A stretch of 64,000 nucleotides of DNA from Patescibacteria group bacterium. Its GTDB lineage: Bacteria; Patescibacteriota; Minisyncoccia; Phycocordibacterales; PALSA-1337. The translations under genes and the position numbers were made by a program. Positions 1-64,000 of the stretch are shown here, one piece after another. Location: positions 7,894 to 71,893 of the forward strand of contig JBBTRA010000001.1 in the NCBI GenBank assembly GCA_038065415.1, written 5' to 3'. Below the pieces are notes generated by a model. It did not search any database, was not told the DNA's origin, and saw only the letters and a list, made by a program, of their open reading frames with translations. How positions within the stretch are numbered: the first letter of the stretch is position 1; every line of letters begins with the position of its first letter.

Positions 1-2613
1 CACATCTTCTGGTGTTCCCTTCGCCACAATCTTACCGCCTCGTTCACCCCCTTCTGGACCGATGTCTATGACATAATCAGCATTCTTGATGAGATCGAGG
101 TTGTGCTCGATAACCACTACTGTATTCCCCTTGTTCACCAACTTTTGCAAAATATCGATCAGCTTCTTAACGTCCTCATAGTGAAGGCCGACCGTCGGTT
201 CATCGAGCAGGTAGATAGTCTTCTGGAGATGAGCACGATAGAGTTCCGAGGATATCTTGACGCGCTGAGCTTCTCCACCAGAAAGGGTCGTCGCTGATTG
301 ACCCAACTTCACATAACCCAGACCTACATCCATAAGCGTCATCAGACGATCTTCAACAGCAGGGATATCTTTGAAGAACTCTAGCGCCTCCTCGATAGTG
401 AGCTCGAGTACTTCATGAATATTCTTCTTGCGGAACTGTATCTCGAGAGTCTCTTTCGTAAATCTCTTGCCGTTACAGACATCACAGATCACATACACGG
501 TCGGCAAGAAGTGCATCTCCACTGCAATCTCGCCATTACCCTCACAGGCTTCGCATCGGCCACCGGCACGATTGAAGGAGAATCTTCCTGGTCCCCACCC
601 GCGCGCACGCGCCTCAGCCTCAGATGCGAATAGATCGCGGATGTGCGTCCACGCACCAGTATAGGTGACGGGATTGGATCGTGGTGTGCGACCGATCGGA
701 CTCTGGTCGATGAGGATGACACGACCCACATACTCGGAACCCTTGAACTCAGCACAATTGATAGGCTTGTCTGTGCGGTGGCGCATCTCTAGACGCGCAG
801 AGAGATTCTTGTGCAAGATCTCGTACATGAAAGATGACTTGCCTGAACCAGAAACACCCGTGATGGCGTTGAGACAGCCGAGCGGCACATCTACATTCAG
901 GTCTTTGATATTGAAAGCGTGTCCACCACGAATCATCATCTTGCCCTTAGGCTCGCGACGCTGGGCGGGCACAGGGATTTTCTCTTCGCCACGCAGATAC
1001 GAGAGTGTCAGTGATCCTGAGGTATTCTTCTTGGCTTTGAGCAGATCATCGAGATATCCAGAAACAACGACTTTGCCACCATGCACGCCAGCCCCAGGAC
1101 CGATATCTACGATATAGTCTGACGCATGCATAGTATCTTCATCGTGCTCGACGACGATGATGGTATTACCGAGGTCACGGAGCTTGAGAAGTGTACCGAT
1201 GAGACGGTCATTATCGCGCTGGTGGAGACCGATGGTCGGCTCATCGAGGACATAGAGCGCTCCTACAAGACCCGAACCGAGCTGAGAAGCGAGACGGATA
1301 CGCTGAGCTTCTCCGCCGGAGAGTGTATTTGCACGACGATCAAGCGTGAGGTACTCGATACCGACATTGACCATGAACGAGAGGCGCGATTCGATTTCCT
1401 TAAGTACGACTTTGGAGATCTCTTTTTCTGCAGGACTGAGTTTGATCGATTCAAAATATTCGATAGCATGTTCGATCGACAAACTCGTAGTGTCGACGAT
1501 ATTCTTGTCGCCAATCTTCACATACAAAGCTTCTTCGCGAAGACGCGCACCCTTACATACCTTACAAGTCTCTTCAGCAAAAAATCCTTCTGTACCAAGT
1601 CCGTTGCAGGCGGCACAGGCACCGTAGGGCGAATTGAAAGAGAACAGGCGCGGCTCGACTTCTGGATATGAGAATCCGTCATAGGGACACATGAATTTTA
1701 CGGACATGAGTGTCTCGTCGGAAACAGCAGACGGAAGATCTCCCTCCTTCACGACCTCCGAAGATCTCCCTCGAGAGGCTTCCGTCTGCTGTTTCCACGG
1801 ATATTCGATACGAATCAAACCATCAGCTTCAAGCACGGCACGCTCGATGGCTTCCGACAGACGCTCGCGGGCATTACCAAGCTGTTTCTGATCACGGAAC
1901 TCGCTGACGAATATTTCGTCAACAAGTACATCAATATCGTGCTTCTTATTCTTTTCGAGGACGATCTGATCGCGAAGCCTCTTGATGACACCATCTACAC
2001 GGACACGATCATATCCTTTGCCGAGGAGATCATAGAGCATCTGATAGTACTCACCTTTCCTACCAACGACGACTGGTGCATAGACGCGAATCTTGGCGTC
2101 AGTGATGTCGACACCGTAGACTTTCTTGGCTTCAATAGCACGCGTAGTGACAGTACTCATGATCGCATTGAGGATTTCTTCCTGAGAGATACGATGGATA
2201 ACTCGTCCACACGTCAAACAATGCGGTTTGCCCACACGAGCAAAAAGGATACGGAGATAGTCATATATTTCAGTGATAGTGGCCACCGTCGAGCGCGGAT
2301 TGTTGGAACGAGACTTCTGGTCAATAGAGATGGCCGGAGAGAGGCCAGTGATCTCGTCGACATCTGGTTTTTGCATCTTGTGCAAGAACTGGCGCGCATA
2401 TGCCGAAAGTGATTCGACATAGCGACGCTGACCTTCTGCAAAGATAGTATCAAATGCGAACGATGATTTGCCTGATCCTGACAGGCCAGTGACCGCAATC
2501 ATGGTATTGCGCGGCATCTCAACCGTGATGTTCTTGAGGTTATGCGTGCGCGCTCCCTTGACCACTATTTTGTCCTCCCCATGAATTTGTGGATGTTTGC
2601 GTGCTGATGACAT
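1..2613 (-). CDS. uvrA: Excinuclease ABC subunit A (UvrA). The C-terminal ~70 aa lie outside the window, so the ORF track omits it.
   Basis: Minus-strand translation from the ATG at 2613 is in one frame down to position 1. The N-terminus reads [38 protein letters not shown] Walker A ([11 protein letters not shown]) sits near 850-890 and an ABC signature ([15 protein letters not shown]) near 250-290. These are the two ABC modules typical of UvrA. Confidence 0.9.
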
Positions 2614-2664
2614 TGTGGCGGGATAGTATCATATTTTTCCCTTATCCGCCAGTACAACGCCTCC

Positions 2665-3453
2665 CTATTTGCAGAGTGCTCGTATCTCGACGACGATCTG
2701 ATCCAGTGAAGTTGCGGCCTTGACCAGAAACTTCTGAGCACCGAGTGTCTGGGCACGATCGATATCGCTCTGCTTGTTGAGGTTGGAGAGTATCATGACA
2801 GGCACCTTGTTCGTAGCTGGAGCTGCTCTGACCTTCTGGAGGATATCGAACCCATTCATACCTGGCATGAGGAGATCGAGCACAACGGCATCAGGAACGA
2901 TGGTCTTGAGAGCCTCGAGGGCTTCATCGCCATTCTTTGCATGGAAGAGGTCAAAACCGGAAGCTATGAGCTTCTTTGCAAGGATGGTGCCGATGAGCTT
3001 ATCATCCTCAACCCAAAGAATCTTCTTCTTGTCACCCGGAGTGGCAGCGATGCCAAGATCATTGCTACCATAGCCAAATTCTGCATTCACTTTCTTAAGT
3101 ATTTCACTCGCATCCGCATGAAGATCGAGGATGAACTCTTTGACTGCCCCCTGAGGCACCAGCCGCATGTTGATAGGCACCCCTTGAGTCGAGAGGAGGA
3201 AGACAGGGATTTTGGCGAGAAGAGATTCTGCAGCTTTCTTCTCGATAATCTCGTAGCCGGTCATGGTGGGCAGGACTATGTCGACAAGGATGAGGTGTGG
3301 CATCGTGTCGTAGATAGCTTTGAGCCCCTCAGCTCCATCAGTGACCACATTGACGGTATAGCCTTCCTTCTTCAAGGCATCACTCACACGCGTTGCAAAC
3401 TCTCCATTTGCCTCGATGATGAGAATTTTTTCTTTCTTGGGGGTTGGGTTCAT
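2665..3453 (-). CDS. Response regulator with two tandem receiver (REC) domains and no output domain
   Basis: The first REC starts KILIIE...LILVDIVLPTMTGYEI. The second starts KKILWVEDD...VVLDLLMPGMNGFDIL. The likely start is MNPTPKKEK at 3453; the ORF-track start at 3489 is the alternative. Confidence 0.75.
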   Translation of the reverse strand: MNPTPKKEKILIIEANGEFATRVSDALKKEGYTVNVVTDGAEGLKAIYDTMPHLILVDIVLPTMTGYEIIEKKAAESLLAKIPVFLLSTQGVPINMRLVPQGAVKEFILDLHADASEILKKVNAEFGYGSNDLGIAATPGDKKKILWVEDDKLIGTILAKKLIASGFDLFHAKNGDEALEALKTIVPDAVVLDLLMPGMNGFDILQKVRAAPATNKVPVMILSNLNKQSDIDRAQTLGAQKFLVKAATSLDQIVVEIRALCK

Positions 3454-3709
3454 ATGGCCCCTATTGTAACACGAGGATACAGTGCGCAATATGATGCTTG
3501 TGAATAGGACTAACGATGCAGCCTATGTCGAAGCCCTCCGTCGGCTCGAAGCGTGAGTTGGGATTGTGAACGCAATACCTCGTGAGATTTATTCTTGCGG
3601 GGTTTTTTATATGGGACTATACATTGACAATCCATAACTAAACATGGTACTGTACACATAGTCAATTTTAGAACATTTAAAACAAAACCATCAACCAAAG
3701 GACCTCATC

Positions 3710-4405
3710 ATGTCCCTGTCTCTCTCCCTCCGCTCCCAACTCACCCAACGGACCAACTTGCGCCACTATTTGGGCTTGCGTCACAGTCTGAACCTGGAAC
3801 AAAGATGCGAACTGCGTCAAGAATTGGTCAAAAGCGACTCTGACCGGTACCGCGAATTCCTCGGTTTCATCAGCTCTATGCATGGCGTCAAAATGTTGCC
3901 GGCAGCAACCTGCCCCAAATGCTCGACGGGTTTGCAAATCGCGGAGATCGTGCTCGGCTTCAAAACCGATGTCAACGACTTCACGACGCAGTGCCCAAAA
4001 TGCAAGGTGCGCTTTGAGCCAACCAATCTGCTCAGTTTCCAAACTGGGCGCGAGGTAGGGTTCTACTGCAATCCGCAAACTCGAAACCAGTTGCCAGGAA
4101 AGGAGACCTTGGAGCCGGCAGATTTTGAGAAGCAATTCTCGGAAGTCTACTACTCCGCCCTCTTCTGGTTCGGCAGCCTCTTCAATGCGTTCAAGATGGT
4201 TGGAATCGAATACCGCCGCGAAAAGTTCGACCTCAAGACGAAAGCTCGGACATGTCTGGGCAAAGTCTCTGACCAGGACATTTCGAGAATCTTCGGGCTC
4301 CGCATCAAGGAAGTCGCCGAGATGCGGAAGACACTCAAAATTCCGGCGTACACCGGAAAGAAGAGTATCATCCCGGCAAACTGGTCTTTGAGCTTCTCAG
4401 CCTAA
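3710..4405 (+). CDS. Hypothetical protein with a CPKC...CPKC zinc ribbon and a possible C-terminal HTH
   Basis: 231-aa ORF. Two CPKC pairs are present (CPKCSTG..., CPKCKVRF). The C-terminus (DISRIFGLRIKEVAEMRK) looks like a helix-turn-helix. It is divergent from the response regulator. Confidence 0.45.
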   Translation: MSLSLSLRSQLTQRTNLRHYLGLRHSLNLEQRCELRQELVKSDSDRYREFLGFISSMHGVKMLPAATCPKCSTGLQIAEIVLGFKTDVNDFTTQCPKCKVRFEPTNLLSFQTGREVGFYCNPQTRNQLPGKETLEPADFEKQFSEVYYSALFWFGSLFNAFKMVGIEYRREKFDLKTKARTCLGKVSDQDISRIFGLRIKEVAEMRKTLKIPAYTGKKSIIPANWSLSFSA

Positions 4406-4426
4406 GACCTCAACCAATAAGGACAC

Positions 4427-4756
4427 ATGAAAATCAAGAAAGGCACGGAGTCCCCCTCGAAGATGGAAAACACCACCCTCCAGGAAGGAGACCGTTGCGT
4501 GTGGTACAAACTCCACGGCACGCTCTGCTTCCTCCGGGGAGTACAAACCCTTCGGGATAACTTTGGTGATGACAAGTTCCTCATCAAACCGGCCAACATC
4601 ATCCAGTTCTATGCGATCATGCAAGTGGTTGCGTCAGCCGCTGGACTGGTCGCGGAAATGGGAGTGGAGGATGAGAAGATCTTCTCCTACAACTTCGTCA
4701 AACCGAAGCCTGAAGAGGATCAGGAAAAGCATGCCGTCGTGCAAGCGACTGCCTGA
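4427..4756 (+). CDS. Hypothetical protein
   Basis: 109-aa ORF, 21 bp downstream of the previous gene. No family recognised. Confidence 0.4.
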   Translation: MKIKKGTESPSKMENTTLQEGDRCVWYKLHGTLCFLRGVQTLRDNFGDDKFLIKPANIIQFYAIMQVVASAAGLVAEMGVEDEKIFSYNFVKPKPEEDQEKHAVVQATA

Positions 4757-4867
4757 CGAAGGTACTTCTACTCTATCGCGCCACTGAAAAGTGTGTGCGA
4801 TTTTTATATTCCTACACAGGCAGGAATACCCATATTTATAGCCCTCCACCACGACCTACGAAGGTAC

Positions 4868-4895
4868 TTGACAAATCCTGTAGGTTTGCTATAAT
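4868..4895 (+). promoter_or_regulatory. Near-consensus sigma70-type promoter: TTGACA, 16-bp spacer, TATAAT
   Basis: TTGACA at 4868-4873 and TATAAT at 4890-4895. No ORF of 60 aa or more lies downstream on the plus strand before uvrB. Confidence 0.6.
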
Positions 4896-4902
4896 ATGTA
4901 GC

Positions 4903-5165
4903 AAGATAGATTGAGTTGTGGGTATTACACAGTATCTATCCGAAGTTCTTTGGAATCTGGGCGCGTAGAAGCATGAGCTCTGCTCCGCAATACCTGTTTA
5001 AAATCCCTAGGACCCGAAAAACCCTCCGAGGCAGGTTGCTTGTATAGAGATCTGCTTAGCGTCCCCGGACTGATCATCCAGGGCTTTTCATCCTAAGTTC
5101 CGAAAGACATGATCACCTTTCGACCATCGCGCACTCCTCCAGTAGGTAGTGCGCGATTTAACTTA
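4903..5165 (+). ncRNA. Candidate small RNA of about 260 nt, class unknown, running from the consensus promoter to an intrinsic terminator
   Basis: ORF-free plus-strand interval. It ends in a 10-bp perfect hairpin (ATCGCGCACT, 12-nt loop, AGTGCGCGAT; 5126-5157) followed by a T-rich tract. The hairpin sits just outside the uvrB stop at 5167. Confidence 0.4.
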
Positions 5166-5166
5166 T

Positions 5167-7251
5167 CTATACTTTATTTTTCTTCATTATCTTCCCCTCC
5201 CCCTTCTTCTCCGCTTTTTTCTCCTTTGCAAACTTAGCTTCCAACGCAATCAGTTCATCTCTCACCAATGCCGCCGTCTCGAAATCGAGCGCCTTAACCG
5301 CCTCTTCCATCTGCTCCTGCTTCATCTTCATGAGCTGCTTCGGGTTGGTACGTGCGAGCTCCTCGTCGATCTTCACCATCTCATTCACCGCCTTCTCATG
5401 ATCCGTACGCAGATGGTCGGTGATGTCGTGGATAGCCTTGATGATGGTCTGAGGTGTGATACCGTGCTTCTCATTATATGCAACCTGGATGGCACGACGA
5501 CGATCAGTCTCTTTGATAGCACGATCCATAGATCCAGTGAGATTGTCGGCATAGAGAATGACTCGACCCGCAGCATTACGCGCAGCACGACCGATAGTCT
5601 GGATGAGTGCCGTCTCGGAACGCAGGAACCCTTCTTTGTCTGCATCGAGAATACCGATGAGCGACACCTCCGGCAGATCGAGACCTTCGCGGAGCAGGTT
5701 GACTCCTACCACAATGTCGTACTTCCCTCTACGGAAATCAGTGAGGATATTGATACGATCGATAGTCTTAATGTCACTGTGCAGATATGCAGCCTTGATG
5801 TCCTTCTCTTTGAGGAACTCAGACAGATCCTCAGCCATCTTCTTGGTGAGTGTAGTAGCGATCACACGGAATCCTGCCTTGATGGTTTTCTCCGCTTCTT
5901 CAATGAAGTCGAACACCTGACCCTTGTAGCCAGCACTCTCACGAATCGGTTTGATATCGACGACCGGGTCGATGAGACCCGTTGGACGAATGACCTGTTC
6001 GACGACTTGCTGACTCGTTTCCGCTTCATACTTACCCGGAGTTGCAGAGGTATAGATCATCGGACCGACTCTCTCCAAGAATTCAGCAAACTTGAGTGGA
6101 CGATTGTCTTTTGCTGATGGAAGCCTGAAACCATGCTCGACGAGCGTGTCCTTGCGAGAAGCATCACCTGCATACATACCGTTGAGCTGAGGTATCGTCA
6201 CATGCGACTCATCGACAATAGTCAGGAAATCCGGTTTACCATCCTTAGTCTTAGGAAAATACGCGAGCAAGGTATCTGGCGGCTGACCGGGCATCATTCC
6301 CGAGAAGTGACGCGAATAGTTCTCGATACCATTGGTATACCCAATCTCTTTGATCATCGAAAGATCATACTTCACACGTCTCTTGAGGCGTTCTGCTTCG
6401 AGAACCTTCCCTGCTTTTTCGAGCGCTTTGAGCCTATCTGCGAGTTCCGCCTGGATAGTCTTGTATGCACGCTCACTCTGCTCGTCGTTGGAAATGAAGT
6501 GCTTTGCCGGGAAAACGAAGATGGAATCATGTGTGCCACGGACTGAGCGGGATACAGGATCGAGTTCGATGATCGCAGAAATATAGCTGCCTTCATAATC
6601 GAGGCGATACACCGTCTTATCATTCACCGGCATTATCTCAATAGTATTTCCGATCGCCCTGAATTGGCCCGACTTGAGATCAGCAGTAGTACGCTCGAAG
6701 TGCACATCGATGAGGCGGCGGATGAGCTCAGCACGAGAAAGTTCCATACCGACCGCAAGCTTGATGTTCACTTTCTCGTATTCTTCGGGACTTCCCAAAC
6801 CATAGATACAAGAAACAGACGCAACAATGATGACATCTTTGCGCGTGAGGAGTGCTTGCGTAGATGCATGGCGAAGACGCTCGATCTCTTCGTTGATCAT
6901 CGCCTCCTTCTCGATATAGGTATCACTCGACGGGATATATGCCTCGGGCTGATAGTAATCATAGTAGGACACAAAGTAGTGCACTGCATTTTCTGGGAAA
7001 AATTCTCGATACTCCTGCGCGAGCTGAGCGGCGAGCGTCTTGTTGTGCGCGATGACGAGAGTAGGCTTGCCATAGCTTGCGATGACATTTGCCGCCGTGA
7101 ATGTTTTGCCGGATCCAGTGACTCCGAGGAGAGTCTGCCTATCATGACCCTTCTTGAGTCCCTCGATAAGTGCAGGAATTGCCGTCACCTGGTCTCCAGC
7201 AGGTGTGAGGGTGGTGGCTATTTTGAAAGGGGTTTTCGAGTCCTTTGACAT
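5167..7251 (-). CDS. uvrB: Excinuclease ABC subunit B (UvrB)
   Basis: 694-aa ORF. It carries helicase motifs (GVTGSGKTF, DESHVT) and a C-terminal UVR domain (RDELIALEAKFAKEKK). Confidence 0.95.
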   Translation of the reverse strand: MSKDSKTPFKIATTLTPAGDQVTAIPALIEGLKKGHDRQTLLGVTGSGKTFTAANVIASYGKPTLVIAHNKTLAAQLAQEYREFFPENAVHYFVSYYDYYQPEAYIPSSDTYIEKEAMINEEIERLRHASTQALLTRKDVIIVASVSCIYGLGSPEEYEKVNIKLAVGMELSRAELIRRLIDVHFERTTADLKSGQFRAIGNTIEIMPVNDKTVYRLDYEGSYISAIIELDPVSRSVRGTHDSIFVFPAKHFISNDEQSERAYKTIQAELADRLKALEKAGKVLEAERLKRRVKYDLSMIKEIGYTNGIENYSRHFSGMMPGQPPDTLLAYFPKTKDGKPDFLTIVDESHVTIPQLNGMYAGDASRKDTLVEHGFRLPSAKDNRPLKFAEFLERVGPMIYTSATPGKYEAETSQQVVEQVIRPTGLIDPVVDIKPIRESAGYKGQVFDFIEEAEKTIKAGFRVIATTLTKKMAEDLSEFLKEKDIKAAYLHSDIKTIDRINILTDFRRGKYDIVVGVNLLREGLDLPEVSLIGILDADKEGFLRSETALIQTIGRAARNAAGRVILYADNLTGSMDRAIKETDRRRAIQVAYNEKHGITPQTIIKAIHDITDHLRTDHEKAVNEMVKIDEELARTNPKQLMKMKQEQMEEAVKALDFETAALVRDELIALEAKFAKEKKAEKKGEGKIMKKNKV

Positions 7252-7626
7252 GGGAGTACTATACGATAAAAGGACAGTTTTGACTATTGTGCTCGACTTG
7301 AAGCTCTTTTATTTCTTGCAAAACTTTTGACAGGTTTAATATATCATGCTAGAATCATTTTTAGATTCGCAGCGCGCACCCACTACGAGAGGTTCGCCAT
7401 GACCTCCTCGATTGGATCGGCGCGACGCGATCAACCGGAACAAGGTAGATCTGTGCCACAAAAATTGGTGGGAGACACTGAAGCGGACGACGCGAAAGCC
7501 GCAGAGTCGAATACGTACACGCGACCCTTGCAAGTCGCACACCACCCCATCCACCTTGGTTCCGTCGTAACACACACGCCCCTTGCGCAAGCAGGGGGCG
7601 TTTCTACATATTCAGCATCAACAAAT

Positions 7627-7658
7627 AAAAACCGCATACCTTCTTCAGGAATGCGGTT
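7627..7658 (-). terminator. Rho-independent terminator for the upstream minus-strand gene pair
   Basis: On the minus strand: AACCGCAT...ATGCGGTT hairpin followed by TTTTATTTGTT. Confidence 0.6.
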
Positions 7659-7690
7659 GCGTAGGAACTACAGCGTGCACGATTGTTTTT

Positions 7691-8101
7691 CTACAGGCTG
7701 TCGCCTCGCAGTACCGGGACCCATACGGACCCGTTGAAACGGAATTGGTGGCGATAAGGCGTACTCGCGACCTTGAACCAGCCGAAGTCTCCAGCTTTGG
7801 GATGGAGTACTGGCTTGTACCCTTTACGAGTGGTAAACGCGACACTGGCGTCGAGGAGCGTGGCGATGATCAACGCCCGCTGAGGACGCGTGATCCACTC
7901 ATGCTCATCGAGCGGCGAACGGAATACCAGTTCGGACTTCCCCGTAACATCCCATCTCCACGAAAAATTATCTCGCGGATGTGGAGGTTCGGAGCTCTGA
8001 TCCTTCCTCCTGGTATAGAGGAACTCATGGGAGTCAGGGGCAATGTAACGGGATCGTATCTGGTGACCCCCGAGCAATCTCAGACTGACAGGCATACTCA
8101 T
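7691..8101 (-). CDS. Hypothetical protein
   Basis: 136-aa ORF immediately followed by the terminator above. No family recognised. Confidence 0.4.
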   Translation of the reverse strand: MSMPVSLRLLGGHQIRSRYIAPDSHEFLYTRRKDQSSEPPHPRDNFSWRWDVTGKSELVFRSPLDEHEWITRPQRALIIATLLDASVAFTTRKGYKPVLHPKAGDFGWFKVASTPYRHQFRFNGSVWVPVLRGDSL

Positions 8102-8162
8102 ATCTTTCGTTGTGTGTTTTTCCGTATCTCTCCCGACGACGCCACACCCGTGGCGCCGCCAT

Positions 8163-8540
8163 TCAAGGTTCTTGTTCCCCCAGATGGTTCGGCGAGCTTG
8201 CCGTCCGTTCCGAAGAGAAATCTACCGGGATGGCTGTGGGTGCAACAAGTGCATACACTGACACAGCATCCCAATCAAGACAGTTCGTCGAGCGATACCA
8301 GAGACCGTCATCGAGAGACCACATGTACGGGACCTTGAATTCCCCGATGATGAACCATCTGACTTCCTCGTCGCGCGGCTTCTTTTCCTGAATGAACCGA
8401 CGACGGCCCGGTGTATACCGGAATTTTGGGTCGCACACTGTGGCGAGTTTCCATACGAGAGCATTAGGCTCCAGAACCTCGGGAACGTACGCGAGGATCA
8501 TGGATGCCGTAATGATCTTCCTTCTCTTCTGAATCTTCAT
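8163..8540 (-). CDS. Hypothetical protein, possibly co-transcribed with 7691..8101
   Basis: 125-aa ORF, 60 nt upstream of the next ORF on the same strand. No family recognised. Confidence 0.4.
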   Translation of the reverse strand: MKIQKRRKIITASMILAYVPEVLEPNALVWKLATVCDPKFRYTPGRRRFIQEKKPRDEEVRWFIIGEFKVPYMWSLDDGLWYRSTNCLDWDAVSVYALVAPTAIPVDFSSERTASSPNHLGEQEP

Positions 8541-8702
8541 AGGGTTTCCTTTCTCGTTGTGTTGTTCACCGAAATCGTAACGACAGGAGGGGTGGGCAAT
8601 CTACCTCGCGGGGTAAAATTCTTGACCACCGTACCCTCCTGTCGCAAAATCATGCAAGCTGTCAAAGATCTATCGTTTCCTTCATTCTCGACCAGTGGCC
8701 AA

Positions 8703-8740
8703 GACAAGAAAACAGGCTCCTCACTTTCGTTTGGAGCCTG
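8703..8740 (-). terminator. Candidate intrinsic terminator downstream of the transketolase C-terminal subunit gene
   Basis: Minus strand: CAGGCTCC...GGAGCCTG hairpin followed by TTTTCTTGTCTT. Confidence 0.45.
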
Positions 8741-8927
8741 TTCCTGTAATTAATTAGTGTGAGAAATTCATTACAAAGACTGACTCCAAACATGCTGCCA
8801 GACGGCGAGCATGCGGGAAGTAATATTGGTCTTCGTAAAATGATAACTCATGGATGTTCGATAATCATAGCACCACTATTTTGGAATGCAAGTGGGTTAT
8901 TCACAGGCCAATCTAGAGGTTCAATCG

Positions 8928-9920
8928 CTACTTCTTCCTCAACACAACCCTCTGCACCGCCGCGTATATATCTTTCTCCCCCATACCATAGTGTTCGAGG
9001 AGCTCGTCTGGTTTGCCGGACTGGCCAAACTCATTCTTGACCCCGATGAACTCTATCGGTACTGGGAAATGCGCCGCGAGGCATTCAGCCACTGCACCAC
9101 CGAGTCCACCAATAATTTGATGCTCTTCGATGGTAACGATTGCACGCGACTCATGCGCGAGCTTTATGATAGCTTCTTCATCGAGCGGCTTGATCGTATG
9201 TATATTGAGAACGGTCACCTTCTTACCTTCTTCAGACAGCTTGTGTGCAACCTTGAGAGCTTTGAAGAGGAGTGCACCCGTAGCGATAATACCGACATCT
9301 GGCTTTTCTGACTTGAAGACAATCTGTGCCTTCCCTATCTCAAAAGGTGTTTCCTCAGTCGTCATCACCGGAGTCTTCTCGCGCGCAAGGCGAATGTATG
9401 TCGGGTCATCTGTCTTCGCTGCTGCAAGCGTAGCCTTTTTGGCTTGAATAGCGTCGCATGGCGAAATAACGACCATGCGTGGTATTACTCTCATGAGTGC
9501 AATATCTTCAATAGCCTGGTGCGTACCGCCGTCAGGACCAACTGAGATACCCGCGTGTGAACCAGCAATCTTAACCGGCCTGTCGTTGTACGCAATGGTT
9601 GTCCTGATCTGTTCCCAATTCCTACCAGGACTAAACATGGCATATGAGGTGATGAATGGTATCTTGCCCATAGCTGCCATACCGGATGCGACGGTTGCCA
9701 GATTTTGTTCCGCAACGCCGATCTCGATGAATCGTTCAGGAAATTTCTGCTTGAATGCGAGCATATGAGTAGATTCGGTAAGGTCAGCGCACAACCCAAC
9801 CACCCTCTTATCGGTTTCGGCAGCCTGAAGGAGCCCTTCGCCAAAGCCTTTACGAATAGGAACTTGCTCGACGGCTGGGTCGAGGAGTTTGGGGTTGAGT
9901 TTGAGGTGAGGGTTAAGCAT
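8928..9920 (-). CDS. tkt: Transketolase, C-terminal subunit (pyrimidine-binding plus C-terminal domains)
   Basis: The likely start is MLNPHLKLNPKLLDP. The protein has a transketolase-like C-terminal half (VAEQNLATVASGMAAMGKIPFITSYAMF...). It follows the N-terminal subunit gene, separated by only a few nt. Confidence 0.85.
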   Translation of the reverse strand: MLNPHLKLNPKLLDPAVEQVPIRKGFGEGLLQAAETDKRVVGLCADLTESTHMLAFKQKFPERFIEIGVAEQNLATVASGMAAMGKIPFITSYAMFSPGRNWEQIRTTIAYNDRPVKIAGSHAGISVGPDGGTHQAIEDIALMRVIPRMVVISPCDAIQAKKATLAAAKTDDPTYIRLAREKTPVMTTEETPFEIGKAQIVFKSEKPDVGIIATGALLFKALKVAHKLSEEGKKVTVLNIHTIKPLDEEAIIKLAHESRAIVTIEEHQIIGGLGGAVAECLAAHFPVPIEFIGVKNEFGQSGKPDELLEHYGMGEKDIYAAVQRVVLRKK

Positions 9921-9928
9921 GTATATTC

Positions 9929-10764
9929 TTATTTTAACGCCTCTCTCGCCTGCTTGATCTCCTCTTCTGTCCCTGGCGGCTTCCCGTGCCACTCGAACAT
10001 GCGCTCGAATGCAGGCACACCCTTGGAGGCAATCGTATTAGCAATAATCACTGACGGACGATCGAAGACTGCACGAGCCTCACCGAACGCACGATCGATA
10101 TCGCGGAAATTGTGCCCATCGATTTCCACCACATGCCAGTTGAAGGCGCGCCATTTGTCACCCAATGGATTGAGCGGCATGATGTCCTCGGTGAAGCCGT
10201 CGATCTGAATATTGTTGCGATCGACAATGACCGTGAGATTCTGGAGCTTCTCCTTGCCTGCCAACATGATACCCTCCCAGTTGTTTCCTTCATCGAGCTC
10301 GCCATCGCCGGTAACGCAATAGAACTGCTTGCCAGAAGTGCGACCATTGTCGATCCTATCTGCGATAGCCATACCAACAGTTTGTGAAATACCCGATCCG
10401 AGTGGGCCAGAAGAAGTTTCCAACATCGGTAGCCATTCACGGTGTGGATGTCCCTGAAGGCGCGTACCAAACTTGCGGAGCGTCTTCAACTCTTCGACAG
10501 GAAAATATCCTGCGTGCGCCATAGTGGCATATAGGACGGGACAGATGTGACCACTCGAGAGCACAAAGCGATCACGATATTCCCAAGAAGGATTCTTGGG
10601 ATCATGCTTGAGCGCATGGAAATAGAGATAGGTGAAGATGTCAGCCATGTCGAGAGGACCAGCTGTGTGGCCAGACTTTGCTTCAATGAGCATCTCGATG
10701 ATCGAACGACGAATCTCCTTCGCTTTGGTCTCGAGAAGTTTGACTTTTTCTTCGGTGAGGGGCA
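9929..10764 (-). CDS. tkt: Transketolase, N-terminal subunit (thiamine-diphosphate-binding)
   Basis: Contains GHTAGPLDMADIF, SSGHICPVLYA and GDGELDEGNNWEG (the ThDP-binding GDG motif). The likely start is MPLTEEK at 10764; the ORF-track start at 10900 is the alternative. Confidence 0.85.
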
Positions 10765-10965
10765 TTTGTCCCAGTATAGCATTTTCTATAGCCTGATTTG
10801 CAGCGTTCTGTGTACAAAAAAGCGACGCATTGTGGCGTCGCTGTGAACTATTTTCGATCATTGAGAACGATTCTTGGGATCCATCTTGCTGAACCACCAC
10901 GCTGCTCGTACAGGCCTAGTTGCTGGACGTCTCACAAAAGGCGGCCTTGGAGGAAACAACGAGAG

Positions 10966-11265
10966 CTACCCTTGACCTTGCACTGGCTTCATGGGATCAG
11001 GCTTCGGTGCACTCGGAGGAACCGCGACTGGTCCGTGTTTTTTGACATGTAGTCCCACTTCGATCGGATCAGGGTGCTGGCGATGAACCGCATCCTTACA
11101 TCCGCATCGTTGCCCTCCCATGAGAACGCACTGATCGTGCCGTCCTGCCACACAGGCTGGGCACTTAGTCGGAGAATCAACTGGCTTGGCGAGAGGCGAC
11201 AATGGCGGATCGCCACGTCTCTTGCTCCACTTCATTTTTTTCTTCATTCTAGACGCATTGTACAC
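10966..11265 (-). CDS. Small Cys-rich hypothetical protein inside the pentose-phosphate operon; it may be spurious
   Basis: 99-aa ORF (probably shorter, starting at MKKK...). It contains CPAC...C...CGCKD in a locally high-GC stretch. Confidence 0.3.
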   Translation of the reverse strand: MYNASRMKKKMKWSKRRGDPPLSPLAKPVDSPTKCPACVAGRHDQCVLMGGQRCGCKDAVHRQHPDPIEVGLHVKKHGPVAVPPSAPKPDPMKPVQGQG

Positions 11266-11304
11266 CTAAAATCATGTAGTGTCAATGCTCCTGTGCCTAC
11301 CTAC

Positions 11305-11979
11305 TTACCTTCCGATCGCCTTGAACTGTTGGAGTGCCTCAAGATAGTTATCTGCGCCAAATATCTTGGAGCCAACAACGAGACGGGTAGCGCCGGCATC
11401 GTAGAGCTGCTGCGCATTATCGAGCGAGACTCCCCCGTCTATTGAGATTGGGAGCTCAGGATATGCTGCGCGTGCTTCTTTGATACGATCGATCACTTTC
11501 GCATCAAATTCTTGTCCCTGAAATCCTACATGATCAATACCCATGAGTTGGATCGACTGGATCTTTTCCTTGAATGGCTCGAGAGCTGAGATAGGAGTCT
11601 CGATACCGAGCGCCAGAGCAACCTCGACGCGACCAGAGAGGTTGTCGACAGCTGCCATGAGGTCACCTTTTGCTTCGATGTGTATGATGATCCTATTTGC
11701 CCCCGCGCTCACCCACTCGTCTACGATCTGCTCCGGATGATTGACCATGAGGTCTATCTCAAAGTTGAGCTTCTCCCAGCCAGGAAGCCCTTCCTCTTCC
11801 TTGAGAATCTTGCCGAACGCATCGTCGTCCTTGCGGTAGGGCCAGGTAGGATTTGGCGTGAATTGTCCGTCGCAGACATCTATCTGCACCGTCTTCACAA
11901 AATCCTTGACGAGGGATATCTTCTCCTCGACTTCAGCGAAGTCCATGGGGAGTATAGCGGGGATGATCTCTGTTTTCAT
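11305..11979 (-). CDS. rpe: Ribulose-phosphate 3-epimerase
   Basis: Starts MKTEIIPAILPMDFAEVEEKI..VDVCDGQF and has an Rpe-like C-terminus. Confidence 0.85.
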   Translation of the reverse strand: MKTEIIPAILPMDFAEVEEKISLVKDFVKTVQIDVCDGQFTPNPTWPYRKDDDAFGKILKEEEGLPGWEKLNFEIDLMVNHPEQIVDEWVSAGANRIIIHIEAKGDLMAAVDNLSGRVEVALALGIETPISALEPFKEKIQSIQLMGIDHVGFQGQEFDAKVIDRIKEARAAYPELPISIDGGVSLDNAQQLYDAGATRLVVGSKIFGADNYLEALQQFKAIGR

Positions 11980-12085
11980 GCAGAAAATGTAGCATGAATC
12001 CGAGAAATTCACGAGAGTGGCTTAATCAGGAAAAATCTATCGTTTTTTCATTGAAGCCTCATCTAGGTTCAATATCCTGTGTACA

Positions 12086-12153
12086 GCCCCTAGCTTGGTA
12101 GCGAAATAGGAGTTGTCATTCCTGTTTTGGTGGTTCGATCCCGCCTAGGGGCT
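12086..12153 (+). other. Degenerate tRNA-like element. It has a canonical T-arm and a 7-bp acceptor helix but a truncated D region and an 8-nt anticodon-type loop.
   Basis: T-arm: GGTGG-TTCGATC-CCGCC (12129-12145). Acceptor strands: GCCCCTA (12086-12092) and TAGGGGC (12146-12152). Only 36 nt separate the acceptor and T-arm, against about 41 in a real tRNA. AGGA-GTTGTCAT-TCCT forms an 8-nt loop. Confidence 0.4.
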
Positions 12154-12168
12154 TTAGTGGCCAAGTTC

Positions 12169-12199
12169 TTGACTCTCCCCTAGTTCACAATGTTACAAT
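12169..12199 (+). promoter_or_regulatory. Candidate promoter: TTGACT, then 19 bp including an extended-minus-10 TG, then TACAAT
   Basis: TTGACT at 12169-12174 and TGtTACAAT at 12191-12199. Confidence 0.45.
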
Positions 12200-12205
12200 T
12201 GAAAA

Positions 12206-12318
12206 TGATGGGAATGACACGACATACCAATGTCGCCATCTGGAGCCCCTAGAAGGAATCCGGAAGGATTCCAGCCAGATAACTGACAAGCAAAACGCCC
12301 CTTCGGGGGCATTTTGTT
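12206..12318 (+). ncRNA. Candidate structured sRNA of about 110 nt, antisense-adjacent to the rpiB 3' end
   Basis: Three hairpins: CGACAT-ACCA-ATGTCG (12223-12238), GGAATCC-GGAA-GGATTCC (12259-12276), and a terminator GCCCC-TTCG-GGGGC followed by ATTTTGTTTT (12297-12320). The longest ORF is only 16 aa. Confidence 0.4.
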
Positions 12319-12320
12319 TT
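12297..12320. terminator. Bidirectional intrinsic terminator serving rpiB on the minus strand and the candidate sRNA on the plus strand
   Basis: GCCCC-TTCG-GGGGC hairpin with T-tracts on both strands. Confidence 0.6.
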
Positions 12321-12780
12321 ATTCAATAGCATCTATCTGCCCTATCCTCCTCACATTTCTTTCATCTCCACCGAACGAAGTTGCCAACCACAGCTCAACA
12401 GCTTTCTTCGCCTCTTCTTCACTGACGAACCGCGCCCCGATCGAAAGAATATTTGCATCATTGTGATCACGAGAGAGCTTGATGATCTCATCACTCCCGC
12501 CGTACCAGACGACAGCACGTACTCCTGGGAAGCGGTTGGCGACGATAGCCTCTCCTTGTCCTGATCCACCGAAAATAATCGCCTTGGTCTCGCCCTTCAA
12601 GTCTTCAGCCACCTTAAGTGCAGCTGCAGCCATGTAGGTCGGATAGTCATCACCATCTACGAGTTCATGCGCACCCACATCGAGTATTGTGTCACCCTTT
12701 TCTTGCAGGAATTTCTTCACGGCTTCTTTGAGAGCGAAGCCAGCGTGATCTGAGGCGAGGATGATGTGGGGATTTTTCAT
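12319..12780 (-). CDS. rpiB: Ribose-5-phosphate isomerase B
   Basis: 153 aa. Starts MKNPHIILASDHAGFALKEAVKKFL and contains GGSGQGEAIVANRFPGVRA. RpiB/LacAB family. Confidence 0.85.
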   Translation of the reverse strand: MKNPHIILASDHAGFALKEAVKKFLQEKGDTILDVGAHELVDGDDYPTYMAAAALKVAEDLKGETKAIIFGGSGQGEAIVANRFPGVRAVVWYGGSDEIIKLSRDHNDANILSIGARFVSEEEAKKAVELWLATSFGGDERNVRRIGQIDAIE

Positions 12781-12826
12781 GACAGTATAGTATCACACAA
12801 TGCCCAAGGAGTTCATTCCCTCATGC

Positions 12827-13618
12827 CTAGAGGAACAGTGCAACGAAAACGATAACGAGCAGGATACGATACACCCCAAACCCGACGAACGACCTCCCTT
12901 TTACATATGAAAGCAAGAATTTGATACCTATGAGCGCCGTAGCGAATGCAGCCAAGAATCCAATGATGAGTGAAATTGATTGATCAGCAGTGAAGGCGCT
13001 CGCATTCTTGGCGAGGTCGAGTACTGTAGCAGCTCCGATAGTGGGCACGGCCAACAAGAATGAAAATTCGACTACTGCGGCACGACTCATTCCCGCGAGG
13101 AGACCCCCGACGATCGTTGCCGCTGAACGGGAAACACCAGGAATCACTGCGACTGCTTGCGCTACACCGATAAGAGCGGCTTTTGTGTAGCTCACTGCCC
13201 TAATCTCCTCCGCAACTGACACCTCCTCTGATGACACAACTACTTTGCCCCTCCGGAAAATGAATTCAAAGAAGATAAGCGCTAGACCACCGAGACCGAG
13301 CGCCCACAGGACCACTGATATATTGCCGATGAGGTAGTCCTTGATGACGCCGTGCAGAGCGAAGCCGATGATGGCTGTCGGGATGAATGCTGCAATGATC
13401 TTCTTGAGGATAGCGATATCCAGGAATCTCTTCCAATATATCGCAAGCACCGCGAGGATGGCTCCGCTCTGGATGGCGATCTCGAACGTCTTTACAAAGG
13501 CCGTCTGACTAAGGCCGAGGATGTGCGATGTCAGGATCAGATGCGCAGTCGACGATATTGGGAGGAATTCAGTGAAGCCTTCTACGAGACCGAGGATGAG
13601 TGCAGAGAGAGGTGTCAT
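12827..13618 (-). CDS. uppP: Undecaprenyl-diphosphatase (UppP/BacA)
   Basis: 263-aa membrane protein starting MTPLSALILGLVEGFTEFLPISSTAHL. Confidence 0.9.
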   Translation of the reverse strand: MTPLSALILGLVEGFTEFLPISSTAHLILTSHILGLSQTAFVKTFEIAIQSGAILAVLAIYWKRFLDIAILKKIIAAFIPTAIIGFALHGVIKDYLIGNISVVLWALGLGGLALIFFEFIFRRGKVVVSSEEVSVAEEIRAVSYTKAALIGVAQAVAVIPGVSRSAATIVGGLLAGMSRAAVVEFSFLLAVPTIGAATVLDLAKNASAFTADQSISLIIGFLAAFATALIGIKFLLSYVKGRSFVGFGVYRILLVIVFVALFL

Positions 13619-13860
13619 GAGCTATTACACCAATCTTCCTGCCTTGATCACATGATCGACCAATGTATGGGTATACATAACTTCATTATTGTACCAAGAT
13701 AACCGCATATTCAATTATTAACGGCAGTAGTAATATTGCACCGATAATTCGTCCGTTCTTCTTTTCTTTTGGCCAATGTGCATTCTTTTTTGTAAATTGC
13801 ATTTGTCCTTGCCAGAGTAGGAAGACACCAAGGATAAATAATATTATTGTCATATTTTTA

Positions 13861-14892
13861 TTATATTAATTTACCAGCTTCAATAACATGTCTCACTAAC
13901 GTATGCGTATACCCCATCTCATTGTCATACCACGCCATCACCTTCACCAGGTTTCCATCAACAACGCGCGTCATCTCTAGATCAGCGATAGATGCATGTC
14001 TGTTGCCAATGATGTCATGCGATACGAGAGGCTCCTCAGTCACCGTGAAGATACCATTCCAGCGAGGCTCGGCGGCAGCCTTCTTGAGGATCTTGTTGAC
14101 CTCTTCAGCAGTCGTATTCTTTTTTGAAATGAATGTCACATCAACAATAGAACCCGTAACAACCGGAACACGGATCGAGATACCATCGAACTTGCCTGCG
14201 AGCTGGGTCGCGACTTTGGTGACAGCAATAGCGGCACCAGTTGATGAGGGAACGATGTTCATGGCAGCTGCGCGGCCTTCGCGAAGATCCTTCTTTGACG
14301 GACCATCGACCAGAGCTTGGGATGCAGTGTAGCCATGTACAGTATTCAAAAGCGCCTTTTCGATCCCTAGGGTTTCATCCAAGATTGCGATCAACGGAGA
14401 TCCTGCATTGGTCGTACATGAAGCATTGGAGGAGACATTAGCACCTTCGAGCTTGTCTTCATTCATGCCCATAAGCACAGTCACACCCTGGAATGCCGAA
14501 CCAGCCTCATCCTTGATCGGGGCTGAAACGACAACTCTCTTGGCACCCGCATTGATGTGAGCCTGAGCTTTCTCGGCAGAGGTGAAGAGACCTGTGGACT
14601 CAACAACGATATCGATACCCATGGCCTTCCAGGGGAGCTTGGTTGGATCCTTCTCTGAAATGAACTGCACATCCTGACCATCGATGGTGAGTATGCCCTT
14701 CTCTTCATTTGCAGAGACATCGAACTCACTCACACCGTACGCAGTATCGTACTTGAGGAGATATGCAAAATTCTTGATGCTGCCGAGGTCATTGATGGCG
14801 ACGAGCTCGATCTCTGGACGGTTTTTTGAAACTTTGGCGAATGCTCTACCGATGCGGCCGAAACCATTGATGGCGACGCGGATTTTTTTCAT
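13861..14892 (-). CDS. gap: Glyceraldehyde-3-phosphate dehydrogenase
   Basis: Starts MKKIRVAINGFGRIGR and has the SNASCTTN catalytic-Cys motif. Confidence 0.95.
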   Translation of the reverse strand: MKKIRVAINGFGRIGRAFAKVSKNRPEIELVAINDLGSIKNFAYLLKYDTAYGVSEFDVSANEEKGILTIDGQDVQFISEKDPTKLPWKAMGIDIVVESTGLFTSAEKAQAHINAGAKRVVVSAPIKDEAGSAFQGVTVLMGMNEDKLEGANVSSNASCTTNAGSPLIAILDETLGIEKALLNTVHGYTASQALVDGPSKKDLREGRAAAMNIVPSSTGAAIAVTKVATQLAGKFDGISIRVPVVTGSIVDVTFISKKNTTAEEVNKILKKAAAEPRWNGIFTVTEEPLVSHDIIGNRHASIADLEMTRVVDGNLVKVMAWYDNEMGYTHTLVRHVIEAGKLI

Positions 14893-14977
14893 GGGAATCG
14901 ATGTAAGATTAGTATGCAGTAAAGTATATCATGCAAATATCAGTTATTCACACCATCGCTTCTAAAGCTTATGTTCT

Positions 14978-15508
14978 ATGCTAGACTTGGTGCCAGATTG
15001 GGTGCGCAGCGCCCCAACAATCAGTCAAAACAAAAAACGTATGAAAGAATGCATTCCGCATGTCTCGGAAAAGGTTATCATGACGATATCCTCTGCCCTG
15101 AAATCTCTCATGGGCAAGCGACCTCGATTCGGGCTTCCGGCGCCAGTGAAGCGCTATGAAATCGCCCATGACGGAACGTGCTGGCACGGCAAAAGGATCC
15201 ATTTCTGGATAATTGTATGCGGCAACAAAATCGGATTGCGCATCTTCGAACATCCTTCCCGACCAAAAAGGAAGGCTCTCCAGAATCTACTTGCTGTGAA
15301 CGAACCTCCAACCTTGTGCGTCTACGAGTATATGACGCCAGAAAAGATCGTTCACAAGCTGGCGCAGTGCATCAAAACCGGCCTGAACCGGATGCGTCAC
15401 GGACTCATCGGCATTCTGAAACCGCAACGGGATAAAGGCCTTATCCGCCGCTGCGACACAGGAAGTGTGTACGCTCACCCGTTCACCCCGAGTCTTCGGC
15501 AATGTTAA
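14978..15508 (+). CDS. Hypothetical protein
   Basis: 176-aa ORF with no recognised motifs. An internal start at MKECIPH is possible. Confidence 0.35.
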   Translation: MLDLVPDWVRSAPTISQNKKRMKECIPHVSEKVIMTISSALKSLMGKRPRFGLPAPVKRYEIAHDGTCWHGKRIHFWIIVCGNKIGLRIFEHPSRPKRKALQNLLAVNEPPTLCVYEYMTPEKIVHKLAQCIKTGLNRMRHGLIGILKPQRDKGLIRRCDTGSVYAHPFTPSLRQC

Positions 15509-15565
15509 GAAGCCGAGCACTATTTTTCTCAGCACGACCCCTCGGTCGTGCTTTTTTATCTGAGC

Positions 15566-16366
15566 TTACTCGAAGGGCTGAAGCGGTTCCCCCGTAGGAA
15601 GCGGTTTAGTTTTCAATACCCCACGCTCTATGAATTGCTGAAGATGCACACCGGGAAGATTCAGGAATTCACACGGAACATCATCATGAAGAGTAAGAGT
15701 CGTATCACCGGAGCTGATCCACTGGAGAACACCTTTCTTAATCCAGGGAAGCAGGTCAAAATCCCAAATATCATTAGCGGCGAACCAGCCTTCGTATTCA
15801 CCCTTCTCATCCAATACCTGGTACGCTTCCCTACCCCATGGCTGATGAAGAAGGGACCCATGCACTGGACTCTCACTGAAATATGCAATCAGGTAGCATG
15901 TATACCCTGGAAACAACTGAGTTTTTGAAATAACTGCTTTCATGGATGGTATTTTTTCCAACATTCGCGGCACAACGAATGGGGCTCCTGGACCTGGTAC
16001 GACCATATCATTTGAACTGGCCTCAACTGGCTGTTTGGACCCAAAATCGATAGCACCGAGAAGCACACGGAAATGCGTACAACCATGTGGCTTCGGATAT
16101 TCAGCAAGAGGTCCCTTTTCCCACCATGGACCATTCAGCCCCTGATCATCAAAGGGATACTCGAGCACCGTCTGACAGATCGGGCAACGACTTATACTGA
16201 TCAGTGGGATATTCTGTCCATATTCATCAAGTATCGCATCTCGCTCTTTCGACATAGCCCTGAGCTGAGTCATGTCAAAAGCGTTCTTGTGAGGCTGGGA
16301 AAGATTGCGATCAAGCTCATGATACTTGGTCAAAAGCTCTTTTCGTTCTGTGGGCGAAAGGGGCAT
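15566..16366 (-). CDS. Hypothetical protein
   Basis: 266-aa ORF. It has a CPICQ motif and aromatic-rich segments. No family recognised. Confidence 0.45.
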   Translation of the reverse strand: MPLSPTERKELLTKYHELDRNLSQPHKNAFDMTQLRAMSKERDAILDEYGQNIPLISISRCPICQTVLEYPFDDQGLNGPWWEKGPLAEYPKPHGCTHFRVLLGAIDFGSKQPVEASSNDMVVPGPGAPFVVPRMLEKIPSMKAVISKTQLFPGYTCYLIAYFSESPVHGSLLHQPWGREAYQVLDEKGEYEGWFAANDIWDFDLLPWIKKGVLQWISSGDTTLTLHDDVPCEFLNLPGVHLQQFIERGVLKTKPLPTGEPLQPFE

Positions 16367-16432
16367 ATTATCTGAAAAAATAAATTAAGAACCCGAGCAC
16401 CACCACCCAACCGATCCATTTGAGAATATCTT

Positions 16433-16750
16433 TCATGAAGATGTTGTTGGTCGTCCAAGACCTAGCTTCCTGAAGTAGAGGTACACGGCCATAGCAAGGC
16501 TCAAAAGCACAAACAAAACAAATTCACCAAGCGTCACCCCTCCCATGAGAAGCAAAATTATTCCGACAATGAGTAAGACTGCACCTATTGATACATACAC
16601 CTTCTTTAAGCCAGGACCAGGGACTCCGAAAACTCCACCATGTATCTCAAGGCTCCGATTGTGCGCAAACCAGAGCATATATACGCCTGCGGCTCCGAAA
16701 AGCCAAGGAACTTTGAGTAGTACCGCCACCAGACTCGATAATGATTCCAT
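16433..16750 (-). CDS. Small membrane protein
   Basis: 105 aa with three predicted hydrophobic helices. It lies directly downstream of pyrD. Confidence 0.5.
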   Translation of the reverse strand: MESLSSLVAVLLKVPWLFGAAGVYMLWFAHNRSLEIHGGVFGVPGPGLKKVYVSIGAVLLIVGIILLLMGGVTLGEFVLFVLLSLAMAVYLYFRKLGLGRPTTSS

Positions 16751-16771
16751 AGTGTTGAATTATATAGGCAA

Positions 16772-17842
16772 TTAAGTACGGGATAATTGTATCATTTTGC
16801 AAAGTTTCTTTACCAACCCGGGACCCTCATATACAAGCCCCGTAATGAGCTGGACCAGATCGGCGCCTGCATCGAACTTTTCCTGCGCAGTAGTAACAGA
16901 CATAACACCGCCCACGCCGATGATAGTGAATCTTTTCCCATACACTTCATGCGTCTTGTAGATCAGATCCGTAGAAGGGTGAGAGCACGGTCTACCCGAA
17001 AGACCCCCTTTGTACACCTCGGGCGCTTCGCCACGCACATCGAGAGTATCATAGTCTTTATTCAAATTACCGATCACCACACCCTGAAAACCTGATCGGT
17101 CTATAATTTTCAGCAATGCATCGAACTTGTCCCACGGCAGATTGATGGGCATCTTCACATAGACCGGCTTTGAACATGGTATAGATGTCAATCGAGACAA
17201 GAGGCGTTCCAATAACTCTGGCGTAGCGAATGTCTCTCCACCAAATGAGTTTGGACACGATATATTGATCGTATAGTAGTCGCCGATGTTTTCTTCATTG
17301 AGTCTTCTGAACGAATAGGCGTAATCCTCGATACCAGCCTCGATGGGCACCGACTGTTCGTCGTTGGTACGCGCGATCGAAATTCCGACAACGAACCTGG
17401 GACCACTCGCACCGGCACGTGCTCCAAGTACAGCAGCTTTCTTCAGACGTTCAATAATCTTGTCGACCCCATCATTACGGAGCCCTTTGTTAACCAAGAT
17501 GCTGCCAGATTTCGGCAATCTGGTTAGACGAGGTTTGGGGTTGCCTTCACAAGGTCGCGCCGTGACCGAACCGGCCTCTTCTCCGCCGAGACCTATAGAA
17601 CTGAGAATACCTGTCAGTTCGGCGTTGTAGTCAAAACCAGCCGAAAGCAAGAAAGGCGTGCGGTATGTGATACCGTCAACGGTCTTGGATATATCTGGAC
17701 CATGGTATCCATACACACCATCAACGAGTTTTCTGAGAATCGCATGCCTGCCAGAAAATTGACCAATCGATGTGAAGAGGTTATGGACAGATTCCGGGTC
17801 AAAACGAAAGAGGATAGGTTTAAGCAGATGCTTGTACAACAT
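16772..17842 (-). CDS. pyrD: Dihydroorotate dehydrogenase (quinone), class 2
   Basis: 356 aa. It has an N-terminal membrane-association segment, then LSAGFDYNAEL..., NKGLRNDG and GVGGV. These are typical of PyrD type 2. Confidence 0.85.
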   Translation of the reverse strand: MLYKHLLKPILFRFDPESVHNLFTSIGQFSGRHAILRKLVDGVYGYHGPDISKTVDGITYRTPFLLSAGFDYNAELTGILSSIGLGGEEAGSVTARPCEGNPKPRLTRLPKSGSILVNKGLRNDGVDKIIERLKKAAVLGARAGASGPRFVVGISIARTNDEQSVPIEAGIEDYAYSFRRLNEENIGDYYTINISCPNSFGGETFATPELLERLLSRLTSIPCSKPVYVKMPINLPWDKFDALLKIIDRSGFQGVVIGNLNKDYDTLDVRGEAPEVYKGGLSGRPCSHPSTDLIYKTHEVYGKRFTIIGVGGVMSVTTAQEKFDAGADLVQLITGLVYEGPGLVKKLCKMIQLSRT

Positions 17843-17944
17843 GGGAATACTATAGCCGAAAACTGCCTAATTCCAAAAATTGTTAATCCGCGATTTATGT
17901 GTTATAAACATAGGAACATACTATAACATCATCCAATTCTCATC

Positions 17945-19480
17945 ATGCTCAAAAAACTCCTCGCCAAATTGAAAAAACACCCTCTCGCATACGGAGGTGT
18001 AATCCTCGTACTCATAGTCATCATTGCCATCTCTATCTTCGGAGGAGGTGATGAATCTGAGCAGACCATGATTGCGACTCGTGGCGAATTTTTGAGCGAA
18101 GTATCTGCTTCAGGGAAAGTGATTGCCGCTCAAAGCTCCAATCTCGGTTTTGACCAGAGCGGCAGGGTTGCAGGAGTGTATGCACAAGTAGGAGACACTG
18201 TTCTGCGTGGCTCGACTCTCGCGAGCATCGAAAACGGCACCATCCGAGCCGACATAACTCAAAAACAGGCAAATCTAGAAAAAGAACGAGCAAATCTGGT
18301 TTCGTTGAAGCGTGGCACACGCCCTGAGCAGTTGGCACTCACTCAACAGAAATACTCAGACGCTTCCTCAGCACTCAGTATCAGCATGAAAGATGCATAC
18401 TTGAAGACGGAAAATGCAATCCTCAGCCAGGCCGACACGATATTTGAGCATGGCAACGGCGCAAATCCCCGCATCACTATTGCTACCCAGAATGATACTG
18501 AGGAAAAAAGCATACAAAGCGAGCGCATCATCGTTGGTGAGAAGCTCTCTGCTTGGAATGAACAGCTGAAGCTCCTACCGGCATCCCCGACGGCATCGGC
18601 CATCAATACTGTTCGTGCAGCAGGAACAGACGCAATGTCCTATACTCGGAGTTTCCTAGATCGTTTGGGGGGTATTGCAAGCAGACTCTCAGTTGCAGGT
18701 TCTGGCATGACTCAGAGTGAAATAGATTTGATCCGAACAACCATCAATGCAGCTGGTCAGGCAGCAAGTACAGCAGTTTCCGCAGAACAAGCTTCGTATG
18801 CAAGCTGGACAGTTGCTTCCAACAATCTCAGCCTAGAAAAGTCAGGTTCTACACCTGAGGATATTGCTGCTCAAGAGGCTCAAGTAAAAGCCGCGGAAGC
18901 TGACCTCATCAGTGCAGAGGCTCAACTCAGGAAAACGCTTGTCATAGCTCCATTTGATGGCATAGTCACCAAGATGGATGTTAAGATCGGTGAAATATCA
19001 TCTCCGAGCGTATCAAGCATCGCTATGATCGGTAGTGGTCTCTACGAGATCGAGAGCTATATCCCGGAGGTCAATATCGCACGCCTCTCCGTCAACAACC
19101 CAGCAACGATCACTCTCGATGCATATGGATCGGATATTGAGTTCCCTGCTACCGTGATAGCTATCGACCCAGCAGAAACCATCCGCGACGGAGTATCAAC
19201 CTACAAAACCCGATTACAATTTGCAGAAAATGATCCTCGCATCAAACCTGGTATGACCGCAAACATCCGTATCACTACGGAGAAGAAAGCTGGCGCCATC
19301 GTCATTCCTAGAAGCATCATTGCTGAGAAAAATGGCCAGAAGACTGTCCGTATCAAGGTGGGTGATGAGATTCGCGAAGTATCCGTACAGACAGGTAGCA
19401 TGACCCCACTCGGTCAGATAGAGATCACATCAGGAATCTCCGAGGGCGATATCATCGTACTTCCTGCGCTGATCCCATAA
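17945..19480 (+). CDS. HlyD/MacA-family periplasmic adaptor (membrane fusion protein)
   Basis: N-terminal TM segment, a long coiled-coil and a C-terminal beta-barrel region. It is followed by permease and ATPase genes. Confidence 0.75.
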   Translation: MLKKLLAKLKKHPLAYGGVILVLIVIIAISIFGGGDESEQTMIATRGEFLSEVSASGKVIAAQSSNLGFDQSGRVAGVYAQVGDTVLRGSTLASIENGTIRADITQKQANLEKERANLVSLKRGTRPEQLALTQQKYSDASSALSISMKDAYLKTENAILSQADTIFEHGNGANPRITIATQNDTEEKSIQSERIIVGEKLSAWNEQLKLLPASPTASAINTVRAAGTDAMSYTRSFLDRLGGIASRLSVAGSGMTQSEIDLIRTTINAAGQAASTAVSAEQASYASWTVASNNLSLEKSGSTPEDIAAQEAQVKAAEADLISAEAQLRKTLVIAPFDGIVTKMDVKIGEISSPSVSSIAMIGSGLYEIESYIPEVNIARLSVNNPATITLDAYGSDIEFPATVIAIDPAETIRDGVSTYKTRLQFAENDPRIKPGMTANIRITTEKKAGAIVIPRSIIAEKNGQKTVRIKVGDEIREVSVQTGSMTPLGQIEITSGISEGDIIVLPALIP

Positions 19481-19485
19481 AACAC

Positions 19486-20742
19486 ATGTCATCACTGCTC
19501 AACACCCGTATCGGATTCTTCCTGGCAGTCCGCCAGATCAAGCGTTCCAGCAAGTGGACGACTGGCCTCATCGTGGCTGTGATGATCCTGACCTCACTCA
19601 ACCTCATTGTGGTGTCTGGCATCCTCGTCGGCCTCATCCAGGGCGCCATCGATGCTGTGCGCACTCACTACACCAGCGATGTCATCATATCGACCCTCAA
19701 CAACAAGACCTACATTGAAAATACTCCTGAGATCATGAACATCCTCCGAGGCCTACCCGGAATTGAAACCGTTGCACCTCGCTACCTCAAAGGCGCAACA
19801 CTCGAAGCGAACTACAAGACCCGTGTCAAAGATACCGACAAGCCGAACACTGCGGGCGGCAACATCGCTGGTATAGATCCTATAGCTGAAGACAAAGTTA
19901 CAGATCTTTCACGCTTCGTCGTAGAAGGTTCGTATCTTGAACCAGGTGACTATGATCAGATCCTCGTCGGTTCGTATCTCATCAAGAAGTATCAACCATT
20001 CGAATCCCCCGGCTTCACAGCCCTCAACGACGTCGAACCAGGCACCAAGATCCGCATCATGGTGGGTGATGTCGAGCGTGAGGTCACCGTCAAAGGTATT
20101 ATCAAGAGCAAAGTCGATGAAGTGAGCTTTCGATCCTTCATGGTCGATTCCCAATTCAGGAGCATGATCGGCCGTGGAGACTACAACGCCTCTGAGATAG
20201 CCATCAAACTGAAACCAGGCGCAGACCCTGAGACTGTGCGTGACGCCCTGCTCCGCAATGGTGTCGGGACTGTGGCAAAGGTGCAGACATATGCAGATGC
20301 TCAACCAAAGTTCATCAAAGACTTGGTAGCAACCTTCGCCCTCCTCGGTAACATGATCAGCTCCATCGGTCTCGTGGTTGCGTCCATCACTATCTTCATC
20401 GTTATCTTCATCAACGCTATCACTCGCAGGAAGTTCATCGGCATATTGAAAGGTATCGGCGTCAACGGCAAGGCAATCGAGATATCCTATGTGTTCCAGT
20501 CGATATTCTATGCAGTCATCGGGTCTGTTATTGGCGTCGCACTCGTCTACCTAGTCATCCAGCCTTTCTTTGCAGCACATCCTATCAACTTCCCCTTCAG
20601 CGATGGTATTCTCGTTGCCCCATTCGGTGGCACAATGGCGCGCACCGGCCTCTTGGTCTTCACGACGATTGTCGCCGGATACATTCCCGCTCGCATGATC
20701 GTCAGGAAGAACACACTGGATTCGATACTTGGTCGCAAATAG
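19486..20742 (+). CDS. ABC transporter permease, FtsX/MacB-like
   Basis: 418 aa. It has an N-terminal TM segment, a large periplasmic domain and three C-terminal TM segments (FtsX fold). Confidence 0.8.
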   Translation: MSSLLNTRIGFFLAVRQIKRSSKWTTGLIVAVMILTSLNLIVVSGILVGLIQGAIDAVRTHYTSDVIISTLNNKTYIENTPEIMNILRGLPGIETVAPRYLKGATLEANYKTRVKDTDKPNTAGGNIAGIDPIAEDKVTDLSRFVVEGSYLEPGDYDQILVGSYLIKKYQPFESPGFTALNDVEPGTKIRIMVGDVEREVTVKGIIKSKVDEVSFRSFMVDSQFRSMIGRGDYNASEIAIKLKPGADPETVRDALLRNGVGTVAKVQTYADAQPKFIKDLVATFALLGNMISSIGLVVASITIFIVIFINAITRRKFIGILKGIGVNGKAIEISYVFQSIFYAVIGSVIGVALVYLVIQPFFAAHPINFPFSDGILVAPFGGTMARTGLLVFTTIVAGYIPARMIVRKNTLDSILGRK

Positions 20743-20764
20743 AGCACACATTCATTTCACTCCC

Positions 20765-21442
20765 ATGATTCAAACAAAAAATCTTAAAAAATCATTCCAG
20801 AACGGTGCAACGACGACCGAAATCCTCAAAGGTATCGACTTCAATGCCGAGCGTGGCGAGTTCATCGCTATCATGGGTCGCTCTGGTGCAGGTAAAAGCA
20901 CATTCATGTACCAGATCAGTCTCCTCGACGAACCGACTTCGGGTGAGATTACCATTAATGGTGGGCACATCGCAGCCAATATGAGCAACGACGAGAAGAC
21001 CGCCTTCCGCCTCATGCGTCTCGGCTATGTCTTCCAAGACTACGCCCTCATCCCGGAGCTCACCGCTCTCGAGAACGTCGCCCTACCCCTCCTCATGCAA
21101 GATATGACCAAGAAACAGGCCTATAAGAAGGCTGAGGAAGCTCTCAAGCGCGTCGGGCTCGCCACTCACATGGACCAGCTCCCCAGTCAGCTTTCTGGAG
21201 GCGAGCAACAGCGTGTCAGTATCTCGCGTGCTATCGCCCACAAGCCAGATATCCTCTTTGCCGACGAGCCTACCGCCAACCTCGATAACGAGTCCTCCAA
21301 AGTGATCATGGGCATATTCAAAGAGCTCCACAAGGCTGGTCAGACCATCATCATGGTCACCCACGAACCTGAATACGGCAAGATGGCCGAGAAGATCGTG
21401 CATCTCGATGATGGGAGGATTGTGAGTATTACGAAGAATTAG
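20765..21442 (+). CDS. ABC transporter ATP-binding protein, MacB/LolD-like
   Basis: Walker A (GRSGAGKST), signature ([14 protein letters not shown]) and Walker B (ILFADEP). The start is MIQTKNLKK. Confidence 0.9.
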
Positions 21443-21447
21443 ATACT

Positions 21448-21480
21448 AAAAAGCGCGCATCGACCATAGTCGATGCGCGC
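21448..21480. terminator. Bidirectional terminator between convergent operons
   Basis: 12-bp perfect stem: GCGCGCATCGAC-CATA-GTCGATGCGCGC. The minus strand continues with TTTTT. Confidence 0.7.
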
Positions 21481-21509
21481 AAGGGTGATTATTCTGAATA
21501 TGAACTGCT

Positions 21510-22511
21510 TCAGACGGAAACTGTGCGTTTTTTGTGCATGTTTCCGTTGCCCAATCCTGTCTTGTCCTCATGTTCTGTCAGAGTTGAGAACGAGTTTGGA
21601 TGCGTCAGATCGAAATCCCTGACATGCCGCCGATGATCAGGCTTCCAGCCGGCACCTTCATTGATGTCCCGAACCATGGCAGCAAATGCCGGCTCACCTT
21701 TTGCCTTCATAGGGAGTACTTCCCGCGAGAGCGGAATGTCTCGAACAATCTTGGATCCGCGTTGAATCGGTTTTCCAAAGTTGTCTACATCTCCCCGGTC
21801 ATCGGTGTAATACTGAGACAGAAGAACAATCCGTGAACCCAGAATCACCGCTTCTGCGATGTCATGAGTTACGAACACTACCGTCATCTTCTGTTTTTCC
21901 CAGAGCTCGAGCATGAAGAGCTGTACGCGTTCACGCGTAGATGCATCGAGCGCTCCGAATGGTTCGTCCATGAAGACGATGCCCGGCGAAGTGATGAGTG
22001 TCTGAGCGATAGCAACCCGTTGTTGCTGGCCCCCAGAGAGCTGGTACGGCATCTTGTCGGCGTGCTGAGCGAGATCCACCATCCGCAAATACTCCATGGC
22101 TTCTGCCTTGAGCTGTTTGTGGTGGGTAAACCGGTGGAACATCGAGTGTTTGAACTCGAGTCCGATCATCACGTTCTGCAAAACACTCAGGTGAGGGTAT
22201 AGCGGATATTTCTGAGGCACGAGACCTCGGGTCGTATCGGGAAGTTGGATGGGTGCGCCGTTGATAAGCGCTTTCCCTTCCCCCTCCTGATCCACTCCAA
22301 GCTCGTATCCGAGATCTGCACCGAGGCAGATACGGAACAGTGTCGATTTACCACACCCCGATGGGCCAAGAAGTACGACGAATTCTCCAGGGGAGACCTT
22401 CAGATCGACATTCTCCAACACCGTGGTGAGCAGACCTGTTTTCGGATTAGGGAATCTTCGGTAGAGATTCTCCAGTAGGATGTGATACTGCGGATGTTGC
22501 ATTGTCTTCAT
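21510..22511 (-). CDS. ABC transporter ATP-binding protein (NitT/TauT, SsuB-like) with a C-terminal extension of about 70 aa
   Basis: Walker A (GPSGCGKST), signature (LSGGQQQRVAIAQ) and Walker B (VFMDEPFGALD). At 333 aa it is longer than the typical 250-270 aa. Confidence 0.85.
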   Translation of the reverse strand: MKTMQHPQYHILLENLYRRFPNPKTGLLTTVLENVDLKVSPGEFVVLLGPSGCGKSTLFRICLGADLGYELGVDQEGEGKALINGAPIQLPDTTRGLVPQKYPLYPHLSVLQNVMIGLEFKHSMFHRFTHHKQLKAEAMEYLRMVDLAQHADKMPYQLSGGQQQRVAIAQTLITSPGIVFMDEPFGALDASTRERVQLFMLELWEKQKMTVVFVTHDIAEAVILGSRIVLLSQYYTDDRGDVDNFGKPIQRGSKIVRDIPLSREVLPMKAKGEPAFAAMVRDINEGAGWKPDHRRHVRDFDLTHPNSFSTLTEHEDKTGLGNGNMHKKRTVSV

Positions 22512-23360
22512 TCAGCTTTTCTCCTGTTTTCCGTGCCATGAGAAGCCGCGTGCGAGGATCTGACCAAGAACAAAGTTCATGGCATATCCCAATACAACGA
22601 CCCAGAGCGCGTACGGTATGATGACGTCCATCGCCAAGTAGCGACGAACAAGGAATATCCGATAGCCGATTCCGGAAGAAGCCGCAAGGGCCTCCGCAAG
22701 AATCAGTGAATACCAGGCGATGCCCAAGCTGGTCCGCAGAATCTCGATGAGATGCGGTAGAGCCTGCGGCAACACAATCCGATACACGATCTCCAGCTGG
22801 CTGGCGCCAAGTGTAAAGGACCGGATGATTTGTGACCCAGCAATCTTCGAGACTGATGTGTACATCGCTAATGTCATGGCCGGAGCCATGGATATGACGA
22901 TGAGCACAATCTTCGAAACCTCCTCGACACCGAACACAATAAAGAGTACGGGGAGAAGGACGGGCGGAGGGATCATGTTCCAGAAGCGGAGGAAGTTCAG
23001 TAGCAATGCATTCATACCCTCGAAGAGAGCGACATTCATGCCGATCATCAATGCGATAGTACAGGCGATCGTTGCGCCAATGAACAATCTTCGCAGACTG
23101 ACGAACGTATCATTCCAAAAAATGACCTTACCGGTTTTAACATCGGCTTCAAAGGCCACCTTCTTGAATGACGTGAACATTTTCGTTGGCGTGGGCATGA
23201 GCTTCTCATCAGGATTCTCGCGATTACGAGCCGAGGAGAAGAACAGATATGCTGCAACAAGAATGATGAAGAGTACCAGGCTGAGCATGAGACTCAGTGC
23301 GTACGATGGTTTTGCGTGCATCCCCCAGAAGCGAGGGACTCTTATTTTTTGAGCGTTCAT
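22512..23360 (-). CDS. ABC transporter permease (NitT/TauT, SsuC-like)
   Basis: 282 aa with six TM helices. Its stop abuts the ATPase gene. Confidence 0.8.
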   Translation of the reverse strand: MNAQKIRVPRFWGMHAKPSYALSLMLSLVLFIILVAAYLFFSSARNRENPDEKLMPTPTKMFTSFKKVAFEADVKTGKVIFWNDTFVSLRRLFIGATIACTIALMIGMNVALFEGMNALLLNFLRFWNMIPPPVLLPVLFIVFGVEEVSKIVLIVISMAPAMTLAMYTSVSKIAGSQIIRSFTLGASQLEIVYRIVLPQALPHLIEILRTSLGIAWYSLILAEALAASSGIGYRIFLVRRYLAMDVIIPYALWVVVLGYAMNFVLGQILARGFSWHGKQEKS

Positions 23361-23481
23361 ATGTCATTTTCAAGCTGTCTCCCGCGTGATTGCGGGTTTG
23401 TGTTCTGATGTGTATATTACACATATTTATGGAATTGTCAAGTGTTTGCAGTGCATTCACCAACTACGCCCCGCAAGGTAT

Positions 23482-23511
23482 AAAAAAGCCCCGATACTTG
23501 CGTATCGGGGC
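23482..23511 (-). terminator. Intrinsic terminator after the SsuA-like gene
   Basis: Minus strand: GCCCCGATA...TATCGGGGC hairpin followed by TTTTTT. Confidence 0.65.
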
Positions 23512-23531
23512 TGGAATCAGAAGGGCGGAGC

Positions 23532-24611
23532 TTAGAGCTTCCCTGCCGCAGCTTCTTCCATGTACTTGGTGTTATACCGGAGCTTGATGTTGCGATTGCT
23601 ACCGAGGACTGATTTGTCTGGGAATTCGATCCCGACGTAGTCCTTGGAACTGGCGCCACTGAAGAGTCCTCGATCGAAACAGAATACCCGGACATGGTCC
23701 AAGATCTGCTTCATCTTCGCATCCTTCGTGAACTCGACCGCTTTCGCCGGTTCGTTGAACATGAAGGTGGTCTTCAACTGAGCTTCGAACTCCGCGCGCG
23801 TGCAGCCCTGGCTCTTGGCCATGACTTCGAGTGCGTTGTCCGTTTCCTTGCCAGAACCATACATGATCTTCATGACCTCGTACCAGGTCGCCGCCAGCGC
23901 TTTCTTCACGCCTTCGGGAGCATCGGTACGAACCACCAGCAAATCCTGGATTTCTCCGGGGATCTGACTGGAGTTGAAGACTTCTTTGGCATTCTTCACT
24001 TGCTTGACCGTCATGAGAGGAGGATTCCACGTGACACACGTCGCATTATCCGGACCGGCCGTGAAGATGGTCGCGACATCCGAGTCCGACACATTCTTGG
24101 TGGTCACGGATGTAATGGGCATTGCCGGCTTCTGCAGATCGAACGCGCGGTACAGCAAGTAATGCGACACCGAGTTCTCCATAAGAGCGATCTCGCGCCC
24201 CTTGAGGTCTGCCACCGTCTTTGCATTCTTCGCCACGATTCCATCATTGCCGTTGGAGTAATCCCCAACGATGAGGACGGTCGTGTCGATACCGCCAACG
24301 CATGGACCAGTGAGGGCGTCCATCTGAGTGATCGTTGTCGCCACCACGCTCTTGTCAGAGGTGAAGCGGTTGATCGTCGATGGATAGTCCTGCAGCGGCT
24401 CATACTTGATCTTGACCCCGTACTTCTTGGCGTTCTTGGCCAAAATGCCCGAGGAGTCGGCGTAGAACCAGGGCGCCCAGCCCGCGTAAAGCGAGTTGAC
24501 GAGGATGTATTCTTTCCCATCCTGCGCATGCACCCGGTCAGCCGAGAGTCCGATCACCATCAAGGCGATCGCGGCCAACAGTGTTACTGACAATTTCTTG
24601 ATCGTTTTCAT
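23532..24611 (-). CDS. ABC transporter substrate-binding protein (NMT1/SsuA-like)
   Basis: It has a signal peptide (MKTIKKLSVTLLAAIALMVIGLSA). The 359-aa periplasmic SBP lies upstream of the permease and ATPase on the same strand. Confidence 0.75.
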   Translation of the reverse strand: MKTIKKLSVTLLAAIALMVIGLSADRVHAQDGKEYILVNSLYAGWAPWFYADSSGILAKNAKKYGVKIKYEPLQDYPSTINRFTSDKSVVATTITQMDALTGPCVGGIDTTVLIVGDYSNGNDGIVAKNAKTVADLKGREIALMENSVSHYLLYRAFDLQKPAMPITSVTTKNVSDSDVATIFTAGPDNATCVTWNPPLMTVKQVKNAKEVFNSSQIPGEIQDLLVVRTDAPEGVKKALAATWYEVMKIMYGSGKETDNALEVMAKSQGCTRAEFEAQLKTTFMFNEPAKAVEFTKDAKMKQILDHVRVFCFDRGLFSGASSKDYVGIEFPDKSVLGSNRNIKLRYNTKYMEEAAAGKL

Positions 24612-24737
24612 TCGTGTTCTTTCGTTTCTGTAGTGTATTGTTGTGTATTTCTTGTTGTCTGCACTGCAAACTGCGAAGAGGGTCCCCGGAAAAGTCTCAC
24701 TCTCCCGGGGACGGTACTACTGAAGCGGACTCAACGA

Positions 24738-26024
24738 TCAGGCGTTCTTTGCGCCCGTGAGTTCTGCTTCTTGATCGAGTTCGAGGGTGATAGCGGCCTT
24801 GCGACCACGTTCCATGTCCCGAATCGCTTTCTCGCCCTGCTTGGTAAGGTTATCGCGTTCGCGAATCGCCGTACCCATCTGGTCGAGAGCCTTGATGCGG
24901 AATGTTTCAACGTCGTTGAGAGCCTGGATGGCGTCTTTCATCGCCTGGGCCAAGCCTTGATCCGACAGCTGCGCCGAAGCAGACAGCTTATGAATCTCGA
25001 CTCCCTGCGTCTTGAGCAGGTTCGCGTTGAATGCGATCATCCGATCGCCCACCTGGTTGACCGCCTGAACCTTGTTCAGCACGATCTTCTGTTTGGCCAA
25101 GGCCTGAGCGGCAGTGACGCCGATCAGCAGTGCCGGATAGGTGACGTTCTTGCACCGATTGACTCCACGCACCAGCTCCTTGTTGTTCTCAACAAGCACC
25201 TCGAACATGATGATGCCCTGTTGATTGACGATGAGCTGCTGCTGAAGGTCGGTAATCCGCTGGCGCAGGCGATAGATGAGCTTCGTGTTGATGTATTTGG
25301 CCTCATCGCTTTCCGGTGCCAACGCCGCCACATGCTCTGAGAGCTGCGCGTCGATCAGTTGGCACGTGATGATGAGCTTTTGCAGCTCCTTAGTAGCCGT
25401 ACGCATCTCCACTTGCTCGGATCGCAATGTGTCGATGTCACGAAGCAGCTCTTGCTTGCTCGTTTCGATCGAGTCGAACAACGATTCGATCACCTTGCCC
25501 GAAGATTCGAACTTGGTGAAGTACTTGTTGATCGGCCTGCCGACAAGAGGGAGACCCCCAAATAATCGGCCAAACCAGCCCGCTTCGAAGTTGTAGCGTG
25601 CAGGATCAATCTCATCGAACTGGACTTTGAGGTCCGTCAGTTGATCTGCGATGCCACTGCCTTCGCCACCACCGATTTGCCCCAACCGTTTGAGCGGCTG
25701 TGAGAGCAACCGGTTCGCAGTCGATGCTTTGCGGACCACATTGGTTCCAACACTCTCAACCGAGAGAGCTGCATCTTCTTCGGCTTGTGCATCCCCCACC
25801 TTGATGGCGAGGAGCTTGCCGACGAATTCGGTCGCCTGGCGTTGAAGTTCCGGATTAACGGCTTTTCCCTGCTCCGCTTGCCTCATCGCGTCCGGACCGA
25901 TCAGCCCGAGGTCGGTACTGAGCGCATCCTTCGTAACGAGTCGCGGAGGCCCTCCTGCCAATGCTGTTTTCTGTTGCGCCAGCAGGTCGGTGTTCTGGGT
26001 CGGTTGTATCTGTGTCTGTACCAT
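24738..26024 (-). CDS. TelA-like (toxic anion resistance family) coiled-coil protein
   Basis: 428 aa and almost entirely alpha-helical/coiled-coil. The length and composition fit the TelA/YaaN/KlaA family. Its neighbour resembles XpaC, the partner of the TelA-like YaaN in B. subtilis. Confidence 0.5.
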   Translation of the reverse strand: MVQTQIQPTQNTDLLAQQKTALAGGPPRLVTKDALSTDLGLIGPDAMRQAEQGKAVNPELQRQATEFVGKLLAIKVGDAQAEEDAALSVESVGTNVVRKASTANRLLSQPLKRLGQIGGGEGSGIADQLTDLKVQFDEIDPARYNFEAGWFGRLFGGLPLVGRPINKYFTKFESSGKVIESLFDSIETSKQELLRDIDTLRSEQVEMRTATKELQKLIITCQLIDAQLSEHVAALAPESDEAKYINTKLIYRLRQRITDLQQQLIVNQQGIIMFEVLVENNKELVRGVNRCKNVTYPALLIGVTAAQALAKQKIVLNKVQAVNQVGDRMIAFNANLLKTQGVEIHKLSASAQLSDQGLAQAMKDAIQALNDVETFRIKALDQMGTAIRERDNLTKQGEKAIRDMERGRKAAITLELDQEAELTGAKNA

Positions 26025-26066
26025 AGCTTACGTTTCCTTCCTTTGTTCTATTGTTTGTTGTTTGTT

Positions 26067-26945
26067 TTACGTTGTTTGAGCACCTGGTTGATCCAGCGTT
26101 ATCGCCGGTTCCCTTTTCTTGTTGGCTCGCGCGATCATCTGATTGAGCAGTTCAAGCGATTCATCCATGGACTCTTTGGGAGTGAGCGATGACGAGCGGT
26201 CTTTTATCCGCAACGCTGCCGCACCTGCCTGGTCCATGGCCGCAAGAGCCTCTTCGTTTGCCGCCAGGAGGTCTTCAACTTCCTGGGTGGACTGATCGTG
26301 TACGAGAGCCTGTTTCTTGAGAGCTGACAGGTTCCTCTCTTCCGATGCCTTGAGCTTGCGCAGTAACTGCGCCTTCTCATAAGTCTCGATTCGCGTACCA
26401 ACTTCTTCCCGATCGATGTCGTCAGTGTTCATGAGAAGCACAACGATCCGTTCGAGATTCTCGAGGCCGGCGCGGTACCCTTGTTCAGCAGTACCGACGA
26501 AACGGCTATAGGTAAGCTCGTTCTCTGAGAGAACGCGGCGAAACACTTCGACGAGATTTTCAAATTTCTCGGCGAGCTGCCTCACTTGGAGCTGCCCTTG
26601 CTTGCATTTGAGCTTTTTGAGATCACTTGCAAGCTGAGCCGATTTCTCTTCTTTGATGCGTTCGAATTCCTCGTGAAGCTGCGCGAAATGCTTGCGCATA
26701 TACGCATCACCTCCCCGGAAGAACCTCACGCTCCAATTGAGGCCGGCGATAGCAACGCCGGCGATAGCAGCTACTGCAGCTCCGGAGCCTGACGCAAAAA
26801 GCGCCAAGCCCGTAGCGGCAACGCCGCCAACAGCAAGCGGGATGAGGGTTAGTGGATGCTGGATGGTTTCAGACAATGCGGCCCGTCGGGCGGCCGCTTC
26901 GCTGAAATCCAGCTTATTAGGGCCGTCCTGTGGGGACGTATTCAT
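26067..26945 (-). CDS. XpaC-like membrane protein
   Basis: 292 aa. The N-terminal region has Gly/Ala-rich TM helices (LTLIPLAVGGVAATGLALFASGSGAAVAAIAGVAIAGLNW), followed by a cytoplasmic coiled-coil. It sits between the AAA+ and TelA-like genes. Confidence 0.4.
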   Translation of the reverse strand: MNTSPQDGPNKLDFSEAAARRAALSETIQHPLTLIPLAVGGVAATGLALFASGSGAAVAAIAGVAIAGLNWSVRFFRGGDAYMRKHFAQLHEEFERIKEEKSAQLASDLKKLKCKQGQLQVRQLAEKFENLVEVFRRVLSENELTYSRFVGTAEQGYRAGLENLERIVVLLMNTDDIDREEVGTRIETYEKAQLLRKLKASEERNLSALKKQALVHDQSTQEVEDLLAANEEALAAMDQAGAAALRIKDRSSSLTPKESMDESLELLNQMIARANKKREPAITLDQPGAQTT

Positions 26946-27093
26946 AGTTTCCTTTCTTTTTGACAGTTAATATGTGTATTTCAAGGTCCGATAAGACTGT
27001 CAACTATCCTACACAAATATAAGGATTTGTCAAGTATACTGTGATATTAAAAAACCGCATCTCCCTTCTGGGAAATGCGGTTGTGAACTACTC

Positions 27094-28770
27094 TTACCGT
27101 ATCTGAATGAGCTTGGTGACACCACGGATACGATCTCCGAAACTCTGAGTGAAATCACCGAGAGCTTCACGATGGTCCGAAGCGAAGCTTTGCTGGTACA
27201 TACTGTCCACGGCAGCGATAATGTCTACTGTTCCAATACCGCTGACCTGCCCGTCAGGTAAGCTAGAGGTACGATCGCGTAGTATAGCCAAACGCTTCAC
27301 TTCTTTCACGATCGCCGGCACCATTGCGCCACTTACAATATCAGAAAGACGGAAGTACACTGTCTCCATTTCCTTACCCGTGTCGGCTACCCGATCGATC
27401 TGGAAGATGTTCCTTTTTTCAGAAAACACCTCATTCACGAGCAAGTCAGCGAGCATGTCCAGGTTCGAATCTTTGGCAATAGGGATACCCTTCATGTTCT
27501 TCACGAAGATCTCGCGAACAGCCGGACGATCCGGACGTTTGATTTCGACCTGTGCATCGATGCGACCAGGACGTATCACCGCTGAATCAAGGATGCCCGG
27601 CTTATTCGTCGCCAAAATGACAATCGCACCTGATTCTCGGACCCCATCCATCTGCGAGAGGAATGCAGGAACGATCGAGCGCAGCACATCACTGCTGATG
27701 CCTGAATCTCGCTTGGCCAGAATCGCTTCTGCCTCATCAATCATAATGACCGGTCGGATGCCCCACTTCCTGTAGAACTTCCGCGCGCGGGCAAAAATGT
27801 GACGAATCGTCCCTTCTGCGGCACCGACATACTTGTCGAGAATCTCCGGACCGGAGATCAAGATGAATCCTTGCGAGATTGGAGCACCTTTTGCCTTACA
27901 CAAAGCAGCCATCGAACTGTAGACCGCTTTGCCAAGCATCGTCTTGCTACAACCTGGCGGACCCCAAAGGAGAAATCCATTGGGAGCCTTCATGCGATAC
28001 GCGGCGTGCGTCTTGGGGTACATTTCATGCATCTCAAGTGCTTCCCTGAAGCGGCTCTTGGCATCCTCTTGTCCGCACACATCATCCCAGGTCACCAAAG
28101 TGTCTTCGGCAACCGCGAATGAATCATCATCCAATCCATAGTTCTCGAGAATCACCGTGCCGCTCGCATCGAGCACTACCCGGCCATTGGCCTCGAGCTT
28201 ACCTCCAAATTTCCCCGAGAACACCGTACGACGGTGACCTTGGAAATCAACTTCAACAAATCCTGCGTCGATGATGCGGTAGATAAAAGCGATATTACCT
28301 GAAGGTACCGCTTTCTCGACCGCAACGACTTTGGCAGACTTGGGATCAATCTTGACCACATCTCCTGCCTCTAGTTTGAAGCCGGTGACTTGGATCTCGA
28401 CCGTCTGACCACCATAAACGATGATAGCGTAGGTACGCTTCTCAGCTTCGGCAAATTCGAGATCGCACACACCTCCTTCTATCTCAGGATCTCCGATTCG
28501 ATACCGATTGGTGAAGCGCTCTTCCGGAGTTGCTGCGGGGAACCGTACATAGGCCCAGCCCGGTTCTTCCGGTTTGAGCAGAACGATTTCTCCGATACCA
28601 TTAGTTCTCGAGTCCAGTCCGAAGAACTTGCTTCCTGTAGCAATCCGAACGAGGGTCGATTTTTTGAAACTCTCTGGCCCCTGAATAGGTGACCGCTCGA
28701 TGAGCCGATGAACCGTGGCGTGTACCAACGGATATGAGGCGCTTGCCTCTTCCTGCGTGAGTTGGATCAT
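27094..28770 (-). CDS. ARC/Mpa-family (proteasome-associated-ATPase-like) AAA+ ATPase
   Basis: The N-terminal ~270 aa form two OB-fold-like segments. Then come Walker A (LWGPPGCSKTMLGKAV), a long post-Walker-A insertion (GPEILDKYVG...IRHIFARAR) and Walker B (VIMIDEAEAI). The block SGISSDVLRSIVPAFLSQMDGV...RPGRIDAQVEIKRPD follows. This tracks ARC/Mpa segment by segment, but there is no N-terminal coiled-coil and no C-terminal GQYL. Confidence 0.75.
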   Translation of the reverse strand: MIQLTQEEASASYPLVHATVHRLIERSPIQGPESFKKSTLVRIATGSKFFGLDSRTNGIGEIVLLKPEEPGWAYVRFPAATPEERFTNRYRIGDPEIEGGVCDLEFAEAEKRTYAIIVYGGQTVEIQVTGFKLEAGDVVKIDPKSAKVVAVEKAVPSGNIAFIYRIIDAGFVEVDFQGHRRTVFSGKFGGKLEANGRVVLDASGTVILENYGLDDDSFAVAEDTLVTWDDVCGQEDAKSRFREALEMHEMYPKTHAAYRMKAPNGFLLWGPPGCSKTMLGKAVYSSMAALCKAKGAPISQGFILISGPEILDKYVGAAEGTIRHIFARARKFYRKWGIRPVIMIDEAEAILAKRDSGISSDVLRSIVPAFLSQMDGVRESGAIVILATNKPGILDSAVIRPGRIDAQVEIKRPDRPAVREIFVKNMKGIPIAKDSNLDMLADLLVNEVFSEKRNIFQIDRVADTGKEMETVYFRLSDIVSGAMVPAIVKEVKRLAILRDRTSSLPDGQVSGIGTVDIIAAVDSMYQQSFASDHREALGDFTQSFGDRIRGVTKLIQIR

Positions 28771-28910
28771 ACTATGTTGTACCTTTCTTTGCTGTGTGGT
28801 TTGTATGTTGTAAAAGACCGCTCTACGGTCCTAAAATCTATTTTGTTTCTAGCATATTTTATAATATTTGTCAATTTATCTCATCTTTGTGTTGGGTGTG
28901 TATTAGACCA

Positions 28911-28940
28911 AAAATAAAAAACCGCCTGAATTCAGGCGGG
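28911..28940 (-). terminator. Intrinsic terminator after the pilin gene
   Basis: Minus strand: CCGCCTGAATTCAGGCGG hairpin followed by TTTTTTATTTTT. Confidence 0.7.
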
Positions 28941-28965
28941 TGGAGTGGTAAAAAAGTTCAATTGA

Positions 28966-29337
28966 TCACTGAAGCTTCTCAGGTTTCTTGTGGAAGATGG
29001 CGGTGTGGCCTTTCGTAGCGCCATACCTCGATTCTCCATTCCCAAACTGCTCGACGTCGGATACGATGGTCACAAGCTCAAGATTGGGATTCCCTTCGAT
29101 GAAGAGCACAATAGCCTTCCTAAACTCATCTCCCACAAAGGGAAAATGATAGACATTCTGGCCGCAGTGCCGCGGGTAGAGCCGTTCTGCTTCTTGTGCC
29201 GTGGTCGGAGGAACCGCTTTCTGACGATTCTTAATCTTATAAGCCACAGGCAGAATCATAGCGAACAAGATGCCTATGATTGCAAGAACGATGATGAGTT
29301 CGATGAGCGTGAACGCTTTCGTATTTCTATTTTTCAT
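28966..29337 (-). CDS. Type IV pilin / pseudopilin (prepilin-type N-terminal methylation domain)
   Basis: Starts MKNRNTKAFTLIELIIVLAIIGILFAMILP, a class III signal with the conserved Glu5. Confidence 0.85.
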   Translation of the reverse strand: MKNRNTKAFTLIELIIVLAIIGILFAMILPVAYKIKNRQKAVPPTTAQEAERLYPRHCGQNVYHFPFVGDEFRKAIVLFIEGNPNLELVTIVSDVEQFGNGESRYGATKGHTAIFHKKPEKLQ

Positions 29338-29528
29338 GGAGCCTTTCTTTCAATAACAAGGGTTACGGACCTTCGCTTGAAAAGTCTTCTGGAAAGAGAT
29401 TGACATACTCAATCAGAGCTGTCAATGATACACAGTTGACATTTTATTGTATGTGTATTATTTTATTCATAGTAAAACTGTGTGCTCGTGCATACAAGTC
29501 CACATTGAAAAAATAGTGAGAATCCCCT

Positions 29529-30011
29529 ATGAACACAACCTCAACAGTCCTCCCTGAAAGAATCCTTAGTATCACCCTCGGCAGCTGGGATCCCCACGGA
29601 CCTGAAGCGCAAGGTTTCAGGATAAGCCCTCAAGCAATTGCTGCCCTCAAACATTGTGACTGCACACTGACAAAAGAACGATCTCGGATCGACATTGGCC
29701 TTTATTCAGATCAATCCTTCGGATCTGATGTGCCACTCTCGCGCCGCGAGATCTATGCTCGCGCTCGCGCGGCAGGCCTCGCCTTGTCCCCTGCAGAAGT
29801 CGGTCCTTGCCTGCGTCAAAGCTATGTGGATCAACCCAATGGAGAGCGCATACTCGTGGCCATGGACCCGCTCGCACATGCCCGCGAACCGCTCTATGTG
29901 TTCGCAGTCGGATGCGATGAACGCGGGGCCTATCTTGATGTGGACGACGAGAATCCATTACCTTCTCTCTCCGACAAAGTCCGGCGCCTCTGGGCATTCG
30001 TCGTGTCGTAA
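29529..30011 (+). CDS. Hypothetical protein
   Basis: 160-aa high-GC ORF, followed by an intrinsic terminator at 30028-30056. Confidence 0.4.
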   Translation: MNTTSTVLPERILSITLGSWDPHGPEAQGFRISPQAIAALKHCDCTLTKERSRIDIGLYSDQSFGSDVPLSRREIYARARAAGLALSPAEVGPCLRQSYVDQPNGERILVAMDPLAHAREPLYVFAVGCDERGAYLDVDDENPLPSLSDKVRRLWAFVVS

Positions 30012-30027
30012 AATTGCTGTTCTCTAT

Positions 30028-30056
30028 CCGCTGTGACTCATACAGCGGATTTTTTG
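30028..30056 (+). terminator. Intrinsic terminator
   Basis: CCGCTGT-GACTCAT-ACAGCGG hairpin followed by ATTTTTTG. Confidence 0.65.
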
Positions 30057-30114
30057 TATTCAAAATAATAAAAAGCCGCAATATTTGTCATTACGGCTGG
30101 TTCCTACCCACACT

Positions 30115-30564
30115 TCACCTGTCCCTAAACACTGCGAAAACGCCATTCGAGATATTGAGGTTCTCTGGGAAATACTTGAGATCAATCATATGATCTCCCG
30201 TATACCAGACTGATGAATGATTCTCCTGTGCGGAAAACACTATGACAGGAACAAGATTCGTATGCTCGCGGAGATATGCGAATACAGGCTCGAACCGATC
30301 ATCATCGCTGGCCTTGAAGAAATACAAGCCTCGCCCCAAAGGAATGATCGAGGCATTCTTACTGAGCTCTGTCGTCAGTAATATGCGCATACTGACCATG
30401 TTGGGGACCACACCATCTCCGACGCGATTCGGCGAAGCGTTGGATGACGCATGAGCGACAGCGTTGGTCATCGGTGGAGGTGGTGGTTCGCCCGTTTGAA
30501 CATCACAGCCATTGCAGGCAAGAATGAGGGGGATTGCGATGATGCACACTACAAGTGATTTCAT
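30115..30564 (-). CDS. Lipoprotein, hypothetical
   Basis: Signal peptide with lipobox (LILAC). 149 aa. Confidence 0.5.
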   Translation of the reverse strand: MKSLVVCIIAIPLILACNGCDVQTGEPPPPPMTNAVAHASSNASPNRVGDGVVPNMVSMRILLTTELSKNASIIPLGRGLYFFKASDDDRFEPVFAYLREHTNLVPVIVFSAQENHSSVWYTGDHMIDLKYFPENLNISNGVFAVFRDR

Positions 30565-30725
30565 GCTATTGATCTCTTTCAGTTATATTGGTTTTTTAGT
30601 CCTGTGTTCAGAAATACCTGCAAATCACTCTATAATACTATATAGAAATGTCAAGAGCGACCATGAATTTCTGTGTATAAAAATCCCCTGTTCTTGCAAA
30701 CAGGGGTTGAAGCTATATCGAAGCT

Positions 30726-32303
30726 TCAGAACGGATCCAACAACAGGACAATCTCCACGCGCGGCAGACGATAGCCATAACTGCGATCGGACTCCCCAGG
30801 AACGCGTGGCAACGGCTTTGTTCCGCCAAGACCTTCCGCCCTCAACCGCTGAGCATCGATGCCATGAGTCACCTCAAGGTATCGCGCAACCGATTGTGCA
30901 CGAGCTAGAGAGATCTCCTTATTGGCATCTTGGTCACCACGCACATCGCTGTGACCACGTACACCAATTCTGAAGTTCGGGTAGCGTTTCATCTTCCCCG
31001 CTATCAGGTCGATGGCTTCCTTGCCCTCAAGGGTGATCTCATCAGTCCCACTCTGGAACTTGATCGGCTCAACCTTGAGCGTGCCGACGTCCTGCATGCG
31101 TGACCATTGTTCATCAGTGAGCGGATTGAATGTACCACTGTGACCCTGAAGACCCTTGCTTTCCTCTCCTCCAACATTGGCAAATCCAGACTTTACCGCA
31201 GTCCCATAGAGATCTGCGATGAAGTCGCTCTTGGTGAGCATGAGTGGATTGCTGTCAGGCAGTGGATTGCGATCGAAGTCTCCAACTTGACGGAGCACCG
31301 AAACGGCCGCGTCGATTGTGTCTGCCAGCACCCGCTCAGGCCTTGATCCTGATACTTGAGTACCTGCAACACCAAACCATGTACGAGCATTGTCTGTGAG
31401 ATTGACCCACGACACGCCCTTGACCATGCTTGCCGCAGAGACCTCGTCAACCTTGAGTTCAGCGGCGATATCTCGTTCCAGCTCCTTGGGTTCGTTCAGG
31501 TAATGTTTGAGCACCCTGAAATACGATTGCAGAAGCAGTGAGACAATCTCGGGACGACTATTCATGGTTTGCCGATTGGCCAGAAGCACATCGACGATCA
31601 CATGATCGGTCTTTTCGCTTCCAAGCAATTTGACTACCCCCTTGATCTCGAGCGCCTTCGAAACCTGCGGCTGCCACAGTGTGGCAACTGAGACTTCGCG
31701 ACGTTTGAGTTTTCCGAGAGCATCAGCAGAATCCTTGGAATGAATGAGGAGACCGGAGCTTTTGGAACGGAAGAGTGGGATATCGAAGTCGACACCCGCC
31801 ACCTTGATAAGGTGGTGTGACGGCGAATCCGGAGTGAACGCAACCTTCTTGGTGACATTATTCCGGAGCGCATCGAGCGAACCGATTTCGTCGGCGTACG
31901 CCACGATTGCATCTCCACCCTTCGATTCATCAATGACGGAAACGATATATCCCGGATAACCCTCTGGAGCACCATTCAGCACAAAGGCATCTACGGTGCA
32001 CACAGCCAGATTGACCGAGTCTTCCGCCAGAGCTTTCATGCGAGCTTTATAATCAGCATTATCAGGGACACACTCGACGAGGTATCCCTCATTGAGCATC
32101 TCCTTCTTGAGCCGCTGAGAACGGAGTGGGAAATACCCCACCCAGTCATCCACAGCGATGATGATCTTGCCCTTAGTTGCCTTCGCATCAGACATGCGTT
32201 TCTGCACATGCTTTGCAATGAACGGCGCGGCGACTTTCCATCCGAAGAGGCCCAGCATCGAGACGATGACGAGGCCGATGAGAACTTTTGTCCAAACTTT
32301 CAT
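30726..32303 (-). CDS. Membrane-anchored protein with a substrate-binding-protein-like domain fused to a C-terminal OmpA/MotB-like peptidoglycan-binding domain
   Basis: N-terminal TM segment (MKVWTKVLIGLVIVSMLGLFGW), an SBP-like middle region and a C-terminal OmpA-C-like block (RIGVRGHSDVRGDQDANKEISLARAQSVARYL). Confidence 0.6.
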   Translation of the reverse strand: MKVWTKVLIGLVIVSMLGLFGWKVAAPFIAKHVQKRMSDAKATKGKIIIAVDDWVGYFPLRSQRLKKEMLNEGYLVECVPDNADYKARMKALAEDSVNLAVCTVDAFVLNGAPEGYPGYIVSVIDESKGGDAIVAYADEIGSLDALRNNVTKKVAFTPDSPSHHLIKVAGVDFDIPLFRSKSSGLLIHSKDSADALGKLKRREVSVATLWQPQVSKALEIKGVVKLLGSEKTDHVIVDVLLANRQTMNSRPEIVSLLLQSYFRVLKHYLNEPKELERDIAAELKVDEVSAASMVKGVSWVNLTDNARTWFGVAGTQVSGSRPERVLADTIDAAVSVLRQVGDFDRNPLPDSNPLMLTKSDFIADLYGTAVKSGFANVGGEESKGLQGHSGTFNPLTDEQWSRMQDVGTLKVEPIKFQSGTDEITLEGKEAIDLIAGKMKRYPNFRIGVRGHSDVRGDQDANKEISLARAQSVARYLEVTHGIDAQRLRAEGLGGTKPLPRVPGESDRSYGYRLPRVEIVLLLDPF

Positions 32304-32467
32304 TGGGTATCCTTGGTTTTTGTTCTGTTGTTGTGTTGTAAGTGTACGTATGAAACTGTGAATGACCATAACATAATCAAACGATAAAGTCAATAGACTG
32401 GCAGTTCATATAAAAAACCCCTCTGCGTTGCCGCAAAGGGGTTGTGAACATGGTGCGAATGCCTGCA

Positions 32468-33178
32468 TCACTTGCTGAATGTGTCGGACTCGGCCAGCAC
32501 ATCCTGAAGGCCTTTTTTGACGGCCTCGGGCGATTGGGCGTCAGCATAGTGAGTCTTCCCTGGCTGATTCAGGCTATGACCCGATCCGATACAGAAGCCA
32601 ATCGTGTGGATGATAACGGGACTACGGTTGATCTGCTCGATCAGGCCATTATCGCCGTCATTCGCTTCTCCGTCAGTGACAACAACCAGGTGGTACTCGC
32701 CATAGTTGAGCTGTCGGGCCATCTGGACCTTCAAGCTCTCGAACGCGATCCCCATCGATTGATACAGCGGCGTACCGCTATTAGCGTAGATGTTATCGAT
32801 CGCCTGATCGAACATCGCCCGGTCACCATTTGACAAGGCAACCCTTTCGGAGATGCCGTTGCTGTCGAAGACGAGCAGGCCAAGGTTATCCTCGGGCTTC
32901 AGGTTCCGCGCAAATTCCTTCACCGCCTGCTTGGCGACGTCGATCTTGCGCGAATTCCCGGCACACTTGCTTTCTTGCATGCTACCCGACCCGTCGAAAA
33001 CCACATAGTAGTTCCGTCGAGTGAGCTTGCTGTCCTGAACGGGCGCCGATGCTTGTTGCGGCACCTCCTCAGACTGAATCTGAGACTGCTGCACCGAGCC
33101 TCCCCCTTGGGAAGGGTCGCATCCTGCAACCCAACAAAGGAGTGCCGCCGCCACGAAAGGCATGATGATTTTATTCAT
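32468..33178 (-). CDS. VWA-domain lipoprotein
   Basis: Lipobox (LLCWVAGC). The VWA domain carries a MIDAS motif (DGSGSM...T...DGEAND). Confidence 0.75.
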   Translation of the reverse strand: MNKIIMPFVAAALLCWVAGCDPSQGGGSVQQSQIQSEEVPQQASAPVQDSKLTRRNYYVVFDGSGSMQESKCAGNSRKIDVAKQAVKEFARNLKPEDNLGLLVFDSNGISERVALSNGDRAMFDQAIDNIYANSGTPLYQSMGIAFESLKVQMARQLNYGEYHLVVVTDGEANDGDNGLIEQINRSPVIIHTIGFCIGSGHSLNQPGKTHYADAQSPEAVKKGLQDVLAESDTFSK

Positions 33179-33202
33179 ATGGTATTCCTTTTGGGGCGAT
33201 GG

Positions 33203-34897
33203 TTACTTGACCGGCACGAACACGTCGGATTCTGCTTCCACGTTGGCGATACGGAAGACAACGCGCATATTGGCACGCCATTCCGCTTCATTTTCAGAAG
33301 CGAGAGGCTCGCCTTTGTACACGCCGGCTTTCTCGACACCTTTCTTCGGCTTCATAGCGCCATGCCCGACCGTAGTCACCTGACTCTCATCGAGACTTAC
33401 GCCTTTGCTCTTGGAGTATCCAACGAGCCCGTCACGTACACTGTTCGCGCGATTGAGCGACAGATTGATACCGGACTGCTTGCGCTGTCTGGCTTCAACC
33501 ATGTTGCCACTCTTGAGCGAGGTCAGGTAATTGTTCGGGTCGCTATGACCTTCGACCGTGAGGATCGCTCCCCGATAGGTCGAAGCGAGCTCAATGACCT
33601 TATCAAACTGATCCTTGTATTGAGCAGGATCGAAGTCCACGAGCTTGGGTTCGAATACCACCTCGAAGGTGAAGACGCTTTCCAGCGCATCCCCCTTCTT
33701 GGCGACCAATGCGGCAACCGCCGCCGGATCGAAGCGAGAACTTTCTGCTTCAACCACGGTATTCCGCAAACCCGACTTGATTTTCTCATAGTCGAATCCT
33801 GCGGACGCGAGCGTTGATTTGCTGGCGAGCAGCCCGAGCTTGATGAGCGCCTCCTGGTTCTCAGAAGACACCTTCTCGAAGCGACGGGGGTAACTGGCAT
33901 CAGTGAAGAACTTGACGTTCCCCTGGTATCCGACGAATGTGCAGTCTGCGAGGAGGCCTTTGGCATCATCGATCGCGTCCTTGCTGTCCAGGAAAACCTG
34001 GGCGGCGGAGGCCATGAACTTCTGATCTTTCGAGGCGTTCGCAAGCTGTTCTTCTGCAACCATGAGCGCATTGACGAACGCTTCGACTTCTGTCGGATGA
34101 TCACGGAGATAATCCGCGCGCACCGCATAGACGTCGGCGATCACCCGGTCCGCAGTCTTGGTAGACATGAGGTACCGCGCGCCTTTGACTGTCTTCTCTG
34201 CACCGCTGCCGATCTTGCCGGGTCCACCGGTAAGCTGCATTGCGTCTGGCGATATAACGAAGGCCGCATCAATCGAGGTGTCGGACCGGAAGGCTTCAGC
34301 GGGACTGTTGTCAGTACCGGTGATATCCTTCACATACTTGATCTTGACCTGACCGATATCCACGCCGGCATCCTTGAGCGTTTGCACAAGGAAGTCGACG
34401 TGAGGGCCATAGGCTTGAACCACAATCGTCTTACCCTTGAGATCAGAGGCCTCCTTGATAGTAGGCTTGACCACGAGGACATCGCCGCCGGACGACCAGG
34501 TCATCTGATAGATGACGATCGGACGGACGCGAGGATCCTTGAGGGCAGATAGCGCCTGATTGATCATACCGACCGTACCACGAAGGTATGGTTGGCCTGA
34601 CATATAGTCTTTGATCTGATCCGGGAAGACATCCTTGCGGATAATCTTGAAGTTCAGCTTCTGAGCGTTGAACAGACTTCCCGGTTGAGTATTCACTGCG
34701 CCACCATTGGCGTGCAGTGTAGCGATATCGCCGCCCCAGGTAATGACCGGGAGCTCGATGGCGCCAGACTTGACCGGACCGACTGTGCCCGTAACGAGCT
34801 GATCGAGCGGTTTGTTCTCAATGTATTGCGCCGCACTTGCGGTGAGTCCAATCATTGCCGTTATGAGCATCGCGAAGGATGCAATCATCTTCTTCAT
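33203..34897 (-). CDS. Secreted NMT1/SsuA-like substrate-binding domain fused to a C-terminal OmpA-like domain
   Basis: Signal peptide (MKKMIASFAMLITAMIGLTASAA), an SBP-like region of about 400 aa, and an OmpA-C-like C-terminus (ILTVEGHSDPNN...LSLNRANSVRDGL). Confidence 0.6.
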   Translation of the reverse strand: MKKMIASFAMLITAMIGLTASAAQYIENKPLDQLVTGTVGPVKSGAIELPVITWGGDIATLHANGGAVNTQPGSLFNAQKLNFKIIRKDVFPDQIKDYMSGQPYLRGTVGMINQALSALKDPRVRPIVIYQMTWSSGGDVLVVKPTIKEASDLKGKTIVVQAYGPHVDFLVQTLKDAGVDIGQVKIKYVKDITGTDNSPAEAFRSDTSIDAAFVISPDAMQLTGGPGKIGSGAEKTVKGARYLMSTKTADRVIADVYAVRADYLRDHPTEVEAFVNALMVAEEQLANASKDQKFMASAAQVFLDSKDAIDDAKGLLADCTFVGYQGNVKFFTDASYPRRFEKVSSENQEALIKLGLLASKSTLASAGFDYEKIKSGLRNTVVEAESSRFDPAAVAALVAKKGDALESVFTFEVVFEPKLVDFDPAQYKDQFDKVIELASTYRGAILTVEGHSDPNNYLTSLKSGNMVEARQRKQSGINLSLNRANSVRDGLVGYSKSKGVSLDESQVTTVGHGAMKPKKGVEKAGVYKGEPLASENEAEWRANMRVVFRIANVEAESDVFVPVK

Positions 34898-35115
34898 AGT
34901 ACTGTTGTGCCTTTCTTGGTTTCGTTGTTTGTTTGCCAGTGTTCTGACGAAATAGCTGAGCACAATGCAATTATTTGCACCATGTTGTCAATGAACACCT
35001 TTGTACGTGAAATTAGCAGAATAATCGAGTTTTGTCAAGTACCACACAGCACATACTCTCACCTGACACCAAACCTTGACAAAACCTCATATTCGGGCTA
35101 ATTTTCAAGCAGATC

Positions 35116-35667
35116 TTGGCTCAACAAAGCCAAGTGCTCCAAAGAACTATGAAAAAGATCAAAACGCTGGTTATTACCCGGAAGACGGCTTTGCCAGTGG
35201 CTATCCAAAAATGCATTGAAGCACTGGGCAGTATCGCTGCCCCGCACATAGCGGAAGTGAACAAAATCGCCGACGCTCAACAATTGCTCAAAACCGAACA
35301 GCCGAACCTCATCCTCATCGACGGGGACTACGGCCTATTGGACAGCGAACGCTGGATTGCTCTGTCGAAGCTCACCCCCACCGCACTCAAGCTTCAACTG
35401 CTCGAAAATGATCGTGAGTTGCCGGAGAGCCTGCAAAAGCTCAAGTACCTCCGCGCCCTCAAGGAGGACGGTGTGGCTGTCGGTATCTTCATCGACAAGC
35501 CGAGCGAAGCGGTCATCAAAGAACTCGGTCGCCTCGGTGCTACATTCGTTCGTCCGAGTCTGAGCAGCATCACTTCAGGTGAAGCATCCTTCTTCCAGCT
35601 CATCCAGGGCGGCAAGACCGTATTGGCCGGCCTGCAGGATATCGGCAAAGCCTTGCTTCCCAAATAA
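35116..35667 (+). CDS. Hypothetical protein with a degenerate receiver-like domain
   Basis: It has KTLVITRK...LILIDGDYG spacing that resembles a REC domain but lacks the acidic pocket. The probable start is MKKIKT at 35149. Confidence 0.35.
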   Translation: MAQQSQVLQRTMKKIKTLVITRKTALPVAIQKCIEALGSIAAPHIAEVNKIADAQQLLKTEQPNLILIDGDYGLLDSERWIALSKLTPTALKLQLLENDRELPESLQKLKYLRALKEDGVAVGIFIDKPSEAVIKELGRLGATFVRPSLSSITSGEASFFQLIQGGKTVLAGLQDIGKALLPK

Positions 35668-35686
35668 TCGTCACCTCGTACGACAT

Positions 35687-35716
35687 AGCGCGCACCATCT
35701 CGATGCGCGCTTTTTA
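35687..35716 (+). terminator. Intrinsic terminator
   Basis: AGCGCGCA...TGCGCGCT hairpin followed by TTTTTAT. Confidence 0.6.
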
Positions 35717-35723
35717 TATACTT

Positions 35724-36290
35724 CTAATATTTCCTCACCACTCCCGTCACCACTGCCGCTATCTTGATGTCATACTCTGGATATATCGGCTTATACTTTT
35801 TGTTGGCAGGTTCAAGATAGACCTGATTTCCCTTCTTACGAAAATACTTCATAGTCCATCCTCCGTCCACTTCGGCGATGACGATGTCGCCTTCTTTGGG
35901 GTTCGACGCGCGCTCCGCAACCACCAAGTCTCCTTCTTGGATGCCTGCTTCTATCATCGAGTCTCCTTTGACCTCGAGCAGGTAGGTTTTATCTTTGTCA
36001 TTAATAAGATACTCATCGATGCTCAAGGTATCGAGCACCGTCTCTTCCGCCACCGTCGGGAATCCTGCCTCGACGAGTCCGAGCATAGGCACCTCTCCGA
36101 TGAGTTTGTTTGGGATGAGGCGTCCGCTCGAGTCCTTGTCGAGCACACCTTCTCCAACAAGCTTGTTGATCAGTTTGTAGACGGCATTCTTGGACTTAAA
36201 GCCAACGAGAGTCATAATCTCTGCATATGTCGGCATGCGTTTGGTCCTCTTGTAGAATCCAAGTATTTTGTTTTTGTATTCAGTAGTCAT
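35724..36290 (-). CDS. lexA: LexA repressor (S24 peptidase)
   Basis: N-terminal wHTH domain. The C-terminal domain has the catalytic Ser (VKGDSMIEAGI) and Lys (GWTMKYFRK). Confidence 0.9.
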   Translation of the reverse strand: MTTEYKNKILGFYKRTKRMPTYAEIMTLVGFKSKNAVYKLINKLVGEGVLDKDSSGRLIPNKLIGEVPMLGLVEAGFPTVAEETVLDTLSIDEYLINDKDKTYLLEVKGDSMIEAGIQEGDLVVAERASNPKEGDIVIAEVDGGWTMKYFRKKGNQVYLEPANKKYKPIYPEYDIKIAAVVTGVVRKY

Positions 36291-36328
36291 ATGCTCTGGG
36301 CAGGGCGTATATACGATAACTATACCAT

Positions 36329-36520
36329 CTAGAACGCAAAGGCGAATACTCTCCCGAAAACACTCTCCGTCCTCGTCAGACGACGAAGCTGTTCGCTCAA
36401 CATTTTGTGGCGGAGCGCCTGTCGGCGGTATGACACTCCCTTGATAATACGAAGATCGATGTCTTGATTCAACCTCTCGATCTCCATGCGGATAGTTTTG
36501 ATAACTTGGTGTTTACTCAT
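36329..36520 (-). CDS. Small basic hypothetical protein co-transcribed upstream of lexA
   Basis: 63-aa ORF located 38 nt upstream of lexA on the same strand. A LexA box lies in its promoter. Confidence 0.45.
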   Translation of the reverse strand: MSKHQVIKTIRMEIERLNQDIDLRIIKGVSYRRQALRHKMLSEQLRRLTRTESVFGRVFAFAF

Positions 36521-36557
36521 GGTGGTGGGGGCTTAAACTTGTATGCTATAAGTATAG

Positions 36558-36573
36558 GTGAACAATCGTTCAC
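36558..36573. promoter_or_regulatory. LexA operator (Cheo-box type, GAAC-N4-GTTC)
   Basis: Perfect palindrome GTGAACAATCGTTCAC, 38 nt upstream of the small-ORF/lexA operon start. Confidence 0.7.
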
Positions 36574-36648
36574 CTGCAAGTGGAAGCTGGGGATAACCGG
36601 GGGTGCATTACTCCCGAGCAATCCCCAGAGGGGATAACCCTGAATCTC

Positions 36649-38757
36649 CTAGTACTTATTGCGTATAATCCATTGAGCCGGCCTACCTTTCACCTGAATA
36701 TACTTCTCTACTTCCGTATAATTGCCAGCTTTATCATATGCACGCAAATTCACAGACACCAATCCCGGATCAGTGAATGGTACATACGTCTGCTTTCCTA
36801 CCGGGAGATACAGATCACTTCCATCTATGTCGACATACATCGTACTCTGTAGACCACTACCCGTATCCTCTGCCTCAAACTCGAACCTCACCACGTCGCC
36901 CACGTCGACACTATCCGCACTGGATCTGATTACTGCACCCGTCGGTGGAGCAGTATCGATCATAACCCGGTAATGACGCACCTCGCCAAGTTTACCCGCA
37001 ACGACAGGAGCCACATGAAAATAGAAAATCCCATCACTAGGAGCAAGGAGTGTTGCGTTCTCCCCTGATGAGCGTACACCTCCCACAGGGATCGTGCTGG
37101 AATCCTGATCGAGCGCATATACAAACTCTGTCGTGCTAGCTGAACTGATCCAAGAGAACTCGAGCTTTCTCGAAGCATACCAACGGCTTCCATTGGGATG
37201 TGTCGGAGAATGCACAATGAGGGTGGATGCAACATTATCTATGAAGCGGTAATTGCCATCAACCGCGATGCGCAAGACATTAGTGCCGAGCCCATCATTG
37301 GCGAGCACCTCTGTCTCATCTGTAAAGATAAAATCCGTAGAACCCGCTTTCTTCGGCTTGAAGATAATATTCGCAATCACACCCGATGAGCCGGAGAAGC
37401 CCGGAGACACGAGTCCGCATGCAATCCTCACTTTCCCCTCCGAAGATTCTATACTCCTCTCCAAGAAGTGGGTACACAGTGAATTCTCGGTGCGCATATC
37501 CATTACCTCGATAATATCGGGATCATACTCCATGATGGCAGCAACCGCATTGATTCGCTCACTGCCCGTGTTCACAAGAATAGCGACACTGCGCTCGAAC
37601 CTAACATCAAAAACTCCCTGCTCAGGTTGAAGACGCATAGTTGAGTTGTACAATATGTACGGGATTGGTCTGAGTTGGGCATATGGCACGAACGGTACAC
37701 GCGACAAAATGACCATGGCTGCAGCAATCAGAAAAGCAAACGTAGCGAGCGACCAGTAATAATAACGCGTACGCAAGGCCGCGGAAGGATGCTTCTGTAT
37801 GACAGCAAACGCGAAGACCGCTAAAGCAAGTAGAATGATGCCCATGCGTACAGGGGCAGAATATCCATGATACGGGACAAGAATGAGCGCGCCTCCTGGA
37901 TTCGTAGCCTCTAGACCAGGGAACTGCACATTCTCAACTTGGTAGTACGGACCCTTGCCCAGACGGACCAGTGTGCCTGTCTTACCGAGGCGTATCCAGT
38001 CTGAGTCTATATTGAAGTACGAGACGATCATCTGCCGCATCTCAGGGTCCGAAATAGAAGAACCATAAATACCATAATCTCGTGTATAGAAAATAACTTC
38101 TACACCTGGCCGCATGTAACGCTCAGCAAAACGCTCAGCATAAGGATCATCCATGAGATAGTTCGCAAAAACCGCCCCGAGCATCGTACCACCAGCATCA
38201 TATACGTGCCTACCCGTCGTCATCAGGAGCTGTACAGGATCAAAACTACTCGCTTCCACCGACGCTACTTCACGTGCACCGGCCCTGATCGCACGCCCTT
38301 GAGGTGATGTCAGGAAAACATTCTCACCCGTACTCGATGCGCTCCGAGTACGGGTGAGAATGATACCGTGAGAGTCAGCGAATCCCATCAGACCGATGCT
38401 TCGCGCATCCTTTTCTGCACGAAGAAGCTCTAGGATAGCAGAAGGATTACCTGACGATGCGGCTTCTTGGAACCGTTCCGTATTCGCTACAGCATTCCCT
38501 TGTGTTATTAGATAGGATTTGTCCGTCGAAATTCCTCTATCAAAATCCTGACGCGAGTCCTGCGTCTTGGAAGAGGTCCAAAAACAGGTCCCGTACATGA
38601 CAACAGCAGTCAGTAGAACAAAGACACCCACAGCAGATGCAGAGGCGATTCGCAAAGATGGAGAGTTCCAAAAGAATTTTCGCCGAGAAGGCTTCATAGC
38701 TGGTACAAGTATAGCAGAGTACTGAATCACGACGAACCTTCTAATCCGGATTGACAA
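36649..38757 (-). CDS. Large membrane-anchored extracytoplasmic protein, hypothetical
   Basis: About 680-700 aa. The likely start is MKPSRRKFFW at 38697. It has an N-terminal TM anchor and a beta-rich C-terminal region with Ig-like character. Confidence 0.5.
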   Translation of the reverse strand: MSIRIRRFVVIQYSAILVPAMKPSRRKFFWNSPSLRIASASAVGVFVLLTAVVMYGTCFWTSSKTQDSRQDFDRGISTDKSYLITQGNAVANTERFQEAASSGNPSAILELLRAEKDARSIGLMGFADSHGIILTRTRSASSTGENVFLTSPQGRAIRAGAREVASVEASSFDPVQLLMTTGRHVYDAGGTMLGAVFANYLMDDPYAERFAERYMRPGVEVIFYTRDYGIYGSSISDPEMRQMIVSYFNIDSDWIRLGKTGTLVRLGKGPYYQVENVQFPGLEATNPGGALILVPYHGYSAPVRMGIILLALAVFAFAVIQKHPSAALRTRYYYWSLATFAFLIAAAMVILSRVPFVPYAQLRPIPYILYNSTMRLQPEQGVFDVRFERSVAILVNTGSERINAVAAIMEYDPDIIEVMDMRTENSLCTHFLERSIESSEGKVRIACGLVSPGFSGSSGVIANIIFKPKKAGSTDFIFTDETEVLANDGLGTNVLRIAVDGNYRFIDNVASTLIVHSPTHPNGSRWYASRKLEFSWISSASTTEFVYALDQDSSTIPVGGVRSSGENATLLAPSDGIFYFHVAPVVAGKLGEVRHYRVMIDTAPPTGAVIRSSADSVDVGDVVRFEFEAEDTGSGLQSTMYVDIDGSDLYLPVGKQTYVPFTDPGLVSVNLRAYDKAGNYTEVEKYIQVKGRPAQWIIRNKY

Positions 38758-38775
38758 AATAGATATATCGTTATA

Positions 38776-39360
38776 ATGTACTCTTCAGCTGAACCCCACA
38801 AAAAAGGACACCCTATGCTCGGAGAAATTCAAAGCATCCTACATGTCACCGATACCGGATTGGTCGGCAGAGTCGACTATGCCCTGCTCAGCTACGAGCG
38901 GTTGCACTACCTCGCCTATGCCTGCGTGCCCGTCAAACCACAGGTCGAGGCTGTTCGTGCTCGTAACCGCGAAGACCTCATAATCATGGCACTCGAACGG
39001 GCTGAAGGTTGCCAGCTCCGTCAACGGATCCTTCTTGAAGTACGAACATGTCTGGCATACCCCGATGAGATCCTTCCTGGAGATGCACACCTCATCGAGG
39101 CGCACATCGAATGGTTCCCTGCCTGGGGAAAATCCCCCGCCTACGGCAGGACCTACCGGCACAGCAAACCAGGCCGATCGCAAGTACTTTCGGACCTATT
39201 CGCGGCGCATATCGCAGGAGACCTGGAAACAGTCCTGGCTCGCCCGCTCAGAAATGCACCGCCGGGAGGTCACATCGAAGTTCCTCAGCGACAACACGTG
39301 TACAGCCTGAACAGAGCATCTGGATTGTCTCGCGCACCCACGTTGCTCCTTCATGCGTGA
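38776..39360 (+). CDS. Hypothetical protein (high-GC orphan)
   Basis: 194-aa ORF, with its own terminator at 39377-39402. No family recognised. Confidence 0.4.
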   Translation: MYSSAEPHKKGHPMLGEIQSILHVTDTGLVGRVDYALLSYERLHYLAYACVPVKPQVEAVRARNREDLIIMALERAEGCQLRQRILLEVRTCLAYPDEILPGDAHLIEAHIEWFPAWGKSPAYGRTYRHSKPGRSQVLSDLFAAHIAGDLETVLARPLRNAPPGGHIEVPQRQHVYSLNRASGLSRAPTLLLHA

Positions 39361-39376
39361 ATGACACCATCGCCCA

Positions 39377-39402
39377 CCGCCTCTATTTTGAGGCGGTTTT
39401 TT
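39377..39402 (+). terminator. Intrinsic terminator
   Basis: CCGCCT-CTATTTTG-AGGCGG hairpin followed by TTTTTT. Confidence 0.7.
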
Positions 39403-39463
39403 CATGCTCGATTCTAGAGCTCTACATGGGGCTCTTTATGAATATGCGGACACAAAAATATGC

Positions 39464-39493
39464 TTGACAAATGCATATATAGTATGCTATAAT
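39464..39493 (+). promoter_or_regulatory. Consensus sigma70-type promoter: TTGACA, 18-bp spacer, TATAAT
   Basis: TTGACA at 39464-39469 and TATAAT at 39488-39493. An AGGAGG RBS is followed by the ATG at 39602. Confidence 0.6.
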
Positions 39494-39601
39494 ATACACA
39501 GAAGGATTAGAGTGATTCTGTGGGGCTTGTGCCCCATGGAGTTAGATCATTCGAGATCTTTTACAACCTTACCATCGGGATAACATCCCAAGGAGGTTCA
39601 G

Positions 39602-40270
39602 ATGACAGCTACGAATTCACCGGCAACCACAACCACTGCCTCAATCAAGCCATTTGGCGATCAGGCTCGAATCGGACACGCAACAAACTGCCACACGGTC
39701 CTCGCGAAGTTCTACTTCACGAATCCCAAGCATATCCCCCCGGGAATCCCCGAGGTGACTCGCGCGGAGAGCACCGCGATCGATGCGGCTCATATCCGCT
39801 TCGCATACGAAATCAAGCAGGGGCAGTTGGCCCAGCCTGGACGGGTGCGCGAAGGTCGCGTGGACACTGGGGTGCAGTTCATCAACAATCTGCACAATGT
39901 TCACGGAGGTTGCTTGGTGCGCGGGCTCTGCAACGCCAACATCGGCTACTTCGTCACTCACTGCCATTGGTTTCGCTTGAAGAGCGACACTCCGCAGAAA
40001 TCTGACAAGTACGTGGTAGTCCTATGCTTCAGCACCGACTCGGAGAAGAAACTCGAGACGGGCCGAGCAACTCTCGAAGCTCGGCGCGCGCTCGCTTCGA
40101 CCTGCTGGCAATGGCTTCACGCCTATACAAACCCCAACGGGGTCATCACGCTGAACTTCGGGGGACGCATGCCCGATGGTAAGCCCAAAAACACGGTGGT
40201 CGTGCGCAATGGATGCCTTACGGCAGCGCAGATCATCGAACCTGTCACGGAGGAACAGGAAGAGGGTTAA
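39602..40270 (+). CDS. Hypothetical protein (high-GC orphan, Cys/His-rich)
   Basis: 222-aa ORF with a strong RBS (AGGAGGTTCAGATG) and its own promoter and terminator. No family recognised. Confidence 0.5.
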   Translation: MTATNSPATTTTASIKPFGDQARIGHATNCHTVLAKFYFTNPKHIPPGIPEVTRAESTAIDAAHIRFAYEIKQGQLAQPGRVREGRVDTGVQFINNLHNVHGGCLVRGLCNANIGYFVTHCHWFRLKSDTPQKSDKYVVVLCFSTDSEKKLETGRATLEARRALASTCWQWLHAYTNPNGVITLNFGGRMPDGKPKNTVVVRNGCLTAAQIIEPVTEEQEEG

Positions 40271-40293
40271 TCCCTTATCCCTCCAATCACCGA

Positions 40294-40329
40294 ACCGGCA
40301 ACGCATCACGCGCTGCCGGTTCATTTTTT
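40294..40329 (+). terminator. Intrinsic terminator
   Basis: ACCGGCA...TGCCGGT hairpin followed by TCATTTTTT. Confidence 0.65.
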
Positions 40330-40348
40330 ATATTTTATTGTATCGCTC

Positions 40349-41782
40349 CTACATGTTTTCGAACTGACCAAAACCGGAATCTTTCCTCGAAGTATTAACT
40401 TCTGCAAAATACTCTATCGTGCGCGAGATAGGATCTTTGCTGAGCAGTGACGGCGTATCCACGACTCCCTCAGCGATGCCCTCGGGAGGACGCCCTGAAA
40501 CCATATTGAATAGATGAGAGAGGAATGTCGTAGCATACTCCCCCTTATTGAGACTAAAACGGAAACTGACACCTTCCGGAGAGAATGCTACAGAATCAAT
40601 AGCCGCCTTCTCCAGCGCACGCACCCGTCGCTCTTGAAGGATGATGGTGCGGAACGGCCTCAAATGCTGGAATTGCGGAGGATAGTATTTTATGGAGGTG
40701 AGCAAGCGGGCATAGAAATCAACATCTTCTTTCTTGGTACTCAGCAGGAGGGGCAATTCTGGCGGGACCGGCTCCCCTATCTGTATATATGTCGATATGC
40801 TCTCGTTGAAAAGGAGTGAAGAAAAAGCATACACCCACAAGGTTGCCTGTTCCTGAACCGCGAGCAATGCCCCGAGATAATCCTCAGGCTTGCTGATGAG
40901 GTGATCAACGATTTTGTTCTCATTGGCCATGATCAGCGGAAACGGCTCGATCAGTGCTTTGACCGCTGTCCAATCAGGAACAACAGCTGCAATATTTATG
41001 CGGAGGCGATTGAAATACGGTACCTCCCGCTCGCTCGCAACCGTCAGATATTTGATGATGGTTTCCTTGTATCTGCCGCGTGCTATATCAAATCCGAGCT
41101 CATGCGACATGAACCGAGGCACGCCAAATCTTTGGAGATAGTAGAAATTGTAAAATCCAGTCTCTGCCACGCGGCGCTCCTGCGCCATGAATGCTTCCTG
41201 ATCGACCATACCCTGAGTGCGAATGAAGAGGGTGAATCGGTTGCCTTTGAGACCACCTTTGCTGACACCACCCTTGCCATAGCGCATATCCTTGAGGAAG
41301 TAGTGCGGCGATGAAATAGTCGCGAGCTTGCTACTATCTACTCCGTGAAAGGAAATCGCTTGTGAAGTGATGGCATTCTTATCTTTGAGGCCCGCGTAAT
41401 GAATGTCTTGAGGAGAACACCCGATACGCTTGGCCATATCTTCAATAGCGTCAAATGTCGAGATGTTGCACTTGACCAGTGTCGCAAAAATAATCCTCTG
41501 CTTCTCAGCACCAGGCACCTGAACAGGCACCGCTTCAGGAGTTACTGGAGCATCAATCGTAGATACCGTGCCATCAGGACCAACCTCTTCCACGATGAAG
41601 TCACTCGGGTAAAGCTTGAGATATCCCTGCGGACATGATTCTTTGCCGGGAATGACGATGCCAAAATCACGGAGAAACGCGGCATCTTCGATACGCGATG
41701 ACTCGGCAAAAAGCTCGGGATTCGTTTTGAATGTTTCGTAGAGCTTGAGCTGCTCCTTCCTTTTGATCTCCATCCTGTCCAT
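40349..41782 (-). CDS. truD: tRNA pseudouridine(13) synthase TruD family
   Basis: 477 aa. The YAGLKDKNAITSQ motif is the TruD catalytic GxKD motif. Confidence 0.7.
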   Translation of the reverse strand: MDRMEIKRKEQLKLYETFKTNPELFAESSRIEDAAFLRDFGIVIPGKESCPQGYLKLYPSDFIVEEVGPDGTVSTIDAPVTPEAVPVQVPGAEKQRIIFATLVKCNISTFDAIEDMAKRIGCSPQDIHYAGLKDKNAITSQAISFHGVDSSKLATISSPHYFLKDMRYGKGGVSKGGLKGNRFTLFIRTQGMVDQEAFMAQERRVAETGFYNFYYLQRFGVPRFMSHELGFDIARGRYKETIIKYLTVASEREVPYFNRLRINIAAVVPDWTAVKALIEPFPLIMANENKIVDHLISKPEDYLGALLAVQEQATLWVYAFSSLLFNESISTYIQIGEPVPPELPLLLSTKKEDVDFYARLLTSIKYYPPQFQHLRPFRTIILQERRVRALEKAAIDSVAFSPEGVSFRFSLNKGEYATTFLSHLFNMVSGRPPEGIAEGVVDTPSLLSKDPISRTIEYFAEVNTSRKDSGFGQFENM

Positions 41783-41809
41783 ATGCGTTCAATTGTAGCA
41801 GAGTAGCTA

Positions 41810-42367
41810 TCAAATTGCCGCCCCCTTCTTTTCCTTCTGCTCAAACATGAGGATATCGTAGCCCGAACGCATACGATCCTCTTTTTTGATACCGAGAGAC
41901 TCGAAGAACCTGAACATTTCTTCTTGCATGCTTTCCGAATCCCCTTCCTCAGCAAGACGCTCCATCTCAATGAATGAACCTAGATCAGTCACCTCATCGA
42001 TACAGATCTCACATCCATTGTGATGTGTGATGATACGGGTTTTTGCAACGCTAATCGCTTTTTGATAACCCATGAGAAAAAGGGCTTGTTCGAGAGGCTC
42101 CTTGGCACTGATTTCCACTTCGTGCTCGATGGCGTCAAGATCGTTTGCCATACGCTTCTTCAGGGTGAAGAGGATCTTCTTACCATCCTTGATCCTGATA
42201 CGCAGGAATACACTATTCGTACGAAACTTCTCCAGTGAACCGACATGTTCAGCATAGACGACATCTTCCTGGGTGACAGATTTCTCGAAAACACAGTCGA
42301 AGGCACGCAATTTTTCCATAACCTGCTCCTTGTCTCTGAGACGCGCCTTGATCTCTACTTCTTTCAT
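41810..42367 (-). CDS. CYTH-domain protein (class IV adenylate cyclase / triphosphatase-like)
   Basis: Starts MKEVEIKARL, which is the CYTH EXEXK signature. 185 aa. Confidence 0.7.
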   Translation of the reverse strand: MKEVEIKARLRDKEQVMEKLRAFDCVFEKSVTQEDVVYAEHVGSLEKFRTNSVFLRIRIKDGKKILFTLKKRMANDLDAIEHEVEISAKEPLEQALFLMGYQKAISVAKTRIITHHNGCEICIDEVTDLGSFIEMERLAEEGDSESMQEEMFRFFESLGIKKEDRMRSGYDILMFEQKEKKGAAI

Positions 42368-42373
42368 GGGATC

Positions 42374-42736
42374 TTATTTCTTGTGATGGATCAGGATATT
42401 GTTCTGATCAGGATCCTTGATGACAGCCATCTTGCATGTTGGATAATCCTGCGGTTCGAGCTTGAAGACAACACCTGCAGTCTTGAGCTTTGCGATAGTA
42501 GCGTCAAAATCTATAGTCTCGAGGGCAATGACCGCACCATCCTGTGACGGCTTCCAGTCAGGCGAACAGCCGATCGCCAACGACCCTGATCCGATGTTGT
42601 ATTCGATCCACATAGAGTCGGGCTTATCACCCGGAAATTCCTCGTTTGGTTTGAGACCGAGTATTCCCTCATAGAAGGCGCGCGCCTTCTTGATATCAGT
42701 GACCGCGTATATGGTGAATGCGATGTCTTTGAACAT
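42374..42736 (-). CDS. VOC-family (glyoxalase / bleomycin resistance) protein
   Basis: 120 aa with a VOC-like beta-alpha-beta-beta-beta module pattern. Confidence 0.6.
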   Translation of the reverse strand: MFKDIAFTIYAVTDIKKARAFYEGILGLKPNEEFPGDKPDSMWIEYNIGSGSLAIGCSPDWKPSQDGAVIALETIDFDATIAKLKTAGVVFKLEPQDYPTCKMAVIKDPDQNNILIHHKK

Positions 42737-42768
42737 GGTTGTGCAGAATTATTTGTATAACCTATCTA

Positions 42769-43515
42769 CTATTTGCCTTTATTCGTAAATCCCTCGAAGG
42801 CCTTGAGCACTTCTATCGGTGTCGCAAAGATGATGGTGTTGGACTGATCCGAGCTCACATCATTGATCGACTGGAGCGTACGTAAATGGAGTGCTCCAGG
42901 AACGGCAGAAAGTATGCGTGCAGCACCAGCCAAATTTTCTGCGGCGGCAAGCTCTCCTTCAGAGGTGATGATGACTGCTCTCTTCTCACGCTCTGCCTCT
43001 GCCTGACGAGCTATGACTCGCTCCATATCGGCTGGTAACTTCACATCCTTGAGCTCGACATTGCTGACCTTGAGTCCCCATGCATCAGTCTCTCGATCGA
43101 CGATGTCCCTGATACGATCAGCTATCTTGTCCCTGTTGGCGAGAAGCTCGTCGAGGGTTGCTTCACCTACGATGTTCCTCATGGTCGTCTGGGCGTACTG
43201 AGATATAGCATAGCGGAAATCCTCCACCTCGAGGATGACCTTATCAGCAGCTGATACCTTGTAGTAAATGACGGCATTCACATTGACGGAGACGTTGTCA
43301 CGAGTGATGGCATTCTGATCTGGCACATCGACCGCTTTGACACGAAGATCGACTTTCTTCATTTGCTGGAATACAGGAATGACGAGTCTCCAACCGGCTT
43401 TCTTGATGCCTGTATAGCGGCCCATGGTGAGCATAACTCCGTTCTCATACTGGTTGACCTGGCGCAAGCTGACCAAAAGTATGACGGCGATGATTATGAC
43501 AATGGATGTGATCAT
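42769..43515 (-). CDS. SPFH/Band-7 (stomatin-like) protein
   Basis: It has an N-terminal TM segment, an SPFH core (VDLRVKAVDVPDQNAITRDNVSVNVNAVIYYKV) and a coiled-coil tail. Confidence 0.85.
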   Translation of the reverse strand: MITSIVIIIAVILLVSLRQVNQYENGVMLTMGRYTGIKKAGWRLVIPVFQQMKKVDLRVKAVDVPDQNAITRDNVSVNVNAVIYYKVSAADKVILEVEDFRYAISQYAQTTMRNIVGEATLDELLANRDKIADRIRDIVDRETDAWGLKVSNVELKDVKLPADMERVIARQAEAEREKRAVIITSEGELAAAENLAGAARILSAVPGALHLRTLQSINDVSSDQSNTIIFATPIEVLKAFEGFTNKGK

Positions 43516-43575
43516 GTGGATATATTATCGCTGATAAATATCAAAACGCTTCTCTATATATTCCGCAGTATAGTA

Positions 43576-43600
43576 CAAAAAAGCCGCATCGGGAAGCGGC
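43576..43600 (-). terminator. Intrinsic terminator after rnr
   Basis: Minus strand: GCCGC...GCGGC hairpin followed by TTTTTTG. Confidence 0.6.
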
Positions 43601-43606
43601 TCTAGT

Positions 43607-45652
43607 CTACGCTGCTAGACCGAAGTCCAACATCTTCTTCTCGATATCAGCAGCAAGCACTTTGAACTTCACCGCATCTCCAAGCGTATAGCGCTTGCCC
43701 GTCTTCTGTCCCACGATCGAGTAGGTCTTCTCATCGAATACATAGAAATCATTACCGAGGTTACGCATACCAATCATGCCTTCGGAGCGAGTCTCCTTCT
43801 CTTCGACATACATGCCCCACTTGGTCACACCTGAGATAGTGCCTTCGAATACCTGGCCGACGCGAGTACTCATGTATTCAACCTGCTTGAGCTTCTTGGA
43901 AGAACGCTCCGCGTCTGCAGCGTCAATCTCACGAGCTGTCGAAGTCTCGGCAATCTTCTGGAAAACAGCGATATCAGTATCGCCAAAAGGCTCATGCTTG
44001 AGATGCTTCTCGAGAATGCGATGAACCAAGAGGTCCGGATAGCGACGAATCGGTGAAGTGAAGTGTGTATAAAAATCGAATGCCAATCCGAAGTGACCAA
44101 TGTTTTTGGTAGAGTAAACTGCCTTCTGCATGGAACGGATGACAGCGATACTGATAAGTGGCTGCTGCGGCGTACCTTCGATGGCTTCGAGGAGCTGGTT
44201 GATATCGTGTGCATTGACTACTCCGTCCTTGTGCTTGAGATCGAACCCGAGTGCACGCACAAAGATAGCTAGATCCTTGATACGCTCACGATCAGGCGTG
44301 TCGTGGATGCGATAGATAGCACCCGTATCGCGCTTCCCCTTCTTGATGATCTGATCATAGACATACTTGGCAACCTCACGGTTGGCGAGAAGCATGTACT
44401 CCTCAACGAGCTTGTGTGTATCGAGACGCGGCTTGACGTAGACGCCGATCGGCTTGCCCGCTGGGTCGAGTCGAAACTTGACCTCATCCTGTTCGAACTC
44501 GATAGCTCCCTTGGAAAACTTTTCCTTCTGAAAGATCTTGGCCAAACGATTGAGCGTAAGCATCGCATCACGATACTTCATGCCAGCCTCAGCTGACGCT
44601 GCGGTTTGGAGCCCGCTCGAGTATTTGTCCATATTGGCCACATCTCCATCAATAGCAGCCTGGGCCGTCTCATAGGTGAAGCGGTGCGTCGAATTCATGA
44701 TGGTCTTGCCGAACCAACGATCTTTGATCTGCGCTTTGTCATCGACAACGAAGACAGCCGAGAAACTGAGTTTGTCTTCTTGCGGATTCAAGCTACACAC
44801 ATCATTGGAAAGCACTTCAGGGAGCATGGGGATGGTGCGATCGACGAGGTATATAGAACACCCACGTTTGACTGCTTCTGCATCGAGCGCAGTTCCTGGG
44901 CGAACATAATGAGATACATCTGCGATGTGAACGCCGATCTCATAAAGCGGTCCCTTCGCCTCAAATTTCGCCGCTTCTTCGTCGGTCAACAGCTTGAATG
45001 AAATTGCGTCATCGAAGTCCTTGGCATCAAATGGATCGATAGTGAATGTTGGCGTCGTACGCATGTCGCGGCGCTTGGCGATCTCTTCAGCAGTGATCGC
45101 CTTACCAGATCTCCCCATCTCCTCAGCCTCCTTTTCAACAGCTGCAGGAAATCCGACCTCGAAACCTTTTTCAAGTACGATAGATTCCATCTCCACATCA
45201 TTCACACCCTTCTTACCGAGAATGCGAACTATCTTTCCCTGAGGATTCTTCTTTGGATCAGTCCATGGCAAGAGCTCCACCTGGACCTTGTCATCTTTAT
45301 TCGCCTTCTTGGCTTCATCAGCAGAGAGTTCGATCTTCACATACATTTTACGATCATCGGGAACGACAACCATCTTGCCCATATCCTCGCCGAGGATGCC
45401 AACAAATCGATCACGAGCACGTGAAATAACACGCACCACTTCTCCCGTGCGTTCAGTCTTACCCTGCTTTACCTGCGTTCCCGTGACACGCACCTCCACG
45501 CTGTCCTTATTGAGTGCAGTATTGAGGAGACCTGGCTCTATGTATATCGATTGATCTTCGTGGGCAGGATCGTCAAGAAAACCAGCCCCTTTAGCTATGG
45601 TGCTGATCTGTCCTACGATGAGGTTGCCTGCCTTATTAGGCTGAGAATCCAT
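43607..45652 (-). CDS. rnr: Ribonuclease R (RNB-family 3'-5' exoribonuclease)
   Basis: The likely start is MDSQPNKAG at 45652. The protein has cold-shock/OB domains, an RNB catalytic domain and a C-terminal S1 domain (FEGTISGVTKWGMYVE). Confidence 0.9.
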   Translation of the reverse strand: MDSQPNKAGNLIVGQISTIAKGAGFLDDPAHEDQSIYIEPGLLNTALNKDSVEVRVTGTQVKQGKTERTGEVVRVISRARDRFVGILGEDMGKMVVVPDDRKMYVKIELSADEAKKANKDDKVQVELLPWTDPKKNPQGKIVRILGKKGVNDVEMESIVLEKGFEVGFPAAVEKEAEEMGRSGKAITAEEIAKRRDMRTTPTFTIDPFDAKDFDDAISFKLLTDEEAAKFEAKGPLYEIGVHIADVSHYVRPGTALDAEAVKRGCSIYLVDRTIPMLPEVLSNDVCSLNPQEDKLSFSAVFVVDDKAQIKDRWFGKTIMNSTHRFTYETAQAAIDGDVANMDKYSSGLQTAASAEAGMKYRDAMLTLNRLAKIFQKEKFSKGAIEFEQDEVKFRLDPAGKPIGVYVKPRLDTHKLVEEYMLLANREVAKYVYDQIIKKGKRDTGAIYRIHDTPDRERIKDLAIFVRALGFDLKHKDGVVNAHDINQLLEAIEGTPQQPLISIAVIRSMQKAVYSTKNIGHFGLAFDFYTHFTSPIRRYPDLLVHRILEKHLKHEPFGDTDIAVFQKIAETSTAREIDAADAERSSKKLKQVEYMSTRVGQVFEGTISGVTKWGMYVEEKETRSEGMIGMRNLGNDFYVFDEKTYSIVGQKTGKRYTLGDAVKFKVLAADIEKKMLDFGLAA

Positions 45653-45701
45653 GAGAGGGATACTATAGCATTTTATGCGTAAAAAAGCCCCGTTTCCGCG
45701 T

Positions 45702-46667
45702 TTATCTGAACAATGCCGTCCCACTGTCATACTTGAGCCCGAGGATGAGTTCCCCCTTGCTCGTGAAGTGGTACGTCGCCGTATTGGTGAGAATCTGGGC
45801 AAATTCTGCTTCCTGGGACCCTTCACAGTACATTTTTGTCGAAATCATCTTGTCGAATGTAATGGCGCCGTCTTTCGCCATATATTCTCCTCCTATACTG
45901 TTACAGTCGGTCGACGCGGAAAACCTGGTACCCGTAAATGTGAGTACAAATCTTCCTGGAGACTTGGGCACAACCTCTCTCTCATCATTGTACGAGGCAC
46001 TGATCCAAGACCAGCTCTTCATGTCGAGCTTCATCTGTGCAGGATTTGCCTCCCCTTCGAAATCTGTGACAACCTCACCAAACTGCATAGATACCGGATC
46101 GAGGATGAGCCTCAAACTCTTACCGACCGATGGTTTGACGGCAAAGCTCTCTCCTGGGGCGCGGTCGGCATAGGTGACGATGAAAGATTTTCCTGGGCCG
46201 CTCTGGATATTTTGCGGAGCGATGCGGTCTCCGAGAATCATTCCCTGTGATCCTTCGTACCCGCCTTCTTTGTTGAGAGCGGCAACCACATAGTAGAACG
46301 TGGCGCTACCACCCTGTTCCTGGGTCACAAGGAAAGCTATATCATCTCTCCCATCCCCATCGAGATCTTTGATGAGCTCATTGCCAAAATAGCGCGTAGT
46401 GATCTTTGATGCTGATCCAGGCATGATAGTGAGCTCCGAAACACCTGCCTTGAGGGTGATAAGCTGACCCTCGATCACATAGGTTGCACCAAGAGGGCTT
46501 GTAGCAGGAGCCTGGTCACCCTGCTTCTCAGTGTAGATATAGTCATTGAACTTCACGAAACCCCAATACCCCGCAAGCAAGACAAGAAGGATGAGAAGGA
46601 CGATACCCCTACCGATAAAAAACCTGCGGTGCCCCGAGAGTGGTGATGTATTCATATCCTTTATCAT
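45702..46667 (-). CDS. Secreted protein with a C-terminal META/HslJ-like domain
   Basis: It has an N-terminal signal/TM segment, a Gly/Asp-rich middle region and a META-like C-terminus (WSWISASY...CNSIGGEY...MISTKMYCEG). Confidence 0.5.
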   Translation of the reverse strand: MIKDMNTSPLSGHRRFFIGRGIVLLILLVLLAGYWGFVKFNDYIYTEKQGDQAPATSPLGATYVIEGQLITLKAGVSELTIMPGSASKITTRYFGNELIKDLDGDGRDDIAFLVTQEQGGSATFYYVVAALNKEGGYEGSQGMILGDRIAPQNIQSGPGKSFIVTYADRAPGESFAVKPSVGKSLRLILDPVSMQFGEVVTDFEGEANPAQMKLDMKSWSWISASYNDEREVVPKSPGRFVLTFTGTRFSASTDCNSIGGEYMAKDGAITFDKMISTKMYCEGSQEAEFAQILTNTATYHFTSKGELILGLKYDSGTALFR

Positions 46668-46719
46668 AAAGCATGTAGAGACGGTTGCCAATGCGTCGCG
46701 GTGCGCTATACTTACCCGC

Positions 46720-47640
46720 ATGAAACTTCCAACCCCAGCACAGCGCCCGCTCTATATTGGCTTCGGCATCGTCGCGCTTCTATTCATTGCAACTATCACA
46801 TACTCACACATACGGACAAACACACTATCCAAAAGAATCGAAGCCTTGTCTATGGATACTGCAACTCTCGCTTCCAGTCTTGCCTCAACTACCGAAGTGC
46901 TCCGTGCAAGTATCGATCAGACTCACACCAGCCTGACGAGCGCACTGTCAGAAGAACAGGCCAAGGTCAACAGGATCAGGCGAGAGCTCGGCGGGTTCGA
47001 AGACCAAGTAGGCGATCTTTCTGGAACCCTGAATACCCTCCAGAAACTATCTCAGACGGACCCTGAACTCCTCGTCAAATATTCCAAAGTCTATTTCTTG
47101 AGTGAGAACTATGTCCCTATCCGCCTTTCCGAAATTCCGAACAAATACCAATACAGCAATACAAAACAGCTCCTCATTCACGCCGACGTCCTCCCACATC
47201 TCACCACCATGATCGAGGCGGCCTCATCTACAGGTGTGAAGCTCTATGCGTATTCGGCCTATCGTTCTTTTGCTGAACAAAAAGCCCTCAAAGGAAACTA
47301 CACGGTTGCATATGGAGCAGGCACAGCCAATTCATTCTCTGCTGATCAAGGGTACTCGGAGCATCAACTTGGCACCACACTCGATATCATAACTCCAGGT
47401 ATCGGCGGTGTATTGGAAAGTTTTGACAAGACCGCAGCATATCAGTGGATGCTCAAGAATGCCTACAAATACGGGTTTGTGCTCTCATACCCACAGAACA
47501 ATGGATACTATATCTATGAACCGTGGCACTGGCGCTTCGTCGGCGTGAAGCTCGCTACAGATCTGAACAAACAGGGCAAGAATTTTTATGACCTCGATCA
47601 GAGGAAGATCGATGAGTACCTGGTATCGATATTCGACTAG
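46720..47640 (+). CDS. D-alanyl-D-alanine carboxypeptidase, M15B/VanY-like
   Basis: The start is MKLPTPAQRP at 46720, with a TM anchor. The M15 motifs are SAYRSFAEQ, SEHQLGTTLD and EPWHWRFVG. Confidence 0.75.
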   Translation: MKLPTPAQRPLYIGFGIVALLFIATITYSHIRTNTLSKRIEALSMDTATLASSLASTTEVLRASIDQTHTSLTSALSEEQAKVNRIRRELGGFEDQVGDLSGTLNTLQKLSQTDPELLVKYSKVYFLSENYVPIRLSEIPNKYQYSNTKQLLIHADVLPHLTTMIEAASSTGVKLYAYSAYRSFAEQKALKGNYTVAYGAGTANSFSADQGYSEHQLGTTLDIITPGIGGVLESFDKTAAYQWMLKNAYKYGFVLSYPQNNGYYIYEPWHWRFVGVKLATDLNKQGKNFYDLDQRKIDEYLVSIFD

Positions 47641-47652
47641 TGTATCTAGATA

Positions 47653-48366
47653 CTAGAAGTAACGGACTCTCTGCAGATGTCTTTTCTCGTCTTTGATTTC
47701 CGTGCGGGCATGAAGAAAACGGGTGTTATCGAGGAACAAGACCGAACCGCGCGGCAATGACACCGATGTGACACAGGCTGGATTAGCGATCTGCGCATCG
47801 AGCGCATCGAGAGCCTGGATATGCTCAGCTGACAACTCGGATTCGATGATGCACTCTCGTCTATACGCGATGCGATTGCCCTTGAACAAAATCGGGCCCG
47901 TAGAATACTCACGATCCTTCATGAATTCTTTTGGTATTTTGACTTTGACGTCGTGTGCGAGTAAGTCCTTAGTACGCCGATCGAGAAGAGAAAGGATATC
48001 ATCGATATCGATCATCTTACTGATGCCGCCCCCGAACCTATCTGGATGAATCACGTACAGAGCGACATACGGAGGAGGCGGAACTTCAAAAGAACAATCT
48101 GTATGGAATACAAATTCCTCCATCGTCTGTGAGCGAGCCACGGTCTCGGAAGACTCACCAGGCTTTGGTTTGATATCCCATACATATGCATTATTACCAT
48201 TGTGACTATGAGGCTTCCCAACCTTATGGATGAGGGAGAGTACATCGATCTCCTTTTCGAATTGAGCCAAGAAGACCCCATGCTTAGTCATCTCATTTTT
48301 GTACTGTGAGACATCAAAGTCGTTCTGGTCTATATATGTGAAGGTTTTGAGATTATTTTCTTTCAT
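47653..48366 (-). CDS. TauD/TfdA-family Fe(II)/2-oxoglutarate-dependent dioxygenase
   Basis: It has the HxD motif (FHTDCSFE) and a distal His/Arg (FLDNTRFLHAR). The likely start is MKENNLK. Confidence 0.65.
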   Translation of the reverse strand: MKENNLKTFTYIDQNDFDVSQYKNEMTKHGVFLAQFEKEIDVLSLIHKVGKPHSHNGNNAYVWDIKPKPGESSETVARSQTMEEFVFHTDCSFEVPPPPYVALYVIHPDRFGGGISKMIDIDDILSLLDRRTKDLLAHDVKVKIPKEFMKDREYSTGPILFKGNRIAYRRECIIESELSAEHIQALDALDAQIANPACVTSVSLPRGSVLFLDNTRFLHARTEIKDEKRHLQRVRYF

Positions 48367-48367
48367 G

Positions 48368-49561
48368 TCATTTTTCCTGCATAGGCTGTATAAAACGGGC
48401 AAAATCATGCTTATGGGTATGGGATACACGATACAGTCCCGGGCCGAAGAATGCATCATCCCACATAGGAAGGACTCCTGCTAGATACCATTCATTGACC
48501 TTCCGCTTGAGTGGATCCCAAAAACGAAACTTCTTCTGAACTATATATGGCTGAAGCAGTGTATCAGGACGTTTGAGAATAGCTTTCCAAACTGCAGGCT
48601 CCTTTTCTTTGCCGATATATAACCCATCGGCTTTTCCTGAAATCGCTTTCTTCCCTACCCATTTGGATCGATCTTTCTCGGCTTTCGAGAATATTTTTGG
48701 ATGCGTGTCACTCGTATATGTCGGGATCACGAACCCTGTGAGCAAAGCTGTTTCAGATGCGGTCAGATATCTCCTCATGATGCGGACATCTGACAGGACC
48801 GAGAGGAGCCTCTTGTCATGGACGATGAATAGCGTACGCGGGTCATTGAGGATGGTGGTGCCCGATATGATCGCATCACAAATAACCTTCAGGTGTTTCT
48901 CCACCTCATCCTGATGGAGCTCGAGCACTACGGTTGGATACTTTTTGAGAATCTTCTTCAGATCTTTCACCCCGAAAAGTTGTGCGCTCGGATATTCCAA
49001 GAGAAATGAGTGGACATCGTATCCATCTTCACGGTCTTTGATCACAGGCACATCTTGTGTACCAAATCGCTCCTTCATACTGTTTTTGAGATTCTGTATC
49101 CCGCGCATCTGAGAATACATAGGAAAAAGACTTTGGAATGCTTCGTTCATATATATGCTCATGAAGAACCCATTGAAGATGAACCGAGCATTGATCTCAC
49201 ACAAGAGCGGCTGTCCGACTTTCGTATAGATATAATCGGGTCTGATAGCACCGACCCGATATGGACACGAGGATATCCGGCGAAGCTGGGTCGCTACTTC
49301 TTTGGCAAGGGGAACTCTTTTCTGTATATCCGTATCACTGAAATAGTTTTCGACTATTCCGGTAAGTGCTTTGTGAAGAACCCTCTGCACCTGCACAAAT
49401 GTGTCAATCTCCTTCCGTGAATGCACTATCGGAAATGGATAGAACTCATCGGCATATCCGTTGCGAAAAAGTGCTTTGGGAGAGAGCTTCTTGATCAGCT
49501 TGAACCGCGTGTCTACATATCCATCAACTGTGATCGTTTTTGGGATTCGGAAATAGGGCAT
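48368..49561 (-). CDS. Hypothetical protein, possibly an ATP-grasp-like ligase
   Basis: 397 aa. LLCEINARF resembles the ATP-grasp E-x-N metal-binding motif. The evidence is otherwise weak. Confidence 0.35.
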   Translation of the reverse strand: MPYFRIPKTITVDGYVDTRFKLIKKLSPKALFRNGYADEFYPFPIVHSRKEIDTFVQVQRVLHKALTGIVENYFSDTDIQKRVPLAKEVATQLRRISSCPYRVGAIRPDYIYTKVGQPLLCEINARFIFNGFFMSIYMNEAFQSLFPMYSQMRGIQNLKNSMKERFGTQDVPVIKDREDGYDVHSFLLEYPSAQLFGVKDLKKILKKYPTVVLELHQDEVEKHLKVICDAIISGTTILNDPRTLFIVHDKRLLSVLSDVRIMRRYLTASETALLTGFVIPTYTSDTHPKIFSKAEKDRSKWVGKKAISGKADGLYIGKEKEPAVWKAILKRPDTLLQPYIVQKKFRFWDPLKRKVNEWYLAGVLPMWDDAFFGPGLYRVSHTHKHDFARFIQPMQEK

Positions 49562-49573
49562 GATACTACAATC

Positions 49574-49930
49574 TTATTTTTCTGTATTCTGTTTGACCCT
49601 GAACTTCACGATCTTGGTGATCAGTCCGAATGGAATCGGCTTGTCCAAAGGGAATTTGACGGTACCTTTGGATGTTTCGTATTTCGACAGCTCTTTTTTG
49701 AATGCCGCAATAGCACCTGAACCGGGATACAGCCCTATATGATACTCGTATCCCCCGAAGTGGATGAGGTTTCCCTTCAGTACAAAAGTTGGGATACCAT
49801 ACTTGATCGCCTCCTCCGCTTTTGGTGCCGCTCTATGGATAGTCGCACGAATCTGCTGAAGAAGAGCTTGCGTCTTCGCAGGATAGTTCGCAATATAGAA
49901 ATCTATGGTTTTGTAACTCTTCATTTTCAT
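49574..49930 (-). CDS. DUF1801 (YdhG-like) domain protein
   Basis: 118 aa. Starts MKMKSYKTIDFYIANYPAKTQALLQQIRATI, which is typical of the family. Confidence 0.55.
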   Translation of the reverse strand: MKMKSYKTIDFYIANYPAKTQALLQQIRATIHRAAPKAEEAIKYGIPTFVLKGNLIHFGGYEYHIGLYPGSGAIAAFKKELSKYETSKGTVKFPLDKPIPFGLITKIVKFRVKQNTEK

Positions 49931-50036
49931 GACGCTATCTTAGCATGAGTCGTACTATATTGACCTCCCCTCTTCCCGTAGGACAAATCTATACAAATAC
50001 ATCATTGCATGATAGAATTTTCGCAGATACCCTCAT

Positions 50037-50486
50037 ATGAAAACTCGCGCATGGATTCCTTTCGCCCTTGCAGTCGCATGCTTGGCACCAAGTCTGGCAT
50101 ACGCTGAACCGTTTGATTCCCACGATGTAACTCTCGTGGTTCATACCATCGATGACGCAGATGTCCCCGACGTGGTACTGCTCGACGGGAATCTCCGTAT
50201 TCACATGGACACCAATACTCCGATATCCCTCCGGGATCTCGTACTATCATTCCCTACAGGACCAGGGGGTGCTCCATTCTATGAATACCCTCTGCCTCAA
50301 TCGGGGTGGGAAGATTCGGTTCCTGTCATCCTTTGGGATGATACACCGTTCGACCACCCACCCACATCAGCCGGATCTTCGGGAGACGATGAGAGTGTAG
50401 TATGCGAGGTCGTTGTACCAGAACCAACTACAGCGTCACTGCTTCTCTTGGCTGGTAGCACTTTCTTGTTCCGCAGACGTCGGTGA
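50037..50486 (+). CDS. Secreted protein with a PEP-CTERM sorting signal
   Basis: It has a signal peptide. The C-terminus is VVPEPTTASLLLLAGSTFLFRRRR, i.e. VPEP, a TM helix and an Arg cluster. Confidence 0.7.
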   Translation: MKTRAWIPFALAVACLAPSLAYAEPFDSHDVTLVVHTIDDADVPDVVLLDGNLRIHMDTNTPISLRDLVLSFPTGPGGAPFYEYPLPQSGWEDSVPVILWDDTPFDHPPTSAGSSGDDESVVCEVVVPEPTTASLLLLAGSTFLFRRRR

Positions 50487-50572
50487 TTCTATCACCGTAC
50501 AACGCATCAGGCATAGTCTCACACAAGGACTATGCCTGATTTTTATTATAGCGAATGGACTGATTCTGAAAA

Positions 50573-50968
50573 CTACAAAATAGGTTGTCGTGGCTTCTTG
50601 AGTTTGCCACCGAACCATACGAGTGGAAATGCGGTCACCGCGAGAGCTATGGGATACCAGTGCTGTGACAGATCCCAACCGACAACAACGCCAGCAATAC
50701 CTCCGATCGTCCCGAGGACTCCCAGTGCCACAACATGACGCATCGGGTAATTCGGCGCAAGACGAGCAGTCACATAACCTCCAACTACGGCATAGATGCT
50801 CCTATAGATGAATGCCAGTACAAGCATCCATGTCACAAAAAGCCCCACCTCCGTTGGTGCGGGAAAAATACCGAGCATTTCCAGTATCGTGTCGGTGCCA
50901 ATGGAAAGGAATGCCACTGCAGCGAATCCTGCGAGCACTGCACCAATGCTTTTGAAGATGTTTTTCAT
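50573..50968 (-). CDS. Small integral membrane protein
   Basis: 131 aa with four predicted TM helices. Confidence 0.5.
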   Translation of the reverse strand: MKNIFKSIGAVLAGFAAVAFLSIGTDTILEMLGIFPAPTEVGLFVTWMLVLAFIYRSIYAVVGGYVTARLAPNYPMRHVVALGVLGTIGGIAGVVVGWDLSQHWYPIALAVTAFPLVWFGGKLKKPRQPIL

Positions 50969-51022
50969 ATATGTGTATTATACTATACTGCTTCAATATA
51001 TAGCGTGTTAAGATAATTATAT

Positions 51023-51505
51023 ATGAACTCAATACCAAAAAATACAATCTGTCTGTGGTTCGATAAAGATGCGTTCGATGCAGCGACCTTCTATGCAGCC
51101 ACGTTCCCAGATAGCGCAGTAGGTGCCGTTTACCATGCGCCCTCTGACTTCCCCAGTGGTAAGAAAGGTGATGTGCTCACCGTAGAATTCACCGTCTGCG
51201 GGATTCCGTGTATCGGCCTGAATGGTGGTCCAACCTTCAAACAGAGTGAGGCGTTTTCCTTTCAGATCGCGACGGACGACCAGGAAGAAACAGATCGTTA
51301 TTGGAACGCGATCGTCAACAATGGCGGAAAGGAAAGCGAGTGCGGGTGGTGCAAAGATCGCTGGGGACTATCTTGGCAGATCACACCACGCACACTGAGT
51401 GAAGCTTTTGCGGCTGGCGGTGACGAAGCAAAGCGTGCTTTCGAAGCGATGATGACTATGGGAAAGATCGATGTTGCGGCTATTGATGCGGCGAGACGAG
51501 GTTGA
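51023..51505 (+). CDS. VOC/PhnB-like protein (3-demethylubiquinone-9 3-methyltransferase-domain family)
   Basis: It has ICLWFD and ECGWCKDRWGLSWQI, which are typical of the PhnB-like VOC family. Confidence 0.65.
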   Translation: MNSIPKNTICLWFDKDAFDAATFYAATFPDSAVGAVYHAPSDFPSGKKGDVLTVEFTVCGIPCIGLNGGPTFKQSEAFSFQIATDDQEETDRYWNAIVNNGGKESECGWCKDRWGLSWQITPRTLSEAFAAGGDEAKRAFEAMMTMGKIDVAAIDAARRG

Positions 51506-51564
51506 GGCATACTATTTCTCACCATGCGATTAGGGGCCGTAATCACATTACCAGAAGATGCTTA

Positions 51565-52551
51565 TTAGAAATTAGCTTCCAGTTCTTTATATAGATTACC
51601 TTTAATAGCCAGCTCCATGATCCGTATTTCGCTTGTAATAAAATGATTAGCTCGATCTGAATGCTGGTTGTAATACATATCCTCTACCCATGCACTCATA
51701 GCCATTTTAGCAATTCTCATGTGTATACCTCTCATTAATTCTTCTGCACCTATTGAGCACATCGTTCGATACCCTTTCAAAAACTCTTTCATTGCACGCA
51801 AATTCTGATTTAGATCTGTACTCTGCTGAAAACAAATATAGAAAATGGCGCGTGCTACCTCATAGGATCGAGGAGCAAATTCGGTCTTTTCCCAATCACA
51901 TATGCCGATTATTTTTCTACTAGCAGAATCAATCATTATATTCCCCGTCTGATAGTCTCCATGAGTTATCGTGTCATTTGGTAGAAATATGGAATCAATG
52001 TGCTGTAACACGTCAAGCTTAAAATCGATGTATTCCAGCATCAAACCATCGGTCTCATTAGGACTGGTTTTGTCTAAAATCAATTTTCTGAAGTTCCCAA
52101 GTCGGTCACTAATAATTTCGGGTGAAGGCCTGCCGAATTCCTTGATCTTCAAAGAGATTGGAGGGTGTTCCTTGCCGACTATATGTATCTTTCCCAACAT
52201 TGCACCCATGTTTAGATAATCCTCCAAAGAGTAAGCATGACTCCTATCGCTTTCTACATACTCATAGAGAGTATACAGTTCATGATCTCCTGCTACACAA
52301 ATCTCACCTTGAAGCGTCGTTCGCATTGCAATGGCGGGAATCCCCTTCAATTTCATCCACGATTCAATCCCATAAATTTCAGGAATTTTGGTTCGGGATT
52401 TCTCTCTTACTGATTTAACAAAATATCTGCCAGAATCTGTGGTGATTATATAATTTTCATTAAGTACCCCTTCTGCCACAACATCAATTGAAGTATACGT
52501 GCCTAAGCCGTATTGCTCACACACGCGTTTTATATCATCGGGTGAGATCAT
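51565..52551 (-). CDS. APH/choline-kinase-family phosphotransferase
   Basis: It has the Brenner motif (ITHGDYQTGNIMID) and DWEK. GC is about 40%, below the window mean. Confidence 0.65.
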   Translation of the reverse strand: MISPDDIKRVCEQYGLGTYTSIDVVAEGVLNENYIITTDSGRYFVKSVREKSRTKIPEIYGIESWMKLKGIPAIAMRTTLQGEICVAGDHELYTLYEYVESDRSHAYSLEDYLNMGAMLGKIHIVGKEHPPISLKIKEFGRPSPEIISDRLGNFRKLILDKTSPNETDGLMLEYIDFKLDVLQHIDSIFLPNDTITHGDYQTGNIMIDSASRKIIGICDWEKTEFAPRSYEVARAIFYICFQQSTDLNQNLRAMKEFLKGYRTMCSIGAEELMRGIHMRIAKMAMSAWVEDMYYNQHSDRANHFITSEIRIMELAIKGNLYKELEANF

Positions 52552-52688
52552 ATGTTTTGGATTGATACTAAAATTGTAACAAACTTATGTGCTGGCGTCT
52601 TTGAGCAAGAGCCGTAGTCGGTCAAGCCCAGTAAGGTTATCTTTAACACTTTTATCTTACCATTTCGACGGTCTTTGAGCACTCTATT

Positions 52689-53810
52689 TTAGTCGCTTAA
52701 TTTTTCTACAAAATAACCAACTCGCAGCTTGTTTAGACTTAGTAATTCTTTTCTAAACATTTGTATATGAACATTCAAATATTTTTTATCATTTGAAAAT
52801 ACAGACTTTGTTGCATTGAGATACTGACCAAAGTTCACTATTTGTACTAGGCTCGTGTTCTCATTCTCAATGATCCCTCCTTTCCTCTTTGATCTACAAA
52901 AAAATATGGCACGTGTCGGTGAGATCGGCATCATAATCCAGAGATCGTCTTTGTCTATATCCCACCACGCTGGATATTGCAGTATTTCACTTCGGTGGAA
53001 ATCTAAAAGTACAACCGGGTTGTCGGAGATGACAAATCTGTCGTCCATAGTTGCTGGCACGTCAATGATGTGGAAGTTTCTTCTGAAGATCTTTTCAGCA
53101 ATATGAGTGGCGATCTGATTAGATAATGAGCCAATGTGGTTTTTTGCACCAGCTATTTTAAGATTGGATTTGTGTTTTAGAAGATCGTCTATCGTTGCAC
53201 CCAAACCGTTGAGGACAATCTTTTTGTTCATCGATTCGTGAGTTCCTAGATCATCAATAATCAACCCTTTGTTTTCAAAGCAGAAAATCAAATACCTTTC
53301 TATTGCCGAATGAAATGCTGGGACTCGGGTAAGTTGAAAAGCAACAAACACAGCAAGTGTGGATTCCTCTAAGTAAGTTAGTTTAGGTTCTCCAGAAACA
53401 GTATTCAGATACTTGATGACCTGATTCCCGAAGTATTCAAGGTTCTCTGCAAATACTTTCTTCTCTATAAAATCAGATTGTTTACCGTCTTTATCCTTGA
53501 ACAAATAGAAGTCCTTTGCGGAAGCAACACCATTTATGCTTGTTTTCTCTATTTTGGGATTCTCAAAACTAAACTCCCACGCTTGACCCTTGTCAGTGCC
53601 ACTGTCCGCTATTCTAAACCGACGCAATATAAGCTGAGGTACATAGTGGTGTTCCTTATCTGTTTCGTTCGTATTAACGTACTCACCAAAATTTTCAAAC
53701 AATCCCATCAAGAAAAAAAGAGTTTTTGCCGACCAACGACTTTTACCCAGTCTGTATTTGAACGCGAGCAGGGTTATCTTACGTCCGATTTTAGCAAGAT
53801 ATTTTTTCAT
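52689..53810 (-). CDS. DUF4238-family protein (Rst_DUF4238-type candidate anti-phage protein)
   Basis: The N-terminal motif is EHHYVPQLILRRF, characteristic of DUF4238. About 373 aa, with roughly 33% GC. Confidence 0.6.
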   Translation of the reverse strand: MKKYLAKIGRKITLLAFKYRLGKSRWSAKTLFFLMGLFENFGEYVNTNETDKEHHYVPQLILRRFRIADSGTDKGQAWEFSFENPKIEKTSINGVASAKDFYLFKDKDGKQSDFIEKKVFAENLEYFGNQVIKYLNTVSGEPKLTYLEESTLAVFVAFQLTRVPAFHSAIERYLIFCFENKGLIIDDLGTHESMNKKIVLNGLGATIDDLLKHKSNLKIAGAKNHIGSLSNQIATHIAEKIFRRNFHIIDVPATMDDRFVISDNPVVLLDFHRSEILQYPAWWDIDKDDLWIMMPISPTRAIFFCRSKRKGGIIENENTSLVQIVNFGQYLNATKSVFSNDKKYLNVHIQMFRKELLSLNKLRVGYFVEKLSD

Positions 53811-54816
53811 CTTTAAGTGTTTTGTTGTGTCCGCAGGCGAATGCAAAAAAGATACCTTCGGAAGTGTTCTTCGTTTCCATTACCATAAGGGCTGTGCCAC
53901 AGAATGGGCAAGCATCATCGACCAAACTATTTAACTCCTTTGCTTCTGTAGTCTGATCGCCTGATTCTTTTGTTAGTTTTTCTTTGACGAGAACAATCAT
54001 CTGGTCTTTCCACTCCTGCATATTCTTTACAAGTTTGTGATCCACATTTTCGACAATGCCCTCTTTCGTCAAAACTTTGTAACTTGGATCAAGTGTCTTG
54101 CGTGTTCTTCGCTCGTGTCCAAAATATGATGAAAGTAGTTCGTTGTGTGTGAGCACCATAAAATCACCGATATACGAGCCGACACTCATTGCACTCTCGC
54201 TTATTTTTTGAGTTATCTTTTCGACTCCCTTTTGATCCCATTTTCTCCAGTCATGGTTATGCTTGCTGGTGTATGACGATAGTTCACTGATAAGGCTGTG
54301 TATAAGACGTTTTTGATTCTCTATTTCTTTATTCAAAACGTTTTTAGCAGGCAGGATAGGTTCTAGTGCCGCCTCCCAGTCCTCTGTGATGTACATAAAC
54401 TGTAAAAACTTTTCAGAAAACTTTGAGTAATGGCTGTACAGTTCTTGTGTGTACGCCGTCCATTTTTGTTCACCTTCAAAAACACACTCCTGCTCGTTGT
54501 ATGGCAACCACATATCTTTGTACTGTTTTTTCAGTCCAAGTTTAAAAGGAATCATACTAGATTCCATCAAGATAAAAGGTGGACTGCTATGAGCATTTAG
54601 CTTACTGATCGCGTCTTGAGCTTCTTTGTGTATCTGAACAAACTGTTTGTAGATTTCGTATCTGACCTGAATCTTATGTTGCTGTTTAGTACCCCATTGC
54701 TGTATCAAGAGTGCAAAAATCCAACCGATAATAGCAAGAAGGATAGTAACGGTTAAAGTTAGCGTATCAATATTTTCTGAAAGAGTCTTAATATTTTCTA
54801 TTAATAGATTTGTCAT
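53791..54816 (-). CDS. Hypothetical protein with a TM anchor, a coiled-coil and a C-terminal zinc ribbon, overlapping the DUF4238 gene
   Basis: It has an N-terminal TM segment (LTLTVTILLAIIGWIFALLI). The C-terminus reads CPFCGTALMV...FACGHNKT. Its 3' end overlaps the DUF4238 start. Confidence 0.5.
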   Translation of the reverse strand: MTNLLIENIKTLSENIDTLTLTVTILLAIIGWIFALLIQQWGTKQQHKIQVRYEIYKQFVQIHKEAQDAISKLNAHSSPPFILMESSMIPFKLGLKKQYKDMWLPYNEQECVFEGEQKWTAYTQELYSHYSKFSEKFLQFMYITEDWEAALEPILPAKNVLNKEIENQKRLIHSLISELSSYTSKHNHDWRKWDQKGVEKITQKISESAMSVGSYIGDFMVLTHNELLSSYFGHERRTRKTLDPSYKVLTKEGIVENVDHKLVKNMQEWKDQMIVLVKEKLTKESGDQTTEAKELNSLVDDACPFCGTALMVMETKNTSEGIFFAFACGHNKTLKDEKISC

Positions 54817-54860
54817 TTTATTGTTTTCGAACTAGATATCTTTGAGCTAGCTCTTATTTG

Positions 54861-54931
54861 CTGGGGGACTTGGATTCGAACCAAGATACTGGGCTTCAAA
54901 GGCCCATGTCCTACCATTAGACGATCCCCCA
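54861..54931 (-). tRNA. tRNA-Gln (anticodon TTG)
   Basis: Manual cloverleaf fold with anticodon UUG. TGGGGGA/TCCCCCA acceptor, 3-bp D-stem, anticodon loop CUUUGAA, T-arm CTTGG-TTCGAAT-CCAAG, discriminator G. Confidence 0.85.
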
Positions 54932-54948
54932 AGGGTGCACGCACAATA

Positions 54949-55965
54949 CTACTGACAAATCCTGACTGTCGCAAGCTCGAGCGGCAAGACCTCGATCGTT
55001 GCTCTACGAATACCGTCAGCTGCCTCGAGGAGTGCTGCGAGCATGCCAGCAGTAACCGCCTTCTTCCCCGCTTGCGCCTCGATGAACGCCCAGTCGTCAT
55101 CGGACACCCGCTCTTGGATTGACGACTTCGAGGACGCAGAGTGCTGGAGCAGAAGGATGAACCTCATCTTCTCCAAGACCAGTGTCGAGAAGATGGCCAT
55201 GGAAATACCAGACTTCTCAGCTTCACTGAGGGCCGCGAGCGCCTGATCGGCATTCTTGGAGACGATATTCTCGACGAAGGCATTGACGAGCGAGGCCCGA
55301 GGAGCGCCCGTGATAGCCTCTACCTCAGTACGAGTCAGCTTCTTGTCCGACGATGATGAGATCACCTTCTCGAGCATACCCAGCGCATCACGGAATGATC
55401 CATCACCGAGAAGTGCAATCAGGTCAGAGGCGCCAGCATCCAGGTCGTATCCCTCTTTCTTGGCGATAGCGGCGACTTGCTTGCGGATGACTTCCCTTCC
55501 TGGCGTACGAAAGACGAATGTCTGACAGCGTGAGACGATAGTATCGGGAACCTTGTCGAGCTCAGTGGTCGCAAGAATGAAGATGACATGCTTAGGTGGC
55601 TCCTCAAGTGTCTTAAGGAGTGCATTCCACGCATCCTTGGAGAGCATGTGGACCTCGTCGATGATGTAAACCTTGAAGGGCGATGTGAACGGCAGGACCG
55701 AGACATGCTCACGAAGCTCGCGGATATCATCGATACCACGATTTGAGGCGGCGTCGATCTCATAGACATCCTCATCGGCGGTTTTCAATTCTCGGGCAAG
55801 AATGCGAGCGACGCTGGTCTTACCGGTGCCACGAGTACCCGAAAAGAGATATGCGTGGGCTGGGCGGTCATTGCCCACACTCTCACGAAGAGCGGTAACT
55901 ATCTGCTCCTGGCCAATAACTTCGGACCATTTTGCAGGGCGATATGTACGGTAGAGGACGGGCAT
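54949..55965 (-). CDS. dnaX: DNA polymerase III subunit gamma/tau (short form)
   Basis: Walker A (GTRGTGKTS), DEVHML and sensor SRCQ. 338 aa, covering the clamp-loader AAA+ module and lid only. Confidence 0.8.
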   Translation of the reverse strand: MPVLYRTYRPAKWSEVIGQEQIVTALRESVGNDRPAHAYLFSGTRGTGKTSVARILARELKTADEDVYEIDAASNRGIDDIRELREHVSVLPFTSPFKVYIIDEVHMLSKDAWNALLKTLEEPPKHVIFILATTELDKVPDTIVSRCQTFVFRTPGREVIRKQVAAIAKKEGYDLDAGASDLIALLGDGSFRDALGMLEKVISSSSDKKLTRTEVEAITGAPRASLVNAFVENIVSKNADQALAALSEAEKSGISMAIFSTLVLEKMRFILLLQHSASSKSSIQERVSDDDWAFIEAQAGKKAVTAGMLAALLEAADGIRRATIEVLPLELATVRICQ

Positions 55966-55990
55966 AGGGGTAGTTTACAGCCAAACCGGG

Positions 55991-56023
55991 AAATTGAAAA
56001 CCCGCCAGAGGCTGAATGGCGGG
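55991..56023 (-). terminator. Intrinsic terminator upstream of dnaX
   Basis: Minus strand: CCCGCCA-TTCAGCCTC-TGGCGGG hairpin followed by TTTTCAATTT. Confidence 0.65.
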
Positions 56024-56373
56024 TGAAAATCTTTCCATCTTACGGAGATGAGAGATTTGGTTAAGGATGAAGCATCGTCAGCTTGTACGTCGGTTCTCGA
56101 TGCTATGAGTCGCGCCTTCGATCAACCGGGTCTGATGGTGAGGGGAGTTGCAATCGGAGAGCCGCGAGCGGCGCCGATCGCAAAACCGTAAGTATTTCCT
56201 TCCATAGGTAGTCCTTCAGTGTTGCGGCGTTGTGTCTTATCGACATGTTGCTCCATACGACTGGGTCCCCGGAGACAGGAGAGGTGCAAAAAGCCTTCTC
56301 ATCGACCGATGCGTTCTTGAAGAGCTGATTGCGGATTCAGTCAAAATACTAGCATGGCCTCAAAGAAAATCAA

Positions 56374-57417
56374 CTATCCTTGGAGATACTCATCCACTAT
56401 CTTCTTAACCTCCCTGTAACCACTCGTCTCCATGAGCTTCACGCGAAGTTCCTTTGCTCCATCCCAACCAGAAACATATGCCTTGAAATGCTTCTTCATT
56501 ACAGCGAAGTTCTTGAGATGCTTGGCACCACAATATGTCTTATCGAACAATTTTGCATGCTCAAGCATGATCGCCAGACGCTCCTCGGGTGTTTTTGGCC
56601 TGGAGAACTTGGCTTTTGCGCCCAACTTCCTGATCGCCTCTTTGTCCTCAAAAAGCCACGGCGTCCCAAATATTCCCCTGCCGATCATCACACCGTCGCA
56701 CCCGTACTTTGCACACTTCTCATGTGCCTCAGCAACTGTCAGCACATCACCATTGCCAATAATATGGGTCCGCTCGCCGGGAGGGATGCCAGCTTGTACC
56801 TCATCACGCAACTTCACGATCTCAGGCATGAGTTCCCAATGCGCCGGCACATCTGACATCTCCTTGCGTGTGCGTAGATGGACGGTCAATGCAGGAAGTT
56901 TCTGCTCCAATAGTGTGCGCAGCCAATCCATCTCGACTCGATTGTAGCCAATGCGGGTCTTGACCGAGACCGGGAGACCGCAATCACGAGCGGCATTCAA
57001 CACCTCAAGTGCCTTCTTGGGATCCCTGATGTGCGCCGCGCCACCACCCTGTTTCTCCACAGCACGATCAGGACACCCCATATTGATATCGATACCATCG
57101 AAACCGAGTTCTGCGCAGAGCTGTGCAGCAGCCTTCATCGCTTCTGGGTGTCCCGTGAAGAGCTGTGCCACAATCGGGCGTTCTTTCTTGGAAAACAGAA
57201 GATCATGCATGAGTCGTGCCTTGCCAGGAGAATTCAGACCATCAGCAGAAACGAACTCGTTCCACATGACATCAGGCATGCCATATTTTGCAATCATTGA
57301 GCGAAAAGCGAAGTCTGTCACATTTGCCATAGGCGCAAGTACGAAAAAAGGCTTAGGAAGTGCGTCCCAGAATGTGCCACCTTTTCTTGATTTTTGCACG
57401 GACGACTTCTTGACCAT
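56374..57417 (-). CDS. tRNA-dihydrouridine synthase (Dus family)
   Basis: It has VLAPMANVTD, IDINMGCP and a C-terminal helical domain. 347 aa. Confidence 0.85.
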   Translation of the reverse strand: MVKKSSVQKSRKGGTFWDALPKPFFVLAPMANVTDFAFRSMIAKYGMPDVMWNEFVSADGLNSPGKARLMHDLLFSKKERPIVAQLFTGHPEAMKAAAQLCAELGFDGIDINMGCPDRAVEKQGGGAAHIRDPKKALEVLNAARDCGLPVSVKTRIGYNRVEMDWLRTLLEQKLPALTVHLRTRKEMSDVPAHWELMPEIVKLRDEVQAGIPPGERTHIIGNGDVLTVAEAHEKCAKYGCDGVMIGRGIFGTPWLFEDKEAIRKLGAKAKFSRPKTPEERLAIMLEHAKLFDKTYCGAKHLKNFAVMKKHFKAYVSGWDGAKELRVKLMETSGYREVKKIVDEYLQG

Positions 57418-57455
57418 AGAGGCAAAGTCTACAACGAAAATCGATCCGCGTAAAG

Positions 57456-58424
57456 TTACTCTCTCACTTTCGCGAGGAGCTTGATCACATCAGCATCTCT
57501 ATTGCCGCTACCAAGTACGATGATTGTATAGACATTCTTGTTCTTGCCGAGTGTGAAGAGTGCGACACTGGTACGATTGGCCTCAGTCGTATAGCCATTC
57601 TTGCCACCGATATAGTATGACCAGCTCAAAAAATGCGTCGGATTGACCCAGGTATGCGCACGCACGGTCTTGGTCTTGAGTGCCGTCATATCGATGATGC
57701 CGGGGTCATTTTTGCGGATCCAATCTATGATGAGCGTCAGATCATTTGCGCTCGAAACATTGTCAGGTGACAATCCCGATGGGTCTGCGAAGTAGGTGCG
57801 GTAGGCACCGATGGATTGCGCCCAATCATTCATAGCCTTGATGAACTTCTCGCGGCCATAGTCTTGGGCAAGCGCTTCGGCGGCATCATTGGAAGACACC
57901 ATGAGCAACGGATACATGAGGTCAGAAGCCTTGAATGTCTCCCCCACCTTGAAGTACGCCGTATTGCCGTAGGTTGCCATGATCTCACGCGAAATAGTGA
58001 CACGCTCGTCAGGATCGATGAACTCTCTGGCTATGACTGCAGTAGCAAGCTTGGTCAGAGAGGCGACGGGGAGCAATCGATCCGCATCATGCTCAATGGT
58101 CACATCACCCAAGGTGAGATTCTTCATGATGTACGACGTCGCAGTCACGCGATTGTCAGCGGCAAACGGCAAGGCCTGCGCAGCAGCATTGATGAGATCT
58201 TCTTCCTCACTCGCCGTATAGCGGATAGTACGCTTGCTACCTGATATAGATGTACCATCTATGGGTGAACTGATGGATGCTGCAACTGACGCCAGCGATA
58301 TTCCTTCGAAGGCCGGAACGTGCGCACGGGCAAAGCGCCATCCATATGCGGCACCGTACGAGACGCCGATGCCAGCGACGATGGCGAGAAGACCTCCGAT
58401 GATGATGGTGAAGAATTGTTTCAT
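57456..58424 (-). CDS. D-alanyl-D-alanine carboxypeptidase (serine-type, DacA/PBP5-like)
   Basis: It has a signal peptide and the SxxK (ASLTKL), SxN (SSND) and KTG-like (KNGYT) motifs. Confidence 0.75.
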   Translation of the reverse strand: MKQFFTIIIGGLLAIVAGIGVSYGAAYGWRFARAHVPAFEGISLASVAASISSPIDGTSISGSKRTIRYTASEEEDLINAAAQALPFAADNRVTATSYIMKNLTLGDVTIEHDADRLLPVASLTKLATAVIAREFIDPDERVTISREIMATYGNTAYFKVGETFKASDLMYPLLMVSSNDAAEALAQDYGREKFIKAMNDWAQSIGAYRTYFADPSGLSPDNVSSANDLTLIIDWIRKNDPGIIDMTALKTKTVRAHTWVNPTHFLSWSYYIGGKNGYTTEANRTSVALFTLGKNKNVYTIIVLGSGNRDADVIKLLAKVRE

Positions 58425-59342
58425 TTATTTGCCTTCTCTATAGAATACATTGGCACCATACCTCACGTCTATCGAGTCGAACTGAAGAGTCTCTCTTTTT
58501 GCACGAGCTTGGTCAACCATATGCTTCCAGAATGAGACAAGGTTGGCTGTCTGCTCTTCGAGGGAAGTAAGTGTATTGAAATAAATGACGACCGTGCTTG
58601 CGGCCGACGAAGCGGCGCCAACAGGAGGAGGATTGCGCGCATACAGCTCGTATTCCCTGTTTGCTTTGATCAGGATTGCATCGGACACGATCCCATTGGC
58701 GGAAGCTGTCGAATAGAGTTTCTCAAGTGCTTTGAACTCATCGCTCGAAGTTGCGCTCTTACCAACGACTGACTCTGTCGATGAAGCCTCAGATACGAGA
58801 TCAGGAACATAGTAGCGATGATAGATATTGCCCGTGAATGAAGGTGCCTTCTTGAATATATACCCTCCACCATCGGCAAAATAACAGGAACCTGGATCTT
58901 CGAGAGAGAGGTCTGTGCCGTTGAAGTCTGGCAATGTCACGCAGACGAGGGCGGCAGGCTCTTTCTCGACAATAGAGATATTCAATGTATGAGCACCATC
59001 ACGATCGATAGAAACACGCTCAACCGAGGCGAGCTGGTCTTTGATCTTGGCTACAATGGTGCGTTTTGGATATATGAGCGTATTGGCACGCGAAAAAATG
59101 CCCAAGTAACTGCCCTCCAAGGCACCGAGAGCCGAGGCACGAAGGGCGAGCTGTTCACTCTCTGCATCAATACCTGAGATGCGGACTGTCTCGATTGTGA
59201 GTGGACCAACACGAGAGAGCGCGGAAACAATATAGAGAAAACCCGCTACGAGAGCGATTCCGCCAAAAACACCCAGGAGCGTCCGTGCACGTCGCTTGGT
59301 GGTGAAGCTCTTGGACTGTCGTGATGCTCTGCGTGGAGGCAT
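58425..59342 (-). CDS. FtsQ/DivIB-like membrane protein with a POTRA-type domain
   Basis: N-terminal basic tail, a TM segment, then a POTRA-like region (TIETVRISGIDAES...RVSIDRDGAHTLNISIVEKEP). The gene abuts dacA and serS. Confidence 0.5.
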   Translation of the reverse strand: MPPRRASRQSKSFTTKRRARTLLGVFGGIALVAGFLYIVSALSRVGPLTIETVRISGIDAESEQLALRASALGALEGSYLGIFSRANTLIYPKRTIVAKIKDQLASVERVSIDRDGAHTLNISIVEKEPAALVCVTLPDFNGTDLSLEDPGSCYFADGGGYIFKKAPSFTGNIYHRYYVPDLVSEASSTESVVGKSATSSDEFKALEKLYSTASANGIVSDAILIKANREYELYARNPPPVGAASSAASTVVIYFNTLTSLEEQTANLVSFWKHMVDQARAKRETLQFDSIDVRYGANVFYREGK

Positions 59343-59344
59343 AG

Positions 59345-60607
59345 TTAGCCGATGACGCTCTTCCCCATATATTTCACGAGTGCATCGGGCACCTTGATCG
59401 TCCCATCAGCTTGCTGATAGTTCTCGATAAGTGAGACGAGGATACGCGGTGTCGGTATGGCGGTAGAGTTGAGAGAGTGAGCGTACTTCAGCTTGCCATC
59501 GGCGTCCTTGTAACGGATATTCAGTCGGCGTGTCTGGAAATCGTGGAAATATGAAGCGGAAGAAATCTCTCGATACGTACCTTCCTTAGGGACCCAGAGT
59601 TCGATGTCATATTTCTTGACCTGTCCCAGACCAAGATCGCCTCCACAATTGATGACGGTATGGTACGGAATACCAAGTGACTCAATGAAAGTCTCGGTAT
59701 TACGATTGAGCTCCTCATGATACTTGACTGAGGTTTCGTGATTGGCTTCACACAGGATGAGCTGTTCAAACTTGTAAAATTCATGGACACGGATGAGACC
59801 ATTGGTATCTTTGCCATGTGCTCCAGCCTCACGGCGGTAGCATGGTGAAAATCCGAGGTAACGCTTCGGTAGATCTCCGAGTGCCAGCGTCTCCTCTGCG
59901 TACATACCCATGAGTGGAACTTCGGCAGTGCCTGCGAGCGCATCACCATCCTGAGTCATATAGAAATCCTCGATGTCACCCGGGAGATGCGCAGTGCCGT
60001 ACAGATTGATCTTGCGTACGATAGTCGGAGGCATGACTGGCACGAAGTCCTTGGAACCGAAAAATTCGAGGGCGTAGTTCCAGATAGCGAAGCAAAGGCG
60101 TACACCATCACCGGTCAGATAGTACCCACGGAATCCGTGAACCTTGGATCCGCGCTCGAAGTCGACCATGCCGAGCTTGGTCATAAGCTCTACATGATCC
60201 TTGGGCTCAAATGCGAATGTCGGCTTGTCGCCCCACACCTTGATCTCCTTGTTGTCTGCATCAGTGTCGCCATCGGGTACAGACATATCAGGCACATTGG
60301 GGACGCGGAGCATGAGGCTCTGCCAATCGGTCATGATCTGCTTAAGCTCGGCTTCGTCTGCTTCCATGGCTGTTTTGACCTCTTTCATGGCAGCGATAAG
60401 TTTGGCACGCTCCTCTGGATTTTGTGCGCTTGCGATACCTGCGTTGGCAGCATTCTGCTCTGCGCGGCGCGTCTCAACGCTGGAGAGTACGGTACGGCGG
60501 CGGTCATCGAGGGCAATAAGCTCAGCGACATCAAATTTGACGTGCTTCTTCTTGGTGGCAAGCTCGATGATATCCTTGTTTTCGCGGATGAATTTGATGT
60601 CTAGCAT
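59345..60607 (-). CDS. serS: Seryl-tRNA synthetase
   Basis: It has an N-terminal coiled-coil arm and the class II motifs (FRREAGAHGKDTNGLIRVHEF, GGDLGLG). Confidence 0.9.
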   Translation of the reverse strand: MLDIKFIRENKDIIELATKKKHVKFDVAELIALDDRRRTVLSSVETRRAEQNAANAGIASAQNPEERAKLIAAMKEVKTAMEADEAELKQIMTDWQSLMLRVPNVPDMSVPDGDTDADNKEIKVWGDKPTFAFEPKDHVELMTKLGMVDFERGSKVHGFRGYYLTGDGVRLCFAIWNYALEFFGSKDFVPVMPPTIVRKINLYGTAHLPGDIEDFYMTQDGDALAGTAEVPLMGMYAEETLALGDLPKRYLGFSPCYRREAGAHGKDTNGLIRVHEFYKFEQLILCEANHETSVKYHEELNRNTETFIESLGIPYHTVINCGGDLGLGQVKKYDIELWVPKEGTYREISSASYFHDFQTRRLNIRYKDADGKLKYAHSLNSTAIPTPRILVSLIENYQQADGTIKVPDALVKYMGKSVIG

Positions 60608-60695
60608 GCGAATAGTGTATCATATTGATATCTTTTTTTGAATTTCTCCGGTTTCTGCGTGTGACTACCCTATTATCAATATAAGTTTAAATCTC

Positions 60696-60801
60696 AGCGG
60701 GATGTGACATGTGTTTTTTGTGTGGTTATGTCGTGTTTGTACACTACACATCAGTGAACCGTTCCGCATAACCACACAAAAAACACATGTCACATCCCGC
60801 T
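60696..60801. repeat. Perfect 35-bp inverted repeat with a 36-bp spacer in the serS/dprA divergent intergenic region
   Basis: The left arm (60696-60730) is AGCGGGATGTGACATGTGTTTTTTGTGTGGTTATG. The right arm (60767-60801) is its exact reverse complement. Confidence 0.9.
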
Positions 60802-60820
60802 ACGGTAACATCTTAAAATC

Positions 60821-61741
60821 ATGAACATACAAAAGATCAAAAGGAGAGACTACCCTTTCCTTCTAAAACAAATCCGTCAGTTGACTCCAGATATGGACAT
60901 TATCGGCACTATGCCGCCTGACGAATACAAATTCCTGTGTATCGTTGGATCACGAACCTACAGCACATATGGCAAAGATGCTTGTAAGAAACTTATTCTT
61001 GGACTGCGAGGATACCCAATAGTTATAGTATCAGGCTTAGCCGTGGGTATAGATTCTATTGCCCACGAAGCTGCTCTCGAAGCGGGACTAAAGACGATAT
61101 CATTTCCTGGATCAGGTTTGGATCCTTCAGTTCTATATCCATCTTCCAAGAGATACCTCGCTGAACAGATAATAAAAAGTGGTGGGGCGCTGATCTCACG
61201 TTTCAATCAACTGCAGAAATCAGATATCTGGACATTCCCTTCTCGCAACCGCCTCATGGCTGGCATATCCCACGCCACTCTCGTTATTGAAGGTCGGCAT
61301 GGATCAGGAACATTGGGTACTGCAAAATATGCAGAGGAATTCAACCGTGATGTACTCGCCGTACCCGGTCCCATCGATTCCGAACTGTCATACGGCCCTC
61401 ACATGCTCATCAGGCGAGGCGCAACTCCTATCACATCATCAGAAGATATTTTGGAGGCACTCGGGTTCACCGATACAACGAGATATGATGACGAAAAGAG
61501 AGTTCCGAAGAAACATTCACGAAGTAACAGAAGCACACAACTAACCATTAACCTCGACCAGATATCACTATCCCCTGACGAGAAAGCAATCTGCACCCTC
61601 ATCAAAGATGAAAGCCTCTCTGCAACTGAACTCATAGAGAAAACTTCCTTACCCGTATCGCTCTTCAACATCACCGTGACAGAACTAGAGATGAAAGGGT
61701 TCGTGAGCGAAGAGGGTGGAAGATACAGGATGATAAGGTAA
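60821..61741 (+). CDS. dprA: DNA-processing protein DprA (Smf)
   Basis: It has a Rossmann-like DprA domain (VSGLAVGIDSIAHEAAL...GTLGTAKYA) and a C-terminal wHTH. Confidence 0.85.
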   Translation: MNIQKIKRRDYPFLLKQIRQLTPDMDIIGTMPPDEYKFLCIVGSRTYSTYGKDACKKLILGLRGYPIVIVSGLAVGIDSIAHEAALEAGLKTISFPGSGLDPSVLYPSSKRYLAEQIIKSGGALISRFNQLQKSDIWTFPSRNRLMAGISHATLVIEGRHGSGTLGTAKYAEEFNRDVLAVPGPIDSELSYGPHMLIRRGATPITSSEDILEALGFTDTTRYDDEKRVPKKHSRSNRSTQLTINLDQISLSPDEKAICTLIKDESLSATELIEKTSLPVSLFNITVTELEMKGFVSEEGGRYRMIR

Positions 61742-61761
61742 CCATTTTTATATCCTGAGTT

Positions 61762-61790
61762 TTGACTTTGCATTTCAATGCTGTAATACT
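61762..61790 (+). promoter_or_regulatory. Candidate topA promoter: TTGACT, about 17 bp, TAATACT
   Basis: TTGACTTTGCATTTCAATGCTGTAATACT lies immediately upstream of the topA ATG at 61799. Confidence 0.4.
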
Positions 61791-61798
61791 TAGCTTCA

Positions 61799-64000
61799 AT
61801 GAAGCTCGTCATAGTCGAGTCACCGTCAAAATCAAAGACTATCACCAAATATCTCGGTGATGGTTTCGTAGTGCGTGCATCCGTTGGTCACGTACGCGAC
61901 CTCCCCAAGTCCAGCAAGAAAGCTATAGATATAGAAGGAGGATTCATTCCCCACTATGAAGTCGTCGCCAAGAAAGAGGCGGTCATTGCCGATATCGCCA
62001 TTCAAGCCCAGAAAGCTGACGAGATCATCCTCGCTTCCGACCCGGACCGCGAAGGTGAAGCTATCGCCTGGCATGTTGCAGAAGTATTGCGCGACCGTCT
62101 CGGCGCCTCCGTCAACAAAAAGCTCAAGCGCATCACCTTCCACGAGATCACCAAGGAGGCCATCCTCGATGCACTCGCCCACCCGCGCGAGATTGATGAG
62201 AATCTCAAAGAGGCTCAGGAAGCCCGTCGCGTCCTCGACCGTATCGTAGGTTACGACCTCTCGGGTCTCATCTGGAAAAAAGTCCGCTACGGACTCTCCG
62301 CTGGCCGCGTACAATCCCCCGCACTCCGCATAATAGTAGAGCGCGAACGCGAGATCAAAGCATTCATCCCCGAGACATACTGGGCTCTCGCCGGACAATT
62401 CAAAACCCCGAAGAACGAGATCCTCCACCTCATTTGCTCCAAGGAACCCCGTGATAAGAAAGAGGTCGACACTATTCTCGCCACAGCCAAAAAGGAAGAC
62501 TGGAAAATCATAGATGTTGAGGAGTCCGAACAGAAGAGGTCTCCTCGCGCCCCTTTCATCACCTCCACCCTCCAACAGGCAGCTAGCTCGCGTCTCGGCT
62601 TCTCCCCATCACGCACCATGGGTATCGCGCAGAAACTCTATGAGTCTGGAGCGATCACCTACATGCGTACCGACTCCACCAACCTGGGCCAACAAGCACT
62701 CGATCAGATAGGCAGCATCATCAAGAAAGAGTATGGCGAAAAATATATCTCATTCAGGAAGTATTCGGCCAAGAGCAAAAATGCCCAAGAAGCCCACGAG
62801 GCAGTGCGTCCAACTCATTTCGACAAACAGAACGCCGGCCACAACGACGAGCAGAAGAGACTCTATCGCCTGATCTGGCAGAGAGCAGTGGCATCGCAGA
62901 TGGCGGACGCCCAGCTGGCTCGTACCAAAATCATCGCCAATGTCAGTAGCGACAGCATTCCTGACTTCGAGGCTACCGGATCACGCATCCTCTTCGATGG
63001 CTGGCTCAAGGCCGATCCCGAGTCAAATGGTGAAGAAGTCACCCTGCCAAAATGTGCTCGTGATGAGAAGCTCGACCTGATCTCCGTCGATTCACAGGAG
63101 AAGCAGACTCTGCCACCTCCACGCTACACCGAAGCAGGCCTCATCAAAGAGCTTGAGAAGCGTGGCATCGGACGCCCATCGACATATGCTTCGATCTGCA
63201 AGACCATCGAGGACCGCGGGTATGTCGAGAAGGAGGGTCGTGCACTCAAACCTACCGATACCGGCGAGGTTGTTTCGTCATTCCTGGAAGAATACTTCCC
63301 TACCTACATCGGCGACACCTTCACCGCAGAGATGGAGGACAAGCTCGACGGCATCGCCAACGGCACACACAAATATCTCGCCACTCTCAAAGAATTCTAC
63401 GGACCATTCCACAAAGAAGTACTCTCCAAGGAGAAGGTCGCCAAAGCCACCGACCTCGGCGCTGCAGATCCAAAATTTATATGTCCAAAATGTGGTACCA
63501 CTCCTCTCGGAATCAAACTGGGTAGAAATGGCAAGTTCCTCTCCTGTACCCGCTACCCCGACTGCGATGGAGCCCTCACTCTCGAAGGTGTCGAATTCAA
63601 AAAAGATGAGCCGATCGGTACTGATCCAGCGACAGGACTCCCTATCTTCGTCTTGAATGGCCGCTTCGGTCCGTATGTTCAACTCGGTGTGAAGCCACCA
63701 AAGATCAAGAAAGTTCGCGTAAAGAAGCCAAAGAAACCCAAAGTCAAAAAATCAAAGAAAGGAGAGCCTGTCGAAGTGACCCCGACCGAAATCTCAGCCA
63801 CTGAGTCACCTACTGAACAAGTGCCCGCGCTAGAAGCCCTCGTCATTCCTGCGGTACCTGTGGTAAAGCCGCGCATGGCATCCATCCCCAAGACCATGGA
63901 CCCATCCAAGGTCACCGTCGCAGATGCACTCAAGTATCTCAGTTTGCCACGCAGCCTCGGTATCGATCCGAAGACCGGCTTTGATGTGATCGCCTCAAAT
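61799..64000 (+). CDS. topA: DNA topoisomerase I, with the 3' end outside the window
   Basis: It starts MKLVIVESPSKSKTITKYLG (TOPRIM) and has a catalytic Tyr region, a C4 zinc ribbon (CPKCG...CTRYPDC) and a Lys-rich tail. It runs to the window edge. Confidence 0.9.
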   Translation, partial: MKLVIVESPSKSKTITKYLGDGFVVRASVGHVRDLPKSSKKAIDIEGGFIPHYEVVAKKEAVIADIAIQAQKADEIILASDPDREGEAIAWHVAEVLRDRLGASVNKKLKRITFHEITKEAILDALAHPREIDENLKEAQEARRVLDRIVGYDLSGLIWKKVRYGLSAGRVQSPALRIIVEREREIKAFIPETYWALAGQFKTPKNEILHLICSKEPRDKKEVDTILATAKKEDWKIIDVEESEQKRSPRAPFITSTLQQAASSRLGFSPSRTMGIAQKLYESGAITYMRTDSTNLGQQALDQIGSIIKKEYGEKYISFRKYSAKSKNAQEAHEAVRPTHFDKQNAGHNDEQKRLYRLIWQRAVASQMADAQLARTKIIANVSSDSIPDFEATGSRILFDGWLKADPESNGEEVTLPKCARDEKLDLISVDSQEKQTLPPPRYTEAGLIKELEKRGIGRPSTYASICKTIEDRGYVEKEGRALKPTDTGEVVSSFLEEYFPTYIGDTFTAEMEDKLDGIANGTHKYLATLKEFYGPFHKEVLSKEKVAKATDLGAADPKFICPKCGTTPLGIKLGRNGKFLSCTRYPDCDGALTLEGVEFKKDEPIGTDPATGLPIFVLNGRFGPYVQLGVKPPKIKKVRVKKPKKPKVKKSKKGEPVEVTPTEISATESPTEQVPALEALVIPAVPVVKPRMASIPKTMDPSKVTVADALKYLSLPRSLGIDPKTGFDVIASN

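Follow-up and report, generated by a model that had tools for sequence, protein, structure and literature searches.

The ter/tel loci, which include the ter operon with its vWA protein TerY/TerF and the kilA genes klaA-telA-telB of RK2, have historically been linked to phage inhibition. According to one proposal, TelA and vWA proteins build structures beneath the membrane and block the entry of phages or xenobiotics (PMC7824862). TelA is also one half of the XpaC-TelA pairs (xpaC-yaaN in B. subtilis, lmo1966-lmo1967 in Listeria and xpaC-telA in E. faecium), which are documented in envelope stress, where XpaC makes a difference only if TelA is intact (PMC6811118; PMC12791056). Here we describe a TelA locus in a 64,000-nucleotide stretch of a Patescibacteria genome (contig JBBTRA010000001.1; hereafter, the window) that also encodes an AAA+ ATPase, whose best sequence-profile and fold match is Mpa/ARC (TIGR03689; PDB 5kwa, 5kzf and 7px9). 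The initial annotation knew of no described system coupling an ARC-type unfoldase to such a pair, and none linking an ARC-type ATPase with TelA emerged from our literature search, outside which lay the primary comparative survey (Anantharaman et al. 2012).

A cell-envelope cluster with TelA at its centre

The ATPase, the membrane protein (X) and TelA had been reported as a tight minus-strand operon. The three open reading frames are real and lie exactly at the coordinates then given (Table 1), but the trio is incomplete: it occupies the centre of a conserved cell-envelope cluster of nine genes, to which X and TelA contribute as core genes and the ATPase as an optional one. The cluster runs SBP/OmpA fusion (O586), vWA, SBP/OmpA fusion (O555), ATPase, X, TelA, urea-type SBP, permease and ABC ATPase, and is widespread and apparently undescribed. 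As for the operon, X and TelA are the only tightly spaced pair of the trio, with TelA 42 bp downstream of X, while the ATPase gene is parted from X by 148 bp holding a strong terminator-like hairpin and a promoter-like site. Because it has its own terminator, the ATPase gene in the window is predicted to be transcribed separately.

Table 1. Features of the TelA cluster in the window, in cluster order
Feature	Positions	Strand	Description	Evidence
O586	33203..34963	-	Secreted; SBP-like (NMT1/SsuA type) with weak OmpA-like C-terminal domain; first cluster gene; as called 564 aa, start near 34897	Pfam NMT1 22.8 bits, OmpA 23.1 bits; NCBIfam SsuA_fam 1.1e-10
vWA protein	32468..33178	-	Signal peptide and lipobox (..WVAGC); extracytoplasmic	Pfam VWA 1.2e-11
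Hairpin downstream of vWA gene	32443-32416		Terminator-like
O555	30726..32393	-	N-terminal membrane anchor; SBP-like and OmpA_C peptidoglycan-binding domains; as called 525 aa, start 32303	Pfam OmpA 4e-16
Window-specific insertion	28966..30564	mixed	Three small genes	Outside conserved cluster
ATPase	27094..28770	-	ARC/Mpa-like AAA+ ATPase, 558 aa	NCBIfam, PDB profile search, AF2 model, Foldseek
ATPase/X terminator and promoter signals	27006..27082	-	Intrinsic-terminator-like hairpin (27082-27053, 3' of ATPase gene, 13-bp stem); sigma-70-like promoter-like site TTGACA-16-TAGGAT (27033-27006, upstream of X)	Intergenic sequence
X	26067..26945	-	292 aa; two TM helices and cytoplasmic helical bundle	No Pfam model
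TelA	24738..26024	-	TelA-family protein, 428 aa	PF05816, residues 86-401, 181.8 bits (cutoff 30), 2.4e-53
Urea-type SBP	23532..24611	-	Periplasmic SBP, 'putative urea ABC transporter' equivalog	TIGR03427, 372 bits (cutoff 333.9)
Permease	22512..23360	-	ABC importer permease (TauC/SsuC/NrtB-like)	Pfam BPD_transp_1 3.3e-14; NCBIfam TauC 6.9e-29
ABC ATPase	21510..22511	-	ABC importer ATP-binding subunit; last cluster gene	Pfam ABC_tran 1.7e-26
Terminator after ABC ATPase gene	21480-21453		Strong

The homologue of O586 is colinear in all related loci and is annotated in Vibrio as 'nitrate ABC transporter substrate-binding protein'. Similarly, O555, which has 338 metagenomic relatives and weak ABC_peri_uca and SsuA matches over residues 115-322 (NCBIfam), has a Vibrio homologue annotated 'phosphate ABC transporter substrate-binding/OmpA family protein'. 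The vWA protein carries a DGSGS MIDAS-type motif, and its gene is conserved in the cluster, as is that of the urea-type SBP. The insertion between O555 and the ATPase is absent in every other locus; it encodes a 149-aa lipoprotein-like protein (minus strand), a 160-aa protein (plus strand) and a 123-aa prepilin-type protein (minus strand; Pfam N_methyl, 1.7e-08), and each gene has a terminator-like hairpin of its own.

The initial assignment of the 428-aa protein to TelA is borne out by its Pfam score, and its C-terminal motif (MERG.KAAITLELD) is universal and kept in more than 60 loci. X, with Gly/Ala-rich transmembrane helices at about 31-50 and 56-78, belongs to a large, unannotated family of two-transmembrane helical proteins (1078 cluster representatives). 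It had been called XpaC-like, and in architecture it is: like XpaC, it is a small protein with two N-terminal TM helices and a helical cytoplasmic domain, encoded directly upstream of a TelA of the identical family (PF05816), as xpaC is in Firmicutes, and a role of X-TelA at the membrane is likewise expected. The family call itself did not hold: PF10112 and all other Pfam families failed to match X, 78 members of its family or its homologues in Vibrio and Sungbacteria, which rules out X as a detectable XpaC family member. X-TelA differs from XpaC-TelA also in its setting: the cluster that contains it has eight or nine genes, among them those for SBP/OmpA and vWA proteins outside the cytoplasm and for an ABC importer, and in some lineages that for the AAA+ ATPase.

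An ATPase most similar to Mpa/ARC

As first proposed, Mpa/ARC is the nearest match of the ATPase, whether judged by NCBIfam, by PDB profile search or by fold. TIGR03689 is its best NCBIfam model (233 bits, residues 123-528), ahead of those for CDC48 (151 bits), PAN (132) and FtsH (116). A profile of the ATPase family aligns with Mpa (5kwa) in a single stretch of 226.9 bits over profile positions 124-518, whereas no single VAT domain exceeds 159.7 bits in the same search; the Mpa alignment runs on beyond the AAA module, on one side into the OB-type beta domains and on the other into the post-AAA beta hairpin and helices. In Foldseek searches of the PDB with the ATPase model, Mpa accounts for all top 30 matches. 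Every motif quoted in the initial annotation is present (PPGCSKT, GPEILDKYVG, SGISSDV..IVPAFLSQMDGV, RPGRIDAQVEIKRPD and VYFRLSDIVSGAMV), and the ATPase shares with Mpa/ARC the PPGC(S/G)KT Walker A, the insertion that follows it, the K(Y/F)VG pore loop and the RPGR(I/L)D arginine-finger block. The claim that the two correspond segment by segment stands for the motifs, profile and fold; residues 1-225 and 442-558, taken singly, gave no significant phmmer match to Mpa, so the likeness beyond the AAA core exists only at the profile and fold level.

The score is under half of the TIGR03689 equivalog cutoff (504.75 bits), and identity in structural alignments is only 22-26%. In the AF2 model, the ATPase consists of an all-beta N-terminal region (residues 16-212, three small beta domains), the AAA module (about 235-450) and a post-AAA beta hairpin with helices; the N-terminal coiled coil of Mpa is absent, as had been noted, and an additional beta domain, differing from one subfamily to the next, takes its place. 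The GQYL tail is also missing, the C-terminus reading ..KLIQIR, and across the family the proteins end in ..KLxQxx, which is neither GQYL nor HbYX. With a score of 233 bits against about 505, no coiled coil and no GQYL tail, orthology to Mpa/ARC is ruled out. Moreover, Mpa/ARC is actinobacterial, whereas this family is found in CPR and Verrucomicrobia, inside a TelA/ABC/OmpA/vWA cluster, and pup, dop, pafA and prcAB are not nearby. The catalytic residues are kept: K276 (Walker A), E346 (Walker B), N389, R400 and R403, as well as K313 and G316 of the pore loop, are invariant among 28 homologues.

Since the nearest relatives of the ATPase are proteasomal (Mpa first, Rpt subunits next), one could propose that it is a protease activator, feeding a proteasome, ClpP, an FtsH-like or another chambered protease encoded elsewhere, so that TelA/X would be degraded and not reversibly remodelled. 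Related CPR ATPases outside TelA clusters adjoin a conserved protein of 59-74 aa, and one of them also adjoins Prok-JAB and ThiF genes; such neighbours favour this proposal and hint at tag-dependent targeting. We consider it quite unlikely, given the family's C-termini and the gene content around it. Proteasome, Pup and Pup-ligase Pfam domains are absent from the 45 scanned ORFs of the window (all about 120 aa or longer, which excludes the size range of Pup), in line with the initial annotation, and were not found in the flanks of related loci either. Neither a homologue of the 59-74 aa protein nor one of DUF1360 was found in the window.

Distribution of the cluster and placement of the ATPase

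A search with the ATPase alone led to nine genome loci, from Verrucomicrobia and 'Paceibacterota' MAGs, and the nine-gene cluster is complete and colinear in all nine. In Ca. Sungbacteria, the same gene set is rearranged and the ATPase gene inverted. The core of eight genes was found again in 80 metagenome loci, on six Vibrio plasmids and on one IMG/VR contig; Vibrio plasmids, that of Vibrio penaeicida among them, carry it without the ATPase, as do about 53 of the 80 metagenome loci. Of these 80, 21 have the ATPase, in three placements: most commonly co-oriented between O555 and X (type a, 14 of 21), on the other strand between vWA and O555 (type b, six) or upstream of O586 (type c, one). The vWA gene, by contrast, occurs in all loci, and the importer genes are kept as strictly as TelA. 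Being present in about a quarter of the loci, in three positions or orientations, the ATPase is a recurrent but dispensable accessory of the cluster, and since most systems lack it, the core mechanism cannot hinge on it.

Its predicted own promoter and terminator in the window, and its absence from most clusters, could be taken to mean that the ATPase is an unrelated neighbour whose adjacency has no functional meaning. We regard this already disfavoured idea as very improbable. The association with the TelA cluster is clearly non-random, because TelA clusters from two phyla carry the Mpa-like ATPase, at three placements and in both orientations. This is a rare family (278 clusters at E<=1e-30 among 5.8 billion proteins), its search returned the full cluster in every genome locus, and with identities of 38-58% the ATPase loci are not a single recent clone.

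The relationships among the ATPases do not match those among the TelA proteins: the loci L028 and L014 have sister ATPases and different TelA types. Identities within the cluster are mosaic. Compared with L014, TelA shows 37% identity and the flanking genes 66-73%; compared with L028, TelA shows 70% and the SBP 47%. Judging from these identities, cassette exchange is suggested. Such exchange, the presence of the core on plasmids and a viral-database contig, and the entry-block proposal for TelA and vWA proteins could together be read as signs of a conflict system against phages or xenobiotics in which the ATPase would be the sensor or effector module, in keeping with what has historically been suggested for ter/tel loci; an anti-phage role had been raised at the outset. 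The probability we give to it is low. PADLOC offered no support: it assigned no defence family to the TelA, X, vWA, SBP and OmpA proteins, and elsewhere in the cluster returned only generic AAA (IetA/TRIP13), ABC and MotB-like matches. In addition, the locus is surrounded by housekeeping genes, strict eight-gene colinearity and a nutrient-type ABC importer are atypical of defence islands, and the cluster contains no nuclease, protease or toxin effector. Like the Ter/TelA systems, it combines TelA with vWA-domain and membrane proteins, and the notion of a complex linked to the membrane applies to both (PMC7824862). However, its vWA protein is a secreted lipoprotein whereas that of Ter is cytoplasmic, its other partners are SBP/OmpA fusions and an ABC importer, and a scan of the window ORFs revealed no TerB, TerC, TerD or TerZ domains. 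The Sphaerotilus plasmid likewise has a TelA-vWA pair.

A possible remodeller of TelA and X

We favour, with about an even chance of being right, a conserved TelA-centred envelope cluster with the trio at its centre, in which the ATPase is a proteasome-independent remodeller dedicated to TelA/X. Outside the membrane would stand two wall-anchored SBP-like/OmpA proteins and the vWA lipoprotein; within it, the two-transmembrane X would be paired with cytoplasmic TelA, and a NitT/TauT-type ABC importer with its urea-type binding protein completes the eight-gene core. X-TelA would be the counterpart of the Firmicute XpaC-TelA pair, X serving as membrane anchor or regulator and TelA as a sub-membrane helical effector. 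To this core a minority of lineages (Patescibacteria/CPR, including the window, and Verrucomicrobia) add as ninth gene a putatively hexameric Mpa/ARC-like unfoldase with intact ATPase and pore-loop residues. Having a divergent N-terminal domain without coiled coil and no proteasome-docking tail, it would work without a proteasome, threading or pulling a cytoplasmic component of the same system, and the TelA/X assembly would thereby be disassembled, reset or handed to another protease. The best candidate handles may be the beta-strand-like C-terminal motif of TelA (..PAITL[DE]..) and the TelA-like tail of X in type a loci. Counting against this reading, a terminator sets the ATPase gene of the window apart from X-TelA, the ATPase and TelA relationships disagree, most systems do without the ATPase, and sequence gives no link between X and XpaC. 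The initial suggestion that the unfoldase might remodel its coiled-coil partner is reasonable. Observed are the family assignments, the fold, the conservation of the cluster, the optional and repeated placement of the ATPase and the correlation of the tails; complex formation, the identity of the client and a physiological trigger are what we infer in this scheme.

Vps4 is a hexameric AAA+ ATPase that recognises a short C-terminal motif and disassembles a polymer. It is tempting to compare the cluster with Vps4-ESCRT-III, or with PspA/LiaH and their partners LiaI or PspBC, where a helical cytoplasmic protein is recruited to the membrane by a small membrane partner; the likeness would be one of function and not of homology, the ATPase belonging to the proteasomal and not the meiotic/Vps4 clade. 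MoxR-vWA and Bat aerotolerance-type operons also join an AAA+ ATPase and a vWA protein in an envelope-associated cluster. In contrast to MoxR, the ATPase here is a classical-clade, Mpa-like AAA, and the vWA protein is found in every locus while the ATPase is optional; being extracytoplasmic, the vWA protein cannot be the direct client of a cytoplasmic ATPase.

One could instead speculate that the ATPase acts within the cluster on another client (the ABC ATP-binding subunit, the permease or the cytoplasmic N-terminus of O555), regulating or quality-controlling transport. The type b and c placements, next to vWA/O555 or O586, weigh against TelA/X remodelling and for this alternative, which is also favoured by the C-terminal extension of about 80 aa on the ABC ATPase and the strict conservation of the importer genes. 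We still hold it to be unlikely, since the commonest placement is directly upstream of X-TelA, a brief look at the importer revealed no feature varying with ATPase presence, and only X has a terminal feature that tracks the placement. The correlation between X tail and ATPase N-domain is limited to one clade and is therefore phylogenetically non-independent, a point against the remodelling reading. In the window, X ends in ..PAITLDQ, similar to the C-terminus of TelA, and all type a X proteins carry a tail of 8-22 aa with a TelA-like phi-x-phi motif. Such tails are seen only where the ATPase gene sits between O555 and X; in ATPase-less and type b or c loci, X has a short A(R/H/Q)(D/E)Y end instead.

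A conserved cluster around TelA

The 428-aa protein belongs to the TelA family, as the initial annotation had called it: it matches Pfam PF05816 at 181.8 bits against a gathering threshold of 30, with residues 86-401 aligned to model positions 13-330 and 318 of the 332 model positions covered. Together with a 558-aa ATPase and X, a 292-aa two-transmembrane helical protein upstream of TelA, it forms a trio of minus-strand open reading frames whose coordinates agree exactly with those first proposed. In databases, these proteins are named 'AAA family ATPase' or 'proteasome-associated ATPase', 'hypothetical protein' and 'toxic anion resistance protein'. To our knowledge, TelA has been tied for about 30 years to tellurite, nisin, daptomycin, colicin and phage resistance, and its mechanism has never been given.

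The system is larger and more widespread than the trio first described. A 55%-identical ATPase in a Verrucomicrobiae MAG has the same neighbours beyond the trio as in the window. When species-representative genomes were scanned with the ATPase alignment, nine true relatives were found, in Verrucomicrobiales, Limisphaerales and Verrucomicrobiia MAGs and in MAGs labelled Candidatus Paceibacterota. All nine share the colinear order O586, vWA, O555, ATPase, X, TelA, substrate-binding protein (SBP), permease and ABC ATPase, in which O586 is an SBP-like protein with a weak OmpA match and O555 combines a membrane anchor, an SBP-like domain and OmpA_C. The 359-aa SBP scores above the cutoff of TIGR03427, 'putative urea ABC transporter substrate-binding protein' (372 vs 333.9 bits); the cluster contains no urea carboxylase gene, and its permease and ABC ATPase are of the NitT/TauT type. 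In Candidatus Sungbacteria (ATPase 42% identical), all nine genes recur in another arrangement, in which the ATPase lies in inverted orientation between vWA and O555.

The Vibrio penaeicida plasmid pIFO15642 keeps the eight-gene core together without the Mpa-like ATPase. Its RefSeq names are 'nitrate ABC transporter SBP', 'vWA', 'phosphate ABC transporter substrate-binding/OmpA family protein', 'hypothetical', 'toxic anion resistance protein', 'putative urea ABC transporter SBP', permease and ABC ATPase, and a TelA search found matches on five more Vibrio plasmids. Moreover, a metagenome scan with the O555 alignment gave 338 relatives, and in the best 80 of these loci the core is almost invariant in content and order. 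The full core without the ATPase is also found at L108 (IMG/VR UViG 3300037484_000435), on a 545-kb contig that IMG/VR classifies as viral (putative).

In the full-text literature, we found no description of the eight-gene cluster or, as the initial annotation had supposed, of a link between an ARC-type ATPase and TelA, a prior mention of the core being possible in Anantharaman et al. 2012 (TelA neighbourhoods). Its kinds are known, a TelA and membrane-partner module and an Mpa-like unfoldase; what we rate as previously unrecognised is their combination, which is widespread and strictly conserved. TelA now has a fixed and widespread eight-gene context (338 metagenomic relatives of one marker, more than 1000 X clusters), from which likely physical partners can be named on either side of the membrane, and the Vibrio plasmid versions offer cultivable hosts for testing.

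The tight operon proposed at first does not hold in the window: strong intrinsic-terminator-like hairpins follow the vWA, O555, ATPase, SBP and ABC ATPase genes, and a TTGACA-16-TAGGAT site precedes X; the gap between X and TelA is 42 bp. In addition, O555 and the ATPase are separated by three inserted genes. Two of them code for a 149-aa lipoprotein-like protein and a 123-aa prepilin-type N_methyl protein, and the third, on the opposite strand, for a 160-aa protein; all three have a terminator-like hairpin of their own. This insertion is in no other cluster locus examined.

Coordinates of features in the window and in related loci
Feature	Sequence	Position	Strand	Basis
Mpa-like ATPase, 558 aa	window	27094-28770	-	ORF
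X, 292 aa	window	26067-26945	-	ORF
TelA, 428 aa	window	24738-26024	-	ORF and Pfam TelA
TelA C-terminus	window	24738-24830
X C-terminus	window	26067-26125
Hairpin after ATPase	window	27082-27053
Three-gene insertion	window	28966-30564	mixed
O555	window	30726-32393	-
O586	window	33203-34963	-
Whole cluster	window	21510-34963
Transketolase, split	window	8928-10900
Transketolase, N-terminal gene	window	9929-10900
Transketolase, C-terminal gene	window	8928-9992
SPFH/Band 7 protein	window	42769-43515
Low-GC stretch	window	51565-54816
DUF4238 protein	window	52689-53846
Non-TelA CPR ATPase locus	L016	8001-10257
Non-TelA CPR ATPase locus	L026	9001-11327
Non-TelA CPR ATPase locus	L019	8001-10154
Non-TelA CPR ATPase locus	L027	9001-11346
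Eight-gene core	L108	10001-11479 and flanks
TelA locus, Sphaerotilus plasmid	L022	7794-12510
TelA locus, Bacillus sp. N5-665	L109	3674-5695
TelA locus, Methanosphaera plasmid	L024	4744-7122

Relationship of the ATPase to Mpa/ARC

The 558-aa ATPase is a predicted Mpa/ARC-like unfoldase. In Pfam it matches only the generic AAA family (PF00004, 2.1e-27), and its best NCBIfam match is TIGR03689, the pup_AAA proteasome ATPase (residues 123-528; 233.3 bits, less than half of the equivalog cutoff of 504.75), followed by CDC48 (151), PAN (132) and FtsH (116 bits). It is thus nearer to ARC/Mpa than to FtsH or CDC48, as first claimed, and the motif strings quoted for it are all found in the sequence. 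When PDB sequences are searched with the ATPase, the top ranks go to Cdc48/VAT proteins only because these have two AAA domains that both add to the score; for a single stretch, Mpa scores 148.8 vs 117 bits for VAT D2 with a single-sequence query, and 226.9 vs 159.7 bits with a profile of 28 family sequences. The profile alignment to Mpa (5kwa) spans profile positions 124-518 and therefore reaches past the AAA module on both sides. Residues 1-225 and 442-558, each searched alone with phmmer, find no Mpa in PDB sequences. The segment-by-segment similarity described by the initial annotation stands only in profile and fold comparisons.

In the AF2 model of the ATPase (pLDDT 85.7), about 200 residues of beta structure (all beta at residues 16-212) precede the AAA module, after which come a beta hairpin and helices. 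Searched against the PDB with Foldseek, the model returned Mpa chains as all of the best 30 matches (E 4.5e-30 to 8e-24, about 475 aligned columns), with the 26S Rpt subunits next at about 1e-20. The model points to an OB-fold-type beta region ahead of the AAA module and to an overall Mpa-like fold. The AAA module is of the functional classical type: across 28 homologues of the family, the residues of both Walker motifs, of sensor 1, of the arginine fingers and of pore loop 1 (K276, E346, N389, R400, R403, K313 and G316) do not vary.

The ATPase lacks the coiled coil and GQYL motif of Mpa, in agreement with the initial annotation. Its AF2 model has no helix before residue 235 that could form the N-terminal Pup-binding coiled coil, and its C-terminus (..TKLIQIR) is neither GQYL nor a docking tail of HbYX type; the tails of 25 family members are of the ..K(L/Q)xQxx type. 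Similarly, the reported absence of proteasome and Pup genes from the window holds for the 45 ORFs scanned (those of at least 120 aa), in which no Pfam domain of a proteasome, Pup or Pup ligase was found, and the precomputed Pfam of genes flanking related loci contains no pup, dop/pafA or prcA/prcB. A true Mpa/ARC orthologue with an overlooked window proteasome is rejected for the same 45 ORFs. The protein is therefore an Mpa/ARC-like unfoldase without the three ties of Mpa to the Pup-proteasome system, namely coiled coil, GQYL tail and gene linkage. An unlikely rival explanation is that the ATPase feeds an unlinked protease partner; its nearest relatives are proteasomal ATPases, and the missing docking tail argues against it.

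CPR ARC-like ATPases also occur outside TelA clusters (L016, L026, L019 and L027), each directly followed by a gene for a 59-74 aa protein. These small proteins are mutually similar, starting with MLQD..KTK.P, continuing with an acidic helix and ending in CTC or CGC. Considered as Pup, they were rejected, with no Pfam Pup match even at E<=10, and the window has no homologue of them. A DUF1360 membrane protein follows in three of the four loci, and L016 additionally contains a second AAA gene with Prok-JAB and ThiF genes.

Placement of the ATPase and mosaic clusters

Among the 80 metagenomic loci, the ATPase lies between O555 and X on the same strand, as in the window, in 14 (type a), between vWA and O555 on the opposite strand in six (type b) and upstream of O586 in one (type c). 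About 53 loci have no ATPase, O555 being directly followed by X, and six are too short to judge. This sample is biased to relatives of ATPase-containing queries, and the true ATPase-carrying fraction is therefore lower. The ATPase is thus a recurrent accessory that has been repeatedly repositioned; it was first taken for the head of the system but is an optional add-on. The pattern of placement provides a strong guilt-by-association argument for a functional link between the ATPase and the cluster, and an equally strong one that the core works without it. The rival explanation that the adjacency is due to chance, which we consider very unlikely, would fit the many loci that lack the ATPase; its recurrence in the cluster argues for the functional link. 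The optional ATPase suggests that bacteria outside Actinobacteria have put proteasomal-type unfoldases to a proteasome-free use, and it adds a dedicated and unusual proteostasis machinery to small CPR genomes.

In a crude NJ tree of the ATPases, type a forms one clade, and types b and c form another, next to the CPR ATPases not linked to TelA. The identities to the window cluster are mosaic: L014 is 37% identical in TelA, 48% in the ATPase and 66-73% in the flanking genes; L028 is 66% identical in O555, 70% in TelA and 47% in the SBP; and the verrucomicrobial loci (L006-L010) are 61-68% identical in TelA and 35-50% in the flanks. These values suggest that parts of the cluster have been exchanged, by recombination or as cassettes, across bacteria labelled as different phyla. 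Co-transfer of the ATPase and TelA as one cassette is unsupported, since the ATPase tree and the TelA types are incongruent, and the two genes are not strictly inherited together.

Candidate functions of the cluster

Both the alignment and the AF2 model of X show two Gly/Ala-rich hydrophobic helices followed by a helical bundle. The initial annotation, largely right apart from its 'tight operon' and XpaC details, had called this protein XpaC-like. Window X has no Pfam match at E<=0.1, and neither 78 X family members nor the homologues from Vibrio and Sungbacteria match any Pfam family, XpaC included, at E<=0.01; XpaC membership is therefore rejected at the level of HMMs. Only 47 relatives, all 'hypothetical', came from a word-indexed search, and a second one with a broad X alignment, in which no stretch is conserved, added only two more unnamed hypothetical proteins; with an exhaustive profile search, the number of representative clusters reached 1078 at E<=1e-3, 264 of them at E<=1e-30. 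X is therefore an unannotated family. It is adjacent to TelA in about 70 loci, and its likeness to XpaC, which consists in its architecture and its place directly upstream of telA, is best regarded as an analogy and not as family membership.

XpaC sequences were also sought via plasmid TelA matches, and the Methanosphaera, Arthrobacter, Sphaerotilus and Bacillus loci gave other partners (a zinc-ribbon protein, DUF3974, hypotheticals). The Methanosphaera plasmid (L024) pairs TelA with a 410-aa protein with an N-terminal zinc ribbon, Bacillus sp. N5-665 (L109) with a DUF3974 protein with an N-terminal hydrophobic segment, and the Sphaerotilus plasmid (L022) with two proteins, one of 380 aa that has no annotation and a vWA protein of 551 aa. 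Across these three loci, the partner of TelA seems interchangeable.

A study that defined the B. subtilis sigma-W regulon reportedly mentions xpaC and yaaN (telA) (PMC3498285). In Listeria, bacteriocin induces the xpaC-telA pair, and disrupting telA raises the sensitivity to nisin (PMC12791056), and XpaC of E. faecium alters daptomycin binding and phospholipid domains only if TelA is intact (PMC6811118). TelA and vWA proteins have been described by the Aravind group as forming sub-membrane structures (PMC7824862). These papers back a view of X-TelA as the counterpart of XpaC-TelA, an envelope-stress pair. In the simplest reading, the eight-gene core would form a trans-envelope module with TelA bound to X as its cytoplasmic face, the extracytoplasmic SBP/OmpA and vWA proteins and the importer would handle a small ligand, and the Mpa-like ATPase, where present, would remodel or turn over TelA/X without a proteasome. 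We give this model as a whole even chances, with higher confidence in the anatomy of the cluster and much lower confidence in the client of the ATPase.

Regarding this client, the TelA ending ME(R/Q)GN..(P)A(I/V)(T/S)L(D/E)x(D/E) is conserved in more than 60 loci. Where the ATPase is missing or of type b/c, X stops a few residues beyond its last helix with A(R/H/Q)(D/E)Y.., at a median of 6 residues past the last conserved arginine; in 19 of 19 complete type-a loci, its tail is 8-22 residues long and includes an alternating hydrophobic motif like that of TelA, for instance PAITLEQD, LTLSV or TLEL. About 100 residues at the N-terminus of type-a ATPases form a domain that cannot be aligned with the type b/c proteins. 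These co-occurrences, which come from a single clade, lead us to hypothesise that the N-domain of the ATPase may read a C-terminal strand motif on X and/or TelA. Alternatively, though less likely, the client could be another protein of the same cluster; in types b and c the ATPase gene lies away from X-TelA, and against this rival only X has a tail that varies with the placement of the ATPase. A Walker-B trap mutant of the ATPase would be a natural tool to establish what TelA/X assemblies are.

It is tempting to speculate further, although we consider the full form improbable, that a ligand or damage to the wall is sensed by the wall-anchored SBP/OmpA and vWA proteins and relayed by X through the membrane to a sub-membrane TelA assembly, and that in CPR and Verrucomicrobia an Mpa-derived unfoldase without a proteasome recognises the short C-terminal ..PAITL[DE].. 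beta-strand motif of TelA and X and disassembles or recycles the assembly. If true, bacteria would have an analogue of Vps4/ESCRT-III based on an ATPase of proteasomal type, and a biochemical activity would for the first time be defined around the long-enigmatic TelA family.

A defence function of the cluster is a further, unlikely rival, which the old association of TelA with phage resistance would favour and which had been raised at first as an anti-phage module. A PADLOC-DB v2 run on the cluster proteins gave no defence assignment and no system-consistent combination: TelA, the vWA protein and the SBPs had no match, X had only a non-significant one to LeoBC (E 0.0045), and the remaining matches were generic, namely IetA/TRIP13 (AAA core), mad3/mad8 (ABC ATPase) and ZorB (MotB; OmpA domain). 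A known anti-phage defence system was therefore rejected. The cluster also differs from the Ter cluster (TerZABCDEF), as TerB, TerC and TerD Pfam domains are missing from the scanned window ORFs and the called genes of related loci.

Elsewhere in the window, some 8 kb away from the cluster, lies the gene of a flotillin/stomatin-like protein of membrane microdomains (SPFH/Band 7), for which other loci showed no link to the TelA cluster. The transketolase is split into an N-terminal and a C-terminal gene. Finally, a low-GC stretch (0.39 at 52-54 kb vs 0.50 for the window), with a DUF4238 protein beside an APH-family phosphotransferase, may be a small acquired island.

Follow-up and report, generated by a model that had tools for sequence, protein, structure and literature searches.

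What is the AT-rich segment that abuts a tRNA-Gln gene in this genome of an uncultured, Paceibacteria-like member of the CPR/Patescibacteria, and do the genes that it carries form a phage-defence module? In the window, by which we mean the whole 64,000-nucleotide stretch of DNA analysed here, GC is ~38-39% at 51.55-54.86 kb and ~50% in the surroundings. All 400-nt intervals from 51.4 to 54.9 kb lie at 0.34-0.42, and both flanks at 0.45-0.57. A preliminary description of the window had placed a drop from ~50% to ~33-40% at 51.5-54.86 kb and had noted that the segment abuts the tRNA-Gln 3' end, and both statements are borne out (Table 1). The cargo consists of three intact minus-strand genes, which encode an APH-family kinase, a DUF4238 protein and a 341-aa protein that we refer to as the partner. 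All three deviate from their neighbours in GC and in GC3 (0.391 and 0.377 for the APH gene, 0.380 and 0.390 for the DUF4238 gene, 0.384 and 0.401 for the partner gene; 0.44-0.55 and 0.47-0.63 for the genes neighbouring the island). The reading that we favour, with a probability of roughly 55%, is that the segment is an acquired island of 3.3 kb in which the partner and DUF4238 genes form a mobile cassette, a candidate for phage defence.

Table 1. Features of the tRNA-Gln-adjacent island (coordinates are those of the window).
Feature	Coordinates	Strand	Basis and remarks
Acquired low-GC island	51540..54859	.	3 genes, one small ORF and non-coding spacers; GC/GC3 contrast, absent from L049-L051
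APH-family small-molecule kinase, 328 aa	51565..52551	-	PF01636; left-most island gene
Possible small ORF, 44 codons, GTG start	52548..52682	-	Runs through the 91-nt element; TGA overlaps the APH ATG (ATGA)
91-nt element	52591..52681	-	Bounded by two GCTCAAAGAC copies (52671-52680, 52597-52606); homology to L020
Divergent DUF4238 protein, 373 aa	52689..53810	-	PF14022 match; 54-aa N-terminal extension, HYVPQ, SDNPV
Partner, 341 aa	53791..54816	-	N-terminal TM, four-helix bundle, C-terminal CCCH zinc ribbon
tRNA-proximal junction repeat copy AAATAAGAGCTAGCTCAAAGA	54838..54859	-	Alignment with the distal copy; not in the tRNA flanks of relatives
tRNA-Gln(ttg)	54860..54931	-	ARAGORN; Rfam tRNA 65 bits; 3' end is the island's right boundary

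The gene order S11-Dus-DnaX-tRNA-Gln is common to three relatives (L051, L049 and L050, with DnaX 90%, 88% and 86% identical to that of the window), two of which, L050 and L051, also share VanY-RNase R-Band_7 with the window. Between tRNA-Gln and VanY the relatives carry different genes. Their alignments with the window diverge from the first bases past the tRNA-Gln 3' end, and the segment is absent from 3/3 of them, none carrying any of the three island genes. The lack of the genes in three relatives that diverge right after the tRNA indicates that the region is an acquired island in a hypervariable slot, and on this sequence comparison we consider it very probable that the island is foreign and was horizontally acquired at the tRNA-Gln 3' end. 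Judged from the same alignments, that 3' end is the boundary of a lineage-wide hypervariable slot, the content of which differs between relatives. An ancestral origin of the whole low-GC segment is ruled out by the three relatives. The wider slot also holds non-defence accessory genes, namely a TauD-like gene, a DUF1801 gene, a PhnB-like 3-dmu-9_3-mt gene and a gene for a PEP-CTERM protein. A further locus, L044, was considered as syntenic with the window and rejected, since only the DUF4238 and DUF1801 genes match. Elsewhere, a tRNA gene lies 2-3.5 kb upstream in 5/15 GTDB loci of the DUF4238 subfamily (L007, L009, L014, L016 and L019). In L019, a KAP NTPase and a DUF4238 fragment come after another tRNA-Gln.

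As had been claimed, the island encodes no integrase. None was found either among the ORFs scanned between tRNA-Gln and VanY or at 47.6-54.9 kb, and a tblastn search of the window with the genes of L001, L046 and L047, their integrases among them, gave no match. The island lacks the mobility genes (integrase, Xis-like HTH_17) that sit beside homologous cassettes, so it can probably no longer move. The earlier suggestion of an old or decayed insertion fits the mobility genes but not the cargo, in which both genes of the pair are intact and show dN/dS of 0.03-0.08, indicating strong purifying selection. A phage or viral origin of the island genes was considered and rejected, as neither tblastn against 50,697 phage records nor pattern scans of IMG/VR found relatives of the DUF4238, partner or APH genes. 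Scans of the island for promoters and terminators found fewer sites than in shuffled sequence, and these predictions were set aside for that reason.

On the minus strand, AAATAAGAGCTAGCTCAAAGA (54859-54839) aligns with AAT-AGAG-T-GCTCAAAGA (52687-52671), and a third copy of the repeat, GCTCAAAGAC, lies at 52606-52597. This imperfect repeat of 17-20 nt brackets the two-gene core, and scores at least as high as that of the junction-to-junction alignment occur in 4% of shuffles, in 1.4% of 45-mers from the island and in 0.8% of 45-mers from the window. The imperfect direct repeats of the preliminary description exist, including the third copy, but their significance is marginal (p ~0.008-0.04) and the junction repeat is not shared by the tRNA flanks of relatives. 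Like other tRNA-adjacent genomic and defence islands, the segment abuts a tRNA 3' end, differs in composition from its surroundings, is not found in close relatives and occupies a variable slot. Unlike them, it has neither an integrase nor a duplicated tRNA 3' segment, and its candidate repeats are placed outside the tRNA, on its downstream side, and contain no tRNA sequence.

The distal junction repeat is also the first GCTCAAAGAC copy of a 91-nt element. This element is 86% identical to positions 257-347 of L020, where the homology ends sharply and where ~195 nt separate the copy from a distant DUF4238 homologue downstream. An nhmmer search with the element over 573 kb found only these two copies, and two pattern scans of viral contigs gave nothing, or a chance match in the high-GC contig L052. 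A known RNA was rejected as the identity of the element, with no Rfam match to it in the window or in L020, and its fold z-scores are weak (-1.2 and -1.7 on the gene strand, positive on the other). The frame of the small ORF is also open through the element in L020.

The gene at the left edge of the island had been described as an APH-family gene with intact Brenner and DWE motifs. We agree: its protein matches PF01636 with 62.4 bits (cutoff 23.2; E 7.3e-17), and the translation contains HGDYQTGN (Brenner HGDxxxxN) and DWE. It shares these features with the APH/choline-kinase type (PF01636, including ThrB_alt and CotS) but lies far below every NCBIfam equivalog cutoff; for type II homoserine kinase (NCBIfam NF003558/TIGR00938) it scores 72 bits vs a cutoff of 271, and 66 vs 256. 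It has no PDB sequence match at E<=0.001. A reading as a defence kinase was rejected because the PADLOC STK_OB match (E 5.6e-4) is confined to 28 residues of the catalytic loop. The gene is absent from the relatives and from all other pair-bearing loci; it is co-resident cargo of the same composition, with no demonstrated link to the pair.

As the preliminary description had proposed, the 373-aa protein belongs to DUF4238, which it matches over the full length of the family (PF14022; 111.1 bits, cutoff 27, E 8.8e-32; positions 2-281 of the 281-position profile). HYVPQ, which had been said to open the gene, is present but at residues 55-59, behind an N-terminal extension that is kept in homologues; because this extension is conserved, the ATG at 53810 is supported. 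Both HYVPQ and SDNPV (residues 262-266) are invariant in the subfamily alignment, which also shows invariant polar residues. It is not a typical Rst_DUF4238, the catalogued system to which the preliminary description had pointed. Rst_DUF4238 is the DefenseFinder name for the system called DUF4238-Pers in PADLOC. With PADLOC-DB 2.0.0 the window protein gave no DUF4238-Pers match at E<=0.1, and the same model misses two further members of its subfamily; the validated E. coli pFR101 protein, used as positive control, scored 2.5e-217, and a canonical DUF4238 paralogue in the CPR locus L018 is positive at 5e-20. Profile comparison (hhalign) with the validated E. coli protein gave 20% identity, a probability of 69% and E 4.4e-5. 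By alignment, the window protein is a member of a divergent CPR subfamily of DUF4238 with its own N-terminal extension. The sole viral structural match was to an uncharacterised protein of Stenotrophomonas phage Smp131, which is a P2-like phage. Neither the DUF4238 protein nor the partner gave an informative match to solved folds, and DUF4238 had no solved structural relative.

In E. coli, one DUF4238 protein encoded in a P2 hotspot confers strong resistance to T7 on its own (Rousset et al. 2022, PMC9122126). The window protein and the E. coli system share the Pfam family over its full length and two common motifs, an N-terminal H-[HY]-x-[PS]-Q and (I/V)(T/I)SDNPV (HHFLSQ and TSDNPV in the E. 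coli versions), and both genes occupy a hypervariable mobile hotspot. The two differ in that the window protein is PADLOC-negative, ~20% identical and extended by a conserved 54-aa N-terminus. They differ also in that the E. coli system is a single gene in a P2 prophage hotspot, whereas in the window clade a translationally coupled gene for a membrane protein lies upstream and the location is a chromosomal slot next to a tRNA gene in a CPR host.

This upstream gene encodes the partner. It has one strong predicted TM segment (residues ~15-43) and a CPFC...CGH motif (C303, C306, C328, H330) that is kept across its family. The N-terminal TM helix and C-terminal zinc ribbon that had been described are therefore retained, but the supposed coiled-coil is a four-helix bundle in a confident predicted structure (pLDDT 89.7). 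From the positive-inside rule, the topology would be N-out/C-in, with the bundle in the cytoplasm. The partner has no match to Pfam domains or in PADLOC, and its family is small and apparently CPR-restricted.

The 3' end of the partner gene overlaps the start of the DUF4238 gene by exactly 20 nt (53791-53810), in agreement with the ~20 nt given before. A survey of neighbourhoods found the same pair with the same overlap in five other sequenced CPR loci (L001, L043, L045, L047/48), and equal contig sizes suggest two further pairs (P0002 with P0401 and P0007 with P0063). The cassette has a GC of 0.38-0.39 in every locus that carries the pair, whatever the flanks. On this evidence from sequence, we regard the partner and DUF4238 genes as likely to be a co-inherited mobile cassette. 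The proposed two-gene variant of DUF4238 thus recurs, but the pairing is not obligate. The partner is absent from 15/15 more distant GTDB loci of the DUF4238 subfamily, and two DUF4238 genes that lack it, L044 and L046, nest inside the paired clade; the two-gene arrangement is therefore clade-specific and dispensable. Conversely, DUF4238 is absent from 21/21 metagenome loci of the partner.

These unpaired genes bear on whether the two proteins act together, which we propose only tentatively, at somewhat less than an even chance. They could instead be independent single-gene modules, with an overlap that arose from genome compaction and co-transfer. Gene overlaps are common in compact CPR genomes, each family is widespread without the other, the paired clade includes nested DUF4238 genes that have no partner, and the E. 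coli DUF4238 protein acts alone. The slot upstream of the DUF4238 subfamily is moreover filled by at least five unrelated proteins at a spacing of 0-13 nt. However, overlap and order persist in the five other loci while identity falls to ~44-53% for the partner and ~60% for DUF4238 and the flanks are unrelated. The only close homologue of the partner without DUF4238 (L023, 76% identical) is truncated, as though separation from DUF4238 led to decay of the partner gene. We consider independence rather unlikely. The unrelated upstream neighbours were also considered as cryptic homologues of the partner; this was rejected, as they have no TM segment and no meaningful HMM match. Two other upstream neighbours of the subfamily look nuclease-like by sequence reading and have no family match.

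A closer form of cooperation would be a toxin-antitoxin-like or abortive-infection pair, in which a toxic DUF4238 protein is held inactive by the coupled partner, for example at the membrane, until infection. The conserved order of upstream regulator and downstream effector with overlapping frames would suit such a pair, as would its presence on mobile islands that carry an integrase gene or an Xis-like one and the invariant polar residues of DUF4238, which are suggestive of an enzyme. A toxin that depends on an antidote should not persist without it, as DUF4238 does in L044 and L046, and a 341-aa partner with a TM anchor is unlike known antitoxins. We therefore think a pair of this kind very improbable.

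The neighbourhoods of both families point to defence, an association that we judged by reading a few dozen loci and not by statistical enrichment. In other CPR loci the pair usually adjoins restriction-modification genes, an Xis-like HTH gene or an integrase, with flanks such as MmeI-like R-M genes with SNF2/PLD, HTH_17 and integrase. The DUF4238 subfamily adjoins Eco57I/MmeI-type R-M enzymes and N6_N4 methylases. Without DUF4238, members of the partner family follow AAA_13 or AAA_21 ATPases or RelA/SpoT, lie beside AbiEii, or sit inside a type I hsdM-hsdS-hsdR operon. PrrC and RloC-type genes sit inside type I R-M loci as accessory defence genes, and AAA_13 is the RloC-type ATPase family. The partner family is similarly placed, in or after type I R-M operons, after AAA_13 or by MmeI-like R-M genes with SNF2/PLD. 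Neither in sequence nor in fold is the partner related to PrrC or RloC; it is a TM-anchored four-helix bundle with a zinc ribbon and lacks a nuclease or NTPase domain.

Alternatively, the three genes may be non-defence cargo of a variable slot, serving niche adaptation (for example of the envelope or of metabolites) or maintenance of a mobile element. This would accord with the negative PADLOC result for the DUF4238 protein, with the accessory genes of the wider slot and with at least one partner homologue, L032, which lies among glycosyltransferase and redox genes and not among defence genes. It is difficult to reconcile with the repeated proximity of both families to R-M genes, ABC-type defence ATPases, AbiEii and KAP NTPase, and with the Pfam-level homology and motifs shared with a validated anti-phage protein, and we think it distinctly unlikely. 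By analogy with that protein, and from these neighbourhoods, a role of the candidate cassette in phage defence appears reasonably probable.

Under the reading that we favour, the two-gene cassette would move among CPR genomes inside restriction-modification and defence islands and would protect against phages. DUF4238 may be its autonomous core, because a distant homologue works alone in E. coli, partner-less genes of the clade persist and the H-[HY]-x-[PS]-Q and SDNP motifs of the validated protein are retained. The partner would then be accessory, acting as a tether, sensor or restraint for DUF4238 on the inner side of the membrane. A bolder proposal links two claims, one on a CPR family of defence modules and one on a 91-nt site of cassette exchange. 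In it, the partner family could be an unrecognised, CPR-restricted module that plugs into DUF4238, AAA_13/AAA_21, RelA/SpoT and type I R-M systems. The partner and the DUF4238 protein with its extended N-terminus could be a membrane-associated two-component variant, and the repeat-bounded element, found beside DUF4238 genes in two unrelated CPR contigs, could mark an att/attC-like exchange site through which such genes are shuffled behind tRNA genes. Taken together, we regard these propositions as speculative and improbable.

How the ultra-small, episymbiotic CPR/Patescibacteria defend themselves against phages is poorly charted, and we know of no tractable experimental system for these bacteria. 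Because PADLOC gives no match on either core gene, standard tools miss this locus. Our analysis documents a clade of divergent DUF4238 proteins that carry an N-terminal extension of their own, a small and so far unannotated family of membrane/zinc-ribbon proteins encoded mostly in restriction-modification and defence neighbourhoods, and a tRNA-Gln-adjacent slot that turns over between relatives 86-90% identical in DnaX. If the two genes prove to be independent neighbours, the value of these observations is limited to an improved annotation of CPR defence islands. The coupled partner would otherwise offer a handle on the control or localisation of DUF4238.

The preliminary description had placed an AT-rich island at the 3' end of tRNA-Gln, and this observation is confirmed, while the interpretation attached to it is only partly supported. 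The GC content is 34-42% in all 400-nt windows between 51.4 and 54.9 kb and 45-57% in the flanks, and the 3' end of the tRNA gene points towards the low-GC segment and bounds it. The three island genes, annotated by NCBI in this 'Patescibacteria group bacterium' MAG as a phosphotransferase, a DUF4238 domain-containing protein and a hypothetical protein (here called the partner), have a common GC of 0.38-0.39 and GC3 of 0.38-0.40. Their neighbours have, without exception, a GC of 0.44-0.55 and a GC3 of 0.47-0.63.

Features of the tRNA-Gln to VanY slot (window positions)
Feature	Position	Strand	Remarks
VanY	46714-47637		far edge of slot
TauD-like dioxygenase	47653-48459		in slot
397-aa protein	48368-49561		in slot; no Pfam domain
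DUF1801	49574-49930		in slot
149-aa protein	50037-50486		in slot; PEP-CTERM tail, weak, below-threshold match
131-aa ORF	50573-50968		in slot; no Pfam domain, resembles a membrane protein
PhnB-like gene	51023-51505		in slot; 3-dmu-9_3-mt
APH-family kinase	51565-52551	minus	PF01636, E 7e-17
44-codon ORF	52548-52682	minus	GTG start, MLKDRRNGKIKVLKITLLGLTDYGSCSKTPAHKFVTILVSIQNI; passes through 91-nt element
91-nt element	52591-52681	minus	putatively non-coding; just downstream of DUF4238; bounded by two left GCTCAAAGAC copies
DUF4238 protein	52689-53810	minus	PF14022, E 8.8e-32, full profile length
Partner, 341 aa	53791-54816	minus	no database domain
tRNA-Gln(ttg)	54860-54931	minus	3' end towards low-GC segment

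Close relatives were located via the adjacent DnaX protein and three contigs were taken (DnaX 90, 88 and 86% identical). The order Peptidase_S11-Dus-DnaX-tRNA-Gln is common to the window and all three, and the partner, DUF4238 and APH genes were found in none of them; in the alignments, similarity is gone from the first bases past the tRNA 3' end. In two relatives, L050 and L051, synteny returns at VanY-RNase R-Band_7 (47.6-42.8 kb in the window). Between tRNA-Gln and VanY, L051 has only one zeta-toxin/AAA_33-like gene and L050 has NUDIX, Ser-hydrolase, sigma factor and other genes. In the third relative, L049, tRNA-Gln is followed by an AAA_15/AAA_21 ATPase, other genes and a PhnB-like gene that is 83% identical to that of the window and, relative to DnaX, is oriented the other way. 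The whole stretch from tRNA-Gln to VanY (47641-54859, 7.2 kb in the window) is a variable slot with different content in each relative, and the low-GC island is its tRNA-proximal portion. Another CPR genome (L019, 3503-7615) has, after tRNA-Gln(ttg), a 1053-aa KAP-family P-loop NTPase and then only the C-terminal half of a DUF4238 gene, broken by a serine-recombinase zinc-ribbon fragment that overlaps it on the other strand; here the same tRNA species seems to border a defence island that has decayed. Of the 15 GTDB loci where this DUF4238 subfamily occurs, five also have a tRNA gene 2-3.5 kb upstream. On these sequence comparisons, the differing slots, the divergence past the tRNA, L019 and the five tRNA-proximal loci, the reading of an island at a tRNA is well supported. 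No integrase was found in the window's slot. We regard the region as an acquired candidate defence island that is probably now immobile.

The direct repeats proposed to bracket the two-gene core are real but short. The junction-to-junction alignment score is equalled by 0.8-4% of controls, and the repeats have no tRNA sequence within them and are not common to relatives. The two left copies bound a 91-nt element as 10-nt direct repeats, GCTCAA(A/G)GAC. This element is 86% identical to positions 257-347 of an unrelated CPR contig (L020), with sharp ends to the homology, and there it lies about 195 nt upstream of a distant DUF4238 homologue (31% identical). These were the only two copies in 573 kb of sequence searched; the element matches no Rfam family and its fold is weak. 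The frame of the short ORF through it, whose terminal TGA overlaps the APH start (ATGA), is also open in L020, with five synonymous and eight mostly conservative changes. The element may be a small gene, a recombination site or regulatory DNA.

The subfamily of the DUF4238 protein numbers at least 73 cluster representatives, and all of the named ones but one (Chloroherpetonaceae) are from CPR. The protein had been described as opening with HYVPQ; this is incorrect, as the motif is preceded by an extension of 54 aa with two helices, and because this extension is conserved across the subfamily the start ATG at 53810 is confirmed. Experimental validation within the family comes from an E. coli protein that is encoded in a P2-prophage hotspot and by itself gives strong T7 resistance (PMC9122126); its sequence, taken from Table S2 of that paper, served as a control. 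The PADLOC DUF4238-Pers model detected the validated protein at 2.5e-217 and a canonical-type paralogue in a CPR locus, L018, at 5e-20, but matched neither the window protein nor two further subfamily members. In a profile comparison the window protein aligned to the validated one over 272 columns with 20% identity (probability 69%, E 4.4e-5), and the shared H-[HY]-x-[PS]-Q and SDNP motifs were in register. The earlier assignment therefore stands at the Pfam level, where membership is secure over the full length of PF14022, but the protein is on a distant branch that a standard defence finder overlooks. The E. coli system also differs in being a single protein, whereas the window gene overlaps an upstream partner.

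The partner has few relatives: 56 homologues in 5.8 billion clusters, the few with a source name all from CPR, and only 196 representatives matching its profile among 1.84 billion proteins. Ten remote profile matches were scanned and none had an informative Pfam domain. The predicted structure is confident (pLDDT 89.7), with one N-terminal TM helix (hydropathy 2.56), a helical bundle and a small, conserved beta zinc ribbon (CPxC...CGH). Because basic residues immediately follow the TM helix, the positive-inside rule suggests an N-out/C-in topology in which the bundle and ribbon would be cytoplasmic. The family is modular: to a TM-plus-bundle core are added a ribbon and a 75-aa tail, each of them optional. 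The ribbon and the 'GDPKL...HEEHEPLTEH' tail of long-form partners are also found alone as proteins of 120-170 aa (P0281, P0287 and about 40 others), and are therefore an independent module.

The TM/zinc-ribbon gene recurs with DUF4238. The same gene order and the overlap between partner stop and DUF4238 ATG, exactly 20 nt, were found in four more fetched places: L001 (partner 78%, DUF4238 91% identical to the window), L043 (82%, 89%), L045 (52%, 63%) and L047/48 (44% for a C-terminal fragment of the partner at a contig edge, 60%). Equal contig sizes imply two further pairs. The flanks differ: in L001 and L043 they hold an MmeI-like R-M system, an SNF2/PLD protein and a divergent Xis-like HTH_17 gene, in L001, L046 and L047 a tyrosine integrase and DUF488, and in L045 and L047 a third gene of 185 aa. 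The GC of the cassette is nevertheless 0.38-0.39 in every locus that carries the pair. Compared with L001 and L043, with dS close to saturation, dN/dS is 0.065-0.079 for the partner and 0.028-0.044 for DUF4238. The shared order and overlap, differing flanks, constant GC and low dN/dS argue that the pair is a co-inherited, selected unit within one clade.

Within that clade the suggested two-gene arrangement is seen, but neither family always comes with the other. All 15 loci from GTDB that carry the wider DUF4238 subfamily (31-49% identity) lack the partner, and all 21 partner-family loci from metagenomes lack DUF4238. In a neighbour-joining tree the partner-less DUF4238 proteins of L044 (68% identity) and L046 (59%) fall inside the paired clade. 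Upstream of other subfamily members are at least five unrelated proteins, spaced by 0-13 nt, including a canonical DUF4238, a DUF5655 protein and three unknown proteins. In the model that we prefer, DUF4238 would function autonomously as the core, and in this clade the partner would serve as an accessory module tethered to the membrane. The main rival reading is that DUF4238 and the partner are two independent neighbouring genes. DUF4238 persists where the partner has been lost, which makes a toxin-antitoxin-like relation less likely.

Variable gene arrangements are also seen around both families. In L018 (5985-8029) two DUF4238 genes lie in tandem, 2 nt apart, the canonical type (322 aa) first and then the CPR type with the extended N-terminus (357 aa, of the PADLOC-negative subfamily). 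In L009 (5022-6884, minus strand) a 620-aa fusion of a LexA DNA-binding domain, an S24 peptidase and an N6_N4 DNA methylase is transcribed divergently from a DUF4238 gene; L007, L010 and L014 have plain N6_N4 methylases in its place. Members of the partner family lie immediately downstream of AAA_13 or AAA_21 ATPases or a RelA/SpoT protein, adjoin AbiEii, or, once, lie amid glycosyltransferases (L032). A gap of 5-6 nt separates the long-form gene from the gene upstream of it, which encodes a RelA/SpoT-domain protein in L026 (1033-3534) and an AAA_21/AAA_15 C-terminal fragment in L025 (5925-8227). In L053 (3915-13440; also L054) a type I R-M operon contains, between hsdM and hsdS, a ribbon-less member of 310 aa that shares an 11-nt overlap with hsdS; a Bro-N protein and small ORFs are present too. 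Long-form homologues (about 411 aa) occur in an apparently recurrent operon consisting of an upstream gene (an AAA_13 ATPase in L002/L003/L027 and L030, a 211-aa ORF in L031), the partner, a small protein (166 or 124 aa) and a final protein of 214-238 aa, which in L002/L003/L027 is preceded by a Zn_ribbon_2 protein. This operon may be a separate multi-gene system.

By association, both families are defence-island residents, DUF4238 with an experimentally validated distant relative. The APH kinase was not found in any other cassette locus, and we treat it as co-resident cargo. What the island brings is a divergent DUF4238 variant together with a new partner family.

Follow-up and report, generated by a model that had tools for sequence, protein, structure and literature searches.

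The intergenic region between the divergent genes serS and dprA of a Patescibacteria genome contains a long perfect palindrome that is real, conserved and previously undescribed, and that is tied to dprA in one Patescibacteria clade. The comparison of related loci establishes it as a palindromic cis-element upstream of dprA, single-copy in the DNA searched, that is specific to this clade, with arms whose sequence drifts but which remain exact Watson-Crick complements of each other, and with a spacer that is conserved among close relatives and inverted, replaced or shortened between lineages. The palindrome is probably an uncharacterised control element for dprA, and its evolution by template switching acting on a DNA palindrome is reasonably well supported by the sequence comparisons. 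The favoured reading, advanced tentatively, is that of a DNA-level structural control region (hairpin or cruciform) that would be under selection, would be maintained by template switching, and would hold or abut a weak, near-leaderless dprA promoter.

Structure of the palindrome

The whole stretch of DNA analysed, referred to as the window, has a length of 64 kb. As described in the first-pass annotation, with which both the coordinates and the sequence agree, two arms of 35 nt that are exact reverse complements of each other (AGCGGGATGTGACATGTGTTTTTTGTGTGGTTATG on the left) enclose a spacer of 36 nt, giving a total of 106 bp inside the 213-bp divergent spacer of serS and dprA (Table 1). A query with the arm allowing up to 3 mismatches gave two matches in the window, both of which are the arms of the palindrome itself, and none of 100 shuffles gave any match. 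The expectation for a perfect inverted repeat of 35 nt with a spacer of at most 100 nt is approximately 5e-15 per 64 kb. A weaker repeat continues into the flanks of the palindrome (56 nt, 82%). The identical element is found in a 149-kb ENA contig from Hainich groundwater and in the NCBI assembly GCA_964357625.1, which are independent assemblies of the same organism, indicating that the palindrome is not an assembly artefact. Folding of the RNA from each strand, which had been proposed as a check, gave values far below those of shuffled controls for both the + strand (-70.9 kcal/mol, z = -10.2) and the - strand (-76, z = -8.4), and the DNA fold behaved in the same manner (-45.9, z = -11.8).

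Table 1. Features of the serS-dprA region and of the adjacent genes in the window
Feature	Position	Strand	Description
serS	59345-60607	-	420 aa; Pfam PF02403, PF00587
Predicted serS promoter	60614..60642	-	TTCAAA (60642-60637), 17 nt, TG-A-TACACT (60622-60614; TGATACACT), 6 nt, ATG at 60607
Left arm	60696..60730		35 nt; holds the family-conserved GGGA(G/T)-TG-(A)CATGTGT-TTTT stretch
TTGTGT, -35-like	60718-60723		Within left arm
Spacer (hairpin loop)	60731..60766		36 nt; 31/36 the same as in the L011 spacer
TGTACACT	60738-60745	+	In spacer; has the form of the genome's own extended -10 promoters; oriented to dprA
Right arm	60767..60801		35 nt; exact reverse complement of left arm
A-tract and CACATG	60778-60789		In right arm; ~32-43 nt 5' of dprA ATG; expected -35/UP positions of a near-leaderless promoter
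Gap between palindrome and dprA ATG	60802..60820	+	19 nt; G-poor, without Shine-Dalgarno sequence
TAACAT, candidate -10	60806-60811		In gap, 9 nt from dprA ATG
dprA	60821-61741	+	306 aa; Pfam PF02481, PF17782; N-terminus conserved among orthologues
Predicted topA promoter	61762-61801	+	TTGACT ... TGTAATACT, 8 nt, ATG

An intrinsic terminator scan gave none at the palindrome; no T-run flanks it, and the region lies at the starts of the two adjacent genes. A sigma-70 scan was uninformative. With Rfam 15 at the gathering threshold, the sole passing match in the window is a tRNA located elsewhere. At E <= 10 the palindrome gives only sub-threshold matches to miRNA precursors, on both strands, which are a generic response to any long hairpin, and no match to a T-box, the type that would be expected for serS. 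A role of the spacer as an sRNA seed or as a repeated binding site was discarded, given that its matches elsewhere in the window are not above chance, and the 42-aa open reading frame at 60665-60793 (-) was likewise set aside, as it has no Pfam match.

Some further features of the window were recorded. Possible sites of the parS, IHF and CRP-like types were noted. Each arm holds an alternating purine-pyrimidine tract of 7-14 nt (ACATGTGT, GTGCATGTGTGT, GCATACGTAC and others), potentially Z-DNA-prone, at 60705-60712 in the window and at the equivalent positions in relatives; descent combined with a transition bias may explain these tracts. A 13-nt exact match to the arm, TGACATGTGTTTT (-), at 19479-19491, lies over the start-codon context AAAACACATG of a gene starting at 19486, and probably reflects a shared A-rich start context. 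An imperfect inverted repeat of 27-33 nt, 85% complementary and with an 8-nt centre, is found at 38308-38373 inside a 702-aa open reading frame (36649-38757, -), and its sequence is unrelated to that of the palindrome.

Conservation in related genomes

By its DprA homologues, the window belongs to Patescibacteria/CPR, close to Parcubacteria of the Ca. Taylorbacteria type. Related loci were obtained through DprA homologues, contig look-ups and one anchored metagenome scan. With the serS promoter as anchor, the metagenome collection yielded four loci, of which L020 and L021 were useful, one belongs to Taylorbacteria and one is a chance match. The order of the genes is kept in the relatives, with a D-Ala-D-Ala carboxypeptidase gene, a hypothetical gene and serS on one strand, and dprA, topA and, further on, parB on the other. 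Eight related Patescibacteria genomes have a long hairpin at the same site (Table 2), with arms of 34-44 bp in most lineages and of 18 bp in one (L024), and two more loci (L026 and L014) have partial hairpins that are cut by contig ends. A Ca. Taylorbacteria locus (L017/L018/L019; DprA identity 55%) has a spacer of 125 bp without a hairpin. A literature search gave no paper joining Patescibacteria to such hairpins, nor dprA or topA to cruciforms.

Table 2. Hairpins at the serS-dprA site in the window and in eight related genomes
Locus	DprA identity to window	Arms	Loop	Hairpin end to dprA ATG
Window		35 nt, perfect	36 nt	19 nt
L011	75%	42 nt, perfect	36 nt	14 nt
L012	64%	40 nt, 1 mismatch	38 nt	14 nt
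L028	65%	40 nt, perfect	38 nt	16 nt
L020		41 nt, perfect	14 nt	15 nt
L021	71% (own alignment)	42 nt, perfect	34 nt	16 nt
L023	66%	34 nt, two T.G	33 nt	14 nt
L015	58%	38 nt, 3-nt internal loop	38 nt	51 nt
L024	66%	18 nt, perfect	10 nt	12 nt

The end of the hairpin is found 12-16 nt from the dprA ATG in seven of the eight orthologues, the exception being L015, and the distance to the serS ATG varies between 61 and 107 nt. The steady distance to one start codon and the variable distance to the other indicate that the palindrome belongs to dprA and not to serS. With respect to serS itself, the first ~14 and the last ~28 residues of the SerRS of L021 are of the L011 type and the middle is highly divergent, with an overall identity of ~45% to the SerRS of the window; this serS looks like a mosaic or recombinant gene with an unchanged promoter.

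Copy number and the mobile repeat alternative

Four explanations had been offered in the first-pass annotation for a palindrome of this length, namely a MITE-like miniature element, a REP/BIME-type repeat, a binding site for an oligomeric regulator, and a cruciform-forming structure. The last of these survives, as a cruciform or hairpin in the promoter region; the two mobile options are not supported, and the operator is unlikely. The idea of a MITE, REP/REPIN or Correia-like repeat that landed between serS and dprA draws on the size of ~106 bp and on the terminal inverted repeats, which are MITE-like, and also on the presence of two copies in inverse orientation in L015. Indeed, MITEs, Correia elements and REPINs share with the palindrome a length of ~100 bp, the terminal inverted repeats and an intergenic location, and they may likewise bear promoter parts and form RNA hairpins.

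Unlike these elements, the palindrome is present as a single copy in the window, as determined by the arm search, by scans for long inverted repeats and by blastn-short with the arm, the loop and the flanks, and a covariance model built from six hairpins matches only orthologous sites in 217 kb (the window and the fetched related loci). Among the GTDB representatives (596 Gb, a set from which the source genome is evidently absent), a 20-mer of the arm gave one single-arm chance match, in a Corynebacterium MAG; a 16-mer searched against IMG/VR gave two single chance matches and nothing related, the serS-promoter anchor gave one unrelated match in the same collection, and blastn against phages and plasmids gave no match. 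A target-site duplication abutting the arms is found neither in the window nor in the orthologues with full flanks. The TTAAA(A)TC-like duplication that had been suspected does not hold, since its two copies are non-identical and lie 3 and 11 nt from the arms, and no orthologue has flanking direct repeats.

The palindrome is located at one and the same orthologous site in genomes that are deeply diverged and in which synonymous positions are near saturation: identity at four-fold degenerate sites of the flanking genes is 0.40-0.44 for the window and L011, and 0.38 for L012 and L028. Furthermore, the two copies of L015 share the loop and not the arms, which is the opposite of what is seen for terminal repeats bound by a transposase. 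From the DNA searched, a mobile repeat is extremely improbable. The REP/BIME/REPIN type, which comprises high-copy short palindromes that are usually found at gene 3' ends together with a RAYT transposase, was rejected given that the palindrome is single-copy in the DNA searched, is located between two gene starts and has no transposase-like gene among its called neighbours. It had also been put forward that an element that is unique in its genome and not conserved in orthologous spacers would speak for a local operator instead of a mobile element; the palindrome is unique in the DNA searched, but its structure is strongly conserved.

Evolution of the arms and of the spacer

In an alignment of six sequences with a consensus helix of 38 pairs, changes on both sides with the pairing kept were found at 24 of the 38 pairs, and one-sided changes of the wobble type are absent from the arms. 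The proportion of paired cells is 98.2%. In column shuffles it is 78.2%, with none of 500 attaining the value of the real alignment, and sliding the 3' partner by 1-3 columns lowers it to 33-59%. Across ten hairpins, 359 pairs are of the Watson-Crick type and 7 are not (4 G.T, 1 A.C and 2 other mismatches), the lean of the wobble-type mismatches towards G.U on the dprA-sense strand (4:1) being not significant. This near-absence of wobble pairs fits a constraint acting on both DNA strands better than one acting on a single RNA. The arm portion (A/C)ATGTGTGTTTT is common to six lineages, while the arm sequence is wholly different in L015 and L023, and unrelated also in L024, with pairing kept.

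It is possible that the palindrome is the operator of a dimeric or oligomeric DNA-binding regulator of dprA, in line with its palindromic symmetry, its overlap with the likely promoter and the arm portion shared by six lineages. Nonetheless, a classical operator is very unlikely because the arm sequences are replaceable, as in L015, L023 and L024, and because the spacing of the half-sites varies by more than 25 bp. In addition, operator half-sites are all much shorter than these arms of 35-44 bp, and protein binding does not predict that each substitution be mirrored exactly.

The spacers follow a different course. The loops of the window and L011 are in the same orientation, and conservation between close relatives is ~85%. 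The loops of L012 and L028 are identical at 32 of 38 positions as reverse complement only, at loci where the genes have the same orientation. The loop of L020 retains only ~14 nt of the L012-type loop, loops of different groups are unalignable, and lengths across the family range from 10 to 38 nt. In L015, a second hairpin is located in the dprA-topA interval (about 4042-4165), so that dprA is bracketed by two inversely oriented copies; their 38-nt loops match at 34 of 38 positions as reverse complement only, and their arms are unrelated save for an ACATGT core. The orientation of the loop agrees in independent assemblies of the same lineage (window/L001/L005, L012/L013 and L015/L016), giving no sign of rapid flipping. 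The small inversions associated with plastid hairpins are the same phenomenon as spacer inversion by template switching. In these non-coding hairpins the loop flips repeatedly and the stem is kept, as in the palindrome; they are mostly 3'-end RNA stability elements, whereas the palindrome lies in a bacterial 5' promoter region and its loop is conserved in sequence among close relatives.

Both hallmarks of template switching are thus present, namely mirrored substitutions in the arms with few intermediates, and inversion of the spacer between related sequences. Since perfect arms, mirrored substitutions and inverted spacers are the expected products of template switching between the arms, this mechanism is proposed here: conversion within the palindrome would give rise to the perfection of the arms and to the flipped spacers, and selection would hold the palindrome in place, with its end 12-19 nt from the dprA start. 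That template switching homogenises the arms of inverted repeats and inverts their spacers is documented, and the quasipalindromes in which this was described (Lavi et al. 2018, PMC5941160; Abraham & Hazkani-Covo 2021, PMC8604942; Monttinen & Loytynoja 2022, PMC8794818) share with the palindrome the homogenised arms, the simultaneous substitutions on both arms, the inversion of the spacer between lineages and a repeat that is better conserved than the surrounding DNA. The published repeats are mostly short, with arms of ~5-16 bp and spacers of a few bp, whereas the palindrome family has arms of 34-44 bp and spacers of 14-38 nt, and, unlike the published cases, the palindrome is kept at one regulatory site throughout the clade.

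Given that arm homogenisation and spacer inversion require no selection (PMC5941160, PMC8794818, PMC8604942), the palindrome could be functionless and self-perpetuating, with template switching keeping the arms perfect and mutational inertia accounting for its persistence. The replacement or shortening of the spacer (14 nt in L020 and 10 nt in L024) with the locus kept, and the lack of a hairpin at the Ca. Taylorbacteria locus L017, are in line with this. It is, however, quite unlikely, because nine lineages (that of the window and its eight relatives) have the palindrome at one site and at a fixed spacing from dprA although four-fold sites are near saturation, and because the hairpin, including the loop, retains an identity of 0.83-0.90 between the window and L011 where the neighbouring spacer DNA is essentially unalignable. 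Long palindromes are normally deletion-prone, which also counts against a lack of function.

Promoters and the proposed control of dprA

In the genome of the window, Shine-Dalgarno sequences are rare and many genes have TGnTAnAnT located 6-10 nt before the ATG. Examples of an extended -10 (TGnTAnAnT or TGTAnACT) near an ATG were seen at 60607-60642 (-), 61762-61801 (+), 55979, 57433, 38716, 10781 and 3470 (-). From these start contexts, mRNAs of the leaderless or near-leaderless type seem to predominate in the organism; a literature search gave no paper focused on leaderless mRNAs in Patescibacteria, the two terms occurring together in only two papers. The predicted serS promoter has this leaderless-type arrangement and lies wholly outside the palindrome. 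Its motif, TAGTGTATCATA-N13-TTGAATTTC, shows no variation between the window and seven orthologous loci, with L023 and L024 deviating, and both the serS and topA promoters are almost invariant in most of the related genomes.

For dprA, neither a Shine-Dalgarno sequence nor a strong extended -10 is found. Given that Shine-Dalgarno sequences are rare in this genome and that TGnTAnAnT stands close to the ATG, the promoter of dprA would have to overlap the palindrome. The candidate -10 in the gap is weak and poorly conserved (TAACAT, CATACT, TAACCA, TAACCC and others), and an A-tract with CACATG is present ~30-45 nt 5' of the dprA ATG in six lineages, as read by eye from the sequences. TGTAnACT occurs 4 times in the window, two of these being evident promoters and one being in the spacer. 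In both the window and L011, TTGTGT in the left arm is followed after 16 nt by TGTACACT in the spacer, oriented to dprA. This spacer motif is confined to the group of the window and L011, being absent from the other spacer groups, and the TGTAATGT of the L012 type is mutated in L028. No promoter motif 5' of the hairpin is shared by the orthologues, and several hairpins have an AT-rich -10-like hexamer immediately to their left (TATAAG in the window and in L020, and TATAAT in L024).

According to the favoured reading, the palindrome would act on the DNA as a structure-forming region that overlaps the weak dprA promoter, with the right arm covering the -35/UP positions and, in the window and L011, with the spacer adding the extended -10 TGTACACT. 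Its location between the divergent serS and dprA is where negative supercoiling driven by transcription would peak, and at such a position the transcription of dprA would be tuned, either through extrusion of the palindrome or through a protein recognising its structure. Hairpin promoters of the N4 virion RNA polymerase, Frpo and twin-domain supercoiling are known systems in which structure or supercoiling is at play. Structure-dependent promoters (those of the phage N4 virion RNA polymerase and the single-strand promoters of plasmids, such as Frpo) have a DNA hairpin at the promoter, as proposed for the palindrome, and cruciforms driven by transcription between divergent promoters share with it a position where negative supercoiling would accumulate. 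The stems of the N4 and Frpo type have 5-20 bp and small loops, whereas the arms of the palindrome are longer and its extrusion is putative. By our own estimate, the extrusion of a cruciform has a high energetic cost with spacers of 30-38 nt, and the weak and variable candidate -10, the spacer motif limited to one group and the 51-nt distance in L015 count against the favoured reading.

The main rival to this DNA-level reading is an RNA leader. In this case dprA would be transcribed from the left of 60696 and the palindrome would form a very stable stem-loop at the 5' end of the mRNA, which could protect it from 5' exonucleases, be processed by RNase III, or position the ribosome on the start without Shine-Dalgarno sequence located 12-19 nt downstream. 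Covariation is the classical signature of RNA, the RNA fold is very stable, the short and G-poor distance to the AUG is constant, and the -10-like hexamers to the left of the hairpins could serve as promoters for such a transcript. Of the wobble-type mismatches, 4 of 5 are G.U on the dprA-sense strand, and the orientation of the loop would be irrelevant to a pure stability element, as in plastid hairpins. On the other hand, the conservation of promoter motifs is striking at serS and topA and absent 5' of the hairpin, G.U pairs amount to only 4 of 366, and the spacer is conserved in sequence among close relatives, something that a pure stability stem does not need. The leaderless-type starts that prevail in this genome, and the lack of an Rfam family beyond the generic sub-threshold matches to miRNA precursors on both strands, also speak against an RNA leader.

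Template switching, however, can also keep the stems of RNA genes perfect, and for this reason the scarcity of G.U pairs is compatible with an RNA role. Overall, an RNA leader is rather unlikely, with counter-evidence that is not decisive. The ompA, pnp and rnc leaders are known 5'-UTR stabiliser or RNase III hairpins, and like the palindrome they have a long stem near the start codon; their stems have bulges and G.U pairs, whereas those at the dprA site are perfect on both strands.

The arrangement of promoter elements in the window and L011, with TTGTGT, 16 nt and TGTACACT oriented to dprA, would also be in line with a miniature invertible promoter (phase switch), in which each arm carries a -35 and the spacer a -10, and a flip of 36 bp directs transcription to or away from dprA. 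Since the arms are identical, the promoter geometry would survive the flip of the spacer, and inverted spacers are indeed observed between L012 and L028 and between the copies of L015. The palindrome resembles the invertons described with PhaseFinder and DeepInverton in having inverted repeats around a short intergenic segment beside a gene start, and in showing opposite orientations in related genomes. Unlike invertons, it has no invertase gene nearby, no recombinase domain being found among the neighbours in any locus examined, and its spacer is 3 to 20 times shorter than is typical. Published invertons are mostly of 100-300 bp, and for known invertases a spacer of 10-38 bp is much too short. 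Invertons occur in both orientations, while independent assemblies of the same lineage agree in the orientation of the spacer, and spacer groups other than that of the window and L011 lack the promoter motif. A phase switch is for these reasons improbable. A variant in which no recombinase is needed, with spacer inversion by template switching turning the transcription of dprA on and off in these regulator-poor, ultra-small CPR bacteria, is conceivable from the sequences and of very low probability.

Significance for Patescibacteria and for genome assembly

The genomes of Patescibacteria (CPR) are tiny and encode few transcription factors, and hardly any of their regulatory DNA or RNA has been characterised. 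These bacteria are believed to rely on DNA uptake, a process that involves DprA. A palindrome at the dprA start that is conserved in structure and free in sequence would be among the first candidate cis-regulatory elements in these bacteria, and it is a useful entry point into gene regulation in CPR. The palindrome is also an unusually clean natural case of concerted evolution within a palindrome, with perfect arms, mirrored substitutions and a flipped spacer. A mutational process at the DNA level can yield strong 'compensatory' covariation, which is a warning that such covariation is not automatic evidence for a structured RNA.

The palindrome also has practical consequences, given that it breaks contigs and that in-frame ATGs in the right arm inflate the DprA calls of databases. 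Contigs often end inside it (n=7): this is the case for the Logan k=31 contigs L002, L003, L006, L007 and L014, the last one from a relative, and for the JGI contig L013 and the NCBI contig L026, both from relatives. Since the perfect arms are longer than the k-mer of the assembler, assemblies fragment exactly at the regulatory region of dprA. In several lineages (L012:6001-6069, L028 and L020; proteins P0002, P0003 and P0005-P0010), the reading frame of dprA is shared by an ATG within the right arm (AAAACACACATG), and as a consequence database DprA entries are called 20-55 residues too long (327-361 aa versus about 306). Mini-ORFs that start from the arm ATG were considered as coding and rejected, because their frame and length vary between lineages when the sequences are read by eye. 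In the window, the same arm ATG (60787) opens an upstream open reading frame of 9 codons that ends at 60816.
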